DNA of 61,422 nt from Gemmatimonadales bacterium (GTDB taxonomy: Bacteria; Gemmatimonadota; Gemmatimonadetes; Gemmatimonadales; JACORV01): contig DASPSV010000110.1 of assembly GCA_035623755.1 (NCBI GenBank), positions 1 through 61,422 on the forward strand, written 5' to 3'. Shown piece by piece: positions 1 to 61,422 of this stretch (its first letter is position 1; each line of letters opens with the position of its first letter). The position numbers and the translations under genes were made by a program. The notes below the pieces were generated by a model. The model was not told the DNA's origin. It searched no databases and saw only the letters and a list, made by a program, of their open reading frames with translations.

Positions 1-84
1 CGCGCGCGTCGTGCAGCTGAAGGAGGAGTCCAGGCCGCCGTGGGCTCAGGCTGGAGACGGCCGTTCGCCGCACTGAGAACTCTG

Positions 85-1254
85 CTAACGCACCACGGTT
101 CGCTTGGTGGGCTCCCAGACCGCGTTCACTTCCCCCCGCAGCGCCCGGATCCACGCCTCGAGCGCCGCCACGACCCCCGACACCACGTAGGCCGGCACCG
201 CCACGAGCCGCGGGGCGCGGCGGGTCTCGGGCCACCACCACCCCACCGCCGCCAGCACGAGCGGCACCACGCAGACGAGCGCGAGCGGCCAGGAGCGCAG
301 CGCCCAGGCCAGCAGCAGCCAACCGGCCGCGGCGAGCGCGAGTCCCCACGGCGCGAGCCAGCGCACCAGCTTGTGGCTGGCCAGCATCCAGGCGAACGCG
401 CCGTAGCGCAGCGGGTTGAGGAGCGCGCGCTTGTACCACAGCGTCTCCAGCCCGCGCACCAGCGTGCGCACCTTGCGCCGGTACTCGCGGTGCAGCGAGC
501 GGATCCGCGGCACGTAGCACACCGCCTCGTTGACCGACACGGCGCGGAAGCCGCGCTCGCGGGCGATGAGCGCGCAGGCGAAGTCGCGGCTCAGCGCCGG
601 CGGGAACTCGGACAGGTGCAGCTCCCGGCGGATGGCGTAGAAGCAGCCCGACGCACCCACGATCGAGCCGACCCGCGTCTCGAGGTCGCGCACCTTCATC
701 TCGTAGCCCACGTAGCCCGACTCGCCGACGTTGAGGTCGCGGTCCAGCTCGGCGACGCTGACGTCGCGCCCCGAGGCGACGCCGACCGTGGGGTCGGCGA
801 ACCGCGCGACCAGCGGCTTGATGGCGCCGGGCGCGATCCGCACCGAGGCGTCGGTGTTGACGACGATGTCGCCCGTGAGGTGCGCCCGCGCCAGGTTCTC
901 GGCCGCGATCTTGCCGCCGCGCGACGGCGTCCGCAGCAGCTCGACGCCGCGGGCCGCGTAGCCGCGGACGATCTCGTCGGTGCGGTCGGTCGAGCCGTCG
1001 GACACCACCAGCACCTGGCGGCGGTCGGCGGGATAGTCGGTGGCGAGGATGGCGTCGAGGGTGGCCGCGATGGCCCGCTCCTCGTTGTAGGCGGGCACGG
1101 TCACGCTGATCCGCGGCCACGCGGCCGGCTCGGGCGCCGGCGCCGGCCGAGGCCGCGCGAGGCCGACGAGCCTGAGGAGGAGGGGATAGCCGAAGTACGC
1201 GTACCAGGCGACCAGCACGCCCAGCGCCAGCAGGACGATCGCGACCGCCGTCAC
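85..1254 (-). CDS. Membrane-anchored family-2 glycosyltransferase
   Basis: Only the last 390 codons of tracked ORF 85..2103(-) look real. The GTG at 1254 overlaps the wecB stop (GTGA). An N-terminal TM helix is followed by 'ISVTVPAYNEE', 'VVSDGSTDRT' and 'VNTDAS' (GT-A/GT2 motifs), then C-terminal TM helices. The upstream part of the tracked ORF is Arg/Gly/Pro junk overlapping wecB in another frame. Confidence 0.85.
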   Translation of the reverse strand: MTAVAIVLLALGVLVAWYAYFGYPLLLRLVGLARPRPAPAPEPAAWPRISVTVPAYNEERAIAATLDAILATDYPADRRQVLVVSDGSTDRTDEIVRGYAARGVELLRTPSRGGKIAAENLARAHLTGDIVVNTDASVRIAPGAIKPLVARFADPTVGVASGRDVSVAELDRDLNVGESGYVGYEMKVRDLETRVGSIVGASGCFYAIRRELHLSEFPPALSRDFACALIARERGFRAVSVNEAVCYVPRIRSLHREYRRKVRTLVRGLETLWYKRALLNPLRYGAFAWMLASHKLVRWLAPWGLALAAAGWLLLAWALRSWPLALVCVVPLVLAAVGWWWPETRRAPRLVAVPAYVVSGVVAALEAWIRALRGEVNAVWEPTKRTVVR

Positions 1255-2369
1255 ACCCGGTAGCCGGCCCCGTCGACGAGGACCTCGAGGATGCGGTCGG
1301 CCGTGTGGCCGTCCCACCGCTCGATCGGCCGCGCCACGGGGCGCCGCGCGCGGAGCGCCTCGCCGGCGGCCTCGAGGATCGCGTCGCGCTCCGCCTTCAC
1401 CAGGCGGTTGGTGCCCTCGGTGCAGGTGATGGGCCGCTCGGTGGACGGCCGCACCGTGAGGCACGGCACGCCCAGGAACGTCGTCTCCTCCTGCAAACCG
1501 CCCGAGTCGGTCACGACCAGGGCCGCCCGGTCCTCCAGCGACAGCGTCTCGAGGTAGGGGATCGGGTCGAGGAGCTTGAGGGCCGCGCCCGGCGGCGCGG
1601 TCCAGCCCATCTCGGCGATCCGGCCGCGGGTCCGCGGGTGCACGGGGAAGACGACCGGCATCCGCCGGGCCAGCTCGCCCAGGGTGTCCAGCAGCACCCG
1701 CAGCGTCGCGGGCGCGTCCACGTTGTTCGGCCGGTGGAGCGTGACCAGGACGAAGGGGCCCTTGTCCACCCCGTGGCGCGCCGCGGCGCGGCTCGCGCGG
1801 GCGCGCGGCAGCGAGGCCACCAGGCTGTCGATCATGACGTTGCCCACGAGGTGCACGCGCTCGGCGGGCACGCCCTCGGCGCGGAGGTTGTCGACCGCGT
1901 CGCGCGAGGGCGCGAGCAGCCAGTCGGCCAGCCGGTCGGTGACGACCCGATTGATCTCCTCCGGCATCGTCCAGTCGCGGCTCCGCAGCCCGGCCTCGAC
2001 GTGCGCCACCTTGACGCCGAGCTTGGCGGCGACGAGCGCGGCGGCCACGGTCGAGTTCACGTCGCCGTAGACGACCACCGCGGCCGGCGCGACCTCGAGG
2101 CACACGGGCTCGAAGCGCTGCATGATGAGCGCCGTCTGCGTGGCGTGGGACCCGGAGCCGACCTCGAGGTTGTGGTCGGGCCGCGGGATCCCCAGCTCCT
2201 GGAAGAAGGTGTCCGACATCTCGGCGTCGTAGTGCTGGCCGGTGTGGACGATGACGTGACGCACCGCGGGGCGCCGCGCGGCGGCGCGCGCCACCGGCGC
2301 GAGCTTCATGAAGTTGGGACGCGCTCCCACCACCGAGAGCAGCGTGCCCGGCGTGCCGCCCCCCCCCAC
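1251..2369 (-). CDS. wecB: UDP-N-acetylglucosamine 2-epimerase (non-hydrolysing)
   Basis: Hallmarks: 'VVGARPNFMKLAPV', 'HTGQHYD', 'YGDVNST', 'HVEAGLRS', 'PEEINR', 'DSGGLQEE'. The GTG at 2369 is the first start codon downstream of the OPX stop at 2381. The N-terminal 67 codons of tracked ORF 1251..2570 overlap the OPX gene and are junk-like. Confidence 0.9.
   Translation of the reverse strand: MGGGGTPGTLLSVVGARPNFMKLAPVARAAARRPAVRHVIVHTGQHYDAEMSDTFFQELGIPRPDHNLEVGSGSHATQTALIMQRFEPVCLEVAPAAVVVYGDVNSTVAAALVAAKLGVKVAHVEAGLRSRDWTMPEEINRVVTDRLADWLLAPSRDAVDNLRAEGVPAERVHLVGNVMIDSLVASLPRARASRAAARHGVDKGPFVLVTLHRPNNVDAPATLRVLLDTLGELARRMPVVFPVHPRTRGRIAEMGWTAPPGAALKLLDPIPYLETLSLEDRAALVVTDSGGLQEETTFLGVPCLTVRPSTERPITCTEGTNRLVKAERDAILEAAGEALRARRPVARPIERWDGHTADRILEVLVDGAGYRV
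2359..2367. repeat. Homopolymer C9 on the + strand (G9 on the wecB coding strand)
   Basis: Read directly: 'gccgcc cccccccacg'. On the minus strand this is GTG GGG GGG GGC, so the tract starts inside the wecB start codon. Confidence 0.95.
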
Positions 2370-2380
2370 GGGCGCGGCGC

Positions 2381-3190
2381 CTACTTCACGAGCTGATAGA
2401 GGGCGTAGAACGCGATCGGCAGCTGCGCCGCGTAGATGAGCATCTGGGCCGTCTGCCCCGGGTTGGGCGGGGCGACGATCGGCACCACCACCCGGTCGCC
2501 GGCCTGGAGGTCGAGCACCGCGATGGTCCGGCGCTCGCGCAGCGCCACCTGCACCGAGTCGGGCGGCCACAGCTGCGCGCTGCCGCGCTCGACGTACGCC
2601 TTCGCCAGGCTCGCGCCGACGGCGAGGCCGCCGGCGGCGGTGATGGCGTCCTCGAGCAGCGCGTCGCGCGGGAGCGCGTAGAAACCGGCCCGCACCACCC
2701 CGCCGGTGATGGCGATCCGCGTCAGCAGCACCACCTGCACCGCCGCCTGGCGGTACACGCTGTCCACCGCCGTGGTGATCCGGTCCTCGAGCTCGGAGCG
2801 CAGCACGCCCACGAGCGGGACGATCCCCACCACCGGCAGCACCAGCGACGGTCCCTGCGTGACCGTGAAGCTGTCCGACAGGTCGCGCTGCTCCGCCACC
2901 CGCAGCCGCAGGCGGTCGCCCACGCGCATGTCGCCGTCCCTGAGCCGCGCCTGGATCGTGTCCACGTCGGCGCGGGCCTGCGCGCGCAGCTCGGCGCTGT
3001 ACGCCGGCGAGGCGGCGGCGGCCTGGTAGCGCGCCAGCACCTGCACCAGCTGCTGGCGGCTGATGGCCGGGTCGTGGAAGTCCCAGGGGTCGGGCTGCTG
3101 CTGCGCCGCGGCGGTCGTGGCCAGGACGGCGAGGCCGAGGGCCAGGCAGGCGCCGTGCGCGGCGCGGCGGACGGTCACGCGGACGGTCAC
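2381..3190 (-). CDS. Outer-membrane polysaccharide export (OPX, Wza-like) protein, short form
   Basis: Last 269 codons of tracked ORF 2381..5536(-). The GTG at 3190 overlaps the wzc stop (GTGA). Signal peptide 'ACLALGLAVLATTAAAQ'. Poly_export/SLBB-like 'MRVGDRLRLRV...LVLPVVGIVPLVGVLRSELEDRI' and 'LQAGDRVVVP'. Hydrophobic C-terminal helix 'MLIYAAQLPIAFYALYQLVK'. Confidence 0.8.
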   Translation of the reverse strand: MTVRVTVRRAAHGACLALGLAVLATTAAAQQQPDPWDFHDPAISRQQLVQVLARYQAAAASPAYSAELRAQARADVDTIQARLRDGDMRVGDRLRLRVAEQRDLSDSFTVTQGPSLVLPVVGIVPLVGVLRSELEDRITTAVDSVYRQAAVQVVLLTRIAITGGVVRAGFYALPRDALLEDAITAAGGLAVGASLAKAYVERGSAQLWPPDSVQVALRERRTIAVLDLQAGDRVVVPIVAPPNPGQTAQMLIYAAQLPIAFYALYQLVK

Positions 3191-5610
3191 GAGCCGTTCC
3201 CCTTCCCCGGCAGCGCGCGCAGCACGCTGTCCGCGCCGCTCTCCTCGGAGGTCTCGTACCCGGGCAGGTACGAGTAGTGGTAGTAGTGCTCGTAGCCCTG
3301 CCCCGGGCGCACGTCGTTCAGCACCGCGCCCAGCACCCGGATCGGCAGGCGGCTCACCGCGCCGAGCTTGGCGAGGGCGAACTCGCGGTCGGTCACGCCG
3401 GTGCGCAGCACCAGCACCAGGTTGCCCGTCAGCGTCCCCACCACCAGCGGATCGACGCCGGCGCCGAGCGGCGCGCAGTCGACGATGATGACGCCGTACT
3501 GGTTGCGGAGCCCGATCAGGAGCTGCGACATCGCCGCCGAGGCCAGCAGCTCCGGCCCGGCGTTCTTGCGCGTGCCGCAGGCGATGAAGTCCACGCCGTC
3601 GATCGAGGTCTTCTGGACGATGTCCTCGCGCGAGGCCTGCCCGCCGAGGTGGTCGATCAGCCCCGGCTTGCGCGGCCGCTCGAACACCCGGTGCAGGCTG
3701 CCGCGCCGGATGTCGCCGTCGATCACCATCGTGCGGTGGCCGGCGTCGGCGAACGACACCGCGAGGTTGGAGGCGAGGAACGACTTGCCGTCGCCGCCCG
3801 CCGGGCTCGAGATCACGATGACCAGCGGGCCGGCCGAGCCGTAGGCGTGCTGGAGGTTGAGCCGGATCGAGCGCAGCGCCTCGACCACCTGCGCCTGGGT
3901 CTCGGCGCCCGCGAGGCGGTTGCCGTTGCGGAGCCGCGGGATGGCGCCGAGGATGGGCAGGCCCATCCCGTCGGTCACCTGCTCCGGGTAGCGCAGCCGC
4001 CGGTCGAGCCGGTCGAGGAACAGCGCCAGCAGCACCGACGCGCCGAGCCCGCCGATGATGCCGAGCGCGAGCAGCATCTTGGCGCGGCTGGCGAGCGGCT
4101 TCTCGGGCGCCACCGCGCGGTCGAGGATGCGCACGTCGGGGATGCTGCTCACCTCCGCCAGCCGCGCCTCCTCGTAGCGCTGCTGCAGCGTGGTGTAGAG
4201 GTTCTCGGCGATCGCCACGTCGCGGCGGAGCCGCGCCTCCTCGATCGCGCGCTGCGGGATCTGCTGCAGCTCGCGGGACGCGGAGCCGATCCGCGCGTCG
4301 GAGTCGCGCACCCGGGCCGCCAGCTCCACCGCCAGCTTCTGCGCCAGCTCCGGCACCGCGTGGTGCTGGAGGTCGCCGATCTCGGCGTTGAGCCGCTGCA
4401 GCGGCGGGTACACCGAGCCGAACTGCAGCCGCATCGCCCGCGCCTCGGCCTCCTTCGCCGCCAGCTGGTTCAGCGCCGCCGACAGCTCCGACGACCCGCG
4501 CACCGAGGGGATCACCTCGAGCTGCATCGCCGCGACCTCGGAGTCGCGCTGCGCCAGCGCCGCCAGGATGTTCATCCGGTCGCGGTCGAGCTGCTCGCGC
4601 TCCACCCGCATCTCGAAGAAGGAGCGGAACACGGGATCGCGCGTCTGCTCGAGCCCGGGCGTGACCGGCGCGGACTGCTCGGACGGCAGCGTGATGGTGC
4701 GGACCCGGAAGGTCTCGAGCGCACCCTCGGAGCGCCGCAGGTCGGTGTAGGAGGAGGTCAGCTGCTCGTTGAGGATCTTGCTCAGCTCCGACAGCTTCTG
4801 GCGCTTCAGCTCCGCGGCCACCTCGACGAACCGGTCCGCCACCGCGTTCAGCGTGGTGGCCGTCGCGTTGGGGCTCGGGCCGGTCAGCACCAGCCGCAGG
4901 AAGCTCCCCTGGTTCGGCAGCACGGCCTGCAGCTCGTCGCGCAGGGTCAGCGCCGCGTCGCGCGGGTCGCGCACCCGGAAGCGGATCTGCCGGCCCGGCC
5001 ACAGGTCCCGCGGGCTCGGCACCCACTCCAGGCCCACGGCGTTGCCCACCGAGTCGCCCACGTTGCCGCGCTGGATCTGCCGCTCGCCCGCGCTCAGCGC
5101 GAACGTCCGCCCGTCCTTGGAGACGTCGAGGCGGTAGTCCGCCGGCGCGAACGCCGACTTCAGCTGCAGCGTGCCGAACGCGGCCCGGTCGGCCGGGTTG
5201 TGGGTCACGAGGTAGAAGCGCTGCTGCCGGACGACCTGGTCCAGGACCACGAACGACTGCAGCAGGTCCACCCACGACGCCCACTGCAGCAGCCCGCCGG
5301 ACTGGATCGGACCCACGTTCTGCCGCTGGTCCTGGGTGCTCGGCACCTGGATCCACAGCGTCGCCTGCGCCTGGTACACGGGCGACTGCATGTGGCTCAG
5401 CACGAACCCGATGCCCGTCCCGGCGAGCGTGATCGCGATGATCAGCCACTTCCGCCTGAGCAGCGCCTGGGCGATGCGGCGGACGTCGACCGGCTGCTCC
5501 TCGTCGGGCGGCGTGCCCCTCGCCAGGTCCACCCACGGGCCCGGAGGCATCGCGCCGGTCGGCACGGTCAGGGCACGGGAAGACTCTGGCTGCTCGGGAT
5601 TGTCGATCAC
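3187..5610 (-). CDS. wzc: Polysaccharide co-polymerase / bacterial tyrosine autokinase (Wzc/GumC-like, PCP-2a)
   Basis: Full 807-aa ORF. The GTG at 5610 is preceded by AGGTGG 7 nt upstream. An N-terminal TM helix is followed by a long coiled-coil region and a second TM helix. Kinase motifs: Walker A 'SSPAGGDGKS', A-prime 'VIDGDIRRG', Walker B 'VIIVDCAP'. C-terminal Tyr cluster 'YEHYYHYSYLPGY'. Confidence 0.9.
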   Translation of the reverse strand: MIDNPEQPESSRALTVPTGAMPPGPWVDLARGTPPDEEQPVDVRRIAQALLRRKWLIIAITLAGTGIGFVLSHMQSPVYQAQATLWIQVPSTQDQRQNVGPIQSGGLLQWASWVDLLQSFVVLDQVVRQQRFYLVTHNPADRAAFGTLQLKSAFAPADYRLDVSKDGRTFALSAGERQIQRGNVGDSVGNAVGLEWVPSPRDLWPGRQIRFRVRDPRDAALTLRDELQAVLPNQGSFLRLVLTGPSPNATATTLNAVADRFVEVAAELKRQKLSELSKILNEQLTSSYTDLRRSEGALETFRVRTITLPSEQSAPVTPGLEQTRDPVFRSFFEMRVEREQLDRDRMNILAALAQRDSEVAAMQLEVIPSVRGSSELSAALNQLAAKEAEARAMRLQFGSVYPPLQRLNAEIGDLQHHAVPELAQKLAVELAARVRDSDARIGSASRELQQIPQRAIEEARLRRDVAIAENLYTTLQQRYEEARLAEVSSIPDVRILDRAVAPEKPLASRAKMLLALGIIGGLGASVLLALFLDRLDRRLRYPEQVTDGMGLPILGAIPRLRNGNRLAGAETQAQVVEALRSIRLNLQHAYGSAGPLVIVISSPAGGDGKSFLASNLAVSFADAGHRTMVIDGDIRRGSLHRVFERPRKPGLIDHLGGQASREDIVQKTSIDGVDFIACGTRKNAGPELLASAAMSQLLIGLRNQYGVIIVDCAPLGAGVDPLVVGTLTGNLVLVLRTGVTDREFALAKLGAVSRLPIRVLGAVLNDVRPGQGYEHYYHYSYLPGYETSEESGADSVLRALPGKGNGS

Positions 5611-5854
5611 GCTAGGACCACCTGCCGTTGGGATGCACGTCGGTATTGCGCCTAATCTAGTACCATCCAGCGCCTTGCGTCACCGCGCCCGGGGCCGGCA
5701 CGACCGCCCCGCGCGGAGATGATGCAGCGGCGGCCGCCGAGTCTCCGTCGGACCCCGGTGGCGCAAGAGTTACGCCTTGCCCGCCAGCAACATACACCAA
5801 GGCGCGGGAGAAGGCTTCAAACCGATAACTTATAATCCACCAAGAGCTTCGGAA

Positions 5855-6982
5855 TTACAAGCGACCCACGGTTCGATAGACGGATTCGTAGCGGTCGAGC
5901 CACGGTTCCTCGGCGAATTCGTGGCCCAGACGCTCCAGCGCCTTGAGCGCGCGGCCCGAGGCCGCCGCCGGGTCCGCCAGCACGGCGCGGACGGCCGCCG
6001 CCAGGGCCCCGGGATCCTCCGGCGGCACGAGCAGCGCCTCGCCCGGCCCGACGACGTCGGGCACGCCCCCCACCGCGGTGGCGACGATCGGCGTCGTGGC
6101 GGCCATCGCCTCCAGCAGGACGATCGGCGTGCCCTCGCTGCGCGAGCTCAGGACGAAGGCGTCGAAGGCGGCGAGCAGCCGGCCGGCCCCGGGCACCAGG
6201 CCCGGCCACGCGATTCGGTCGGCCACGCCCAGCCGCGCCGCCAGGGCGCGGGCCGGCGCCGCCTCCGGACCGTCGCCGACGACGGCGGCGGACACCGGCA
6301 GGTCCCCGAGCGCGGCCATCGCGCGCACCAGCACGTCGGCGCCCTTCTCGCGCGTGAGCCGCCCGATCCACCCGATGCACAGCCCCTCCGCCGGCAGGCC
6401 GAGGGCGGCCCGCGCGGCTGCGCGCGGCTCGGCCGTGCCCGCGCCCATCCACGCGTTCCGCACCAGGTGGATGCGCTCGCGCGGCGTGCCGGCGCGCGCC
6501 AGCTGCTCGACCTGCGGCACGGAGACGGCGATCACCGCGTCGAAGCGGCGGAAGGCGCGCAGCTGGAGCCGCTCGTACAGCCGGTCCTTCCAGCCGCCGC
6601 CCGTGAAGCCGTGGACCGTCGTCACGGTGGGCAGGCCCAGGCGGCGCGCGGCCGGCGCATCCACGACGTCCGGGCGGTAGCCGTGGGTGTGGACGACGCG
6701 CGGGCCGAGGGTGCGGCACAGCTCGGCGACGGCGGCGCGCTCGCGCCCGTAGGCGCGGCCGGGGACGCGGACCGCGTGGATCGCGACGCCGGCGGCGCGG
6801 AGCGCGCCCAGGATCGGCGGCTCGTCCCGCGGCGGGCCCGGGAGCACCGCGGCGAGCGCGACCTCGTGGCCGCGGCGCCGGTGCCCGGTGGCCAGGGCCT
6901 CGATCACGCGCTGCATGCCGCCCACCTCGGTCGGCAGCACGACGTGCAGGATGCGGAGCGGTGCGGAGGGGCCGTCGGGCAC
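5855..6982 (-). CDS. Family-4 (GT-B) glycosyltransferase
   Basis: N-terminal 'LRILHVVLPTEVGGMQR'. C-terminal 'SSRSEGTPIVLLEAMAATTPIVATAVGGVPDVV' (EX7E region). GTG start at 6982. Confidence 0.9.
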   Translation of the reverse strand: MPDGPSAPLRILHVVLPTEVGGMQRVIEALATGHRRRGHEVALAAVLPGPPRDEPPILGALRAAGVAIHAVRVPGRAYGRERAAVAELCRTLGPRVVHTHGYRPDVVDAPAARRLGLPTVTTVHGFTGGGWKDRLYERLQLRAFRRFDAVIAVSVPQVEQLARAGTPRERIHLVRNAWMGAGTAEPRAAARAALGLPAEGLCIGWIGRLTREKGADVLVRAMAALGDLPVSAAVVGDGPEAAPARALAARLGVADRIAWPGLVPGAGRLLAAFDAFVLSSRSEGTPIVLLEAMAATTPIVATAVGGVPDVVGPGEALLVPPEDPGALAAAVRAVLADPAAASGRALKALERLGHEFAEEPWLDRYESVYRTVGRL

Positions 6983-7073
6983 GGGTGAATGTTAGCTCCC
7001 ACCCGGCGCGCCCGACCAGCGGCGCGCGGGGGCGATTTGCCGCCGCCGTGCCCGCGTTCTAGCTTGCGTCCCC

Positions 7074-8996
7074 ATGTGCGGCATCGTCGGCATCGTCCAC
7101 CACGCGCAGGACCGGCCCGTGCTCCCGTCGGCCGTCCGCGGGATGTGCGACGCCATCCGCCACCGCGGCCCGGACGACGAGGGGCTGCACGTCGAGGGTC
7201 CGGCCGGCATCGGGATGCGGCGGCTCAGCATCATCGACCTCGCCGGCGGGCACCAGCCGATCTACAACGAGGACAAGTCCTGCGTCATCGTCTTCAACGG
7301 CGAGATCTACAACTACAAGGAGCTGCGCGAGGGCCTGCTCCGGCGCGGCCACGTCCTGGCGACGCACAGCGACACCGAGGCGATCGTCCACCTCTACGAG
7401 GACATGGGCGAGCGCTGCGTGGAGCCGCTGCGCGGGATGTTCGCCTTCGCCATCTGGGACGCGAAGCGGCGCCGGCTGCTGCTGGCGCGCGACCGCTTCG
7501 GCATCAAGCCGCTGTACGTGGTGGAGGCGCCGTGGGGCCTGGCGTTCGCCTCCGAGCTGAAGGCGCTCGTCGCCGCCGGCCTCACCGAGCGGTCGCTGGA
7601 CTGGCAGGCGCTCGACGCCTTCTTCCAGCTCGGCTACATCCCCGCGCCGCTGTCGCCGTTTCGGGACGTGCGCAAGCTCGAGCCCGGCTTCACGCTGGCG
7701 TGGGAGGCCGGCCGGGGCGCGGTGCGCCGGCGCTACTGGGACCTGCCGACGGAGCGCCGCGACGCGCCGCCGGACGCCGAGGAGCGGGTGCTGGCCTGGC
7801 TGGACGACTCGGTGAAGGCGCACCTGGTGAGCGACGTGCCGGTGGCGGCGTTCCTGAGCGGCGGGCTCGACTCCTCGGCGGTCGTGGCCTCGATGGCGCT
7901 CGCGGGCGAGGTGCCGCACGCCTTCACGGCGCGCTACCACGGCAGCTCGGCGGGCATGGCGGACGAGTCGGGCCTGGCGCGCGCGCTCGCCGACCGCTAC
8001 GGCGCCAAGCTGTCGGTGATCGACGTGCACCCCGACCTGACGCGGCTCATCGAGCCGATCGTCGCGGCGCTCGACGAGCCGCACGCCGACGAGTCGGCGA
8101 TCCCGAGCTGGCTGATCTCGGAGGCGGTGGGCGCCCAGTACAAGGTCGCGCTCACCGGCACCGGCGGCGACGAGATGTTCGCCGGCTACCGGCGCCACAT
8201 CGGCCTGCTGCTGGGCGGGTACGCGGCCCGCATCCCCGCCCCGCTGCGCCGCACGGCGTCCGCCGTCGCCAACGCGCTGCCCGAGCCCCGGAGCGGCGCG
8301 CTGGGCGTGGACCGGCTGAAGCGGTTCCTCCGCACCGGCGAGGGCGACGCGCCGGACCGGCTGCTGGGCTACTTCAGCCGCCTGCCCGCGCCGCTCCGGT
8401 CGGAGCTGTACGCGCCCGCGGTGCGCGGCGCCCTGCACGGCAACGCCGCCCTCGAGCGCTTCCGGGCGGCGCACGCCGACGGGGGCTTCGACGGCAGCCT
8501 GTCGGCGGCGCTGTACCTCGACTACAAGACCTACCTGCCCGACGACATCCTCATGCTGAGCGACCGGATGGCGATGGCCCACTCGCTGGAGATCCGGGTG
8601 CCGTTCGCCGACCACGTGCTGCTCGAGCAGGTCTTCCCGCTCCCGGACCGCCTCAAGGTCGGGCTCGGCAAGGCGAAGCGGCTGCTCCGGCGCGCGCTGC
8701 GCGAGCGGCTGCCCGACGCGCACTTCCGCGCGCCCAAGCGCGGCTTCGTGGGCCCGACGGCGTCGTGGCTGCGCCACGAGCTCCGGGGCGTGATCGAGGA
8801 CGAGCTGTCGGAGGCGCGGATCCGGCGGCTCGGCTTCTTCGAGCCCGCCACCGTGACCGGCCTGATGCGCGACCACTTCGCGCGCCGCCACAACCGCGAA
8901 GGGATGCTGTGGGAGCTGCTGTGCTTCTCGGTGTGGCACCGGACCTACGTGGAGGGCGCCGGCCCGCGCCGGCCGGCGGCGGGAGCGCGCGCATGA
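7074..8996 (+). CDS. asnB: Asparagine synthetase (glutamine-hydrolysing), EPS-locus type amidotransferase
   Basis: 'MCGIVG' provides the Ntn Cys2 nucleophile. 'AAFLSGGLDSS' is the PP-loop. 640 aa. The stop overlaps the next start (ATGA at 8993-8996). Confidence 0.9.
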   Translation: MCGIVGIVHHAQDRPVLPSAVRGMCDAIRHRGPDDEGLHVEGPAGIGMRRLSIIDLAGGHQPIYNEDKSCVIVFNGEIYNYKELREGLLRRGHVLATHSDTEAIVHLYEDMGERCVEPLRGMFAFAIWDAKRRRLLLARDRFGIKPLYVVEAPWGLAFASELKALVAAGLTERSLDWQALDAFFQLGYIPAPLSPFRDVRKLEPGFTLAWEAGRGAVRRRYWDLPTERRDAPPDAEERVLAWLDDSVKAHLVSDVPVAAFLSGGLDSSAVVASMALAGEVPHAFTARYHGSSAGMADESGLARALADRYGAKLSVIDVHPDLTRLIEPIVAALDEPHADESAIPSWLISEAVGAQYKVALTGTGGDEMFAGYRRHIGLLLGGYAARIPAPLRRTASAVANALPEPRSGALGVDRLKRFLRTGEGDAPDRLLGYFSRLPAPLRSELYAPAVRGALHGNAALERFRAAHADGGFDGSLSAALYLDYKTYLPDDILMLSDRMAMAHSLEIRVPFADHVLLEQVFPLPDRLKVGLGKAKRLLRRALRERLPDAHFRAPKRGFVGPTASWLRHELRGVIEDELSEARIRRLGFFEPATVTGLMRDHFARRHNREGMLWELLCFSVWHRTYVEGAGPRRPAAGARA

Positions 8997-10165
8997 CCGC
9001 CCCGGGCACCACCACACCCCCGAAGCCGCGCGCCGGCAGGCTGCGGCGCGTCGCCGTCAACGTGGCCGCGCTCGGCGGCGCGATCGTCGTCGCGCTGCTC
9101 CTGGCGGAGGCGGCGGTGCGGATCGTCGCGCCGCAGCAGCTCATCATCGTGCGCCCGGACATCTGGGCGCCGGCCGACTCGGTGGGGTGGGTCAACAAGG
9201 CCGACGTCTCCACCACGATCAACACCGGCGAGCGCACGGTGCACCTCTACACCGACGCGCAGGGGATGCGGGTCGGCGCCTCGGGCCGCCACGACGCCCC
9301 GACGCGGGTGCTGATCATCGGCGACTCGTTCATGGAGGCGCTGCAGGTGGAGTACGAGCAGAGCTTCGCCGGCCTGCTCGAGCCCGGGCTGACGGCCCGG
9401 CTGCACCGCCCGGTCTCGGTGTGGGACGCGGGCGTGGACGGCTGGGACCCGCCGCAGTACCTGATCCGCTCGCGCCAGCTGCTGAACCGGGAGCACTTCG
9501 ACGAGGTGATCGTCGCGATCTACCTCGGCAACGACATCGTCAAGAAGCGGTGGGACTACCTCCCGCCGCGCACGCCGGAGGTCAAGCACGGCGTGCGGCT
9601 GCCGCGGTCGCTCCACTGGGGCGAGTTCGTGGACGCGGTGCTGTACCCGGTCAACGACCTGCTGAAGCGCCACTCGCAGCTGTTCAACCTGCTCAAGAAC
9701 CGGCTGCAGACGCTGCGGCAGCGCGCGGGCGTGACGGCCGACTACTTCCCCAGCGAGCTGCGCACCAGCGAGGCGCGGGCGCCGCGGTGGGCGATCGCGG
9801 GCCAGATCTGCTCGGAGATCGCGCAGGCCGCCGCCGCCCGGAAGGTGCCGGCGCTGTTCCTCCTGATCCCGTCCCCGTTCGAGGTGGACTCGGAGGACCT
9901 GCGCTCGTTCATGAAGGGCTTCCACATCGATCCGGCGACCGTGGACGTGGATCAGCCCACCCGGCTGGTGGAGGCGGCGCTGCGCGGGCACGCTCTCGCC
10001 GTGCTGCCGCTGCTGGCCGACTTCCGGCAGGTGCATCAGAGCGGGGTCGGGCTGTACGGGAAGGTGGACCGGCACCTGACGCCGGCGGGGAACCGCGAGC
10101 TGGAGCGGATGGTCGAGCCGGTCGCGGCGCAGCAGCTCGGCGGCCTTCGACCACCGCCACCGTAG
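8993..10165 (+). CDS. Membrane-anchored SGNH/GDSL-family hydrolase or acyl-esterase
   Basis: Last 390 codons of tracked ORF 6989..10165(+). ATG at 8993. N-terminal TM 'VAVNVAALGGAIVVALLLAEAAV'. Block I 'VLIIGDSFME' and block V 'DRHLTPAGN' (DxxH). Confidence 0.75.
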   Translation: MTAPGTTTPPKPRAGRLRRVAVNVAALGGAIVVALLLAEAAVRIVAPQQLIIVRPDIWAPADSVGWVNKADVSTTINTGERTVHLYTDAQGMRVGASGRHDAPTRVLIIGDSFMEALQVEYEQSFAGLLEPGLTARLHRPVSVWDAGVDGWDPPQYLIRSRQLLNREHFDEVIVAIYLGNDIVKKRWDYLPPRTPEVKHGVRLPRSLHWGEFVDAVLYPVNDLLKRHSQLFNLLKNRLQTLRQRAGVTADYFPSELRTSEARAPRWAIAGQICSEIAQAAAARKVPALFLLIPSPFEVDSEDLRSFMKGFHIDPATVDVDQPTRLVEAALRGHALAVLPLLADFRQVHQSGVGLYGKVDRHLTPAGNRELERMVEPVAAQQLGGLRPPPP

Positions 10166-10167
10166 CC

Positions 10168-10974
10168 CTAGGGCAGCACCCTCCGCACCACTCCCAGGAA
10201 CGCGCGCCGCCAGCGCGCGTAGCGGCTCGGGCCGAGGAAGCGCCGGAGCGAGCCGAGGGCCGACTCCCGCGCGCGGCGCAGCGCCGCCAGCGACGGATCG
10301 GCCGCGAGGATGCGGCCGAACTCGGCCGCGTCCGCGGCGCCGCGCACCGTCGCGCGGCGGATCCACGCCACCTGCCGCCCGCCGGCCCCCTCGGGCCCGA
10401 CGCGGTTCGTGCCCCAGCGCGAGGTCGCCACGACGCGGTAGCCCGCCGCCCCGAGCAGCGGCCGCAGCGCGCGGCGCGGCGCGTCGCCGCCCGGCAGCGC
10501 GAGCGCGACGGTCTCCTGACCCAGCGCCGCGTCGATCTCCGCCCGCGCGCCGCCGACCTCCCGCTCGAGCGCCGCCGCGTCCAGCTCCGAGAGGAAGGGA
10601 TGCGTGCGGGTGTGGGACCCGATCTCCATGCCGGCCTTCCGCATCTCGCGCAGCTGGTCCCAGCTGACGTAGCCGGGCTGCCCGACCCGGGTCGTCACGA
10701 CGAAGAACGTCGCGCTCATGCCGTGCGCGACCAGCTCCGGGAAGGCGTTCTGGTAGTGGTCGATCGTGCCGTCGTCGAACGTGATCGCCACGCGCGCCCC
10801 GTCGCCCGCGCGGGCCGCCTCGCTCACCGTGCAGCCGCGGCGCCCGGCCGCGGCGATGGCGTCGAGGTGCCGGCCGAAGGTCGCGCGCGAGACGGCGAAC
10901 CAGCTGCCGACGGACCGGCCGGGCTCGCCGCCGGTCACCTCGTGGTACATGAGGCAGACCCAGCCGCGGCTCAC
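10168..10974 (-). CDS. Polysaccharide deacetylase (CE4 / NodB homology)
   Basis: Last 268 codons of tracked ORF 10168..12054(-). The GTG at 10974 overlaps the upstream GT stop (GTGA). NodB motifs 'ITFDDG', 'GSHTRTHP' and 'LALPGG'. The ATG 8 codons downstream is an alternative start. Confidence 0.8.
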   Translation of the reverse strand: MSRGWVCLMYHEVTGGEPGRSVGSWFAVSRATFGRHLDAIAAAGRRGCTVSEAARAGDGARVAITFDDGTIDHYQNAFPELVAHGMSATFFVVTTRVGQPGYVSWDQLREMRKAGMEIGSHTRTHPFLSELDAAALEREVGGARAEIDAALGQETVALALPGGDAPRRALRPLLGAAGYRVVATSRWGTNRVGPEGAGGRQVAWIRRATVRGAADAAEFGRILAADPSLAALRRARESALGSLRRFLGPSRYARWRRAFLGVVRRVLP

Positions 10975-12164
10975 GTCGCCTGCCGCGCGGGCGGCCGGCG
11001 GGCCACGGTCTCGCCCAGGATGCCCAGGAACTCGGCCGCGCGCTTCTCCCAGGTGTGCTGGCGGGCGACGGCCTGGCGGCGCGCGCGGGCGGCGGGGTCG
11101 CGCTCGGCCACGGCGCGCGCGACCGCGGCGGCGAACGCGTCGCGATCTCCCGCGACGGCGACGCTGTCCCGGTACTTGAGCGCCTCGGGGATGTCGGTGG
11201 TCACGACCGGGATCCCCGCCGCCAGGTACTCGAGCAGCTTGAGGGGATCCACCGACCGCGTCTCGTCGTTGAGGAAGTACGGGATGAGCCCGACGTCGAA
11301 CGCCTGCACGTACGCCGGCAGCTCCGCGTACGGCCGCGCGCCGAGGCAGTGGACGTTGGGCAGGGCGAGCGGGCCCGTGTCCACCGCGACCGGGCCGACG
11401 AGCACCAGCGATCCCCTGGGGTGCTCCTCGGCGAGCCGGCGCAGCAGGGCCAGGTCCACGCGGTCGTACAGCCCGCCGGCGAACCCGATGAGGGGCCGCG
11501 GCAGCCCCGCCAGCTCGGCCGGCACCGGCCGCGGCGCCGAGAAGTGGTCGTAGTTGACGCCCTGCGGCAGGTAGTGCGCGACGCCCGAGCGCGGGACCTT
11601 GATCAGCGTCAGGCTCTTCGCCGTGCACACGACGGTGTCCACGCGCGCCAGCAGCCGCTCCTCGAGCGGGCCGATCATCTCGGCGGTGGCGCTCGGCAGG
11701 TGGAGGAAATCGTCCATGCAGATGTAGACCGCCGCGCGCTCGCCGAGGCGGCCGAGCGTGCCCACCGAGGGCGGCGAGCCCGTCACGACGAGCGGCGGCG
11801 CGGCCAGGCCGAGCCGGGCGAGGGCGCCGCGGATCGCGGCGACCATGGCGCGCACGTTGTAGCGGTACACCAGCCGGTGGTCGTGCCATGGGAAGACGCG
11901 CGGCTGGACGATCGCGGCGGGATCGGGGTAGCCGGCGCCGCCCACCAGCGGCGAGGTCTTGGCGCCGCCGAGCATGGCGCGGGCCTTGTGGAGCGCGCGG
12001 CCGAAGTCGGCCATGCCCAGGCGCGGCTTCCGGTGGCCGATCCCGTTGACCCACACGACCGGGTAGTCGGGGATGATCCAGCGGAACAGGTGCTGCATGG
12101 TGGACACGTTCCGCCCCCAGTCGTCGCCGAAGACGACGATGGGGGTGCCCGCCGGCAGCGTCAC
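10971..12164 (-). CDS. GT-B fold glycosyltransferase (GT1/GT4-like, TuaH-like)
   Basis: Last 397 codons of tracked ORF 10971..12869(-). The GTG at 12164 overlaps the methyltransferase stop (GTGA). 'LIGFAGGLYDRVD' and 'DPLKLLEYLAAGIPVVTTDI' form the nucleotide-sugar binding half. Confidence 0.8.
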   Translation of the reverse strand: MTLPAGTPIVVFGDDWGRNVSTMQHLFRWIIPDYPVVWVNGIGHRKPRLGMADFGRALHKARAMLGGAKTSPLVGGAGYPDPAAIVQPRVFPWHDHRLVYRYNVRAMVAAIRGALARLGLAAPPLVVTGSPPSVGTLGRLGERAAVYICMDDFLHLPSATAEMIGPLEERLLARVDTVVCTAKSLTLIKVPRSGVAHYLPQGVNYDHFSAPRPVPAELAGLPRPLIGFAGGLYDRVDLALLRRLAEEHPRGSLVLVGPVAVDTGPLALPNVHCLGARPYAELPAYVQAFDVGLIPYFLNDETRSVDPLKLLEYLAAGIPVVTTDIPEALKYRDSVAVAGDRDAFAAAVARAVAERDPAARARRQAVARQHTWEKRAAEFLGILGETVARRPPARQAT

Positions 12165-12862
12165 GCCGGGCGCTTCTCGAGGATGATGAGGAACTTGTTG
12201 GCGCGGAACCGGTTCGGCAGCCAGGCCGTGAGCGTCTCGTAGCTGTTGCGCAGCCAGCCCAGGTTGTCGGACCACTTGCGGTCCACGTAGTGCACGCCGG
12301 TGGTGCGGAAGCCGAGCCGCGTGAACACCGACGCGACCGGGCCCGGGCGCAGCGCCCGCTGGTTGGGCGTCATCGCCGAGATGCCGACGAACCGGTTGAC
12401 GACGTTGTTGGCCATCCAGGTGAGCATGTTCTGCGCGTTGGGCTCGTAGGCGATGACCTTGTCGCGGGCGATGCGGGTCAGCTCCTGCGGCAGCTTGTCG
12501 AGCTTGGGGAAGTGGTGCAGCAGCAGGAACGTCCACGCCACGCTGACGGCGCCGCTCCGCAGCGGCAGCTGCTCGGCGTCGGCGACGAAGAACCGCCCGT
12601 GCAGGTTCTCCTTCGCGAACCGCGCCCGGGCCGACTTCACGCCCTCGCGGGTGAGGTCCACCGCGATGACGTCGCAGCCGCGGCGCGCGAGCCGCACGGC
12701 GTGGGCGCCGGTGCCGCAGCCGAGATCGAGGACCGGCCCCGCCGGAGGCTTGGGCAGCGCCAGCGCGTGCAGCTCGTCGTACCCGCTGGTGATGTGCTCG
12801 TTCTCCGGGTTCTTCTCGAACAGGTCGGCGTAGAACTTCCGTTCGGCCACGAGGTCTTGCAT
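12161..12862 (-). CDS. Class I SAM-dependent methyltransferase
   Basis: Motif I 'VLDLGCGTGAHA' and post-I 'VIAVDL'. ATG at 12862 with GGAGA about 11 nt upstream. Confidence 0.85.
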   Translation of the reverse strand: MQDLVAERKFYADLFEKNPENEHITSGYDELHALALPKPPAGPVLDLGCGTGAHAVRLARRGCDVIAVDLTREGVKSARARFAKENLHGRFFVADAEQLPLRSGAVSVAWTFLLLHHFPKLDKLPQELTRIARDKVIAYEPNAQNMLTWMANNVVNRFVGISAMTPNQRALRPGPVASVFTRLGFRTTGVHYVDRKWSDNLGWLRNSYETLTAWLPNRFRANKFLIILEKRPA

Positions 12863-13053
12863 CGGTCACCGGTCTCCTGGTGGGGCCGGGCCTTCACGGA
12901 AGGCCGGGCCGTCGGGTCGTCGGCGTGATCGGGAGCGCCCTGAATCATAGCGCCTCGCACGGCGCCGCGCGCCCCGCCCCCCGCCTCCGGGGGCCTGGTT
13001 ACATTACCCGTTCATCGTGGGTCATCCATTCTAGGGATCACACGGAAAAGGAC

Positions 13054-15204
13054 ATGAGCCGCCGACGCCAGACGCCACCGCTCATTCCTCCCGGCGACCT
13101 GCGCGCGGGGGACCCCATCGGCCGCCGGACCTTCGTCCAGACGGCGGGGGGCATCTTCGTCGCCGCCTCCGGCCTCGCGTGCTCCGACAAGATGTCGGCC
13201 GCGGGGATCCAGGCGGCCCCGCCGGACCCGTCGCTGTGCACCGTGACGGTGTCGCCGGCGGCGATCGTGGCCGGCGGGAAGTCCACGCTCACCCTGCAGG
13301 CCGTAGGCGCGTCGGGCGCGGACCTCACGACCGGCGGCGCCAGCGTCGTGTTCACCGCCTCGGGCGGCACGGCCACCGGCAGCGTCTCGGCCACGACCGA
13401 TCACGGCGACGGTACGTACACGGCCGTCTACACGGGGACGGGTGCGGGCACGCCGCAGACGATCGGGGCGACGATCAACGGCTCGGCCGTCACGACCACC
13501 CTGCCGACGATCACGGTGACCTCGGCCGTGGTGGACGCCACCCACTGCACCGTGTCGGTCTCGGCGTCCGCGATCGCGGTCGGCGGGGTCTCCACACTCA
13601 CGCTGCGGGCCCGGAACGCGTCGGGGATCCCGCTCGCGACCGGCGGCGCCACGGTGGCGTTCAGCGCCAGCGGCGGCACGGCGAGCGGCACCATCTCGAA
13701 CACGGTGGACAACGGGGACGGCACCTACACCGCCGTCTACACCGCCACGGGCGCGGGCACGGCGCAGACCATCGGCGCGACCGTGAACGGTGCGGCGGTC
13801 ACGACCACCCTGCCGACGATCACGGTGACCACGGCGGCGCAGGCGCCCGACCCGACCAAGTGCACCCTGACGGTCTCGGCCGCGTCGATCCCGGTGGGCG
13901 GCACGTCCACGCTCACGCTGCAGGCGAAGAACTCGGCGGGCACGAACCTCACCACCGGCGGGGCCGCCGTGACCTTCACGGCGAGCGGCGGCACCGCGAC
14001 GGGCACGATCTCGGCCACGGTGGACAACGGGAACGGCACCTACACGGCCGTCTATACGGCGAGCGCCGCCGGCACCGCCCAGACGATCGGCGCGACCGTC
14101 AACACGGTGGCCGTCTCGACGACGCTGCCGACCATCACGGTGACCGCGGCGAACACGGTGCCCGACGCGACCAAGTGCACGGTGACGGCCGCGCCCGCGT
14201 CGGTGGCGGTCAACGGCACGTCCACCCTCACGCTCCAGGCCAAGAACTCGTCCGGCGTGAACATCACGGTGGGCGGCGCGACGGTGGTGTTCACCGCGAG
14301 CGGCGGCACGGCGACCGGCACGGTCTCCGCCACCACCGACCACGGCAACGGGACCTACACCGCGGTCTACACCGGGACGGCCGCCGGCACCGCCCAGACC
14401 GTCGGCGCCACCATCAACGGCGCGACGGTCACGACGGCCATGCCGAGCATCACGGTCACCACCTCCGGGTTCGCGACGCCCGACGTCATCAACAACTGGG
14501 GCTTCGAGAGCGGCTGGGGGCCGTTCAACAACGGCGGCGGGCAGCCGCCCGACGCGGTGATCGCGACCGACTACGCCTACGAGGGCACGCACTCGGCCAA
14601 GTACGCGTTCGTGCCGAACCCCGTCAACGACGCCGGCGCCAGCATGTACTCGGAGTCGTCCGCCCAGTACGACCGGCTGTGGGTGCGGGTGTACGTCCGC
14701 CTCACGAACTACATCACGACCCAGTGGAAGTTCATCCGGTTCTACGATTCGGCGGGCTTCAACACCAACCTGGGCGGGATCTTCCTCAGCTCCGACTCCG
14801 AGGGCTCGGGAAACGGCCTGGTGTGCATCGGCTGGGACCAGGAGGACAGCAACATCGTGACGACGGTCGGGCTCCTCGACGCCCAGGTCATCGACGGCAA
14901 CTGGCACTGCTGGGAGCTGGACTTCCAGCGGAACGGCGGCTCGAGCGGCTACCCTGAGGCCCAGTTCTGGTTCGACGGGAAGGCCCAGTACCCGGAGTAC
15001 AACGGCAATTCGACCGTGCAGTACGCCGGCGCGGGCAACTCGTCCACCTGGGTGAACGGGCGCCTCAACGCCGGCCAGCGTACGAGCAGCACGAAGATCG
15101 GGGCCATCGAGTGGATGGGTACGCTGAACCACCAGAACACCACCGCCGGCCAGTGCAATATGGACTACATCGGCGTCAGCTCGCTCGGGCGCGTCGGTCC
15201 GTGA
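13054..15204 (+). CDS. Secreted (Tat-signal) protein with four tandem Ig-like domains and a C-terminal jelly-roll (ConA-like lectin/glucanase or lyase-like) domain
   Basis: The ATG at 13054 is verified, with 'ggaaaagga' upstream. Twin-arginine motif 'GRRTFVQ' followed by 'GLAC'. Four ~104-aa repeats. The C-terminal ~250 aa ('NNWGFESGW...WHCWELDF...AQFWFDGK') resembles a beta-jelly-roll carbohydrate-active domain. The exact family was not identified. Confidence 0.8.
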   Translation: MSRRRQTPPLIPPGDLRAGDPIGRRTFVQTAGGIFVAASGLACSDKMSAAGIQAAPPDPSLCTVTVSPAAIVAGGKSTLTLQAVGASGADLTTGGASVVFTASGGTATGSVSATTDHGDGTYTAVYTGTGAGTPQTIGATINGSAVTTTLPTITVTSAVVDATHCTVSVSASAIAVGGVSTLTLRARNASGIPLATGGATVAFSASGGTASGTISNTVDNGDGTYTAVYTATGAGTAQTIGATVNGAAVTTTLPTITVTTAAQAPDPTKCTLTVSAASIPVGGTSTLTLQAKNSAGTNLTTGGAAVTFTASGGTATGTISATVDNGNGTYTAVYTASAAGTAQTIGATVNTVAVSTTLPTITVTAANTVPDATKCTVTAAPASVAVNGTSTLTLQAKNSSGVNITVGGATVVFTASGGTATGTVSATTDHGNGTYTAVYTGTAAGTAQTVGATINGATVTTAMPSITVTTSGFATPDVINNWGFESGWGPFNNGGGQPPDAVIATDYAYEGTHSAKYAFVPNPVNDAGASMYSESSAQYDRLWVRVYVRLTNYITTQWKFIRFYDSAGFNTNLGGIFLSSDSEGSGNGLVCIGWDQEDSNIVTTVGLLDAQVIDGNWHCWELDFQRNGGSSGYPEAQFWFDGKAQYPEYNGNSTVQYAGAGNSSTWVNGRLNAGQRTSSTKIGAIEWMGTLNHQNTTAGQCNMDYIGVSSLGRVGP
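13219..14463 (+). repeat. Four tandem ~310-bp coding repeats (Ig-like/Big_1-like domains)
   Basis: The unit recurs four times at the protein level: 'C-T-[VL]-[TS]-[VA]...[GV]STLTLQA...GGA.V.F[TS]ASGGTA[TS]G[TS][IV]S.T.D.G[DN]GTYTAVYT...AGT.QT[IV]GAT[IV]N...LP[TS]ITVT'. Long near-identical DNA stretches are present. Confidence 0.9.
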
Positions 15205-15237
15205 CCGTGGCGGCCGCGAGGCGCACCGCGTAGCATA

Positions 15238-15268
15238 CCGGGGCCGGCGACGGCCCCGGCGTCGTTTC
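15238..15268 (+). terminator. Candidate intrinsic terminator after the Ig-repeat gene
   Basis: Hairpin CCGGGGCC-ggcgac-GGCCCCGG (15238-15259) is followed by 'cgtcgtttcgg'. It lies 34 nt after the stop at 15204. The T-tract is weak. Confidence 0.45.
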
Positions 15269-15300
15269 GGGGCGGCCGGCATCCCCGAGCCGCGCCGCCA

Positions 15301-16464
15301 GTGGAGGACCGGATCCAAGCCGAAGCGCCGCCCGCCATCCGCGTCACCCACGTCGTCTTCGACTTCGAAGGCGGCGGCCTCGAGAGCATGGTGGCCGCGA
15401 TGGCCGCGAAGTTCCGCGGCACCACCGTCGCGACCTCGCTGATCACGCTCGGCGGCCGCGTCGGCCGGCTCGGCGCCGCCACGCGCGAGCGCTTCGACCA
15501 GTTCGTGGTGGCGCGGCCCACGCGGGGCCTCTCGATGCTCCTGCCCCTCGGCCTCGCCGCGGACATCCGCCGCACCCGCGCCGACGTGGTGCACGTCCAC
15601 AGCGGGTCCTGGTACAAGGGCGCCAAGGCGGCGCGGCTCGCCGGCGTCGGCCGGGTGGTGTACACCGAGCACGGCCGCGAGCACGACGATCCGCGGCTGA
15701 TGCGGTGGCTCGACCGCCGAGCCGCGGCCCGCACCGACGTCGTGGTGGCCGTGTCGACGCGGCTCCGGGACTACCTCGCGGGCGCGGTCGGCGTGGACGC
15801 GGTGAAGCTGCGCGTGGTGCACAACGCGGTGGACACGTCGGTGTTCGCGCCGGGGCCGGCGCCCGCCGACCTCAGGGCGGCGCTCAAGATCCCGCCGGAC
15901 GCGCTGGTCGTGGGCAGCGTGGGCCGGCTCGAGGCGGTGAAGGCGTACGAGCGGCTGGTCGACGCGGCCGCGGCCCTGCGCGGGCGGCTGCCCTGCCCGC
16001 TCGCCGTCGTGATCTGCGGCGACGGGAGTCTCAAGCACGAGCTGCGCGCCCGCGCCGAGCGCCTCGGCGTGGGCGACCAGGTGTACCTGCCGGGATGGAC
16101 CGACCAGCCGGTGCGCTTCTACCGGCTGCTGGACGCGTTCGTGCTCTGCTCGCGGAGCGAGGGGGAATCGGTGAGCCTGATGGAGGCGATGGCCTGCGGG
16201 ATCCCGCCGGTGGTGACCGACGTCGGCGCCAGCGCCGAGATCGTGGGCGGCGAGCTGGCCGCGCAGGTGGTGCCGGCCGGGCGCGAGGCATCGCTCCCGG
16301 ACGTGATCGCCGCGACGCTGCGCCGGCCCCCCCCCGACCGCGCGGCCCTCGGCGCGGCGGCCCGGCGGCGTGCGGCGGCGCACTACGGCCTCGACGGCAT
16401 GATCGCGGCGTACGAGCGGCTGTATCGCGAAGGGCTCGCGGCGACCGCCGCGGAGGCGGACTGA
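15301..16464 (+). CDS. Family-4 glycosyltransferase
   Basis: 'IRVTHVVFDFEGGGLE' N-terminus. 'CSRSEGESVSLMEAMACGIPPVVTDVGASAEIV' EX7E region. GTG start at 15301; the exact start is uncertain. Confidence 0.85.
   Translation: MEDRIQAEAPPAIRVTHVVFDFEGGGLESMVAAMAAKFRGTTVATSLITLGGRVGRLGAATRERFDQFVVARPTRGLSMLLPLGLAADIRRTRADVVHVHSGSWYKGAKAARLAGVGRVVYTEHGREHDDPRLMRWLDRRAAARTDVVVAVSTRLRDYLAGAVGVDAVKLRVVHNAVDTSVFAPGPAPADLRAALKIPPDALVVGSVGRLEAVKAYERLVDAAAALRGRLPCPLAVVICGDGSLKHELRARAERLGVGDQVYLPGWTDQPVRFYRLLDAFVLCSRSEGESVSLMEAMACGIPPVVTDVGASAEIVGGELAAQVVPAGREASLPDVIAATLRRPPPDRAALGAAARRRAAAHYGLDGMIAAYERLYREGLAATAAEAD
16327..16335. repeat. Homopolymer C9 inside the GT4 gene
   Basis: Read directly: 'cgccggcccc cccccgaccg', encoding Pro-Pro-Pro. 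Confidence 0.95.
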
Positions 16465-16465
16465 C

Positions 16466-17590
16466 GTGGCCGGGGGACGGCTGAAGCAGGCGGCGGCCGC
16501 ACTCGCCCTGGTGGTGGGCGCGCTGCTGGTGGCCGCGGTGCTCGCCGAGGGCGCGCTGCGCGCGCTGGCGGCGGCGGGCAATCGGCTCGCGAAGCAGGTG
16601 GCCGCGGTGGATCCGTTCGCCATCAAGATCGAGCCACACGGCGCCTTCGGATACCGCCAGCGGCCGGGCGCGGTGCTGCTCTACGCCAACGGCACGCGGG
16701 CCACCGCGAACGCCGAGGGATTCCGCGGGCCGGAGGTCGCGGTCCCGAAGCCGGCCGGCACGTACCGCGTCGTGCTGCTGGGCGAGTCCTCGACGCACGG
16801 CTGGTACGTCAGCGACAGCGAGACGATCGACGCGTACCTGCGGGGCATCCTCGCGGCCCGGCGGCCGGACCTGCGCACCGAGGTGGTGAACCTCGCCTAC
16901 GACGGCTACGACGCGTACCAGATGTGGCAGCGGCTGCTGGACGACGGGACGAAGTTCCAGCCGGACCTCGTGATCGTGAACGCGGGCGTGAACGACGTGC
17001 GCAACGCGAAGTACCGCGGCCTGCGCGACCCCGACCCGCGCACGCTGATCTGGGAGGGGGACCTCGTGCGCCTCCGGCAGGAGCAGGCCGCCGGCGGGCC
17101 GTCGCTGAAGACGCGCCTCAAGCACCTGCTGTACCTGGCGCGGCTGCCCGGCGTGGTGCGCGAGAACCTCGCGCGGGCGCGGCGCGCCCGCAGCGGCGCC
17201 GCGGCGGCGGGGCCCTTCCCCGATGCCGCCGACAACTTCCAGAAGAACATCGAGCGGGTGGCCGCCGTGGCCCACGGCCTCGGCGCGACGCTGCTCCTCT
17301 CGACGCCGCCCTCGGCGCTGGCCCTGCGCGACGCGCCGCGCGAGATGCCGCCGCGCGACTACTGGCTCGCGGACGCGGCCACCACCCAGCGCTACCGTGA
17401 CACGCTGGCGGCGCGCCTGGGGGCCGTCGCGGCCAGGCTCGCCGCCGCGGGAGGGCCGGTGCGCCTGGTGAGCCACGCGCTCCCGGGACGCCTGTTCCTC
17501 GACGACGTGCACCTCACGCCCGAGGGCAACCGCGCGATGGCCGAGGACTTCGCCGCCGCGATCGCGCCGTTCCTGCCCGCGAAGCGCTGA
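16466..17590 (+). CDS. Membrane-anchored SGNH-family hydrolase or acyl-esterase (block I variant GESS)
   Basis: The GTG at 16466 lies 1 nt after the upstream TGA. N-terminal TM helix. Block I 'VVLLGESSTHG', block III 'VIVNAGVNDV', block V 'DDVHLTPEGN'. Confidence 0.75.
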   Translation: MAGGRLKQAAAALALVVGALLVAAVLAEGALRALAAAGNRLAKQVAAVDPFAIKIEPHGAFGYRQRPGAVLLYANGTRATANAEGFRGPEVAVPKPAGTYRVVLLGESSTHGWYVSDSETIDAYLRGILAARRPDLRTEVVNLAYDGYDAYQMWQRLLDDGTKFQPDLVIVNAGVNDVRNAKYRGLRDPDPRTLIWEGDLVRLRQEQAAGGPSLKTRLKHLLYLARLPGVVRENLARARRARSGAAAAGPFPDAADNFQKNIERVAAVAHGLGATLLLSTPPSALALRDAPREMPPRDYWLADAATTQRYRDTLAARLGAVAARLAAAGGPVRLVSHALPGRLFLDDVHLTPEGNRAMAEDFAAAIAPFLPAKR

Positions 17591-17903
17591 GCGGCGCGGG
17601 CCGCGCGGAACACGCCGCGGGCGTCGCGTGCGCGCCGCGCGACCGCGTCCGGGCCTACGTCCGCTGTTGCGCGGGCGCCACTGCTCGAACCGCAGCGCAT
17701 CTTCCGCATCGCGGAACCCGAACCGGCGCCACGAGATACCGCGCGGTTGCGCGCAGCCGCGGATGGGCACGAGATTTGTTGATCGTCTACAGGATTCACG
17801 CTGCGAGCGGCCGCCCGGTAACGTCGGTCCGCTGCGTTCCCGATCATCCCCGTCGTGAGGCAGGCATCTGACTCAGGCTCCGTTGCCCCAGTTCCTTCCG
17901 CTG

Positions 17904-19265
17904 ATGGCGCCGCCGCGCCCGGTCGCACGACCGGCGCCGAAGGCGGCCTCCACCACCTCGGACCGGAAGAACGGGGCGCTGCTGTTCCTGTACTTCATGT
18001 GGGCCCTCAACGTCTTCGGCCCGCAGTGGCTCATCGCCAGCTTCGGGCCCCAGGTCGTCCTCAAGATCCCCACGCTGCTGTTCGGCGTGCTGCTGGTGGT
18101 GACCATCATGCGGGGCCCGCGCCGGCTGCTCATGCCGCTGCTGGTGTTCCTGCTCTACACGCTGCTGGCGCTGCCCTTCGCCTACGTCCGCGGCCTGGCG
18201 CTCGAGGTGACCAAGGCGCTGATCGTCTACTACGTGGTCGCGCTGGCCACGATGACGCTGGTGAAGAACGCGCGGCAGGCCGTGCCGCTTCTGCTGATGG
18301 CGCTGGCGGTCCAGTTCGGCGTGTGGGTGCTGCTCGGGGCGCGGGGCGGGCAGATCCCGTGGCACCCCGCGTACTTCAACTACGACAGCTTCGGGCCGCT
18401 GATGGTCCTGGGCCTGGCCGGCCTCTACTGGACCGCCATGGCCACGAAGAACAAGCGCTGGCGGATGGTGGCGTTCGCGCTCTGCGCGGGCTGCATCGTG
18501 GGCCTGGTGGTGTCGTTCGCCCGGGGCGCGGTGCTGTCCGCGGGCGTCGTGGCGGTGTGGCTGTGGTTCCGCTCGCCGCACAAGATCCGCACCTTCGCAC
18601 TCGGCGCGGGCGCGTTCGCGATCCTGGCGGTCGCGGCGCAGGTCTACAAGGGCGCCAAGTCCGCGGTCGAGTCCGGCAAGACGTCCACCGACTTCTGGAC
18701 CGAGATGGGCTCGAGCTTCGACCCCACCGAGGGCACGCGGACGGACCGGGAGGTCCTGTGGTCGCTGGCACGGCGGGAGTGGTCGGCCAACCCCGTCTTC
18801 GGGGTCGGGCCGAACTGCTTCGGCGCGTACGCGGCGGACCACTTCATGGCCGGCACCGTCGGCGGCCAGTATGACGAGAACCCCAAGACGCTGTGGGGCC
18901 GCGCGCTGCACAACACCTACTACCAGATCCTGTCGGAGTTCGGCGCGATCGGCTGCGCGATCTTCGTGTGGATGGTGTGGGACTTCTTCCGGCTCAACCG
19001 CAAGCTGCGGCACAAGCGGCGCATCGCGGCGTGGGCCGAGCGGAGCGGCGGCCAGCTCGACCTGAAGGCGCTGTCGTTCGGGCTGGAGGCCAGCATGGTG
19101 GGGTTCCTGCTCACCGCCTACTTCTACAACCAGATCTTCGACGTGCACTGGTTCTACACGCTGCTGACCCTCAACGCGCTGCTCGTGCACCTGACGCGGC
19201 CGGCCGGCGCCGCGGCCGCCGCCGCGCCGCAGCGCGGCGGCGTGGTGCTCGCCCGGGCCCGCTGA
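17904..19265 (+). CDS. wzy: O-antigen polymerase/ligase family membrane protein (Wzy-like)
   Basis: About 10 or more predicted TM helices. Wzy_C-like 'GRALHNTYYQILSEFGAIGCAIFVWMVW'. ATG at 17904 is chosen; the tracked ORF starts at TTG 17883. Confidence 0.75.
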   Translation: MAPPRPVARPAPKAASTTSDRKNGALLFLYFMWALNVFGPQWLIASFGPQVVLKIPTLLFGVLLVVTIMRGPRRLLMPLLVFLLYTLLALPFAYVRGLALEVTKALIVYYVVALATMTLVKNARQAVPLLLMALAVQFGVWVLLGARGGQIPWHPAYFNYDSFGPLMVLGLAGLYWTAMATKNKRWRMVAFALCAGCIVGLVVSFARGAVLSAGVVAVWLWFRSPHKIRTFALGAGAFAILAVAAQVYKGAKSAVESGKTSTDFWTEMGSSFDPTEGTRTDREVLWSLARREWSANPVFGVGPNCFGAYAADHFMAGTVGGQYDENPKTLWGRALHNTYYQILSEFGAIGCAIFVWMVWDFFRLNRKLRHKRRIAAWAERSGGQLDLKALSFGLEASMVGFLLTAYFYNQIFDVHWFYTLLTLNALLVHLTRPAGAAAAAAPQRGGVVLARAR

Positions 19266-19293
19266 CCGCGGGCCCCGCAGCCTCCCCGGACGG

Positions 19294-19452
19294 CTAGAAG
19301 ATCGTGTAGATGAACGGCGCCAGGGCCGAGCCCTGCGCGAAGATCAGCAGTGCGCCCACCAGCAGCAGCACCACGATGATCGGCAGCAGCCACCACTTCT
19401 TGCGGACCTTCATGAAGGCCCACAGCTCGCCCATCAGCCCGCGCTTGGCCAT
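19294..19452 (-). CDS. Small membrane protein, DUF5989/SxtK-like (52 aa, absent from the supplied ORF track)
   Basis: My own translation of the minus strand is MAKRGLMGELWAFMKVRKKWWLLPIIVVLLLVGALLIFAQGSALAPFIYTIF*. ATG 19452, TAG 19296-19294. It starts 9 nt after the SxtJ-like stop, and AGGA overlaps that stop. The sequence matches the small protein that accompanies carbamoyltransferase/SxtJ pairs. Confidence 0.75.
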   Translation of the reverse strand: MAKRGLMGELWAFMKVRKKWWLLPIIVVLLLVGALLIFAQGSALAPFIYTIF

Positions 19453-19461
19453 GATCGGATC

Positions 19462-19866
19462 CTAGAATTGACGTTCGATGTCGGAGCGCCCGCCCGAGGC
19501 GGGCGCCGCCCAGAAGCTCCCGTCGTGCTCGGCGTGCACCATCGCCCGGCGCCCGAACAGCCGCATCAGCGCGCCGATCGGCGTCACGACGACGTAGAAC
19601 ACCACGCCCATGAACACCGGGGTCGTGACCTTCGAGATCAGCTTCGCCAGGCCCATCCAGGCCCGCTCCAGCGGCCCGAGCCGGGTGGGCACCAGGAGCG
19701 CCGCCAGCACCAGTACGGCGCCCACGGCGCCGAGGACCTCGCCGGTCACCACCCGGTGGCGCCAGAAGTAGGCCAGCGCCGCCAGCACCAGGAAGGCGAT
19801 GCCGACGGTGAGGCCGAACTTGCGGCCTTCCGCCGCCGTCAGTCGAGCTGGAATTCCTGCTTCCAA
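19462..19866 (-). CDS. SxtJ-like membrane protein
   Basis: Last 134 codons of tracked ORF 19462..21366(-). The TTG at 19866 is preceded by a perfect AAGGAG 8 nt upstream. It starts 28 nt inside the 3' end of the carbamoyltransferase gene. Two TM helices: 'GLTVGIAFLVLAALAYFW' and 'VLGAVGAVLVLAALLV'. Confidence 0.7.
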   Translation of the reverse strand: MEAGIPARLTAAEGRKFGLTVGIAFLVLAALAYFWRHRVVTGEVLGAVGAVLVLAALLVPTRLGPLERAWMGLAKLISKVTTPVFMGVVFYVVVTPIGALMRLFGRRAMVHAEHDGSFWAAPASGGRSDIERQF

Positions 19867-21671
19867 TTCTGCGTCTCCTTCCAGGCCGGCTGCTCCGCCT
19901 TGTGCAGCAGGTACGGGCCGAGCACCAGCGCGTCGATGTGGGTGCGCATGAAGCAGGTGTGCGCGTCCTTCGGCGTGCACACGATCGGCTCGCCGCGCAC
20001 GTTGAACGACGTGTTCACCACCACCGGGCACCCGGTGAGCTTCTCGAACTGCCCGATGAGGTCGTAGTAGTCGGGGTTGGTGTCGCGGCTCACGGTCTGC
20101 ACCCGGGCCGAGTAGTCGATGTGCGTCACCGCCGGGATGTCGGACCGCGGCTGGTTCAGCAGGTCGAGGCCCCACAGCTTCTTCTGGTCCACCGTCATCG
20201 GGATCTGCCGTTCCTTCTTGACCGGCGCCACCAGCAGCATGTAGGGCGAGTCGCAGTCCATCTCGAACCAGTCGCACACCCGCTCGCGCATCACGCTCGG
20301 CGCGAACGGCCGGAACCCCTCGCGGAACTTGATCTTGATGTTCATCTGCGCCTGCATCCGCGGGCTCCGCGGATCGCCCAGGATGCTGCGCGAGCCGAGC
20401 GCGCGCGGGCCGAACTCCATCCGCCCGTTGAACCAGCCGACGATCTTCTCGTCCGCCAGCAGCTTCGCCGTCGTCTCGAGCAGCGGCTGCCGCTCCAGCC
20501 GGTGGTACACCGCGCCCACCGACTTCAGGAACGCCTCGATCTCCGCGTCGGCGAACGACGGGCCGAGGTAGGCGCCGCGCATCGTGTCCTTGCCGGGCGT
20601 CACGTTCCGCGGCTGCTGGAAGTGGCGGTGCCAGATGAGCTGCGCCACCCCCAGCGCGCCGCCGGCGTCGCCGGCCGCGGGCTGGATCCACAGCCGCTTG
20701 AAGGGGCCGTCGCGCAGGATCTTCCCGTTCCCGACGCAGTTCAGCGCCACGCCGCCCGCGAGGCACAGGTTCTCCTGGCCCGTCGCCTGGTGGACGGTGC
20801 GCGCCATCTTCATCATCACGTCCTCGCACACGTCCTGCACCGAGCGCGCGAGGTCCATGTCCCGCTGCGACAGCTTGGTCTCCGGCACCCGCGGCGGCCC
20901 GCCGAACAGCTCGTGGAACCTGCCGTTGGTCATCGTCAGCCCGTCCAGGTAGCCGAAGTACTCCTGGTTCAGCCGGAACGAGCCGTCCTCCTTGAGGTCG
21001 ATCAGATGGTCGTAGATCAGCTGCACGTACTTGGGCTCGCCGTAGGGCGCGAGCCCCATGACCTTGTACTCGCCGGAGTTGACCTTGAAACCCGTGTAGT
21101 ACGTGAACGCCGAGTACAGCAGGCCGAGCGAGTCGGGCCAGAACAGCTCCTTCAGGAGCTCGATGTCGCTGCCCTTCCCGACGCCGAAGGAGGCCGTGGC
21201 CCACTCGCCCACGCCGTCCATCGTGAGCAGTGCCGCCTGCTCGAACGGCGAGGGGAAGAACGCGCTCGCCGCGTGCGACTCGTGGTGCTCGGCGAACAGC
21301 ATCTCGCCGTCGTAGCCCAGCTTCTGCCGCAGGTCCCGCTCGGTGAACAGCTTCTCCTTGATCCACAGCGGGCCCGCCATCAGGAACTGGCGGAAGCCGG
21401 CCGGCGCCGTGCCCAGGTACGTGTCCAGGATCCGCTCGAACTTCAGGATCGGCTTGTCGTAGAAGCCGACGGCCGTCAGGTCCTGCGCCGTGACGCCGCC
21501 CGCCTTGAGGCAGTACGCGACGGCGTTCGCCGGATAGCTCGCGTCGCCCTTCTTCCGGGTGAAGCGCTCCTCCTGGGCGGCCGCGACGATCTCGCCGTCC
21601 CGGAGCAGGCAGGCGGCGCTATCGTGGTAGTACGCGGAAATGCCGAGTATCAGCTTCGAGTTCGTGGCCAC
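19839..21671 (-). CDS. Carbamoyltransferase (NodU/CmcH/SxtI family)
   Basis: 'LILGISAYYHDSAACLLRDGEIVAAAQEERFTRKK' N-terminal ASKHA-like domain. 'GGVALNCVGNG'. C-terminal YrdC-like/carbamoyl-AMP domain 'VNTSFNVRGEPIV'. GTG at 21671 is chosen (GAGG upstream); the tracked ORF starts at TTG 21686. Confidence 0.9.
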   Translation of the reverse strand: MATNSKLILGISAYYHDSAACLLRDGEIVAAAQEERFTRKKGDASYPANAVAYCLKAGGVTAQDLTAVGFYDKPILKFERILDTYLGTAPAGFRQFLMAGPLWIKEKLFTERDLRQKLGYDGEMLFAEHHESHAASAFFPSPFEQAALLTMDGVGEWATASFGVGKGSDIELLKELFWPDSLGLLYSAFTYYTGFKVNSGEYKVMGLAPYGEPKYVQLIYDHLIDLKEDGSFRLNQEYFGYLDGLTMTNGRFHELFGGPPRVPETKLSQRDMDLARSVQDVCEDVMMKMARTVHQATGQENLCLAGGVALNCVGNGKILRDGPFKRLWIQPAAGDAGGALGVAQLIWHRHFQQPRNVTPGKDTMRGAYLGPSFADAEIEAFLKSVGAVYHRLERQPLLETTAKLLADEKIVGWFNGRMEFGPRALGSRSILGDPRSPRMQAQMNIKIKFREGFRPFAPSVMRERVCDWFEMDCDSPYMLLVAPVKKERQIPMTVDQKKLWGLDLLNQPRSDIPAVTHIDYSARVQTVSRDTNPDYYDLIGQFEKLTGCPVVVNTSFNVRGEPIVCTPKDAHTCFMRTHIDALVLGPYLLHKAEQPAWKETQNWKQEFQLD

Positions 21672-21853
21672 GCAGCCTCGTCGCAATTAGACCGGTATGT
21701 GGGATGAGCAAGAAGTGCGCGCACGAGCCGGGCCGCGCGCCAAGTAACGTAAGTTGGCCCCGCTCGCCGGACTACGGCCCTCCAGGCCCCACCCGCGGTG
21801 AACACCGCTGCCGCACTGTTGCGGACATGCAACACGCCATGCGCCGCACCCAT

Positions 21854-24211
21854 CTACTTGCCGTCGCCGGGCACCAGGACCTCGGACATCCGCCGCGACA
21901 GCGCCTCGTAATCGATGGGCTCGCGCGCGCCCGGCGCCGCCGCCCCGCCCACCCCCCCAGGGCCCCGCCACAGGGCCTCGAACAGGTCGGCGAGGGCCTG
22001 TTCGTCACCCGGATCCACCACGTAGGCTCCCAGCCTCCGCGCCTCCGCCGCCGAGGCGCTGTCGGCCTCCGTGAGCACGACCGTCGGCACGCGCATGGCC
22101 ACCAGCTCGTACAGCTTGGCCGGGATCATCACCTTCTGGTCCTGGGCGAGGACGATCGACGCCGACGAGGCGGCCGCCAGGCGCAGCGCCTCGGCGCGCG
22201 TCACGACGCCCGCCAGGTGGACGTACGCCTCGAGCCCGGCGGCGTGCGTCTGGGCCCGCAGGTCCGCCAGCCGTCCCTCGTCGAGATGACCGGCGACGCG
22301 AACGCGGGCCTCCTCCGGGCCGGTCCCCGGGTGGCGGTCGAGCACGGCGCGGAACGCCCGCAGCACGGGGCCGAGGTTGCGCCGGATGTAGAGCGTGCCG
22401 GCGTGCACGACCGTGAGGCCCGGCTCCCGCGCGGCGTCCACCCTGGGGAGCTGCTCGAGATCCACGCCGTTGCGGACCCAGGTGGCGCGCCGCGACGGGA
22501 ACCGCGCGGCGATGGCGGCGGCCAGCTCGGGGGTGTTGGCGATCGCCTCGCGGGCGACGGCGAACACGCGCCGCTCCAGGCGGCGGGCGAGGGCGCGCGC
22601 GATCCGGGACGCGTACAGCTCGGTGAACCACGGATCGCGGAAGTCCACCACCAGCGGCACGCCGAGCGCCGCGCAGGCGCGGGCAGCGACGACGTGCGCC
22701 GTGTGCGGGGGCCCGCTCGAGACCACCACGTCGGGCTCGAAGCGCGCGAGGAGCGCGCGCGCCTCGCGGGTCGCGCGCCGCATCCAGCCGCGGCTCTGGT
22801 CCGGGAACCCCAGCAGGGACGCGAGCCGGCGCCGCAGGCTCGGCGAGGCCGGCACCATCGTGCCGTCGCCGCCCTGCGGTGCGGTCGGAGCCGCGGCGCC
22901 GCGCCGCAGGAACTTCCGTGCGGACCGCGCGAGCCGGTTGTAGAGGTCGTTCAGCGTGGCGCGCCGCGGACACACGTGCACCTGAACGCCGCCCGCGAGC
23001 CCCGGCTCGGTGGCCGTCGAGCCGGTGAGGACGTGCACCTCCCAGCCCTGCCGCACCAGGTACTTGGAGAAGCCCGCCCACCGGAGCCCGCCGACGGCCC
23101 CGTCGGGCGGATAGTGGTAGCTGACGACCAGGAGCCGCTTCGGGCGGCGCACCGCGATCGGCGCCGCTCGCACGGGGGCAGGCGAGGATCCCGCCGTCGC
23201 GCTCGGCGCCGAGCCCGCGCCGGGCGCCGGGGCCGCGCTGCCGTGGAGTCTCCCCGCTTCGCCGACGGTCGCGAAGGTCACAGGGTACCGCCGCGCGAGC
23301 CCGTCCACGAGCCGCTCGATCCACGCGAGCAGGCGCTCCACGTCACGGCGCGAGCCGGCGAAGGGCGAGAGCCCGGGCCGCAGCGTGGGGCTGTGCAGCG
23401 TGATCTGGAGGTGCGAGACGCCGTGCGCGACCAGCTGCCGCGCCAGTCGGAGGCCGTCCGACGTCGAGCTGATCTCGGGACTCAGCACCACCTTCTGCAG
23501 GAGCCCGAGGCGCGCGGCGACGCCGGCGAGGCGCAGCCGCCGCAGCCACGAGCCGGTCAGCGCGCCGTGCACGGCGGCCCAGCGATCGAACGGCCAGCGG
23601 GTGAAGCCGCACGAGAGCGGGACCTCGACGAGCGGACCGCCGCTCACGGCCGTGCGCGGGTCGGTGGTGCCGTCGAGCGCGTACATCGAGAGCGGGGCCC
23701 CCGTGAAGTCGGCGCCGCCGTCCGAGTCCGTCCAGTCGATCCACGGCGTCACCGAGCTGTCCACCCGGTAGCCGGCCTCGATCAACCGCTGCGTCGTCTC
23801 CCGTCCCAGGCCGTAGCGGCCGGCCCGGAACGAGGTCGGGCGCACGCCCGTCGCCTGCTCGAGGGCCCGGGTGAGCGTCGCGAGCTTCGCGCCCTGCAGC
23901 GCCGGCGGGAGGTTCTTCGTCATCGAGTTGCGCGCGACGAACTCCTCGTCCAGGGGCGGCGTGTTCCACGGGTGGAGGTGCGCGCCGACTTCCGCGAGCC
24001 CGCCGGCGACGAGGTCCCGCAGGATCCCGGCCGCCCACGGCACGCGCGCCACCTCGCAGGTCGTGAAATACGTGGGCCGGAGACCGATCCGCTCGCAGTG
24101 CGCCTGGAACCGCGGCAGCTCCCGGATGTTGTCCACCGTCACGCCGGAGCGCGCGCGTCCCCAGTTGTCCTCCTCGGTGTCCACCGAGAGCAGCACGACG
24201 GTGCCGGCCAT
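21854..24211 (-). CDS. Bifunctional fusion: WalW/WbmS-like polysaccharide deacetylase (N-terminal) and GT4-like glycosyltransferase (C-terminal)
   Basis: 785 aa. N-terminal 'VLLSVDTEEDNWG...GAHLHPWNTPP...FRAGRYG'. Ala/Pro/Ser linker at about aa 323-357 (nt about 23141-23245). C-terminal 'LLVVSYHYPPDGAVGGLRWAGFSKYL...VVSSGPPHTAH...VVHAGTLY...'. The ATG at 24211 shares one base with the upstream TGA (TGATG). Confidence 0.8.
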   Translation of the reverse strand: MAGTVVLLSVDTEEDNWGRARSGVTVDNIRELPRFQAHCERIGLRPTYFTTCEVARVPWAAGILRDLVAGGLAEVGAHLHPWNTPPLDEEFVARNSMTKNLPPALQGAKLATLTRALEQATGVRPTSFRAGRYGLGRETTQRLIEAGYRVDSSVTPWIDWTDSDGGADFTGAPLSMYALDGTTDPRTAVSGGPLVEVPLSCGFTRWPFDRWAAVHGALTGSWLRRLRLAGVAARLGLLQKVVLSPEISSTSDGLRLARQLVAHGVSHLQITLHSPTLRPGLSPFAGSRRDVERLLAWIERLVDGLARRYPVTFATVGEAGRLHGSAAPAPGAGSAPSATAGSSPAPVRAAPIAVRRPKRLLVVSYHYPPDGAVGGLRWAGFSKYLVRQGWEVHVLTGSTATEPGLAGGVQVHVCPRRATLNDLYNRLARSARKFLRRGAAAPTAPQGGDGTMVPASPSLRRRLASLLGFPDQSRGWMRRATREARALLARFEPDVVVSSGPPHTAHVVAARACAALGVPLVVDFRDPWFTELYASRIARALARRLERRVFAVAREAIANTPELAAAIAARFPSRRATWVRNGVDLEQLPRVDAAREPGLTVVHAGTLYIRRNLGPVLRAFRAVLDRHPGTGPEEARVRVAGHLDEGRLADLRAQTHAAGLEAYVHLAGVVTRAEALRLAAASSASIVLAQDQKVMIPAKLYELVAMRVPTVVLTEADSASAAEARRLGAYVVDPGDEQALADLFEALWRGPGGVGGAAAPGAREPIDYEALSRRMSEVLVPGDGK

Positions 24212-24849
24212 CAGCGCCCCGCAGCCGCGGCCGGCCCCGGCCGCGATCCGCCCACCTTCGCCACCTTGTAGGTGATCCAGCTCGCACCGGTGTGGTACAG
24301 CAGCCCGATCGTCTCCAGCCGGAACCGGAACTCGACCCGCCGCGCCGCGAGCGCGCGCTTCGCCTCCGCCACGTCCGCGTCGGACAATCCGTAGCCCAGG
24401 GTCGCGTGGAAGCGGTAGCCCTCGCGCTCCAGCGCGTAGGGCGCGATGCCGAACCGCGTGCTGAGATCGCCGACGATGCGCAGCCGGAGCGCCTCGAGCC
24501 GGGGATCCGGCCGTACGTCCACGAACAGGATGCCCCCGGCGAACGCGTCGATGCCGCCCATCACGACGTCGAACGGCCCGGTCGCGGCCGCAATTTCGTC
24601 GAGGTAGCGCACCATCGGCTCGAGGGCCTGCGCTTCGAAGCCCTGCTTGAGCGTGATGTGCGGGTCCTCGTCGAGCGCCGGCGTGCCGGACCGGCCGCCC
24701 CCCCGCAGGCCCACCTGGACCTCGCGCATGAAGTTGCGGGCCTCGTCGGGAACCGGAACGACGAACGCGACCCGCAGCGCCGCGGGCCGCTTCCCCGCCC
24801 CGCCGAGCAGGGCGGCGAGACGGCGGAGGCTAGGCGCCACGCCTGCCAC
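24211..24849 (-). CDS. 2H phosphoesterase superfamily protein (LigT / 2'-5' RNA ligase-like)
   Basis: Two H-x-T-x motifs, 'PHITLKQ' and 'FHATLGY', at the spacing typical of 2H enzymes. GTG start at 24849, 12 nt after the upstream stop. Confidence 0.7.
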   Translation of the reverse strand: MAGVAPSLRRLAALLGGAGKRPAALRVAFVVPVPDEARNFMREVQVGLRGGGRSGTPALDEDPHITLKQGFEAQALEPMVRYLDEIAAATGPFDVVMGGIDAFAGGILFVDVRPDPRLEALRLRIVGDLSTRFGIAPYALEREGYRFHATLGYGLSDADVAEAKRALAARRVEFRFRLETIGLLYHTGASWITYKVAKVGGSRPGPAAAAGR

Positions 24850-24861
24850 CGGCGGCCGCCA

Positions 24862-26457
24862 TCAGCGCTCCAGGCTCGTCGCGGACCCGGCGAGGCCGAG
24901 CAGCCGCTTGGCCAGCTGCTTGACGGGCCTGGGCACGAGCCGCACGAGGTGCATTCCGTCGAGCGTCCGGCGCAGGAGCGCCTCGGCGCCGACCTGCGGC
25001 CGCGCGTTGATCGGCACCGCCAGCGTCTCCGGCCACATCCGGCGGATCATGCCGCGGAACAGGTAGTAGGTGGGCTCCTCCCGGTAGCGCACCGGCACCG
25101 CGAGCAGCGTCTCCAGCAGGCTGCGGCAGTTCATCGGGGCGAAGGCGTCCCGCGCGACGTCCAGCTCGGAGAGGAGCATGGACTGCAGCCGGCCCGCCTC
25201 CTGCTCCCAGCCGAACAGGTGCCGGAGCGACACGTTGCGGCGCGCGGCGCGCGCGCCCTCGAGCCACTCGCCGAACGCCCGGAGCACGAACGGGTGCGGC
25301 GGCAGCCGCGACGCGTCCGCCAGGTCGCGCGGCGTGACGCCGGGGCCGTCGAGGCGGCGCATCGCCCAGTCGAACCGCGGAATCTCGCCCGCGTCGCCCG
25401 AGACGATCACGCCTTCGGCCGGGGTGTCCTCGAGCAGGGCCTGCACGGCGGCGCAGTTCGGCGGGTACCCCGGGACGATGTTGCGCCGGTAGACCGCGGC
25501 GAAGCCCTCGTCCACCGCGTCCTTGCGGTCGATGATCGCGTGCTCGAGCCCCAGCCGCGCCATCAGCTGCGTGGGCGCGGTGACGTCCGGGTCGTCGCGG
25601 GGCTTGTCGCCGAAGAGGAGCGAATAGTAGAAGAGGCGGCCGGCCATCGCGCGCGTGCTCGCGAGCGCCATCCGGCTGTCCCATCCGGCGGTCATGGCGA
25701 GCATGAGCGGGAAGCGCCGGTCCGCGGCCGCCGAGAGCGCGGCCAGCGTGCGCGCGCCCTCGGCGATCGCCGCCCGGCGGGTCGTCGCCGGCAGGTCCGC
25801 GTCGGGCCAGTAGCGGGTCGCCCGGCCGGAGCAGAGGTCGAGGACGTGGTTCGGCAGCAGGGCCCTGATGCCGGCGAACGGGGTGGTGTCGCCCGGGAAC
25901 CAGACCATGCCGGCGTGCCGGCCGGGCTCGATCGCGGCGAGGAAGGCGGACGCGTCCGGATCCCTCGGCGCGCCGAAGACTTCGGCCAGGAGACCCGGCT
26001 GGGACGCGCACCACGGCTCGCCCGGCTTCGCGCCCACCGCGTACGCCACCTGGCGCAGGCCCCCCGCGTCGGCGAACAGGATGCTCCGGGCGCCGTCGTT
26101 CACGATCAGGACCCAGCGGCCGCCGAGCGGAGCCGTCGCGCGCAGGAGGTCGTCGCCGGCGACGAGCCGGTCGAGCAGGGCGGCGACGATCTCGGCGTCG
26201 CCCGCCGCGGGGCGCGCCGGGTCGAGCACGTACCCGAGCAGCACGATCGAGCGCCCGCCCTTGGCGGCGCGGGTGACGGCGAGATCGGGATGGACGGTGA
26301 GGTGGAGGCCGCGGTCGAGGGCGAGGCTCTGCCACGTCGGGAACCCCTCGACGGCGCGCGGGCCGAGCACGAACTGGCGCCGGTAGAGCAGCCGCTCCGT
26401 GGTCGCCCGGTCGTACGTCACGGGACGGCGGGCGTTCGGATCGGGGGTGGGAGTCAT
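24862..26457 (-). CDS. Asparagine-synthetase-fold protein with a degenerate PP-loop (function unknown)
   Basis: Clean 531-aa ORF with a non-junk composition. It has no Cys2 nucleophile. 'LMLAMTAGWDSRMAL' sits where the SGGxDS PP-loop of AsnB/lasso-cyclase-type enzymes lies (about aa 250). ATG at 26457. Confidence 0.55.
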   Translation of the reverse strand: MTPTPDPNARRPVTYDRATTERLLYRRQFVLGPRAVEGFPTWQSLALDRGLHLTVHPDLAVTRAAKGGRSIVLLGYVLDPARPAAGDAEIVAALLDRLVAGDDLLRATAPLGGRWVLIVNDGARSILFADAGGLRQVAYAVGAKPGEPWCASQPGLLAEVFGAPRDPDASAFLAAIEPGRHAGMVWFPGDTTPFAGIRALLPNHVLDLCSGRATRYWPDADLPATTRRAAIAEGARTLAALSAAADRRFPLMLAMTAGWDSRMALASTRAMAGRLFYYSLLFGDKPRDDPDVTAPTQLMARLGLEHAIIDRKDAVDEGFAAVYRRNIVPGYPPNCAAVQALLEDTPAEGVIVSGDAGEIPRFDWAMRRLDGPGVTPRDLADASRLPPHPFVLRAFGEWLEGARAARRNVSLRHLFGWEQEAGRLQSMLLSELDVARDAFAPMNCRSLLETLLAVPVRYREEPTYYLFRGMIRRMWPETLAVPINARPQVGAEALLRRTLDGMHLVRLVPRPVKQLAKRLLGLAGSATSLER

Positions 26458-26476
26458 CCCGCCGCGACGCGCGGCC

Positions 26477-27363
26477 CTAGGCCGTGCGCTTCGCGGGCGC
26501 GGCGCGGTCGGCGACCACCTGGCCGCCCCAGTCCAGGATCAGGCGCGCCAGCTCGGCCTGGCTGGCGAGCGCGGTGGCCTGGTGGTCGGAGTCCGGAATG
26601 AACTCCACCGGGACGCGGTCCCCGATCCCGAAAGGCGCGAGCGTGTCCCGGAACTGGTTCTTGTAGTTGTAATGCCGGATCTCGCCGCCCGAGTAGATCA
26701 TGCCGAGCCTCACGCCGCGGTCGAGCAGCACCTTCAGCCCGTCCGCGAACACCTCCTTGGTCGGGATGAAGTTCACGCGCCCGAGCTCCGGCACCGGGTG
26801 CTCGGCGGCCGTCTTGCCCTCGGGCGCCCGGCGCCGGGTGCCCGCACCCTGGAGCGCGCGGCGGAGGAAGCCCGCGACGCGGCCCAGGAGGTGCGGCTGC
26901 CGCAGCGCCTTCAGATAGTGGAAGAGGTGGGTCTTGAGGGTCGGGTAGCGGTAGGCGTCGAACATCAGCAGGCCCGCCACGCGCTCGTCCGCCAGCGCCG
27001 CCGCGTAGCCGTGGTAGGCGCCGGAGCAGTGCCCGAAGATCGCGAACCGGTCGAGGTGCGCCGCGGCGCCGAGGGCGTCCATGGCCGCCCGCACGTCCAC
27101 CACGGCCTGCGCCTCGAACGAGTGCTGGCCGGTGAGCCGGGCGCTGTCGCCGTGGCCCGCCAGGTCGAACCGGATGACCGGGATCCCGCGCGCCGCCAGC
27201 TGGCGGGACAGGCGCACGTTGAAGCGGTGCGGCCCGACGCGGTGCACGACCCCCGCGTTGAACAGCAGGATCCCGACGCCGGCGGGCGCGCCGCCCGGCG
27301 TGTCCGGCAGCACGACCGTGCCCACGAGGCCGTCGTCGGCGCCGAAGGTGACCGACCGCTCGA

Positions 27364-27367
<4 letters not shown>
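26477..27367 (-). CDS. Alpha/beta-hydrolase fold protein with a Cys at the nucleophile elbow (GHCSG)
   Basis: Last 296 codons of tracked ORF 26477..30061(-). The ATG at 27367 overlaps the upstream stop (ATGA). 'ILLFNAG...HR', 'IRFDLAGHGDS', elbow 'AIFGHCSGA' (Cys114), C-terminal 'IPDSDHQ'. It resembles the exosortase-locus 'hydrolase 1' class. Confidence 0.75.
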
Positions 27368-30098
<2,731 letters not shown>

Positions 30099-30111
<13 letters not shown>

Positions 30112-31250
30112 GCGATGAGCTCCTTCATGGTCTCGTTCGTGCCGGCGTAGATCCGCTGCACGCGGCTGTCGGCCCACATCCGCGCGATCGCGTACTCGGT
30201 CATGTACCCGTAGCCGCCGTGCAGCTGCACGCACTCGTCCACGACCCGGCACTGGCAGTCCGTCATCCAGTACTTCGCCAGCGCGGCGCCGGTGTCGTCC
30301 AGCGTCCCGGCGATGAAGCGCCCGACGCAGTCGTCCACGAACACGCGGCCCACGCGGACCTGGGCCGCGCACTCGACCAGCTTGAAGCGCGCGTTCTGGA
30401 GGTCGAACAGCGGCTTGCCGTAGAGGCTCCGCTCCTTCGCGTAGCGGACGGTGACGGCCACCGCCTCCTCCGCCGTCGCCGCGGCGACCACCGCGATCGA
30501 CAGCCGCTCGAAGGGCAGCCGCTGCATCATCTGCGACATGCCGCGGCCCTCGGCGGGCCCGAGCAGGTTGGCGGCCGGCACGCGCACGTTCTCGAAGAAC
30601 AGCTCGCAGGTGTCCTGGCCGTGCATCCCCACCTTCTCGAGCGGCTTGCCGACGCTGAAGCCGCGCAGGTCCTTCGTCTCGACCATCACCAGCGAGATCG
30701 ACCGCATCGGCGGCGCCGAGGGGTTGGTCTTCACGGCCACGCCGACGAGGCCGGCCATCCAGCCGTTGGTGATCATCGTCTTGGAGCCGTTGATCACCCA
30801 GGCGTCGCCGTCCCGCACCGCCGTGGTCTTGATGCCGGCGAGGTCGGAGCCCGCCGCCGGCTCCGTCATCGCGATCGCGCCGACCAGCTCGCCGCGCGCC
30901 ATGCGCGGCAGCCAGGCGCGCCGCTGCTCGTCGGTGCCGAACGCGTGGACGTAGTGCGCCACCGTCCCGTGCACGTTGGAGCCGAAGTGCACGCCCGCGT
31001 GGGCCAGCTCCTCCAGCACCACGCACTCGTGCGCGAACGTGCCGCCGCCCCCGCCCGCATCCTCGGGGAGGTCGGGGAGCAGCAGGCCCACCGCGCCCGC
31101 CTTCTGCCAGTCGGAGGCGTCGGGATGGTGCTGCTCGCGCCAGTGGGCCTGGCGCGGCACGAACTCCTCCTGGATGAACCGGCGGACGCTGTCCCGGTAC
31201 AGGCGCAGCTCGTCGTTCATCCACGGAGACTCGTACACGGACGACGTCAT
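30099..31250 (-). CDS. Acyl-CoA dehydrogenase family flavoprotein
   Basis: 'GAIAMTEPAAGSDLAGIKTTA', 'INGSKTMITNG' and 'VQLHGGYGYMTEYAIARMWADSRVQRIYAGTNETMKELIA'. 383 aa. Confidence 0.9.
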
Positions 31251-31310
31251 GGTCTTCTCTCGGCTATCTGAATCGCGCGCGGGAGCCGTGGCTCGCCGCG
31301 CGGAGGGGGG

Positions 31311-32168
31311 CTATGCGCATTCCCGTCCTCGGCGCGGCTCGCGGCGCGCCGGCTCCCCGGCCTCGCGCCGCCCCGTCCGCCCCGCATCCATGGACTGCAC
31401 CACGGCCGCGAGCAGCTCCCACGGCCGCCACCGAATCTCCGCCCCGCGGGCGTCCACCGCCACGGCGCCGATGTAGCCCGGCGCCGGCCGCACCGCCCGC
31501 AGCGTGTAGCGCCCGGGCGCGTCCGCCGCGTCGTCCACCCGCAGCAGCCGGAACGGCTCGCCCGGCACCAGCGTCACGTCGAACGAGTCGAGCGGCCGCG
31601 CGAGCCCTTCGCCGAGCACCTTGAGGAAGGCCTCCTTGCGCGTCCAGCCCGCGAAGGCCGCCTGCAGCCGCTGCGGTCCCGCGACGGCCTCGAGCGCCAG
31701 GCGCTCGGCCGGCGAGAAGCAATGGTCCGCCAGGGCGCGGAGGCTGCCGATCTCCCGCACCCGCTCCACGTCCACGCCCACCTCGTGGGTGCGACTCACC
31801 GCCACGAGCGCGAGCCCGTCCGCGTGGGTGAGGTTGAACCGCGGGCCCTCAGGGTCGGCCAGCCGCGGCTTCCCGCCGGGGCCGTCCTCGAACGCCACGT
31901 CCTCGGGCCGCTGGCCCGTGTACCCCGAGAGCACCACGCGCAGCAGGCCGTGCGCGGCCACCCAGCGACGGCGATAGGCCGCAGCCTCGAACCGCCGCGC
32001 GCGGACGACCTCCGCGTCCGACAGGAGCGACTCCAGCCGCTCCTGCGTCTCCCGCTCCAGATCGAGCTGGAGCGTCCAGACGTGAACCTCGCCGTCCCGG
32101 AGCAGGCACGCGGCTCCGCCGTGGCGGAACGCCGCGATGCCGCTGTCGATGCCGTGCCTGGCAGTCAT
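31311..32168 (-). CDS. 4'-phosphopantetheinyl transferase (Sfp type)
   Basis: 'GPGGKPRL', 'FNLTHADGLALVAV', 'VGVDVERV' and 'WTRKEAFLKVLG'. ATG at 32168 is chosen; the tracked ORF begins 13 codons upstream. Confidence 0.8.
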   Translation of the reverse strand: MTARHGIDSGIAAFRHGGAACLLRDGEVHVWTLQLDLERETQERLESLLSDAEVVRARRFEAAAYRRRWVAAHGLLRVVLSGYTGQRPEDVAFEDGPGGKPRLADPEGPRFNLTHADGLALVAVSRTHEVGVDVERVREIGSLRALADHCFSPAERLALEAVAGPQRLQAAFAGWTRKEAFLKVLGEGLARPLDSFDVTLVPGEPFRLLRVDDAADAPGRYTLRAVRPAPGYIGAVAVDARGAEIRWRPWELLAAVVQSMDAGRTGRREAGEPARREPRRGRECA

Positions 32169-32340
32169 GGAGCCTCGACCGGTGTGGTCGGGACGTCCTC
32201 TGCGCAAGAAGCGCGCACCCGGACGGGCTGGCGCGGAGCGAAACGTAAGTGGCTCGGAGCCAATGTGCTACGCCGCACCCGGCCGCCGGCGACCCTGCGG
32301 CGCCGTCGCGCGGGCGTTGCGGAGGCGCCACAACGATTCG

Positions 32341-33525
32341 TCAGTTGGCGGTCAGCCAGGACTCGAGCCGGTCGAGGTCCGCCTCGCCGAGGAGCCCGTG
32401 CGTCGGCAGCGTGATCAGCCGCTCGGCCAGCGTGCGCGCTCCCGGGAACGGCGCCTCGAGGTTCACCACGCGTCCGGTGAAGCCGGGCAGGTCGCACAGC
32501 GCCAGCGGGTAGCCGGGCATGATGCCGAGCGCGCGCGCCGCCGGCGACACGGCGGCCTCCCGGGCCGCCGGGGCGGCGACGAACGGCAGCCGCAGCCAGC
32601 CGGCCACGCCGCGCGCCGGCACCCGGACCGGCACGAGGCTCGGGCCGTGCCGCTCGAGCAGGCGGCCGGCGTTGGCGCGCCGGATCTCGGCTTCCTCGTC
32701 GCCCAAGGGCAGCGTGACCGACAGCGCGCGCGCGGCCACCGCGCTCATCGCACCGGCCGGCTGTGGAGGGTGGTACACGGTCTCGCCCAGCCTGAGGAAC
32801 GGCAGCGCGGAGGGAATCGCGTACAGCGACGGGCGGCCGAGGAGCCACTGGGCGACGAGCTGCACCAGCTCCTTGAGGCCGCCGCTCGCGGCCGGCCCGC
32901 CGGCCCGCGCGCGCGCGAGGATCGCGCGGCCGCGCTCGCCGCCCGCCACGAGGGCGCCGCCCCGGCCGCCGGTATTGCCCTTGCCGCGCCCGAAGCTCAG
33001 CACGGCGACGTCGCCGAACGCACCGAGGGGCCGGCCGCCGAAGCCGGCGCCGGCCCCCTGCGCCGCGTCCTCGATCACCACCGCGCGCGCGGTCCGGGCC
33101 GCCGCCAGGACCGGCTCCGGGTCCACCGGCACGCCGTAGAGGTGCACCAGCACGACGGCGCGCGCCCCGGCCGCGAGCGCCCGCCCGAGCGAGGCCGTGT
33201 CGGGGGCGAGGGTGGCGGGATCCACGTCGTACAGGATCACGGGGGCGTCCGCGCCGTCCGCCGCGGTGGCGATGTCGTAGCAGGCGTAGGCCGGGAGGGC
33301 GACGCGGGCGTCGCGCTCGCCGGCGAGCGACGCGCGGATCGCGAGGGTGAGCGCGGCGGTGCCGCTGTCCGTGAGGACGACCTCGGCGCCGGCGAACGAC
33401 CGCCGCAGCGCCTCCTCGAGGCGATCGCGCGCCGCGCCGCCGCCGGAGAGGAGGCCCGCCGCTCCCGCCCCCACCGCCGCGAGCGGCAGCGGCGAGTAGG
33501 CGGGGAGCTGCCGGCGCCAGCTCAC
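32341..33525 (-). CDS. DegT/DnrJ/EryC1/StrS-family PLP-dependent aminotransferase
   Basis: Last 394 codons of tracked ORF 32341..33702(-). The GTG at 33525 overlaps the FemAB-like stop (GTGA). 'VVLTDSGTAALTLAI', 'VIEDAAQGAGA' and 'VLSFGRGKGNTGG' (PLP lysine). Confidence 0.8.
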   Translation of the reverse strand: MSWRRQLPAYSPLPLAAVGAGAAGLLSGGGAARDRLEEALRRSFAGAEVVLTDSGTAALTLAIRASLAGERDARVALPAYACYDIATAADGADAPVILYDVDPATLAPDTASLGRALAAGARAVVLVHLYGVPVDPEPVLAAARTARAVVIEDAAQGAGAGFGGRPLGAFGDVAVLSFGRGKGNTGGRGGALVAGGERGRAILARARAGGPAASGGLKELVQLVAQWLLGRPSLYAIPSALPFLRLGETVYHPPQPAGAMSAVAARALSVTLPLGDEEAEIRRANAGRLLERHGPSLVPVRVPARGVAGWLRLPFVAAPAAREAAVSPAARALGIMPGYPLALCDLPGFTGRVVNLEAPFPGARTLAERLITLPTHGLLGEADLDRLESWLTAN

Positions 33526-34568
33526 GGAATGCCGCGGACGATGCGCGGCCCGAGCGCGGTCGCCAGCGGGACCGGCAGCCGGGCCCACAGCTTCGGCCCC
33601 CAGGCGTAGGCGCCGTCGTCGGGCGAGGGCGTGTGCGCATCGCCGCCCCGCCCCCCGGCGGCGCGCTGGTACCAGTGCAGCGGCACGTCGCGCCCGCCCC
33701 ACTGCAGCTTGAACTTGTGGGTGCCGCTCCCGGGCGAGCAGCGGCCGAAGTTGAACAGCGTCAGCCGCTCCTCAGCGGCCCGCTCGATGAACGCCCAGTA
33801 GAGGGCCATGTTGGGCGAGAGCTTGTTGTACGCGACCAGCGCCGAGGCCCACGTCATCTCGAGCTCGCCGTTCCAGCGGAAGCCGGCGCCGCAGGCGATC
33901 GGCACGTCGCCCAGGTACGCGCACGCGAACCACGCGTCGTCGCCGAACTCGTCGGCGATCGCCTCGAACAGGGCGCGCGGCTGCGTCGGCGTGCCGAGGT
34001 CGCGCATGTGGCGCGCGAACACCGCGAAGAACGGCGCGACCTGGTCGCGGCCGAACCGGACCGCGACCCCCTCCTTCGCCGGCCGCCGGACCTGGCTGCG
34101 CAGCTTGGCGGGGAACTTCGCGAACACGCCCTCCGGATTCCCGGGCGCGAGGTCCAGCACGACGGTGATCTTGCGGTGCGACACCGGCAGGTCGATCGCG
34201 AGCGGCTCGCGGCTCCTGAGCTCGAGCAGCTTCACCCCGTCGCGGTCCGCCAGCCGCACGGCCTCGTCCGCGAGCGCGCGCACCGCCTCCGCGCTCCCCA
34301 GCGGGCCGCCGTAGTTGAGGAACGGCATCGAGACGAGGTAGTGGCCGAACAGGCGGCTCTTCACGCGCACCAGCGGCAGCACGCCCTCGAGCCGGCCGCC
34401 GGCGCCGGTGGCCGCGAGGTAGAGGCACTCGTGGCCGTGGGTGCGCTCGATGACCCGCCTCCAGCCCCAGAGATGGAAGTGGGTCCAGCCGGACGCCGAG
34501 CGGACGAACGCGTCCCACGCCGCCCCCGCCCCCTCGCCGTCGAACGGGGCCACCACCGGACCGCTCAC
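33522..34568 (-). CDS. FemAB-family (GNAT-fold) acyl/aminoacyl transferase, PEP-CTERM-locus-like subtype
   Basis: Last 348 codons of tracked ORF 33522..35891(-). The GTG at 34568 overlaps the deacetylase stop (GTGA). 'WDAFV...THFHLWGWRRVIE', 'LVSMPFLNYGGPL', 'YWAFIERAAEE...FNFGRCSPGSGTHKFKLQWG'. Confidence 0.75.
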   Translation of the reverse strand: MSGPVVAPFDGEGAGAAWDAFVRSASGWTHFHLWGWRRVIERTHGHECLYLAATGAGGRLEGVLPLVRVKSRLFGHYLVSMPFLNYGGPLGSAEAVRALADEAVRLADRDGVKLLELRSREPLAIDLPVSHRKITVVLDLAPGNPEGVFAKFPAKLRSQVRRPAKEGVAVRFGRDQVAPFFAVFARHMRDLGTPTQPRALFEAIADEFGDDAWFACAYLGDVPIACGAGFRWNGELEMTWASALVAYNKLSPNMALYWAFIERAAEERLTLFNFGRCSPGSGTHKFKLQWGGRDVPLHWYQRAAGGRGGDAHTPSPDDGAYAWGPKLWARLPVPLATALGPRIVRGIP

Positions 34569-35416
34569 GCCGCCGCGGCTCCCGCGGCGCGGAGCCCCTC
34601 CGCCACGCTCGTGAACCGGAACTCGGCCACGAGGCGCTCGAGGCGCCGGAAGGTGCCCGCGAGGCCGCCGTAGTGACGGACGCGGGTGAGGAACGGCACC
34701 GCGAACCGCGGCTGCCCCGGGTCGATCTCCCACGGATGGAGATAGAAGGTCCCCGGCTGCCCGCGCCGCTCGGCGTCGCGCAGCGCGGCGCGTACCAGCA
34801 GCGGCGGCAGCAGGCGGAAGTATGCGCCGCCGGCGGCGGGCAGGTTCAGGCCCGCGCGGCGCAGCGTGGTGGGCGGCACCTCGAGCAGCCGGCCCGCGGG
34901 ACGGTCGAGCCAGTACGGGTCGCGCCCGCCGCCCGCGTAGCCGTAGCCGGGCCGCGTGATCGGGAAGAGGGACGAGTCGTAGCGGTAGCCTTCCTCGACG
35001 AGGACGTCGAGCGCCCACTCCCATCCCGGGACGATCGAGTAGTTCGGCGCGCGGTAGCCGACGCACGGCTGGCCGGCCAGTTCCTCGAGCGCCGCCTTGC
35101 TGCGCCGGACCTGGTCGCGGAACTCCTGCGGCGTCAGCTCCACGACGCGGCGGTGGTCCCAGCCGTGGGAGGCGAGCTCGTGGCCCGCGGCGGCGATGGC
35201 CTTGACCATCGCCGGCTGCCGCTCCGCCACCCAGCCGAGGGTGAAGAAGGTGCCGGTCGCGCCGTGCCGGGCGAGCAGCTCGAGCAGGCGGTCCACGTTG
35301 CGCGCCACCCGGCTCTCGAGCCCGTCCCAGCGCTCGCGCGCCACCCACGGCGCGAGCGCGCGCACCTGGAAGTGCTCCTCGACGTCGACGGTGAAGTAGT
35401 GGCGGATCACGGCCAA
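34565..35416 (-). CDS. Polysaccharide deacetylase (CE4), exosortase/PEP-CTERM-locus-like subtype
   Basis: 'YFTVDVEEHFQV', 'GTFFTLGWVAE', 'HELASHGWDH', 'GYRAPNYSI' and 'AGGAYFRLLP'. 283 aa. First gene of the long minus-strand operon. Confidence 0.85.
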   Translation of the reverse strand: MAVIRHYFTVDVEEHFQVRALAPWVARERWDGLESRVARNVDRLLELLARHGATGTFFTLGWVAERQPAMVKAIAAAGHELASHGWDHRRVVELTPQEFRDQVRRSKAALEELAGQPCVGYRAPNYSIVPGWEWALDVLVEEGYRYDSSLFPITRPGYGYAGGGRDPYWLDRPAGRLLEVPPTTLRRAGLNLPAAGGAYFRLLPPLLVRAALRDAERRGQPGTFYLHPWEIDPGQPRFAVPFLTRVRHYGGLAGTFRRLERLVAEFRFTSVAEGLRAAGAAAA

Positions 35417-35477
35417 AGTCTACAGGCGTGGCGCGCGGCACGCCACCGCCGCGCGGCGCCGGAGCGCGGGGACGTGA

Positions 35478-35507
35478 TTGACCGGTCTCGGGGGGCCCAA
35501 GCATACT
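35478..35507 (+). promoter_or_regulatory. Candidate sigma-70-type promoter for the plus-strand operon starting at 35542
   Basis: TTGACC (35478-83), an 18-nt spacer, then CATACT (35502-07), about 35 nt upstream of the GTG at 35542 in the 125-bp divergent intergenic region. Pattern match only. Confidence 0.3.
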
Positions 35508-35541
35508 TGAGGCCCGACGTTCCCTCGACACCCGGAGTCCC

Positions 35542-36216
35542 GTGGCGCGCCCGACCCGATCGCCTGCTCCGCTGCCGCTGACCCTGCCCCATCGCGGCCG
35601 ATTGAAGGTGCTGTGCCTCGGCGCGCATCCCGACGACATCGAGATCGGGTGCGGCGCGACCGTCCTCGACCTGGTGCGCCAGGGCGCGGACGTCCGGTGG
35701 GCGGTCTTCAGCGGCAACGACCGCCGCGCGGACGAAGCGGCCCGCAGCGCGCGCGCGTTCCTGGGCCGGGACGCGGCGCGGCGGCTGGTGCAGCACCGGT
35801 TCCGCGACGCGCACTTCCCCGCGCACTTCACGGCGATCAAGGAAGCGTGCGAGGCGCTGGCGGCGCGCTTCGCGCCCGACCTCGTCTTCACGCACTACCG
35901 CGACGACCGCCACCAGGACCACCGCGTCCTGTCGGACCTCGCGTGGAACACCTTCCGGCGCCAGGTCGTCGCCGAGTACGAGATCCCCAAGTGGGACGGC
36001 GACCTGTCCACGCCCAACCTGTACGTGCCGGCGGCCGCCGCCACGGCGCGGCGCAAGGTGCGGCTGCTGATGGGCGCGTTCGCCAGCCAGCGCTCGCGGG
36101 ACTGGTTCGGCGAGGACGTCTTCCTCGGGCTGATGCGGCTGCGCGGAATGGAGTGCCGCGCGCCCTCCGGCTTCGCCGAGGCGTTCTTCGGGCGCAAGCT
36201 GGTGTTCCACCCGTGA
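35542..36216 (+). CDS. PIG-L/LmbE-family N-acetylglucosaminyl deacetylase
   Basis: 'LCLGAHPDDIEIGCG' and 'HYRDDRHQDH', the zinc-binding signature of the PIG-L family. Confidence 0.85.
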   Translation: MARPTRSPAPLPLTLPHRGRLKVLCLGAHPDDIEIGCGATVLDLVRQGADVRWAVFSGNDRRADEAARSARAFLGRDAARRLVQHRFRDAHFPAHFTAIKEACEALAARFAPDLVFTHYRDDRHQDHRVLSDLAWNTFRRQVVAEYEIPKWDGDLSTPNLYVPAAAATARRKVRLLMGAFASQRSRDWFGEDVFLGLMRLRGMECRAPSGFAEAFFGRKLVFHP

Positions 36217-36399
36217 GGTGAGCCGGCGACGCGATCGGCGCGGCGTCCCGCGTCCGCGCGCTGTCGCGGGGGCGCCACGAGTGTGGCGACGTCCGGCACC
36301 GCCGCGCGCGCCGCACGGCGGCCTGGGCCGGGAACGATTCCTGCATGACCCCCTCCTCGATCGTTCGCCGATTCCCCTGCGCGCGGGAAGGTGGCAGGC

Positions 36400-37308
36400 A
36401 TGACTGACGCGGCCGGAGGCGCGCGAGGGCGGCCCCTGGTGTCGATCGGCGTCCCGGTCTACAACTCGGAGCGCTACCTCGCGCGCGCGCTCGACTCGCT
36501 GCTCGGCCAGTCGCTGACCGACTTCGAGCTGATCGTCTCCGACAACGCGTCGCGGGACGGCACCGTGGCGATCGCCGAGCGGTACGCTGCGGCCGACCCG
36601 CGGGTGCGCGTGATCCGCCAGCCCAGGAACATCGGGGCGGCGCGGAACTGGAACGCGGTGGCGCTCGCGGCCCGCGGCACGTTCTTCACCTGGGCCTCGG
36701 GCAACGACACCCGCGCGCCGACGATGCTCGCGCAGTGCGCCGCCGTGCTGCAGGCCGACCCGGGCGTCGTGCTGTGCTACGGGCGCACCCAGCTGGTGGA
36801 CGAGCACGACCGGCCGTTCGAGCTGTACGCGCGGGATCTGGCCGTCGAGGACCCGCGGGCCGCCGAACGATTCGAGCGGGTGTGCCGCGAGATGGCGCTC
36901 AACAACGCCCAGTGCGGCCTGATGCGGCTCGACGTGCTGCGCCGCACCGCGCTCGACCGGCCGTATCCGGCGGGCGACGTCGCGCTGATGGCCGAGCTGG
37001 CGCTGTACGGGAAGTTCCGGCTGCTGCCCGACGCGCTGCTGTACCGGCGCCAGAGTCCCGGCGCGTTCTCGCTGCTGCTCTCGCCGCTGGAGCGGCGCCG
37101 CTTCCACGACCCGGAGGCGACCGCGCCGCTCAGGCTGGTCCGGGTGCGCCACCACGCGGACCACCTGCGCAGCATCCTCCGCGCCCCGCTGCCGCCGGGC
37201 GAGAAGCTCCGGACGGCGGCGGTGGCGCTGCGGCTGGCCCGCTGGGAGCGGGTGCACGTGTGGCACGAGCTGCGCTCGCTGCTGGGGGGGCCGCCGGACG
37301 CGGCCTGA
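36400..37308 (+). CDS. Family-2 glycosyltransferase
   Basis: 'VSIGVPVYNSERYLARALDSLLGQSLTDFELIVSDNASRDGT'. ATG at 36400 is chosen (AAGGTGG upstream); the tracked ORF starts at GTG 36391. Confidence 0.85.
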   Translation: MTDAAGGARGRPLVSIGVPVYNSERYLARALDSLLGQSLTDFELIVSDNASRDGTVAIAERYAAADPRVRVIRQPRNIGAARNWNAVALAARGTFFTWASGNDTRAPTMLAQCAAVLQADPGVVLCYGRTQLVDEHDRPFELYARDLAVEDPRAAERFERVCREMALNNAQCGLMRLDVLRRTALDRPYPAGDVALMAELALYGKFRLLPDALLYRRQSPGAFSLLLSPLERRRFHDPEATAPLRLVRVRHHADHLRSILRAPLPPGEKLRTAAVALRLARWERVHVWHELRSLLGGPPDAA

Positions 37309-37344
37309 GCGCGGCGGACCCCGCGGACCGCGGCCGCGCCAGGC

Positions 37345-37372
37345 TTGCACGGGGACCGCCGATTGGTACAAT
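37345..37372 (+). promoter_or_regulatory. Candidate sigma-70 promoter with extended -10 upstream of the NDP-sugar operon
   Basis: TTGCAC (37345-50), a 16-nt spacer ending in TGG, then TACAAT (37367-72). It lies 27 nt upstream of the ATG at 37399 in a locally AT-richer 90-bp gap. Confidence 0.45.
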
Positions 37373-37398
37373 GAAGGACCCAAGGGGCCCGACGACCG

Positions 37399-38508
37399 AT
37401 GGAGAGCCTCGAACACCTGCTGGACACGGACCTCGAGTACCTCTGCGCCAACGCCCGCGAGGCGTTCGGCCGCATGGAGGGGAAGCGCCTGCTGCTCACC
37501 GGCGGCGCCGGCTTCCTCGGCTACTACCTGGTCCTCGCCGTGCGGCACTGGAACCGCCACCACGCCCGGGCGCCGATCGCGCTCGAGGTGTGGGACAACT
37601 TCATCCGCGGCCGGCCCGAGTGGCTCACCGCGCTCGCGGGCGAGCCGCACCTCGCCGTCCGCACGGTGGACCTGATCCGGCCGCTGCCCGCCGACATGGG
37701 CGACGTCCAGTTCGTCATCCACGCGGCCGGCATCGCCTCGCCGACCTACTACCGGCGCTATCCCATCGAGACGATGGACGCGAACATCAACGGGCTGCGC
37801 GCACTGCTCGACTACAGCCGCGCGCGCCAGGCGGCGCCGGACCCGGTCGAGGGCTTCCTGTTCTTCTCGAGCAGCGAGATCTACGGGGACCCGCCCGCCG
37901 ACAAGATCCCGACCTCGGAGGACTACCGCGGCAACGTGTCCTGCACCGGGCCGCGCGCGTGCTACGACGAGTCGAAGCGCTACGGCGAGACGCTGTGCGT
38001 GAACTTCGCGCGCCAGCACGGGGTGCCGGTGCGGTGCGCGCGCCCTTTCAACAACTACGGCCCCGGCCTCAAGATCACGGACCGCCGGCTGCTGCCGGAC
38101 TTCGCCCGCGACGTGTTCGCGGGCCGCGACATCGTCATGCTCTCCGACGGCTCGCCCACCCGCACGTTCTGCTACAGCGCCGACTCGATCATGGGCTACT
38201 ACAAGGTGCTGGTGCAGGGGCGCGCCGGCGAGGCGTACAACATCGGCATCGACCGGCCCGAGATCTCGGTGGCCGAGGTGGCCGAGAAGGTGGTGGCGCT
38301 CGCGCGGGACCTCATCGGCTACCAGGGCAAGGTGGTCCGCGGCGCCGCCCAGGAGAAGGACTACCTCGTGGACAATCCCGCGCGCCGCTGCCCCAGGATC
38401 GACAAGGCGCGGAGCGAACTGGACTACCATCCGACGGTGCTGGTGGACGAGGGCCTGCGCCGGGCGATGGTCTGGTACAGCTACCACCGGACGGCGGAGG
38501 ACGCCTAA
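37399..38508 (+). CDS. NAD-dependent NDP-sugar epimerase/dehydratase (SDR; UDP-glucuronate decarboxylase-like)
   Basis: 'LLLTGGAGFLGYYL' Rossmann motif. 'FFSSSEIYGDP'. 'YDESKRYGE' (YxxxK). 'RPFNNYGPG'. Confidence 0.85.
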   Translation: MESLEHLLDTDLEYLCANAREAFGRMEGKRLLLTGGAGFLGYYLVLAVRHWNRHHARAPIALEVWDNFIRGRPEWLTALAGEPHLAVRTVDLIRPLPADMGDVQFVIHAAGIASPTYYRRYPIETMDANINGLRALLDYSRARQAAPDPVEGFLFFSSSEIYGDPPADKIPTSEDYRGNVSCTGPRACYDESKRYGETLCVNFARQHGVPVRCARPFNNYGPGLKITDRRLLPDFARDVFAGRDIVMLSDGSPTRTFCYSADSIMGYYKVLVQGRAGEAYNIGIDRPEISVAEVAEKVVALARDLIGYQGKVVRGAAQEKDYLVDNPARRCPRIDKARSELDYHPTVLVDEGLRRAMVWYSYHRTAEDA

Positions 38509-39870
38509 GTGCGCGTTGCGGTCATCGGTACGGGCTACGTCGGGCTGGTCTCCGGCGTGTGCCTCGCGGAGAAGGGCCACCAGATCTGCTGCGTGGACAA
38601 CGACCAGGCCAAGGTGGACAAGATCCGGAGCGGGGTCCCGCCGTTCTTCGAGGAGGGGCTCGAGGCGCTGCTGAAGAAGCACGGCGGCAAGAACCTCACC
38701 GTCAGCGCGGACCTGCGCGCGGCGGTGCTCGACGCGGAGATGACGCTGATCGCCGTCGGCACGCCGTTCGACGGGAAGCAGATCGACCTCACCTTCGTGC
38801 GCGAGGTGGCGCGGCAGATCGGCGTCGCCCTGCGCGAGGTGAAGGGCCGCCACACCGTCGTGGTGAAGAGCACCGTGGTGCCCGGGACGACGGACGGCCC
38901 GGTGCGCGAGATCCTCGAGCGGGAATCGGGGATGAAGGCCGGCGCCGGATTCGGCCTCGGGATGAACCCCGAGTTCCTGACCGAGGGCCAGGCGATCGAG
39001 GACTTCCTCGAGCCCGACCGCATCGTGCTCGGCGGCATCGACGCCCGGACGGTGGAGGCGCTCGACCGGCTCTACGCCCCGTTCGCCGACACGCCCAAGC
39101 TGCGCACCAACTGCCGCACCGCGGAGATGATCAAGTACACGTCCAACGCGATGCTGGCGACGGCGATCTCGTTCGCCAACGAGGTCGGCAACCTGTGCGA
39201 GGCCCTCGGCGGCATCGACGTGGTGGACGTGATGGCGGGCCTGCACCTCGCGGCCTACCTGCGGCCGTTCGCCGAGCGCGCGGGCTACGTGCAGGCGCCG
39301 CTGTCGTCGTTCTACGACGCGGGCTGCGGCTTCGGCGGCAGCTGCCTGCCCAAGGACGTGAAGGCGCTGATCGTGCACGGCGAGCGCGCCGGCAGCCCGA
39401 TGCCGGTGCTGTCGGCCGTGATCGAGACCAACCTGCGGCAGCCGCACAAGGTGGAGGCGCTGCTCCGCAAGCACTTCCCCTCGCTGCAGGGCGTGCGGGT
39501 CGCGGTGCTCGGCCTGGCCTTCAAGCCCGACACCGACGACATCCGCGAGACGCCCGCCCTGCCGATCCTCCGCGACCTGCTGGCGGCGGGCGCGGCGGTG
39601 CGGGCCTACGACCCGGCCGCCGTCCCCAACGCGAAGGCCGCGCTCAAGGACGACCGGGTCGTCTTCGCGCCGTCGCTGGAGGCGTGCGTCGCCGACGCGC
39701 AGGCGATCGTGCTGGTCACCCGGTGGAAGGAGTTCCAGCGGCTGCCGGAGCTCGTGGCCGGCCGCACGCCGCCGCCGGTGGTGGTGGACGGCCGCCGGGC
39801 GCTGGACAAGAGCCGCTTCGCGCGCTACGAGGGCATCGGCCTCGGCACCCCGGGGGGGGGGCTCCCATGA
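38509..39870 (+). CDS. ugd: UDP-glucose 6-dehydrogenase
   Basis: 'VAVIGTGYVGLVSGVCLAEKGH' and 'GFGGSCLPKDV' (catalytic Cys). The GTG at 38509 directly follows the upstream TAA. Confidence 0.9.
   Translation: MRVAVIGTGYVGLVSGVCLAEKGHQICCVDNDQAKVDKIRSGVPPFFEEGLEALLKKHGGKNLTVSADLRAAVLDAEMTLIAVGTPFDGKQIDLTFVREVARQIGVALREVKGRHTVVVKSTVVPGTTDGPVREILERESGMKAGAGFGLGMNPEFLTEGQAIEDFLEPDRIVLGGIDARTVEALDRLYAPFADTPKLRTNCRTAEMIKYTSNAMLATAISFANEVGNLCEALGGIDVVDVMAGLHLAAYLRPFAERAGYVQAPLSSFYDAGCGFGGSCLPKDVKALIVHGERAGSPMPVLSAVIETNLRQPHKVEALLRKHFPSLQGVRVAVLGLAFKPDTDDIRETPALPILRDLLAAGAAVRAYDPAAVPNAKAALKDDRVVFAPSLEACVADAQAIVLVTRWKEFQRLPELVAGRTPPPVVVDGRRALDKSRFARYEGIGLGTPGGGLP
39852..39861. repeat. Homopolymer G10 at the ugd / rfbF junction
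   Basis: Read directly: 'caccc cggggggggg gctcccatga'. It encodes Pro-Gly-Gly-Gly three codons before the ugd stop and lies 6 nt upstream of the rfbF ATG. Confidence 0.95.
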
Positions 39871-40667
39871 AGGTGGTGCTGTTCTGCGGCGGGATGGGCA
39901 TGCGGTTGCGCGAGTACTCCGAGGCCGTGCCCAAGCCCATGGTCCCGGTCGGGCCGCGGCCGATCCTGTGGAACCTGATGCGCTACTACGCCCACTACGG
40001 GCACAAGGACTTCGTGCTGTGCCTCGGCCACCAGGGCGAGGTGATCAAGAACTACTTCCTCAACTACAACGAGGCGACGTCGAACGACTTCGTCCTCTCC
40101 GGCGGCGGCAAGAAGCTCGACCTGATCAACCAGGACATCCACGACTGGACCATCACCTTCGCGGACACCGGCCTGCGCTCCAACATCGGGCAGCGGCTCA
40201 AGGCGGTGGAGCGCTACCTCGAGGGCGAGGAGGTGTTCCTGGCGAACTACGCCGACGGGCTGACGAACCTGCCCCTGCCGGACGCCATCGCGCACTTCCA
40301 CCAGAAGAAGGCCCTCGCGAGCTTCATGTCCGTCCGGCCGAGCCAGAGCTTCCACGTCGTCCGGCTGCGCGACGGCGACGCGGTCGACGCCCTGGAGCAC
40401 GTGACCAAGACGGACATCTGGGTGAACGCCGGCTTCTTCACGCTGCACCACGACATCTTCCAGTACCTGCACGAGGGCGAGGAGCTGGTGTACGAGCCGT
40501 TCCAGCGCCTGATGAAGGAGGGGCGGCTCTACTCCTACAAGTACGACGGGTTCTTCCTCGCGATGGACACCTTCAAAGAGAAGCAGCAGCTCGACGAGCT
40601 GTCCGCCCAGGGGAACACGCCGTGGGAGGTCTGGAAGCGCGGGAAGACCGGCCGCGGCGCCCCATGA
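39867..40667 (+). CDS. rfbF: Glucose-1-phosphate cytidylyltransferase
   Basis: Last 266 codons of tracked ORF 36735..40667(+). The ATG at 39867 overlaps the ugd stop (ATGA). 'MKVVLFCGGMGMRLREYSEAVPKPMVPVG..PILWNLMRYYAHYGHKDFVLCLG'. Confidence 0.85.
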   Translation: MKVVLFCGGMGMRLREYSEAVPKPMVPVGPRPILWNLMRYYAHYGHKDFVLCLGHQGEVIKNYFLNYNEATSNDFVLSGGGKKLDLINQDIHDWTITFADTGLRSNIGQRLKAVERYLEGEEVFLANYADGLTNLPLPDAIAHFHQKKALASFMSVRPSQSFHVVRLRDGDAVDALEHVTKTDIWVNAGFFTLHHDIFQYLHEGEELVYEPFQRLMKEGRLYSYKYDGFFLAMDTFKEKQQLDELSAQGNTPWEVWKRGKTGRGAP

Positions 40668-41194
40668 TCTTCACCCCGACCACGATCGCCGGGGTCGTCG
40701 TCCTGGACGTGAAGCGGATCGAGGACGACCGCGGGTGGTTCGGCCGGACGTGGTGCCAGGACGAGATGCAGGAGCACGGGATCGACGCGCGGGTGGCGCA
40801 GGTGAACACGGCGCACAACCTCCGCCGCGGGACGCTGCGGGGGATGCACTTCCAGCGGGACCCCCACGCCGAGACGAAGGTGGTGCGCTGCACGCGCGGC
40901 GCGGTGTTCGACGTCGCGGTAGACCTGCGCGACGGCTCGCCCACGCGGACGCAGTGGGTGGGCGTGGAGCTCACGGCCGACAACGGCCGGATGCTGGTGA
41001 TTCCTCCGGGCTGCGCGCACGGCTACCAGACGCTCGAGGACGGCACCGACCTGATGTACCTGACGTCCGCGATGTACGCCCGCGACGCCGCGACGGGCGT
41101 GCGGCACGACGACCCCGCCTTCGGGATCCGCTGGCCGCTGCCGGTCGGCACGATCTCGCCGGCGGACGCCGGCTGGCCGCGGTTCGCGTCGTAG
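40664..41194 (+). CDS. NDP-4-keto-6-deoxyhexose 3,5-epimerase (RmlC-like cupin)
   Basis: Last 176 codons of tracked ORF 39968..41194(+). ATGA overlap with rfbF. 'DDRGWFGRTW', 'RGMHFQ', 'KVVRCTRGAVFDVAVDLR' and 'PPGCAHGYQTL'. Confidence 0.8.
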   Translation: MIFTPTTIAGVVVLDVKRIEDDRGWFGRTWCQDEMQEHGIDARVAQVNTAHNLRRGTLRGMHFQRDPHAETKVVRCTRGAVFDVAVDLRDGSPTRTQWVGVELTADNGRMLVIPPGCAHGYQTLEDGTDLMYLTSAMYARDAATGVRHDDPAFGIRWPLPVGTISPADAGWPRFAS

Positions 41195-41256
41195 CGCCGC
41201 CCGGCCGCGGCGCCGGGCGCTCCCTGCTCGCTTCTTTCGGTCGAGGACGCTGAGGC

Positions 41257-42540
41257 ATGGTCATCGTCGATACAGCTCTCGAGGCCCGCCAGGCGGCGGG
41301 CAAGCCGGTCCGGGTCGGCCTGGTGGGCGCCGGGGTCATGGGGCGCATGATCGCGCTCCAGTTCCTCACCCCGCTCACCGGGCTCCGGCTCGTGGCGGTC
41401 GCGAACCGCACCCTGGCCCGCGCGCAGCAGGCGTACCGCGAGGGCGGCGTGCCCGAGACCGTCACCGTGACGTCCGCCGCCGCGCTCGAGGGCGCGATCG
41501 AGCGGAACGCCTTCGCCGTCACCGACGACGCGCGCCTGCTGTGCCAGGCGGGCAACCTGGACGTGATCATCGACGCGACCGGCGCGGTGGAGCTCGGCGC
41601 CGGCATCGCGCTCGACGCCATCCGGCACCGCAAGCACGTGGTGCTGGTCAACGCCGAGCTCGACTCGACCCTCGGGCCGATCCTCAAGACGCACGCCGAC
41701 CGCGCCGGCGTGGTCATCACCAACACCGACGGCGACGAGCCCGGCGTGGCGATGAACCTGCTGCGCTACCTCCGCACCCTGGGGCTCAAGCCCGTGGCGG
41801 CCGGCAACCTCAAGGGCATGATCGATGTCTACCGGACCCCGGAGACGCAGAAGGGGTTCGCCGAGAAGTACGGCCAGAACCCCGCGATCGTCACCTCGTT
41901 CGCCGACGGCACCAAGCTGGCGATGGAGGAGACCATCCTCGCCAACGCCTCGGGGTTCCGCGTCGGCAAGCGCGGGATGCACGGGCCGAAGTGCGCCCAC
42001 GTGAACGAGATCGCGGGCCTCCTGCCGGCCGAGCAGATGCTGGAGGGCGGGCTGGTGGACTACGCCCTGGGTGCGGCGCCCTACACCGGGGCGTTCGTGG
42101 TGGTGCACGAGACGCACCCCGTCAAGCAGAAGCACCTCGCCTACCTCAAGATGGGCGACGGGCCGTTCTACGTGTTCTACACGCCCTTCCACCTCCCGCA
42201 CGTGCAGGTGCCGTCCACCGCGGCGCGCGCCGCGCTGTTCGGCGACGCCACCACCGCCCCGCTCGCGGGCCCGGCCACCGAGGTGATCGCGGTGGCGAAG
42301 AAGGACCTGGCCAGGGGCGAGACGCTCGACGGCGTCGGGGGCTTCGCCGCCTACGGCGTCATCGAGAACAGCCCGGTGGCGCGGCGCGAGGGCCTGCTGC
42401 CGATGGGCCTGGCCGAGGGCTGCGTGGCCCAGCGCGCGGTGGCGAAGGACAGCCCGATCCGCCTGGCCGACGTCCAGCGGCCGGCGGGACGGCTGTGCGA
42501 CACGCTGTACGCGGAGCAGTGCGAGCGGTTCCCGAGCTGA
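41257..42540 (+). CDS. NAD(P)-dependent oxidoreductase with a C-terminal SAF domain (homoserine-dehydrogenase-like, COG4091-type)
   Basis: 'VRVGLVGAGVMGR' Rossmann motif. 'TNTDGDEPGV'. C-terminal 'AKKDLARGETLDGVGG' (SAF-like). Confidence 0.7.
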   Translation: MVIVDTALEARQAAGKPVRVGLVGAGVMGRMIALQFLTPLTGLRLVAVANRTLARAQQAYREGGVPETVTVTSAAALEGAIERNAFAVTDDARLLCQAGNLDVIIDATGAVELGAGIALDAIRHRKHVVLVNAELDSTLGPILKTHADRAGVVITNTDGDEPGVAMNLLRYLRTLGLKPVAAGNLKGMIDVYRTPETQKGFAEKYGQNPAIVTSFADGTKLAMEETILANASGFRVGKRGMHGPKCAHVNEIAGLLPAEQMLEGGLVDYALGAAPYTGAFVVVHETHPVKQKHLAYLKMGDGPFYVFYTPFHLPHVQVPSTAARAALFGDATTAPLAGPATEVIAVAKKDLARGETLDGVGGFAAYGVIENSPVARREGLLPMGLAEGCVAQRAVAKDSPIRLADVQRPAGRLCDTLYAEQCERFPS

Positions 42541-42586
42541 TCGCCGCCAGCGCCTCCCGGACGAGGCGCCCACGAGGAGCGTCACC

Positions 42587-43894
42587 ATGGGTTTCGAGAA
42601 GTCGCTGCGCCTGCGGCCCCGCTTCAACGAGCTGATCCCGGGCGGGTGCCACACCTACGCCAAGGGCGACGACCAGTTCCCCGAGTCCTGCGCGCCGTAC
42701 ATCGTGCGCGGCAAGGGCTCGCACCTCTGGGACGTGGACGGCAACGAGTACATCGAGTACGGGATGGGCCTGCGCTCGGTGACCCTCGGGCACGCCTGGC
42801 CGTCGGTGGTCGAAGCCGCCTACGCCCAGATGCAGCTGGGCAACAACTACAACCGCCCCGCCCCGATCGAGCTGGAGGCCGCCGAGGACCTGCTCGGCTT
42901 CATCCCCGGCGCGGAGATGGTGAAGTTCGCCAAGAACGGATCCGACGTCCTGAACGGCGCGGTGCGGCTGGCGCGCGCGCACACCGGCCGCGACCTGATC
43001 GCCATCTGCGCCGAGCACCCGTTCTTCTCGGTGGAGGACTGGTTCATCGGGACGACGGCCATCAACGCCGGCATCCCCCAGGTCATCAAGGACCTGACGG
43101 TGAAGTTCCACTACAACGACATCGCCAGCGTGAAGGCGATGTTCGAGGCGCACCGGGGGAAGATCGCCTGCGTGATCCTCGAGGCGGAGCGCGAGACGCC
43201 GCCGAAGGACGGCTTCCTGCACGCGCTGCAGCAGGAGTGCCGCGCGAACGGCACCGTCTTCGTCCTCGACGAGATGATCACCGGGTTCCGGTGGGACAAC
43301 GGCGGCGCGCAGAAGGTGCACGGCATCGTGCCGGACCTCTCGACCTTCGGCAAGGCGATCGCCAACGGCTTCTCGCTCGGCGCCCTGGTGGGCAAGCGGG
43401 AGCTGATGGAGGTGGGCGGGCTGCACCACAAGAAGGAAAGGGTGTGGCTGCTGTCCCTGACCCACGGCGCCGAGAACCACTCGCTGGCGGCGGCGCGGGC
43501 CACGATGCAGGTGTACCGCACCGAGCCGGTGATCGAGACGCTGCGCGTCCGGGGCGAGCAGCTGCGCGCGGGCGTCGAGAAGTCGGTCGCCGAGCTGAAG
43601 CTCGACGGCTACTTCGGGGTGATGGGGAAGGCCTGCTGCCTGCTGTACTTCACCCGCGACCCGGAGAAGAAGCCCTCGCAGCCGTTCCGCACGCTGTTCC
43701 TGCAGGAGACGATCAAGCGCGGGCTGCTGGCCCCGCAGCTCATCATGAGCTACTCGCACAGCGAGGCAGACATCCGCCGCACGGTCGAGGCGATCCACGA
43801 GGCGCTGGTGATCTACCGCAAGGCGCTGGACGAGGGCGTCGACAAGTACCTGGTCGGCCGCCCCGTGGCGCCGGTCTACCGGAAGTTCAACTGA
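42587..43894 (+). CDS. Class-III PLP aminotransferase (glutamate-1-semialdehyde aminomutase-like)
   Basis: 'GSHLWDVDGNEYIEYGMG', 'FVLDEMITGFR' and 'DLSTFGKAIANGF' (PLP lysine). GAGGAG lies 9 nt upstream of the ATG. Confidence 0.8.
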   Translation: MGFEKSLRLRPRFNELIPGGCHTYAKGDDQFPESCAPYIVRGKGSHLWDVDGNEYIEYGMGLRSVTLGHAWPSVVEAAYAQMQLGNNYNRPAPIELEAAEDLLGFIPGAEMVKFAKNGSDVLNGAVRLARAHTGRDLIAICAEHPFFSVEDWFIGTTAINAGIPQVIKDLTVKFHYNDIASVKAMFEAHRGKIACVILEAERETPPKDGFLHALQQECRANGTVFVLDEMITGFRWDNGGAQKVHGIVPDLSTFGKAIANGFSLGALVGKRELMEVGGLHHKKERVWLLSLTHGAENHSLAAARATMQVYRTEPVIETLRVRGEQLRAGVEKSVAELKLDGYFGVMGKACCLLYFTRDPEKKPSQPFRTLFLQETIKRGLLAPQLIMSYSHSEADIRRTVEAIHEALVIYRKALDEGVDKYLVGRPVAPVYRKFN

Positions 43895-43940
43895 CCGGGC
43901 GCGCCGCCGGCCGCCGGCCGGCGTCCCGGACCGCGGAACC

Positions 43941-45509
43941 GTGACGACACCCGCCGGCGCCGCGCCCGCCGGCCAGCGCGTGACGCGGCCCCGGACCGCC
44001 CGCAACGTGCTGCTCGCGTGGGCGGCCTTCGCGTTCACGGTCGGCGTCAACTTCTTCCTCTCCCCGTTCATCGTCCACACGCTCGGCAACGCCGAGTACG
44101 GCGTGTGGGTGCTGCTCGGCTCGCTGGTCGGCTACATGGGGCTGCTGGACCTCGGCGTCCGCAGCGCCGTGTCCCGCTACATCGCGCGCCACCACGCCCG
44201 GGTCGAGGACGCGGAGGCCGGCCGGGTCGCCTCGGCGGGCCTGGCGATCTTCTCCGCCACCGGCGCCGTCGCGATCGCCGCCTCGGCGGTGATCGCGGTG
44301 CTGCTGCCCCACCTGTTCAAGATCCCGGAGGAGATGCTGGGGATCGCGCGGGTGGTGGTGGTGCTCGGCGGCGTCAACGTCGCGCTGTCGCTGGTGAGCG
44401 GGGTGTTCGGCGGGGCCGTGACCGCGATGCAGCGGTTCGACCTCGACGCGATCGTGGGCATCGGCATCGGGGCGCTGCGGGCCGTGGTGCTGGTGGCGAC
44501 GCTGAGCGCGGGCGGCGGGCTGCTGGCGCTGGCGCTGGTGCAGCTGGGCTGCACGCTGCTCCAGGGCCTGGTGTCGTTCGTGATCACCTCGCGCCTGTAC
44601 CCGGAGCTGCACTACCGCTTCCGCGGCCTCGACCGCGCCGAGGTGCGCAAGATCTTCGCGTTCAGCATCTACTCCAGCCTCATCAGCCTGTCGTCGGTGC
44701 TGATCTTCTCGGTCGACTCCATCGTCATCAGCACCTGGCTGCCGGTCGCCATGGTCACGTTCTTCGCGATCGCCTCGGCGCTCATGGACTACACGCGCTC
44801 GATCCTCCAGGCGATCTCCCAGACGATGACGCCGCGGGCGAGCGCCCTCGAGGGCCTCGGCGCCCACAAGGAGCTGGAGCGGGTGCTGCTGCAGGCCGGG
44901 ATGGTCTGCTCGCTCGTGGCCCTCCCCATCACCATCACGTTCATGCTGCGGGGCCACGCGTTCATCGAGATGTGGATGGGCCGGAGCTACGCGGAGACCT
45001 CCGGCGAGATCCTGCAGATCCTGTCCGTGGCGCTCTCGCTGGCGGCAGGGCGGCAGGTGGTGGGCAGCACGATGATCGGCCTCAACCGCCACCGCGACCT
45101 GGTGCCGTTCTACGTCACCGAGGGGATCGTGAACGTGGGCGTCAGCCTGTACTGGGTGCGCAGCCTCGGACTGGTGGGCGTCGCCCTCGGCACGGCGATC
45201 CCGAACCTCGTGACCACGCTGCTGGTGGCGCCGTGGGCCGTGCACCGGGTGCTCGGCACGCCGGTGCGGACCCTGGTGACGGCGCTGTGGCTGCGCCCGC
45301 TCGCCGCGATGATCCCGTTCGCCGCCGCGACCTGGGCGGTGCAGCGCTGGGCCCCCGCCCACCATCTGGCGCTCTTCTTCGGCAGCATCGCCCTCACGCT
45401 GCCGATCGCGGCCGCCGGCGCGTGGACCATCGCGATCCCCGCCGCCGACCGCGCAACCCTCGCCGCCTCGCTGCGCCGGCTGGCGCGCTCCGCCCTGGGG
45501 CGCGGCTAG
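43941..45509 (+). CDS. wzx: Polysaccharide flippase (MOP superfamily, Wzx-like), paralog 1
   Basis: 522 aa with about 12-14 TM helices. 'NFFLSPFIVHTLGNAEYGVWVLLGSLVGYMGLLDLGV'. GTG start. The stop overlaps the convergent pyruvyl transferase stop (CTAG). Confidence 0.75.
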   Translation: MTTPAGAAPAGQRVTRPRTARNVLLAWAAFAFTVGVNFFLSPFIVHTLGNAEYGVWVLLGSLVGYMGLLDLGVRSAVSRYIARHHARVEDAEAGRVASAGLAIFSATGAVAIAASAVIAVLLPHLFKIPEEMLGIARVVVVLGGVNVALSLVSGVFGGAVTAMQRFDLDAIVGIGIGALRAVVLVATLSAGGGLLALALVQLGCTLLQGLVSFVITSRLYPELHYRFRGLDRAEVRKIFAFSIYSSLISLSSVLIFSVDSIVISTWLPVAMVTFFAIASALMDYTRSILQAISQTMTPRASALEGLGAHKELERVLLQAGMVCSLVALPITITFMLRGHAFIEMWMGRSYAETSGEILQILSVALSLAAGRQVVGSTMIGLNRHRDLVPFYVTEGIVNVGVSLYWVRSLGLVGVALGTAIPNLVTTLLVAPWAVHRVLGTPVRTLVTALWLRPLAAMIPFAAATWAVQRWAPAHHLALFFGSIALTLPIAAAGAWTIAIPAADRATLAASLRRLARSALGRG

Positions 45510-46861
45510 AGGAGCTGCGGGGCGACCTGCGGCAGGCCCAGGCCCGATCGGGTCTTCGGCGTGCGGGTCGCCAGCTCGAGCAGGTGCTCGTACTGGGCCA
45601 TCAGGTCCGTCAGGTCGCGTCCGCGCCGCCGGGCGAGCCCGTCGCGCACCGCCGGCAGGTCCGCCGCGAGGTCGTTCACGCGCTCGAGCAGCGCGCCCCC
45701 GGTGAGTCCCTCGATCGGCAGGCACCACGATCCGAGGCCGAAGTGCTCCATGAGGTCGCGCGTCTTGGGGTGGTACGCGACGGCGACGGCAGGGACGCCG
45801 GACGCGAGCGCCAGCAGGACGCCGTGGTAGCGCGTGGCGACCACCACGTCGAACGTCGCGACCCGGTCGAGCAGGTGCGTCACCTCGGTGAGGTCGGCGG
45901 CCGTCTCCACGGCGCCCGCCGCCGCCCGATCGACGGCCTCGAGGCGGGCGACGACGTCCCGGATCGGCTCCGGATCCATCATCAGCTGGGTGCCGAACAG
46001 CACCACGCGCCATCCCTGCCCCACCAGCCCCCGCGCCAGGTCCGCGTGCGCCGCCACGTACCGCTCGTACGGCGTGCGGTCGTGGAGCTGCCACGCGGCC
46101 CCGCCGTAGATCGAGAGCGGGTTGATGCCGACGCAGGGCGCCCGGCCAGGCTGTGGCGGCGGCCCGGCGGCGGCGAGCCCCGGGTGGCTGAACGCCAGGT
46201 CGCGCACCAGCAGGTTGGGCTCGGGCGCGCCGAGGCCGCGAGCGACCGCGAGCGAGGTCGGATCACGGAACGACCGGTGCGCGGTGAGGCGCAGGGCCAA
46301 GCGGAGGAACAGGCGCCCCAACCAGGTGTCGGCCGGGCCGGCGCCCATGCTGGCGACGCTCACCGCCGCGCCGCGCAGGCGGGCGAGGATCGACCACCGC
46401 AGGATGGTCAGGGGATAGGCGAACGCGCCGCCGACGTCGTCGCTCAGCTGGGCGGAGCCCGCGAACACCGCGACCCGGACGTGCCGCAGGCGCCGGAACG
46501 ACCGGACGTCGAACGCCACCTCGCGCCACGCGGCCCTCGCCGCGCGCCCGGCGCGCACCGCGGGACGCAGCGCGGCCCTGAGCCACCGGATCCGCCGCAC
46601 GCCGCCCGCGATCCCGCCGGCCCAGGGCCGCGCCCCGCGGGGGGAGACCTCGGCGCCGCCGGGCTCCCGTTCCGGACGGATCGGGAACGACCGCACGCCG
46701 TGACGCGCGACGGTGTCCCTGGGGTTCGCGGTGAACGCCACCACCTTCAGGCCGGGCGCCAGCGCGCGCAGCCGGGCGATCACGGCGGCGACGATCGCCT
46801 CGTCGCCGAGATTGCCGTTGCCGACGTGGCCCAGGATCGCGATGTGCAGCGCCGGGTGCAT
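45506..46861 (-). CDS. Polysaccharide pyruvyl transferase (CsaB/WcaK family)
   Basis: 'IAILGHVGNGNLGDEAI' and 'VVATRYHGVLLALASGVPAVAVAYHPKTRDLME'. ATG at 46861. Confidence 0.8.
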   Translation of the reverse strand: MHPALHIAILGHVGNGNLGDEAIVAAVIARLRALAPGLKVVAFTANPRDTVARHGVRSFPIRPEREPGGAEVSPRGARPWAGGIAGGVRRIRWLRAALRPAVRAGRAARAAWREVAFDVRSFRRLRHVRVAVFAGSAQLSDDVGGAFAYPLTILRWSILARLRGAAVSVASMGAGPADTWLGRLFLRLALRLTAHRSFRDPTSLAVARGLGAPEPNLLVRDLAFSHPGLAAAGPPPQPGRAPCVGINPLSIYGGAAWQLHDRTPYERYVAAHADLARGLVGQGWRVVLFGTQLMMDPEPIRDVVARLEAVDRAAAGAVETAADLTEVTHLLDRVATFDVVVATRYHGVLLALASGVPAVAVAYHPKTRDLMEHFGLGSWCLPIEGLTGGALLERVNDLAADLPAVRDGLARRRGRDLTDLMAQYEHLLELATRTPKTRSGLGLPQVAPQLL

Positions 46862-46990
46862 GTGCCAGCCGACCCCTCGCGGAAGTGGGCACTCATCCTA
46901 ACCCGGAAACCCCAGCCGCAGCAACGGCGATTGTGTATCGGGCCCGTCACGGCCCTAGCGGGGCTCCACGGCGGGAGTTAGGGTGCTTCC

Positions 46991-48562
46991 GTGTCCCGAT
47001 CCGAACCGGCAGCCGAGCCGCGCGCCGAGCGCGTGACCCGACCGCGTGCCGCCCGCAACGTGGTGCTGGGGTGGGCGGCGTTCGCGTTCACGGTCGTCGT
47101 CAACTTCTTCCTCTCCCCGTTCATCGTCCACACGCTCGGCAACACGGAGTACGGCGTGTGGGTGCTGCTGGCCTCCCTCGTGGGGTACATGGGGCTGCTG
47201 GACCTCGGCGTGCGCGGTGCGGTCTCGCGCTACATCGCCCGCCACCACGCCCGGGTCGAGGACGCGGAGGCCGGACGGGTCGCGTCGGCGGGCCTGGCGA
47301 TCTTCTCCGCGACGGGCCTGGTCGCCGTCACCGCCGCGGCGGTGGTCGCGGTGCTGCTGCCGCACCTGTTCAGGATCCCCCCCGAGACCCTGCAGGTGGC
47401 CCGGATCGTGGTGCTGCTCGGCGGGCTCAACGTGGCCGTGTCGCTGGTGAGCGGGGTGTTCGGCGGGGCCGTGACCGCCCTGCAGCGGTTCGACCTGGAC
47501 GCGGGGGTGGGCATCGGCGCCGGGGCCCTGCGGGCGGCGGCGCTCCTGGCGGCGCTGAGCGCCGGCGGCGGGCTGCTCGCGCTGGCGCTGGTGCAGCTCG
47601 GCTGCACGGCGCTCCAGACCGTCGCCTACGCCGTGCTGACCTCCCGGCTCTACCCGGAGCTGCGCTACCGGCTGCGGGGGCTCGACCGCGAGGTGCTGAA
47701 GAAGATCTTCTCGTTCAGCGTGTTCTCCAGCCTGCTGCACTTCTCGGCGGCGCTGATCTACTCGGCCGACGCCATGGTGATCGGGGCCTTCCTGCCCGTC
47801 GCCAGCGTCACCTACTTCGCCATCGCCTCCACGCTCACCGACTACACGCGCTCGATCATCGGCGCCATCTCGCGGACGATGACGCCGCGCGCGAGCGCGC
47901 TGGACGGCCGCGGCGAGCGGCGGGAGCTGGAACGGGTGCTGCTCCGGGCCGGCGCGGTCGCGTCGCTGGTGACGCTGCCCGTCACGATCACCTTCATGCT
48001 CCGCGGCGGGACCTTCATCGGGCTGTGGATGGGCGCGGGCTACGCGGAGATCTCGGGCGGGATCCTGTTCCTGCTCGCGGTGGCGCTCGTCCCGGCGGCG
48101 GCCCGGCAGGTGGTGGCCGGGACGGTGATCGGCCTCAACCGCCACCGCGAGATGGTGCCGTTCTACGTCGCCGAGGCGCTGATCAACGTGGGGCTCAGCA
48201 TCTACTGGGTCCGCAGCCTCGGACTGGTGGGCGTCGCGCTGGGCACCATGGTCCCGAACCTCGTCACCACCCTGCTGGTGACGCCGTGGATCGTGCGGCG
48301 GGTGCTCGGGACGCCCCTCGCGACCATCTGGACGGAGATGTGGCTGCGCCCGCTGGCCGCGATGGCGCCGTTCGCCGCCGCGACCTGGGCGGTGGAGCGC
48401 CTGGCGCCGGCGCGGGGGCTGGCGGCGTTCTTCGCGGGCGTGGCCGTCGCGCTCCCGGTGGCCGCCGCGGGCGCCTGGCTCGTCGCGCTGACCGCCGAGG
48501 AGCGCCGCGCGCTGGCCGCGTCGCTGCGGCGGCTGCCGCGCCTGGTGGCGAGCCGGGCGTGA
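46991..48562 (+). CDS. wzx: Polysaccharide flippase (Wzx-like), paralog 2
   Basis: 523 aa, collinear with paralog 1 over its full length. GTG start. The stop overlaps the next start (GTGA). Confidence 0.75.
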   Translation: MSRSEPAAEPRAERVTRPRAARNVVLGWAAFAFTVVVNFFLSPFIVHTLGNTEYGVWVLLASLVGYMGLLDLGVRGAVSRYIARHHARVEDAEAGRVASAGLAIFSATGLVAVTAAAVVAVLLPHLFRIPPETLQVARIVVLLGGLNVAVSLVSGVFGGAVTALQRFDLDAGVGIGAGALRAAALLAALSAGGGLLALALVQLGCTALQTVAYAVLTSRLYPELRYRLRGLDREVLKKIFSFSVFSSLLHFSAALIYSADAMVIGAFLPVASVTYFAIASTLTDYTRSIIGAISRTMTPRASALDGRGERRELERVLLRAGAVASLVTLPVTITFMLRGGTFIGLWMGAGYAEISGGILFLLAVALVPAAARQVVAGTVIGLNRHREMVPFYVAEALINVGLSIYWVRSLGLVGVALGTMVPNLVTTLLVTPWIVRRVLGTPLATIWTEMWLRPLAAMAPFAAATWAVERLAPARGLAAFFAGVAVALPVAAAGAWLVALTAEERRALAASLRRLPRLVASRA

Positions 48563-50016
48563 CGCGGCGCCGGGGCGCCCGCTGCCTGGCGGCGCTCGCG
48601 GGCGCGCTCGTGGTGGCGGCCTGCGAGGCCGGGACGCCGTGGCGGCCGCCGGCGCGCGGGCCCGCCACCGGCCCGCTGCGCGTCTCGGCGAAGAATCCCC
48701 GCTACTTCGAGGATCCGTCCGGCCGCATCGTGCTCCTCGCCGGCGACCACGTCTGGAACGACTTCCAGGACTACGGCTACGCCGACCCGCCGTCGCCGTT
48801 CGACTTCCGCGCGTTCCTCGATACGCTGGTCGCGAACCGGGAGAACTTCTTCCGGCTGTGGCGCTGGGAGCAGGCGACCTGGCAGACGGAGGTCCGCGAG
48901 CGGTACTTCTTCGCGCCGCAGCCGTACCTCCGCACCGGCCCGGGTCTCGCGAACGACGGAAAGCCGCGGTTCGACCTCACGCGGTTCGACCCGTCGTACT
49001 TCGACCGGATGCGCGCGCGCGTCGTCGAGGCCGGCCGCCGCGGCATCTACGTCTCGGTCATGCTGTTCGACGGCTGGAGCGTGGCGCCGATCGGCGCGGG
49101 CCTCGGCAACCCGTGGCGCGGCCATCCGTACGCCGCCCCGAACAACGTGAACGGCGTGGACGGCGCGCCCGACGGGCACGGCTGGGGCGCGGAGGCGCAC
49201 ACCCTCCGGGTGCCCGCGGTGGTGCGGCTCGAGGAGCGGTACGTGGCCAAGGTGGTCGAGACCGTGGGCGACCTCGACAACGTGCTGTACGAGGTCTCCA
49301 ACGAGAGCGCGCCCGCGTCCGCGCCGTGGCAGGAGCACTTGATCGCGTTCGTGAAGGCGCTGGAGGCGCGGCGGCCGAAGCGGCACCCGGTGGGGATGTC
49401 GGCGACGTTCGACGGCGACGACGCCCCGCTGTGGGCGAGCGACGCCGACTGGGTCTCGCCCTCGCACGGCGCGGTCGAGGACCCGCCGCCCACCGACGGG
49501 CGCAAGGTGGTGCTGTGGGATACCGACCACCTCTGCGGGGCGTGCGCCGACCGCGACCTGCCGTGGATGGCGCTGACGCGCGGGGCGAACCCCGTGTTCA
49601 TGGACCCGTTCGACAGCACCGCGCCGGAGATGGACGCCGACCTGCGGCCGCCGGTCGCGTACGACCCCCGCGCGCGGAGATGGAGCGACATGCGGCGCAA
49701 CCTCGGCTACGCGCTCGCCTGGGCCGAGCGCATGGGGCTCGAGCGGGCGGCGCCCGCGCCGTCGGCCTGCTCGACGCGGTTCTGCCTGGTGGTCCCGCCG
49801 CCCGGCGCGCGCGCGCTGGTCTACGCGCCGCACCGCGGCGAGGTGTCGGTCGACCTCGCGGCGGCACCGGGACGATTCGGGGTCGAGTGGCTCAGCCCCC
49901 GGACCGGGCACGTGCTCGCGGGCGCGGACGTCGACGGCGGTGCGCGGCGCACCTTCCGGACGCCGTTCCTGCGGGACGCCGTGCTCTACCTGTGGGAGAA
50001 GCGCCCGGCGCGCTGA
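48559..50016 (+). CDS. Lipoprotein, (beta/alpha)8 glycoside hydrolase (clan GH-A, GH5-like / DUF4038-like)
   Basis: Last 485 codons of tracked ORF 46885..50016(+). GTG at 48559. Lipobox 'LVVAAC'. 'LRVSAKNPRYFEDPSGRIVLLAGDHVWN'. 'NVLYEVSNES' (NE acid/base-type motif). Confidence 0.65.
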   Translation: MTRRRGARCLAALAGALVVAACEAGTPWRPPARGPATGPLRVSAKNPRYFEDPSGRIVLLAGDHVWNDFQDYGYADPPSPFDFRAFLDTLVANRENFFRLWRWEQATWQTEVRERYFFAPQPYLRTGPGLANDGKPRFDLTRFDPSYFDRMRARVVEAGRRGIYVSVMLFDGWSVAPIGAGLGNPWRGHPYAAPNNVNGVDGAPDGHGWGAEAHTLRVPAVVRLEERYVAKVVETVGDLDNVLYEVSNESAPASAPWQEHLIAFVKALEARRPKRHPVGMSATFDGDDAPLWASDADWVSPSHGAVEDPPPTDGRKVVLWDTDHLCGACADRDLPWMALTRGANPVFMDPFDSTAPEMDADLRPPVAYDPRARRWSDMRRNLGYALAWAERMGLERAAPAPSACSTRFCLVVPPPGARALVYAPHRGEVSVDLAAAPGRFGVEWLSPRTGHVLAGADVDGGARRTFRTPFLRDAVLYLWEKRPAR

Positions 50017-50037
50017 CGCGGGCGGGATGGTGCGGCA

Positions 50038-50058
50038 CGGCGCGCCGGCGGCGCGCCG
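50038..50058. terminator. GC-rich hairpin between convergent genes (candidate bidirectional terminator)
   Basis: c-GGCGCGCC-ggc-GGCGCGCC-g: a 9-bp stem with a 3-nt loop. It lies in the 42-bp gap between the stops at 50016 (+) and 50059 (-). No U-tract. Confidence 0.35.
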
Positions 50059-52194
50059 CTAGTGCTTGACGAGATCCGCCGCGGAGCGGGGCTTGAGCGT
50101 CCAGGTCCCCGTGCCGGTCGGCACCAGGATCCCGACGATGTCGAAGATGTTCCCCACGATGTAGATGCCCGGGACGACGTAGTTGCCCGCGACGTCGAGC
50201 ACCACGGTCAGGTTGCCGCTCCCGTCGGACACCGTCATCTGGTAGTTCCCCAGCACCGTCGCCGTCGCGCTCACCGTGGCGCTCAGCACCTGCACCAGCT
50301 GGGCGTCGCGCGTCCCGCCCGAGGCGGTCGCCGCCACGGCGGTGGTGAGCTGCGGCGCCGCCGGGAACAGCCCGCGCCCGAGCACCGTCGCGGTGCCGCC
50401 GTCGAGCGTCGGCTGGCCGGCGCGGGTCGAGGTCACGCCCTGCACGCGCACCGAGTCGCCCGCGTTGACCGCCGTGCGGAGCCGCGTGAGCCGGATCGCC
50501 CCCGACGTGTCGGCCAGGCTGACGGTGGTGTCCGAGTAGGTGGTCGAGCCGTTGAGCGCCGTGCCGATGATCGTGACCGTCTGGCCCGCGGCCAGCGCCC
50601 GCGCCGCGCGGATGCTGATGGGCGTCGGCGGGATCAGCGTGAGGTCGGCCGCCGAGCGCGGCCGCAGCTGCCAGGTGCCGGGCGCGGTGGCGGCCAGCAC
50701 GCCCAGGAGGTTGAACTTGGCGCCGGGCACGTACTTCCCGGGCAGCTGGGCGGTCTGGAACGCGGGGTCCGCGGTCCCGTCGAGCTGCACCTGGACCGCG
50801 CCGCTGCCGTCGTTCATCGTGAGCAGGAAGCTGGTCGAGTTTCGCGACGTGTCGGTGATGGTGGCGTTGTTCACGATCACCATCTGGGCGTCGCGCGTCC
50901 CGCCCGACGCCGACGCGGCGGTCGCGGTCGTGAGCGTCGCCGCCGTGGGGAAGAACCCCTTCCCCAGCGCCGTCGAGGTGCCGCCGTCCAGCGTGGGCTG
51001 GCCCGCGCGCGAGGACGTCGTGGCCTTCACGCGGACCGAGTCGCCGGCCGCCACGGTGGTGCGCAGCCGCGTGAGGCGGATCGCGCCCGAGGTGTCGGCC
51101 AGGAACACGCTGCTGTCGGCGAAGGTCCCCGACGCGTTGAGCGCGACGCCGACGACGGTCACGGTCCGGCCGGTCGTGAGGCCGCGCGCCGCGCGGATGC
51201 TGATCACCGGCGGCGGGATCAGCGTCAGGTCCGGCGCGGAGCGCGCCCGCAGCCGCCAGACGCCCCCCGTCGGCACCAGCACGCCGACCAGGTTGAAGGT
51301 GCTCCCCGGCACGTAGTTGCCCGGCAGGTTCGCGGTGGTGAACGCCGGATCGGCCGTCTGGTCGAGCTGCACCGCGAGCGCGCCGCTGGTGTCGCCCACG
51401 GTCAGCACGAAGCTGGTCGCGGTGCGCGACGTGTCGGTCACGGTCGTGGCGCCCACGCTCACCAGCTGCGCGTCCCGGACCCCCGCCGCCGCCGTGGCCG
51501 CCTTGGCCGCGGACAGCGCGGTGGCCGTCGGGAGGTGCCCGGGTCCGAGCGCGAACACGGTCGGGTCGTTCAGCACCGGCTGGCCGTCGCGCACGCCCAC
51601 CGCGCCCAGCAGCCGCAGGCTGTCGCCGGCCGCGAACACCGCGCGGGCGCGCGCCACGCGGATGCCGCCCGACGTGTCGGCCAGGGCGGTGGTGGTGTCG
51701 GCGAACGCCGTGCTGGAGGTCAGCGCGACGCCGACGACGAACACCTTCGCGCCCACCGCCAGCTTCCGGGCCGCCGCCACCGACACCAGCGGGCGCCCGG
51801 CCAGGATGTTGATGCGCGAGGTCGCGCCCGGCAGCACCGTGAAGGCCTGGCTGTCCACCCGCACCATCTGGATGGTGTCGGCGAACGCGGTGGTGTCGAG
51901 CTGCAGCGCGTAGTTGCCGACCGGCACGGCGCTGAAGACGAACGTCCCGTTCGCGGCGGTGACCTGCGACAGGCCGAGGTCCTGCCCGCCGGTGTGCACC
52001 AGCCGCACCGTCACGTTCCCCAGCGAGTCGTCGCCGGCGTTGATCGTGCGGGAGCCGTCGGCGTCCAGGAACACGATCCCCGTCACCGTGCCGGTCCCCG
52101 AGATCACCGTGATCCGGCCTTCCCCGCCGTTGGTGCAGCCGAGGATCGCCGCGGCGCCGAGGGCCGCGAGGCGCAGGACGGTGGCGCGCCGCAT
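50059..52194 (-). CDS. Lipoprotein with an N-terminal CarboxypepD_reg-like beta-sandwich and three ~195-aa repeat modules
   Basis: Last 711 codons of tracked ORF 50059..53745(-). The ATG at 52194 shares one base with the upstream TGA (TGATG). Lipobox 'AAILGC'. 'VTGIVFLDADGS...NGTFVFSAVPVGNYAL'. Three repeats at aa 136-328, 329-523 and 524-711. Confidence 0.75.
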   Translation of the reverse strand: MRRATVLRLAALGAAAILGCTNGGEGRITVISGTGTVTGIVFLDADGSRTINAGDDSLGNVTVRLVHTGGQDLGLSQVTAANGTFVFSAVPVGNYALQLDTTAFADTIQMVRVDSQAFTVLPGATSRINILAGRPLVSVAAARKLAVGAKVFVVGVALTSSTAFADTTTALADTSGGIRVARARAVFAAGDSLRLLGAVGVRDGQPVLNDPTVFALGPGHLPTATALSAAKAATAAAGVRDAQLVSVGATTVTDTSRTATSFVLTVGDTSGALAVQLDQTADPAFTTANLPGNYVPGSTFNLVGVLVPTGGVWRLRARSAPDLTLIPPPVISIRAARGLTTGRTVTVVGVALNASGTFADSSVFLADTSGAIRLTRLRTTVAAGDSVRVKATTSSRAGQPTLDGGTSTALGKGFFPTAATLTTATAASASGGTRDAQMVIVNNATITDTSRNSTSFLLTMNDGSGAVQVQLDGTADPAFQTAQLPGKYVPGAKFNLLGVLAATAPGTWQLRPRSAADLTLIPPTPISIRAARALAAGQTVTIIGTALNGSTTYSDTTVSLADTSGAIRLTRLRTAVNAGDSVRVQGVTSTRAGQPTLDGGTATVLGRGLFPAAPQLTTAVAATASGGTRDAQLVQVLSATVSATATVLGNYQMTVSDGSGNLTVVLDVAGNYVVPGIYIVGNIFDIVGILVPTGTGTWTLKPRSAADLVKH
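50062..51789 (-). repeat. Three tandem ~585-bp coding repeats within the lipoprotein gene
   Basis: Repeat consensus: 'ISIRAAR.L..G.TVT..G.AL......D..V.LADTSGAIRLTRLRT.V.AGDSVRV....S.RAGQPTLDGGT...LG.G.FP.A..LTTA.AA.ASGGTRDAQ.V.V...........LPG.YVPG..FNL.GVL.....W.L.PRSA.DL'. Repeats 2 and 3 are the most similar. Confidence 0.85.
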
Positions 52195-55124
52195 CAGAAG
52201 TCGAACCTCAGGCCCGCCTGCACCGTCGCGCCGGGCGTGTCGCGGACCAGCACCCTGCCGAAGTTCGGGTTCCCCACCAGCGGCACCGACACGACGCCCG
52301 TCGCGGCGCTGGTGGTCACGGTGCGGGTGCGGTCCACGAGGTACAGCGCGTTGTCGATGATCCCGCTGTTGGTGCTCACCAGGTTGAGCCCGTCCACGAC
52401 CAGCGACAGGGGCACGTGCACCACGGCGGACAGGCTGACGACGAGCCGCGCGTCCACCGCGGTCACGGCCGGACCGCGGCACGAGTTCCGGGAGGCGAAC
52501 GACCCGAGCTGCGACTTCAGGCACGCGTTGGCGTCCACCACGGCGGCCGCGCCCGGCACGCTGTCCGAGACGAAGGCCGGATCGTTGCCCGCCGCGCCGT
52601 CGCCGTTGGCGTCCACCCCGGGACGGAAGCCGGGCGTGTAGGGCAGGCCCGACTGGAGACGCACCAGGCCCGCCAGCCGCACGGCGCCGCCCGACAGCTC
52701 CACGCCGAGCGCCAGCCGGTGCGGCACGTCGAGGTCGGAGCGCCCGTCCCGCCAGTCCGACGTTCCGGCGCCGTTCGGGAACGGCGACAGCTGCGCCTCC
52801 GGCACGCTGCCGGCGAGGCCCGGCGTGTTGTCGGTCGTGTGCGAGTACGTGTAGCTCACCCACACGCTCAGACCCCGCGCCCGCAGGCGCTCGAGCGAGA
52901 CGGTGAGTCCGTAGTAGTCCGAGTACCCGGTCGGGTCGATGGCCCACACCCGGTCGAACGCGCTGAACTGCCGGTTGCTCCCCGGCGCGGCGACCAGCAG
53001 GGAGCCGTACTGCTGGAGCGTGCCGTAGACCGGCCGCCCGAACTGGTCGGTGAACGGCGGTGCCAGGAGCAGGTTCAGGTCGCTGCGCCGCGGCAGGAAG
53101 TCGGTGTGCCGGTACTGCCCGGACAGCTGGATCGACAGCCCGGGCCCGAACGCCCGCGCGAGGCTCATGCCGGTGCGGGCGGTCCGCGGCGCCTGGAAGC
53201 GCGCGTTGAGGAGCGCGAGCACCGGCCCGGTGACCGGGGCGGCGCTGTAGGACGGCGCCGCGGGCCAGGCGCCGAGCAGCCCGACGCCGCGCCGCATCTC
53301 GGCGGTGCCGTCGTGGTTCAGCACCTCGGCGAGCACCGACGGGTCCACGCCCTCGGAGGCCAGCCCCGCCTCGCCGCGCAGCAGCCAGTCGCGCTGGGGG
53401 CCCGCCGACCAGACGAAGGCGAACCGCGGGTTGAGCTGCGTCTTGAGCGACGGGACGCCCTGGTTCGGGACGCCGCTCAGCCGGGTCCAGTCCAGGTCGG
53501 GGGTCACGCCGCCGGTGGGCCAGTGCTCGCGCTCGGCGCGCAGGCCGAGCAGCACGTCCAGGCCGTTCACCGGCGTCCACGCGTCCTGCACGAAGAACGT
53601 GGTCGCGGAGATGCTGAAGGTCGCGTCCGGGATGCCGCCCACCGACTGGACGTAGGACCCGCGGCCCGCGAGGAGGTCGGCCGTGCTCCCGAACGCGAAC
53701 ACGCCGTTCCGCCACGGATCGTAGTTGATGTCGTGGTTGGTCCACGACAGCTCGGCGCCGACCTTCAGCGCGTGCCCGCCGGTCCGGTACAGCAGCGCCG
53801 CGGTGGCGCGGGTGACGTCGCGCTCGAACCGCCCGGGCGCCGCCCCGTCGGCCCCCGCCGCCAGGCCCTCAGCGGGCAGCAGCGTGAGCGGCAGCGCCGG
53901 CGCGGAGTAGTCGCGCACGCTGCGGTCGATCGCGACCGAGATCTCGGAGCCCAGCTGCGCGTTGAGCCGCGAGTTGAACGCGAGCGACGCGGACACGTCG
54001 CGCGCGTCGAGCGACGTGCCGAGCCCGGTGAAGCGCCCCGGGCCGAGCGCGACGTCGCTCGCGGTGGCGGTGGACACCGCCGCGCGCAGCGCGAGGGTCT
54101 GGCCGCGGGCGATGTCCCAGTCGAAGCGGCCGAACGCCGTGATCAGGTCGGTCTGCTGGGTCAGCGCCTTGGCGTAGCCCGCGAGCGACGGCTCGGCCAC
54201 CAGCACCGCGGCGGCGCCGGTGTCGGACGGCCACGGCGCCTTGAGCGGCGTCTTGATGCGCCGCGCGTCCACGCCGACGATGCCCCAGGCCGTGTCGCGC
54301 ACCACCGGCCCGCCCAGCACCACGCTGCCGCGGTAGCCGCCGTTTCCGCCGTCGGCGAAGCCCCGCACCTGTGAGGTCCGCGGCGCGCGCGCGCTGAACG
54401 CGCTGAGCAGCCCGCCGCCGACGCCGGGCCACTCCACGTCGGTCCCGTTCGACATCTCCACGTGCTGCAGGCCCGCCAGCGGCAGCCCCACGGTCGAGAA
54501 GTCGGGGCGCGCGACGCCCGGGCTCGAGGCCGGCGTGCGGGGGATGCCGTCCACGCCCACCGAGGCGAGCCGGTCCGGGAACCCTTCCATCGCCAGGCCG
54601 CCGACGTTCGCGGACGCGAGCGCGGCGACCGACGCGACCCGGCCCATCGGATCCACGAGGTCGGCCAGGTCGTTGCCGAGATCCCACGTCCCGCGCGCGA
54701 GCGACGCGTGCAGCGCGCCCTCGACGTAGGACGCCGTGTCGGTCTGGGTGACGGGCGGATCGGACGGCGTGAGCCGCAGGTCGAGGGTCACGACCGCCGC
54801 GGCGCTCACCGAGACGTCGAGCACCACCAGCGGCCGGTAGCCGAGCCGCTCGGCGCGGAGGTCGTAGCGTCCCGGCAGCAGCGCCGGACTCTGGTACAGG
54901 CCGAGGCCGTCGGTGACGGCGGTGCGCGACCACGCGGTGGCGTGGTGCGTCATCGTGATGCGCACGCCCGCCACGATCTGGCCGGCGGTCGAGACCGCGG
55001 CGCCGCGAATCCCGCCCGTCGTCACGGTCTGCGCTCTCGCGCCGGGAGCGGCGAGCGGGCCGATCGCGATCCCGCACGCGATGGCCGCCACCACAGACTC
55101 CCCGAACCGGCGCCGCAAGCTCAT
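52194..55124 (-). CDS. TonB-dependent-receptor-like outer-membrane beta-barrel with an N-terminal carboxypeptidase-regulatory-like domain
   Basis: Last 976 codons of tracked ORF 52194..55544(-). ATG at 55124. Signal peptide 'AAIACGIAIGPLAAPGARAQ'. 'IRGAAVS..GQIVAGVRITM...LLPGRYDLRAERLGY'. Alternating beta-strand pattern throughout. The C-terminal 'GLRFDF' ends in Phe. Confidence 0.75.
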   Translation of the reverse strand: MSLRRRFGESVVAAIACGIAIGPLAAPGARAQTVTTGGIRGAAVSTAGQIVAGVRITMTHHATAWSRTAVTDGLGLYQSPALLPGRYDLRAERLGYRPLVVLDVSVSAAAVVTLDLRLTPSDPPVTQTDTASYVEGALHASLARGTWDLGNDLADLVDPMGRVASVAALASANVGGLAMEGFPDRLASVGVDGIPRTPASSPGVARPDFSTVGLPLAGLQHVEMSNGTDVEWPGVGGGLLSAFSARAPRTSQVRGFADGGNGGYRGSVVLGGPVVRDTAWGIVGVDARRIKTPLKAPWPSDTGAAAVLVAEPSLAGYAKALTQQTDLITAFGRFDWDIARGQTLALRAAVSTATASDVALGPGRFTGLGTSLDARDVSASLAFNSRLNAQLGSEISVAIDRSVRDYSAPALPLTLLPAEGLAAGADGAAPGRFERDVTRATAALLYRTGGHALKVGAELSWTNHDINYDPWRNGVFAFGSTADLLAGRGSYVQSVGGIPDATFSISATTFFVQDAWTPVNGLDVLLGLRAEREHWPTGGVTPDLDWTRLSGVPNQGVPSLKTQLNPRFAFVWSAGPQRDWLLRGEAGLASEGVDPSVLAEVLNHDGTAEMRRGVGLLGAWPAAPSYSAAPVTGPVLALLNARFQAPRTARTGMSLARAFGPGLSIQLSGQYRHTDFLPRRSDLNLLLAPPFTDQFGRPVYGTLQQYGSLLVAAPGSNRQFSAFDRVWAIDPTGYSDYYGLTVSLERLRARGLSVWVSYTYSHTTDNTPGLAGSVPEAQLSPFPNGAGTSDWRDGRSDLDVPHRLALGVELSGGAVRLAGLVRLQSGLPYTPGFRPGVDANGDGAAGNDPAFVSDSVPGAAAVVDANACLKSQLGSFASRNSCRGPAVTAVDARLVVSLSAVVHVPLSLVVDGLNLVSTNSGIIDNALYLVDRTRTVTTSAATGVVSVPLVGNPNFGRVLVRDTPGATVQAGLRFDF

Positions 55125-55298
55125 TGGTCCGGGCAAACTTAGAGCCGGTGGGGCGCCGGGGCAATGCGCCCGCCCGCGGGGCGCGGCGGAACGTGACGCA
55201 GGATACATTCGATGCCCATGAGTCCCGACGCGCCGCCGTCCCCGCCGCGCCCCGCGCTCGGCTTCCTGGCCCGCCTGCTGCACCGCGGGAGGCGCTGG

Positions 55299-55799
55299 AT
55301 GACCCTGCGGCGCCTGGCGCGACGCCCGCAGCCGCCGTCGCTGCTGTTCCTGTGCCACGGCAACCTGTGCCGCAGCCCGTTCGCGGCCGGCGCGGCGCGC
55401 CGCCTGCTCCCCGCCTACGTCGACGTCGCGTCCGCGGGCTTCCTCGCGGCGGGCCGGCGCTCGCCGTCCGACGCCGTCGCCGCCGCCGCCGAGCTCGGCG
55501 TCGACCTCGCCGGCCACCGGTCGCAGCTCATCACCGGCGCTCACCTGGTCAACACCGACCTCGTCGTCGTGATGGACCGCGAGCAGCGGCGTCGCGTCCT
55601 GGCGATGCGGCCCGGACTCGCGGGTCGCGTCCTGCTCCTCGGCGATCTCGATCCCGAGCCCGGGCCGTGGCGCGACGTGCCGGATCCCGTCAACCAGCCG
55701 CTCGACGCGTTCCGCTCAGCGTACGCCCGCATCGACCGGTGCGTCCGCTCGCTCGTCTCCCCCTGGCGTGAGGGCGCCGGCCGCGAGACCGGCGTATGA
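55299..55799 (+). CDS. wzb: Low-molecular-weight protein-tyrosine phosphatase (Wzb-like)
   Basis: P-loop 'LFLCHGNLCRSP' (CX5R-S) and the Asp loop 'DVPDP'. ATG at 55299 is chosen (GGGAGG 7 nt upstream, giving a normal 166-aa length). The tracked ORF starts at 55212. Confidence 0.85.
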   Translation: MTLRRLARRPQPPSLLFLCHGNLCRSPFAAGAARRLLPAYVDVASAGFLAAGRRSPSDAVAAAAELGVDLAGHRSQLITGAHLVNTDLVVVMDREQRRRVLAMRPGLAGRVLLLGDLDPEPGPWRDVPDPVNQPLDAFRSAYARIDRCVRSLVSPWREGAGRETGV

Positions 55800-56969
55800 C
55801 GCCGCCAGCTGGATCGCCGGCGTCGGCAAGAGGCCCACGAGCACCGGCAGCACGGCCGCGCCGCCGAGCGCGAGGAGCGCGACGGCCGCGCCCGCCGCGT
55901 TCCGCTTGAGCAGCGCGCCCACCGGCAGCGCCAGCAGCGCCATGAACGCGCAGTCGAGCGCGGCCTGCGCCGCGGCCGGCAGGCCGGACATCGCGTGGAC
56001 CAGCGCCCACGCGCGGCCCGCGGCGAACGCGAGGCCGCACCGCTCGCGCCCGTTCACGGCCAGGCACCAGCCGCCGCCCGCGCGCCGCGCGAGCAGGGCC
56101 AGCGTGTCGCCGGGCTGAACGCCGGCGAGGGCGCCGCGCCAGCGCAGGTCCGGCGCGTCGAGACCGAGGTCCGCCGCGCGCCGGCGGACGCGCAGCACGA
56201 GGTCGTCCCGGTCGGCCCCCAGCTCCAGGATCTCCCGCTGGACGCCGTCCGCGATGCCGAACAGCGGCGCCAGCGTGCGTGTGCGCGGGCCCGCGACCGC
56301 CAGCACCCGGAGCGTCGCGCCGCCGGCGAGGGAGTCCCGCACCGACCGCGCATCCGGGAGCGGCCCGTCGGGCAGCGGAGCACCGTCCAGGTCCACGCGC
56401 AGCACCCGGCCCCCGTAGGTCTCGAACTGCGCCAACGCGGCGGTCCACTGGCCGTACCAGGCCGACGCGGGCAGGCTGGGCCGGAGCGCCAGGCCCGCGC
56501 CGGCGAGCGCCACCAGCATTGCCGCGGCCGCGAGCGCCCCCCCCGACAGGGAGCGGCGCCGCGCCCAGAAGTGCCAAGCGAGCACGACCAAGGCGGCCCC
56601 GCTCGTGTTCGAGATGATGTCGCCGAGCGTGGACTCGCGGCCGGGGATCCACAGCTGCAGGGTTTCGATGAGCGCCGAGAGGACGAACGCGGCGGCGACG
56701 ATCGTGCGGCCCCGCATGCCGGCGAGCACCAGGCCGGCCGCGAGCGGAACGAACAGCGCGACGTTGGCGATGAAGTCGGCGGCGCCGCCGTCGCCGCACA
56801 GCACGCACCAGCGGAACGTGCCGGTGTCCGGCCCCGAGTCCGGCGTCAGCGTGAGGCCCAGCACCACGGCGATCCCGACCGCGGCGAGCGCGAGGCCCGG
56901 CCCCCGCGCCCGGCCGGCGCTCGCCGGCTGGCCGCGCCGCGCGGCGCGCGCCCCGGACCCCCGCCCCAC
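55716..56969 (-). CDS. VanZ-like membrane protein with an extended C-terminal region
   Basis: Last 417 codons of tracked ORF 55716..57533(-). The GTG at 56969 is 2 nt after the wzt TAG. VanZ signature 'FIANVALFVPLAAG' and 'IETLQLWIPGRESTLGDIISNTSGAAL'. C-terminal TM helices. Confidence 0.6.
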   Translation of the reverse strand: MGRGSGARAARRGQPASAGRARGPGLALAAVGIAVVLGLTLTPDSGPDTGTFRWCVLCGDGGAADFIANVALFVPLAAGLVLAGMRGRTIVAAAFVLSALIETLQLWIPGRESTLGDIISNTSGAALVVLAWHFWARRRSLSGGALAAAAMLVALAGAGLALRPSLPASAWYGQWTAALAQFETYGGRVLRVDLDGAPLPDGPLPDARSVRDSLAGGATLRVLAVAGPRTRTLAPLFGIADGVQREILELGADRDDLVLRVRRRAADLGLDAPDLRWRGALAGVQPGDTLALLARRAGGGWCLAVNGRERCGLAFAAGRAWALVHAMSGLPAAAQAALDCAFMALLALPVGALLKRNAAGAAVALLALGGAAVLPVLVGLLPTPAIQLAASYAGLAAGALTPGGDERADAPVDAGVR

Positions 56970-56971
56970 GC

Positions 56972-58198
56972 CTACGGCCGCCCGGAGCCCGGCGACGCCG
57001 GTCCGGGCTCGAACGCCACGACGCGGGGATACAGGTTGGCGACGCCGCGCACGTCGCGGTCCGACTCGATCACGATCGACGCCGCGGGGGCCCAGCGGTC
57101 GTACTCCCGCTCGATGTCGTAGCGCTTGAGGATCGCCCCGAGGTGGAACGTGCCGGGCGCGAGGTGCAGGTCCAGCTGCACCGAGCAGCGGAAGATGCCG
57201 CCGGCCTGAAGGTCGATCGGCCGCTGGCCCAGCCGCTCGGTCGAGGTGTCGAACACCTGCTGGGCGTTGCCGTCCTGGACGACCAGCGAGACGGACAGCC
57301 GCTCGCACGCGGTCCGCGCCGCGAGCTCCACGTCCACCCACGCCCGCTCGCCCGCCTGGAACAGCGTGCGCGGCCCGTCGGCGCCGCGGACGGTGATGCG
57401 CGCGATGTGCGCGTCGCGCCCGTCCACGTCGCGGCGGCCGGCCAGCGACGCCAGGAGGTACGCCTGCGTCACCTCGGCCGGGGCGCCCGCGGCCGTCACC
57501 CGGCCGTGGTCGAGGAGCAGCGCGCGGCTGCACAGGTCGTTCACGGCCCGCAGGTTGTGCGACACGAACAGCACCGTGGTGCCCTGGCGGATCACCTCGC
57601 GCATCCGCTCCATGCAGCGGCGCTGGAAGACCAGGTCGCCGACGCTCAGCACCTCGTCCACCAGCAGCACGTCGGGGTCGACGTGCGCCGCGACGGAGAA
57701 GCCGAGCCGCGCGAACATGCCGGACGAGTAGCGCTTGACCGGCGTGTCCATGAACTCCTCGAGCCCGGAGAACCCCACGATCGCGTCGAAGCGGCGCCGG
57801 ATGTCCTGGCGGGACATGCCGAGGATGGTGCCGTAGAGGTAGACGTTCTCGCGCCCCGTGAGGTCGGGGTGGAAGCCGGCGCTCACCTCGATCAGGGCCG
57901 ACAGCCGGCCGTGGATCCGCACCGCGCCGCGGGTCGGGCGCAGGATGCGGCCCAGCAGCTTGAGCAGCGTGCTCTTGCCGGCGCCGTTGCCGCCCACCAC
58001 GCCGAGCGCCTCGCCCCGGCCGACGGTGAACGACACGTCGTCGAGCGCCCAGAACTCCCGCGCCGCCAGCTCGGGCCGGCCGGTGCGGCGCACGGCGCGG
58101 CGCACCAGCGCCGGCACGAGGTCGCGGAGCGAGTCGTGCAGCTCGCCGCGGCGGAACTTCTTCGAGACGTGCTCGACGGCGACGGTGGTGTCGTCCAT
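56972..58198 (-). CDS. wzt: ABC transporter ATP-binding protein, Wzt/TagH type, with a C-terminal Wzt_C-like beta-sandwich domain
   Basis: Last 408 codons of tracked ORF 56972..59482(-). ATG at 58198. Walker A 'GGNGAGKST', signature 'YSSGMFARL', Walker B 'VLLVDEVL', H-loop 'VSHN'. C-terminal about 160 aa: 'ITVRGADG...VSLVVQDGNAQQVFDTST...LAPGTFHLGAIL'. Confidence 0.9.
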   Translation of the reverse strand: MDDTTVAVEHVSKKFRRGELHDSLRDLVPALVRRAVRRTGRPELAAREFWALDDVSFTVGRGEALGVVGGNGAGKSTLLKLLGRILRPTRGAVRIHGRLSALIEVSAGFHPDLTGRENVYLYGTILGMSRQDIRRRFDAIVGFSGLEEFMDTPVKRYSSGMFARLGFSVAAHVDPDVLLVDEVLSVGDLVFQRRCMERMREVIRQGTTVLFVSHNLRAVNDLCSRALLLDHGRVTAAGAPAEVTQAYLLASLAGRRDVDGRDAHIARITVRGADGPRTLFQAGERAWVDVELAARTACERLSVSLVVQDGNAQQVFDTSTERLGQRPIDLQAGGIFRCSVQLDLHLAPGTFHLGAILKRYDIEREYDRWAPAASIVIESDRDVRGVANLYPRVVAFEPGPASPGSGRP

Positions 58199-58203
58199 GC
58201 GGC

Positions 58204-58998
58204 TCAGATCCGCTCCGCGAACCAGGGCTCGAGACGCCGGAAGGCGAGCACCCCGCCCGCGCAGCACGCGGCCGCCACGCCGAGCGCGTACGCCGTCCAG
58301 CCGGGATCGGGCGGCCGCCCGCCCACGACGGCGCCGGCCAGGCCCACCAGCAGCGGGGCCACCGGGTTGAGAAGCGCGGCGCTCGCGTGGCGCCCGAAGA
58401 TCTCGACCGGGTAGAAGACCGGCGTGAAGAACACGGCGAAGGTGATCACGACGTCCACCAGGTACTTCACGTCGCGGAAGAACAGCGCCGCGGCCGACAG
58501 GAACATCCCCAGGCCGAGGCACAGGGCCACCAGGCCGAGCACCAGGAGCGGCACCCACACCAGCGCCACGCTGGCGCCGACGCCGGTGAAGGCGAGGATC
58601 ACGATCAGCACCAGCGACGCCACGCCGAAGTCCGCGAACTGCGACAGCACCGCCGCGACCGGGAACACCTCGCGCGGCAGGTACACCTTCGTCACCAGCT
58701 CGCTGTTGGCGATCAGGCTGTTGGTGGCGAACCGCAGCGAGGCGACGAAGAACGCCCACGGCACCGACTTCACGGCGACCGCGGCGAGGTTCCGGGTGTC
58801 CACCTGCCGGCCCGCGTACCACCCGAGGCCGTATTGCACCGCCACGCCGGCGCCGACCACCAGCGCCGGCATCAGGATCGCCCACAGGAAGCCCATCACC
58901 GACTGCTTGTACTTGATCCGGATGTCGCGCCACGCCAGCATGGCCACGAGGTCCCACCAGCGGGCCAGGCGGCCACGGCCGCTCACGCCCCGGGTCAC
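58204..58998 (-). CDS. wzm: ABC-2 type transporter permease (Wzm/TagG type)
   Basis: Last 264 codons of tracked ORF 58204..60039(-). The GTG at 58998 overlaps the nucleotidyltransferase stop (GTGA). 'LAWRDIRIKYKQSVMGFLWAILMP' and six TM helices. Confidence 0.85.
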   Translation of the reverse strand: MTRGVSGRGRLARWWDLVAMLAWRDIRIKYKQSVMGFLWAILMPALVVGAGVAVQYGLGWYAGRQVDTRNLAAVAVKSVPWAFFVASLRFATNSLIANSELVTKVYLPREVFPVAAVLSQFADFGVASLVLIVILAFTGVGASVALVWVPLLVLGLVALCLGLGMFLSAAALFFRDVKYLVDVVITFAVFFTPVFYPVEIFGRHASAALLNPVAPLLVGLAGAVVGGRPPDPGWTAYALGVAAACCAGGVLAFRRLEPWFAERI

Positions 58999-60119
58999 GC
59001 GGCGCCCTCCCCCGGCGGCGGACCGGCCGTGGTGCGCCACGCGCGATACGCGGCCCGCGCCACCCGGCCCGCGACCCAGCGGCGCGCCTGCCGGAACGGT
59101 CCCGTGCCTGCCACCACCGGCGTGGTGCCGACGCCCAGCTCGGCGCGCGTGCCCTCCTCCAGCAGCCGCTCGCGGAACGCGCCGTCGCCGCCCGCGAGCA
59201 CCCGCAGCCGCCAGGCGAGCGCGCGCTCGAGGTCGAAGCCGCCATCCGCGGCCGCCGGCACGGGCGGCGGCCCGGCGAGGTCCGCGGCGGCGGCGAGCCA
59301 CGCCCGCGCCAGCCGCGGGTCCGCCTCGTCGCCCGCCGCGAGCCGCGACGCCACCAGCTCCCAGTCCAGCGCCGCTCCCGAGGCCATGATCGATGCGCCG
59401 TCGAGGAAGTAGCGCAGCCGGAACCCGGCCGGGCCCATCTGCACCGCGTGCGCGAGCCCGTGCCACAGCAGCTCCGTCGCATTCGGCACGCGCACCGGCA
59501 CGCCGTGCCACACCAGGTCCTCGCCGGCGCGCGTCGCGCGCCGCCACGCCTCGGCGGGCGCGACGCCCGGGCCCGTGGACCGGTGCAGCTCCACGCCGAT
59601 GCCGTTCGGCCCCTTGAGCGGCGGCGGATGGTAGTGGCCGGCCGGCGTCGCCGACGGCTCGGTCACGTAGTCCCAGCCGCGCGAGCGCAGGTCGTTCCAC
59701 GTCTCCTCCACGCGCGCGGCCGGCAGGAGCAGGTCCACGTCGAGCGTGTCGCGCGCGTCGGCGAACGGGTAGCGCGCGGCGGCGGCGCGCCGCGCGGTGC
59801 CCTTGATCGCCACGCAGGGCACGCCGCGCTCGTTCAGGAGGCGCAGCACTCCATCCGCCTCCGCGTCCACGAGCAGGCCGTGGGCCCGCTCCGCCGAGGC
59901 GCGCGCGCGGAGCGCCGCGCCCACGGCCTCCGGCACGGCGTCCTCGAGGCCGAGCGCCGCCAGGCGCCGCAGCAGCCACTGGGTGCCGCCCTCCCACGCC
60001 ACCGCCGCCGCCGCCGCGCGGGCGTCCAGCGCGCGCCACGCGTCGCGGACGGACGCCGCGCTCCCCGCCGGCCGCAGCCGGAGGGTGGCGGCGAGCGCGC
60101 GCGCCGGGTGCCGGCTCAT
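58995..60119 (-). CDS. Nucleotidyltransferase family protein (NTP_transf_5 / PF14907-like)
   Basis: Last 374 codons of tracked ORF 58995..60512(-). The ATG at 60119 overlaps the B2 stop (ATGA). 'VPCVAIKGTARRAAAARYPFADARDTLDVDLLL...GWDY...HYHPPPL...IGVELH' is typical of the uncharacterised NTase family found in lasso/RiPP-type clusters. Confidence 0.65.
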   Translation of the reverse strand: MSRHPARALAATLRLRPAGSAASVRDAWRALDARAAAAAVAWEGGTQWLLRRLAALGLEDAVPEAVGAALRARASAERAHGLLVDAEADGVLRLLNERGVPCVAIKGTARRAAAARYPFADARDTLDVDLLLPAARVEETWNDLRSRGWDYVTEPSATPAGHYHPPPLKGPNGIGVELHRSTGPGVAPAEAWRRATRAGEDLVWHGVPVRVPNATELLWHGLAHAVQMGPAGFRLRYFLDGASIMASGAALDWELVASRLAAGDEADPRLARAWLAAAADLAGPPPVPAAADGGFDLERALAWRLRVLAGGDGAFRERLLEEGTRAELGVGTTPVVAGTGPFRQARRWVAGRVARAAYRAWRTTAGPPPGEGAA

Positions 60120-60505
60120 CCGGCCACGGGCGAGGGGAACCTCGCGATCTCGGTGAAGCGGGCGCTGTGCGAGGGGTCCGGCTCGAGGTAGGGCGCGCCG
60201 TCCTTCATCAGCCACGCATGCGCGGCCAGCGCCGCGCCCGCCTCCCGGCGGACCCCGATGCGCAGCTCGACGGGACGGCCGGACCGGCGCAGCAGCCAGT
60301 ACAGCACGACGCCGCGCCGCAGGCAGGTGTGGCGCCACGGCGGCGGCAGCCGGTACAGCACCTGGCTCACGTACGCGGCGAGGACCGCATCGTCGGGGAC
60401 CGCACCCGCGCCCGCCGGTCCCGTGCCCGCCGCGCGGACGATCCGCTCCAGCGACACGACCGACAGGAGCGGCGGCAGCACGGCGCAGGCCGCCAGCGCC
60501 CGCAC
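60116..60505 (-). CDS. Lasso-peptide-type B2 protein (transglutaminase-like Cys protease)
   Basis: 129 aa. 'HTCLRRGVVLYWLLRRSGRPVELRIGVRRE...LAAHAWLMKDGAPYLE' carries the Cys/His/Asp arrangement of McjB-C-terminal/B2 proteins. GTG start at 60505. Confidence 0.7.
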   Translation of the reverse strand: MRALAACAVLPPLLSVVSLERIVRAAGTGPAGAGAVPDDAVLAAYVSQVLYRLPPPWRHTCLRRGVVLYWLLRRSGRPVELRIGVRREAGAALAAHAWLMKDGAPYLEPDPSHSARFTEIARFPSPVAG

Positions 60506-60531
60506 CCGCCACGCGGTGGACAGCTCGCCGC

Positions 60532-60807
60532 TCAGGGCCGCTCCTCCACCAGCAGCACGCCGGCCTGCACGCCCCGGTCGAGGAAGGCCCGCGTGGTGTC
60601 CGCCGCCACGGCGACCGTGACCTGGTACTTCGAGGTCAGCACCGCCACCAGCTCCTCGAGCGAGCGCGGCCTCTCGAGCGCCTCGAGCAGGTCGAGTCCG
60701 CTCTCGCTCACCGTGTAGTAGCGCCGCGTGCCCAGGTGCAGGGCCACGCCCTCGCCCTCGAGCGCCGTGAGCCGCAGCTCCGGGTGCCGCCGGTAGCGGC
60801 GCGTCAT
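60532..60807 (-). CDS. PqqD-family protein (RiPP recognition element; lasso B1-like)
   Basis: 91 aa. 'LTALEGEGVALHLGTRRYYTVSESGLDLLEAL..PRSLEELVAVL' is the canonical PqqD/RRE pattern. The ATG overlaps the upstream stop (ATGA). Confidence 0.7.
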   Translation of the reverse strand: MTRRYRRHPELRLTALEGEGVALHLGTRRYYTVSESGLDLLEALERPRSLEELVAVLTSKYQVTVAVAADTTRAFLDRGVQAGVLLVEERP

Positions 60808-61422
60808 GGCACCAGCTCCATCAGCAGGTCACGGTGACGGAACACGTCGGGCGCCAGCGCGACGCGGTAGCAGCGCGCCTGGCGCGCCAGCGCGCCCAGG
60901 AGGTCCAGGTGCTCCTGCGCCAGGTCGGGCTCGAGGACCACCCACGCCGACCAGCGCACCAGCTCCGCCAGCGCCTCGCGCGCCGGAACCGGCGCGGCGC
61001 TGGTGCGATCGCCCTCGATGCGCGGAAACACCACGATGCGCGGCTCCACCCGCGGCGCCCACGTCCCGCCGAGGTCCTCGGGAAAGAAGACGGTCTTGCG
61101 CCCGCCCCGCGCGGCGGTGCCGCCGTCGAGGCCGAGCAGGGCCCGGCCCGCGGGCCGGAGCGCGACCGGCGCGCGCTGCGCCACCGCTTCCACGCCGGCG
61201 TCGCGCCGCACCAGGAACGCGGCGTCGTCGCAGCCCACCGCCCAGCCCCACGTCGCCAGGAGCGCCGCGGTGGTGGACTTCCCCGACTGGGCGTTGCCGG
61301 CGATCAGCCAGTCGCGGCCGCGGGGATCGCGCGCGAGCGCCGCGTGCACGTGGTGCCAGCCGGCCCGCCTGAGCAGCAGGATCAGGACCACCGACAGGAA
61401 GGTCTGCGCCAGCGCCTCGCGC
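60804..61422 (-). CDS. HPr-kinase-like serine kinase (lasso-cluster kinase-like), 5'-truncated by the window edge
   Basis: P-loop 'IAGNAQSGKSTTA'. The reading frame stays open upstream of the tracked GTG at 61391 to the last base of the window (...REALAQTFLSVVLILLL...). The N-terminus is therefore probably outside the window. Confidence 0.65.
   Translation of the reverse strand, partial: REALAQTFLSVVLILLLRRAGWHHVHAALARDPRGRDWLIAGNAQSGKSTTAALLATWGWAVGCDDAAFLVRRDAGVEAVAQRAPVALRPAGRALLGLDGGTAARGGRKTVFFPEDLGGTWAPRVEPRIVVFPRIEGDRTSAAPVPAREALAELVRWSAWVVLEPDLAQEHLDLLGALARQARCYRVALAPDVFRHRDLLMELVP

Follow-up and report, generated by a model that had tools for sequence, protein, structure and literature searches.

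The window analysed here is a 61,422-nt stretch of a Gemmatimonadales bacterium (contig DASPSV010000110.1). Direct reading of the sequence identified seven minus-strand open reading frames between 55716 and 61422, given here in gene order.

60804..61422, minus strand: HprK-like peptide kinase (K), cut by the window edge
60532..60807, minus strand: PqqD-family RRE (B1), a leader-peptide-binding chaperone (PF05402, E 1e-11)
60116..60505, minus strand: lasso-type B2 cysteine protease, a leader peptidase (Transglut_core3 PF13471, E 2e-18)
58995..60119, minus strand: PF14907 nucleotidyltransferase (N) (NTP_transf_5, E 6e-27)
58204..58998, minus strand: ABC-2 (Wzm-type) permease (ABC2_membrane PF01061, E 6e-10)
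56972..58198, minus strand: Wzt-type ABC ATPase with a C-terminal Wzt_C substrate-binding domain (ABC_tran, E 6e-19)
55716..56969, minus strand: VanZ-like membrane protein (VanZ PF04892, E 4e-12)

The genes form a chain in which neighbours either overlap by ATGA/GTGA or lie no more than 26 nt apart. ATGA overlaps join the kinase to the RRE (60804-60807, the RRE start overlapping the kinase stop) and B2 to N (60116-60119), a GTGA overlap joins N to Wzm (58995-58998), and 5 nt separate Wzm from Wzt. The PqqD/B2 and Wzt/VanZ gaps are 26 nt and 2 nt, respectively, if B2 starts at GTG 60505 and VanZ at GTG 56969; both starts are uncertain, and those called in the closest relatives (B2 of 115-122 aa, VanZ of 401 aa) would widen these gaps to roughly 30-70 nt. 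The initial annotation had described this chain and guessed the families from the letters; its coordinates and junctions were borne out, and all seven proteins were assigned as guessed using Pfam and NCBIfam models and, for the kinase, its modelled fold. This included the 91-aa and 129-aa proteins, which belong to the PqqD and B2 families.

The sequence upstream of the window was recovered from two contigs that are 99.7% (not 100%) identical to it and continue past 61422. These revealed the order GH127 glycosidase, 28-aa open reading frame, K-B1-B2-N-Wzm-Wzt-VanZ. The kinase frame, of which the C-terminal 205 of 305 codons lie inside the window and which is open at its edge, starts about 300 nt past the edge (full-length gene, L001:8399-9316). 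Some 80 nt upstream of that start, 379-465 nt past the window edge, is the gene for a 28-aa precursor, as had been anticipated. It encodes MEKKPFVPPTLNEEASLAEVTL followed by the core VSGQAT, is preceded by a ribosome-binding site (GGAAGGAGG) and is followed by a conserved hairpin. The eight-gene order including the precursor is preserved in relatives at only ~80% DNA identity, and the arrangement is therefore beyond chance.

Analysis of the enzymes revealed conserved active sites. The kinase was the weakest family call of the operon (TIGR04352/ScmC, E about 1e-6, far below the NCBIfam cutoff), and it is only distantly related to characterised kinases. Its AlphaFold (AF2) model (pLDDT 94.6) has a PEPCK/HprK-type fold; H124/H126, G142, the P-loop G147-K148-S149 and the DD motif D165-D166 are kept in at least 95% of relatives, and the K-to-DD spacing of 17 is that of BsfK. 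The RRE is collinear across 40 loci; its best NCBIfam match, lasso_PqqD_Bac, fell below cutoff, and its best PDB sequence matches are the lasso RREs 9x90_B and TbiB1 (5v1u). B2 passes the model 'lasso peptide biosynthesis B2' (lasso_biosyn_B2, NF033537; 63.9 bits vs a cutoff of 33), and its C61 (TCL), H96 (AHAWL) and E108 are kept in at least 95% of 39 relatives. N, found as an identical protein on four contigs, is the counterpart of PsmN, BsfN and LppN; K106-G107, D127-x-D129 and E177/H179 are kept in at least 95% of relatives.

The precursor-K-B1-B2-N module is collinear in ~40 Gemmatimonadota species, with 1-3 precursor copies per locus and a Shine-Dalgarno motif before nearly all of them. 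The 43 distinct precursors share the consensus [RK]KPFVxPxLxEEASLxxVTL, with F/Y(-17), L(-6), T(-2) and L(-1) present in 43/43 and P(-14) in 42/43. The leaders are thus in the canonical lasso register of F/Y(-17), P(-14), L(-12) and T(-2). A leader HMM matched nowhere but upstream of a same-strand kinase (E up to 4e-8, then >1), and codon-position entropies of 0.64/0.61/1.38 bits show that the open reading frame is translated. The cores are hypervariable and range from 6 to 40 aa, the window lineage having the six residues VSGQAT. Core position 2 is Ser in 34/43 and Thr in 4 more, and 26 of the 43 cores end in Ser/Thr. Six residues make an unusually small RiPP core.

No cyclase gene was detected within 8 kb upstream of the window-type operon, where the next gene is the GH127 glycosidase. 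Asn-synthase-type cyclases were also absent from ~44 related Gemmatimonadota loci searched with the PP-loop motif and by tblastn with Pfam-verified cyclases; the same tests recovered the cyclases of control loci from Acidobacteriota and Micromonospora. No acidic residue occurs in 27 of the 43 cores, including VSGQAT, which makes a lasso ring impossible, and Asp/Glu was found at core positions 7-9 in only 6/43. The initial annotation had raised, as one of two possibilities, a genuine lasso cluster with precursor and cyclase just beyond 61422; the cyclase part fails, and the six-residue core without Asp/Glu does not fit a lasso. The operon is not a lasso-peptide cluster but a Gemmatimonadota-wide, cyclase-less relative that retains the lasso-type K, B1, B2 and N genes. 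The proposed paeninodin/pseudomycoidin-type K-B1-B2-N logic was supported.

We consider it likely that the operon, which has no cyclase, descends from a phosphorylated-lasso-type RiPP pathway and is to Gemmatimonadota what the linear polyphosphorylated peptides (LPPs) are to Bacillota (Popov et al. 2026, Nat Commun, PMC13381572). This reading builds on direct observations, namely the gene families, the conserved catalytic residues, a conserved coding precursor whose leader follows the lasso register, the missing cyclase and a recurrent Wzm/Wzt linkage. The LPP family combines a kinase, an RRE, an NTase and an exporter without a cyclase, and its linear peptide is phosphorylated on core Ser3; its authors describe it as restricted to Bacillota (PMC13381572). 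Both systems contain a precursor, an HprK-like kinase, a discrete PqqD-type RRE, a PF14907-type NTP transferase and an exporter, neither contains a cyclase, and both pair conserved leaders with hypervariable cores. The two precursor types also share a register (Y1-P4-V6-T16-S19 in LPPs, F1-P4-L6-T16-S19 in Gemmatimonadota), in which S19 corresponds to Ser3 of LppA, the residue phosphorylated there; the Ser conserved in Gemmatimonadota (34/43, with Thr in 4 more) thus coincides exactly with the experimentally phosphorylated LPP residue. The systems differ in phylum, in leader sequence (FVxPxLxEEASLxxVTL vs YxxPxVLxHQxIxFET), in size (cores of 6-40 aa vs precursors of up to 35-200 aa), in the predicted cut (after T-L, one residue later than the cut after T in LPPs) and in the exporter (Wzm/Wzt with Wzt_C or none vs MsbA-like).

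Our best reading is an LPP-like route with a lasso B2 instead of a signal peptidase and Wzm/Wzt instead of an MsbA-like exporter. By analogy with the characterised systems, from which the site of phosphorylation, the sequence of steps, the chemistry of the NTase and the exporter's role are all taken, the PqqD-type RRE would first bind the 28-aa precursor through its leader (F-17, P-14, L-12). The HprK-like kinase, assisted by the RRE, would then phosphorylate the core at its conserved position-2 Ser, perhaps repeatedly. B2 would cleave after Thr(-2)-Leu(-1) to release a linear core, predicted to be the hexapeptide V-pS-G-Q-A-T in the window lineage. The nucleotidyltransferase might place a further group, a hexose or a nucleotide, on the phosphate, and Wzm/Wzt would export the product, with Wzt_C perhaps recognising the phospho-modified end. 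On this analogy the product is probably a very short linear phosphorylated peptide. BsfK, which is stimulated by B1, phosphorylates core Ser3 (PMC10368454); the site is ambiguous here because 26/43 cores end in Ser/Thr and the C-terminal Ser is the target of paeninodin-type kinases. PsmN adds one or more hexoses to the phosphate (PMC8498205), and in a heterologous host LppN showed no activity (PMC13381572).

With the phosphorylated lasso peptide clusters of the Bsf type from Gram-negative bacteria (Duan et al. 2023, PMC10368454), the Gemmatimonadota loci share A, K, B1, B2 and N, the leader Y/F(-17)-P(-14)-L(-12) and the kinase motif H...G...GKS...DD with the same K-to-DD spacing. Only the Bsf clusters have a cyclase, a Gly1...Asp8 core, a single-gene ABC exporter and Ile at -2; in the Gemmatimonadota the cyclase is absent, an acidic residue is usually absent and Thr(-2) is invariant. 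The paeninodin and pseudomycoidin clusters (Zhu et al. 2016; Zyubko et al. 2019; PMC8498205) also place HprK-like kinase and PF14907 NTase tailoring beside B1/B2, and the phosphorylated C-terminal Ser of their peptides has a parallel in the many Gemmatimonadota cores ending in Ser/Thr. Unlike the Gemmatimonadota products, theirs are true lasso peptides with cyclases and WxxP leaders.

The link to the exporter was examined in the 30 species with enough sequence. Wzm and Wzt with Wzt_C (PF14524, E 2e-13, residues 261-388 in the window) lie within 4 kb of N in 13 of these, in two arrangements that represent two divergent lineages. One overlaps N by GTGA, with Wzm copies 83-90% identical in the same position in two relatives (L036 and L056). 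The other is convergent to N, within ~80 nt, in at least 11 other species, and forms stand-alone two-gene units without glycosyltransferases nearby. Nearby Wzm/Wzt is absent in 17/30. The closest Wzt relatives below 60% identity have no peptide module in their available flanks, and one (L062, 53% identity) lies in an ordinary glycan locus; the exporter may thus serve a glycan. The VanZ-like protein (AF2 pLDDT 90.5) comprises an N-terminal VanZ helical bundle, an extracytoplasmic beta-sandwich (~residues 170-315) with only weak Foldseek matches to the ConA-like/LamG/galectin/PL7 fold (E >=0.08) and three C-terminal helices. Its gene follows N directly in one locus (L054), and another locus (L135) has a VanZ-LMWPc-OMP block but no peptide module. 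It is probably co-transcribed with the operon and probably belongs to this neighbouring conserved block, not to the peptide pathway. The module had been called hard-wired to Wzm/Wzt and VanZ; this holds within the window's clade only, and VanZ travels with a different block.

An unlikely alternative is that Wzm/Wzt, as a glycan exporter, and VanZ, as part of an envelope block, have no functional tie to the peptide module and became co-transcribed with it, the peptide leaving by another route or working intracellularly. The 17 species without the pair and the module-free VanZ block fit this, as do the identities between L036 and the window (83/77/52% for Wzm/Wzt and VanZ vs 43/55/50/42% for K/B1/B2/N), which suggest separate histories. 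Against it, two divergent Wzm/Wzt lineages came to adjoin N independently and closely, and around the convergent pair there are no other genes for a plausible substrate. Some loci have this pair and others lack it in one and the same syntenic slot, flanked by N and DUF4097-STK.

O-antigen ABC transporters of the Wzm/Wzt type with Wzt_C are glycan-type exporters whose C-terminal domain binds terminal caps. The window's pair shares their separate permease and Wzt_C-bearing ATPase; it scores below the TagH and galactan Wzt/Wzm equivalog cutoffs, Wzm matching galactan Wzm/RfbD weakly. It would be conceivable, though somewhat less probable still, that the module acts within a cell-envelope glycan pathway, a phospho- or nucleotidyl-activated peptide being joined to, priming or capping a glycan or polymer translocated by Wzm/Wzt, to which the lectin-fold VanZ-like protein and envelope genes in the vicinity would contribute. 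Consistent with this are the translational coupling in the window's clade, the VanZ-like gene in the L062 glycan locus, the location of LPP and paeninodin clusters inside capsule loci, an Armatimonadota K-N pair followed by a Wzy_C gene and an EPS locus at 1-26 kb in the window. However, no glycosyltransferase or polyprenyl-phosphate transferase was found in or adjoining the operon, where, unlike in O-antigen/teichoic-acid systems, the pair is coupled to RiPP enzymes; most species carry the module without glycan genes nearby, and the convergent pairs are isolated. The suggested repurposing of an RRE/protease module within a glycan pathway is thus not the best reading.

It is very improbable that the small upstream frame is not a substrate, for instance a regulatory leader, with K/B1/B2/N acting on another protein or small molecule: it is very short and its hairpin is attenuator-like, but third-position variation with amino-acid conservation shows that it is translated, Shine-Dalgarno motifs precede nearly all copies, lasso-leader residues stand at canonical distances from Thr(-2), and 1-3 copies per locus with hypervariable tails are typical of RiPP precursors. 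The weakest alternative, a genuine, possibly tailored lasso cluster served by a cyclase in trans, is already largely refuted: the B2 score, the exact leader register, nearest non-Gemmatimonadota kinase relatives in true cyclase-bearing lasso clusters and an AsnB-type gene at 7074-8996 favour it, but that gene lies 47 kb away, scores 193 bits vs a cutoff of 525 for the lasso cyclase model, passes the asparagine synthase model and resembles an XrtA/PEP-CTERM amidotransferase, no cyclase lies within 8-10 kb either side in ~44 loci, 27/43 cores are without Asp/Glu, and the smallest cores have just 6 aa, which leaves no room for a 7-9-membered ring and a tail.

Around its P-loop the kinase also weakly resembles the HprK-related kinase A/PqqD cassettes (TIGR04352 and related) and SynChlorMet ScmC; at ~25 bits vs a cutoff of 200 it is not a TIGR04352 member. 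Other phyla carry PqqD-kinase-NTase or kinase-NTase cassettes without B2 or cyclase (L050, L045), which also lack the type of precursor described here.

The operon closes the right-hand end of the window (G+C ~75%) and comprises seven consecutive minus-strand ORFs at 55716-61422. The junctions between them were read from the sequence and are tightly spaced throughout.

Junctions between consecutive operon genes (55716-61422, minus strand), read from sequence
kinase/PqqD: ATGA overlap
PqqD/B2: 26 nt
B2/NTase: ATGA overlap
NTase/permease: GTGA overlap
permease/ATPase: 5 nt
ATPase/VanZ: 2 nt

The genes were defined by homology, since antisense frames within the operon share its high GC3 and gene calling on that measure performed poorly. 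Analysis with Pfam and NCBIfam bore out all of the families named in the initial annotation (PqqD, Transglut_core3, NTP_transf_5, ABC2_membrane, ABC_tran with Wzt_C, and VanZ). The discrete RRE protein (B1) matched PF05402, and the protease (B2) scored above the cutoff of the curated 'lasso peptide biosynthesis B2' model NF033537. The least certain start codons are those of B2 and VanZ, for which gene calls in close relatives are 7-16 codons shorter.

An exact-protein look-up with the nucleotidyltransferase (NTase) identified two longer metagenomic contigs, L001 (46.5 kb) and L002, each 99.66% identical to the window across the shared stretch and 100% identical to one another upstream of the kinase. 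On both contigs the complete kinase is 305 aa long, and a 400-nt spacer separates it from the next gene upstream, which encodes a GH127 glycosidase. The spacer contains a 28-codon ORF, MEKKPFVPPTLNEEASLAEVTLVSGQAT, which is preceded by GGAAGGAGG and followed by a 13-bp G+C-rich hairpin and then UUUGCUUUG. In window coordinates the ORF would fall 379-465 nt beyond 61422; the hairpin (L001:8342-8372) would lie ~330-360 nt past the same point.

The distribution of this arrangement was analyzed by searching with the kinase. A word-indexed search revealed >300 relatives, essentially all from Gemmatimonadota metagenome bins, and an exhaustive search of 1.84 billion representatives returned 46 clusters (50% identity) at E <=1e-30, followed by a steep drop to the broad superfamily. 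Scanning one genome per species yielded 44 Gemmatimonadota loci, in ~40 of which the order small ORF-kinase-PqqD-B2-NTase is collinear; three loci are partial (L012, L013 and L019). One retains the kinase by itself, with tRNA-like sequence on its flanks, another has kinase and NTase but lacks PqqD, B2 and precursor, and in a third no ORF lies immediately upstream of the kinase.

These loci carry 43 distinct small ORFs, one to three per locus, all on the kinase strand and nearly all with a Shine-Dalgarno motif. They share the leader [RK]-K-P-F-V-x-P-x-[LIV]-x-E-E-A-S-L-x-x-V-T-L, and a leader profile run against a six-frame translation of 785 kb matched precursor positions only (E up to 4e-8; next match >1). 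Codon-position entropy was 0.64, 0.61 and 1.38 bits, with synonymous codons at every conserved residue; judged from these substitution patterns, the small ORF is therefore translated and under purifying selection. Counted from the predicted cut after Thr(-2)-Leu(-1), the leader residues are F/Y(-17) in 43/43, P(-14) in 42/43, L/I/V(-12) in 43/43 and T(-2) in 43/43; lasso RREs and B2 proteases need precisely this register (PMC10368454).

The cores that follow are hypervariable and span 6-40 aa, with Gly, Ser, Thr, Asn, Arg and His abundant. Of the 43, 34 have Ser and four have Thr at position 2, 28 have Gly at position 3, and 26 end in Ser or Thr. The window lineage has the six-residue core VSGQAT, which has no acidic residue, and its closest relatives have VSETGGGGLPT and VSEGSGGGGPPT. 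The possibility that so short a core marks a decayed pseudogene was rejected, as cores of 6-8 aa occur in several other species with all enzymes intact. Some cores are long and of low complexity (L021, L022, L025, L028, L029, L035 and others), with His-Gly repeats, e.g. HGHGHGHELGHGHGH and GHGHGHGHGNGHNS, or Arg/Lys/His-rich tails, a composition that suggests metal binding or cationic activity.

The hairpin is also a recurrent feature that follows most precursor genes, with the same element found at 30 precursor genes of other loci, a median of 27 nt after the stop codon, and ~240-fold enriched at this position compared with the rest of the 785 kb. Its arms share CGCCAG...CTGGCG, often as GCGCGCCAGG/CCTGGCGCGC, and the inner stems and loops vary yet remain complementary (18 distinct inner arms, mean stem 13.5 bp). 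A T-rich tail follows in only 13/43. The precursor-kinase spacer matched no Rfam family, and scanning for consensus terminators did not pick out the hairpin and detected no sigma-70 promoter. As the folding z-score of the whole spacer was only -1.5, support for the hairpin comes from its conservation across loci. It is probably an attenuator or an mRNA-stabilising stem.

The initial annotation had offered a genuine lasso peptide cluster, with precursor and cyclase genes just beyond 61422, as one of two explanations. We searched for a cyclase using the PP-loop motif SGGxDS and tblastn with three Pfam-verified cyclases. Both tests were positive in distant Acidobacteriota and Micromonospora loci, returned by the same kinase scan and used as controls, and neither identified a cyclase in any of the ~44 Gemmatimonadota loci. 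On L001 and L002, the 8 kb preceding the operon and the 10 kb following it contain no cyclase. Independently, Asp or Glu occurs at core positions 7-9 in only 6/43 precursors, and 27/43 cores have no acidic residue at all. The lasso cluster explanation was rejected because of these two results. The module has the RRE (B1), the B2 cysteine protease and the leader residues Y(-17), P(-14), L(-12) and T(-2) of a lasso cluster, but no Asn-synthase-homologous macrolactam cyclase and, in most cores, no Asp/Glu at 7-9 for isopeptide ring closure.

The sole cyclase-like sequence in the window lies 47 kb from the operon:
7074-8996, plus strand, 640-aa AsnB-type amidotransferase
This gene passes the glutamine-hydrolysing asparagine synthase model, and its best match is the XrtA/PEP-CTERM amidotransferase (550 bits, below cutoff). 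It was rejected as a trans-acting cyclase, scoring 193 bits against the lasso cyclase cutoff of 525.

Outside the Gemmatimonadota, the nearest kinase relatives (Acidobacteriota loci L047, L048 and L051; Micromonospora locus L049) sit in genuine lasso clusters with Asn-synthase cyclases, and their precursors (e.g. ...KKLYRPPVLTIHGTVKDLTQTLGRRGVRDNPQ...) have an acidic residue within ring range. Their precursor gene lies immediately before the kinase, an order shared with the Gemmatimonadota module. Two further pairs of an HprK-like kinase and a PF14907 NTase are accompanied by neither B2 nor cyclase:
L050:9484-11877, uncultured deltaproteobacterium, PqqD-kinase-NTase cassette flanked by ETF and AFOR genes; its kinase seems to be frameshifted
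L045:9593-13715, Armatimonadota, kinase-NTase pair with a Wzy_C (O-antigen ligase-like) gene after it

Assignment of the kinase by sequence was weak. Its matches were HprK_rel_A and ScmC at E about 1e-6, the full-length protein scored 24.9 bits against the TIGR04352 (HprK-related kinase A) cutoff of 200, and a kinase profile run against PDB sequences gave marginal HprK P-loop matches alone. An AlphaFold model (pLDDT 94.6) matched the PEPCK-type fold, of which HprK is a member. Foldseek with this model retrieved PEPCK and not HprK itself, which we take as evidence for a shared PEPCK/HprK-type fold and nothing further. Residues H124/H126, G142, G147-K148-S149 and D165-D166 are kept in at least 95% of relatives, and the Lys-to-Asp-Asp spacing is the same as in the mutationally validated BsfK motif. 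The confident model, its fold and these conserved residues with BsfK-like spacing together firm up the HprK-like call. The Cys/His/acid triad of B2 (C61, H96, E108) and the NTase residues K106-G107, D127-x-D129 and E177/H179 are conserved at the same level (>=95% of relatives); PDB sequence searches with B2 and with the NTase returned no match.

The first description of linear phosphorylated peptides related to lasso peptides dates from 2026 and concerns Bacillota only (PMC13381572). In the clusters for these linear polyphosphorylated peptides (LPPs), genes for precursor, HprK-like kinase, discrete RRE, NTP transferase and exporter occur without a cyclase; the linear product carries multiple phosphates on core Ser3, a signal-peptidase-I-type enzyme cleaves off the leader, and the authors regard the family as restricted to Bacillota (PMC13381572). 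The Gemmatimonadota module shares the precursor, HprK-like kinase, discrete RRE and NTP transferase and likewise has no cyclase. When the LPP motif YxxPxVLxHQxIxFETxxS is aligned with FVxPxLxEEASLxxVTLxS of the Gemmatimonadota, Y/F1, P4, V/L6 and T16 correspond, and the phosphorylated Ser3 of LppA (motif position 19) coincides with the conserved core Ser (34/43, plus 4 Thr). The two systems differ in that no archaeal-type signal peptidase I (LppS) was found in the operon or its flanks, a lasso-type B2 taking that role, and in that the MsbA-like exporter LppD is replaced here by a two-component Wzm/Wzt with Wzt_C, which many species lack.

Most likely, then, the operon works like an LPP pathway. 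Motif position predicts that the linear core is (poly)phosphorylated on a Ser close to its N-terminus. The leader would be bound by the RRE, Ser2 of the core phosphorylated by the kinase, the precursor cut by B2 after Thr-Leu, the phosphate decorated by the NTase and the product exported. This five-step scheme draws on the LPP alignment and on two precedents, namely the kinase of the Gram-negative bsf lasso cluster, which phosphorylates core Ser3 and is stimulated by B1 (PMC10368454), and the PF14907 enzyme of pseudomycoidin, which adds hexoses onto the phosphate (PMC8498205). We infer the phosphorylation site, the step order and the NTase chemistry from these comparisons. The product of the window lineage would be V-pS-G-Q-A-T, with a calculated [M+H]+ of 642.249 when monophosphorylated (562.283 for unmodified VSGQAT).

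Literature searches revealed no prior description of a cyclase-less B2-containing cluster or of the Gemmatimonadota family. The module is probably a second, independent route to the same outcome as LPPs, in which the lasso leader, RRE and B2 machinery are all retained and the cyclase has been lost, an arrangement fixed throughout an entire phylum, most of which is uncultured. With no lasso fold formed, the module is a natural system in which to examine what HprK-like kinases and PF14907 transferases do. For 29 marine Gemmatimonadota MAGs, one survey gives a count of 'lasso peptide' BGCs but does not analyse them, and this count may include the loci described here; automated 'lasso peptide' counts for Gemmatimonadota genomes may thus tally something else.

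The exporter genes encode the domains of a Wzm/Wzt glycan ABC system (PF01061 permease; PF00005 and PF14524 (Wzt_C) ATPase), with scores below the cutoffs of the curated TagH and galactan Wzt/Wzm equivalogs (180 vs 320, 173 vs 400 and 48 vs 380). No glycosyltransferase genes adjoin the operon. A same-strand Wzm-Wzt downstream of the NTase occurs only in the window clade (L001/L002, L137, L138 and L056) and in L036. At least 11 other species have a different, convergent Wzm/Wzt pair within ~80 nt of the NTase stop (permease ~30% and ATPase ~50% identical to the window copies, the ATPase also with Wzt_C). These convergent pairs are isolated two-gene units, beyond which lie unrelated genes (DUF4097 with a Ser/Thr kinase, a peptidase, a diacylglycerol kinase), and a species without the pair keeps identical flanking synteny. 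Among the 30 species whose sequence extends 3 kb or more past the NTase, 13 in all have a Wzm/Wzt pair. Because the same unusual exporter type was acquired twice independently, these gene orders argue for a functional link between the peptide module and Wzm/Wzt.

We lean slightly towards Wzm/Wzt being the dedicated exporter of the modified peptide. Coupling of the peptide to a glycan and mere proximity of an unrelated transporter are both live rivals. Relatives of the window Wzt at 50-59% identity have no peptide module in the available flanks, and one lies in a classical glycan locus (epimerase, sugar nucleotidyltransferase, GT1 glycosyltransferase and VanZ-like gene), which counts against a dedicated peptide exporter. 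Wzt_C-bearing exporters normally move capped glycans, and the repeated pairing with them hints that ribosomal phosphopeptides are tied to capped-glycan machinery, echoing the capsule-locus context of the Bacillota LPP systems. A more elaborate scheme, which we consider improbable, has the peptide as a phospho-linked handle; kinase and NTase would convert Ser2 to an activated phosphodiester, from which a glycan or polymer is extended or to which one is attached. Wzt_C would recognise this group, and Wzm/Wzt would export the conjugate. If true, Gemmatimonadota would prime or cap a cell-surface polymer with a ribosomally encoded peptide.

The module had also been described as hard-wired to Wzm/Wzt and VanZ. 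This holds only for the window clade. VanZ travels with a different conserved block, made up of VanZ, a convergent LMW phosphatase, a CarboxypepD_reg outer-membrane protein and a 712-aa protein; at another Gemmatimonadales locus (L135) the block is present without peptide module or Wzm/Wzt, and in L054 it comes directly after the NTase. The most plausible assignment of VanZ is therefore to an adjacent conserved envelope block, as its first gene, with the peptide module (with or without Wzm/Wzt) inserted ahead of that block. The VanZ model (pLDDT 90.5) contains the VanZ helical bundle, a beta-sandwich at ~170-315 and three C-terminal helices; Foldseek matches of the beta-sandwich were weak and non-significant (E >=0.08), all to ConA-like lectin or glucanase folds. 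The phosphatase gene converges on VanZ:
55212-55799, plus strand, LMW phosphotyrosine phosphatase (CHGNLCRS motif), overlapping the 3' end of VanZ by 84 nt
The overlap is kept in relatives, including L135, which has no peptide module.

At the other end of the window, 1251-26457 holds an exopolysaccharide or O-antigen-type locus:
1251-2570, UDP-GlcNAc 2-epimerase
3187-5610, Wzz/GNVR/P-loop Wzc-like tyrosine kinase
5855-6982, 15301-16464 and 21854-24211, GT4 glycosyltransferases
17883-19265, Wzy_C protein
19839-21686, carbamoyltransferase
within 1251-26457, GDSL esterase
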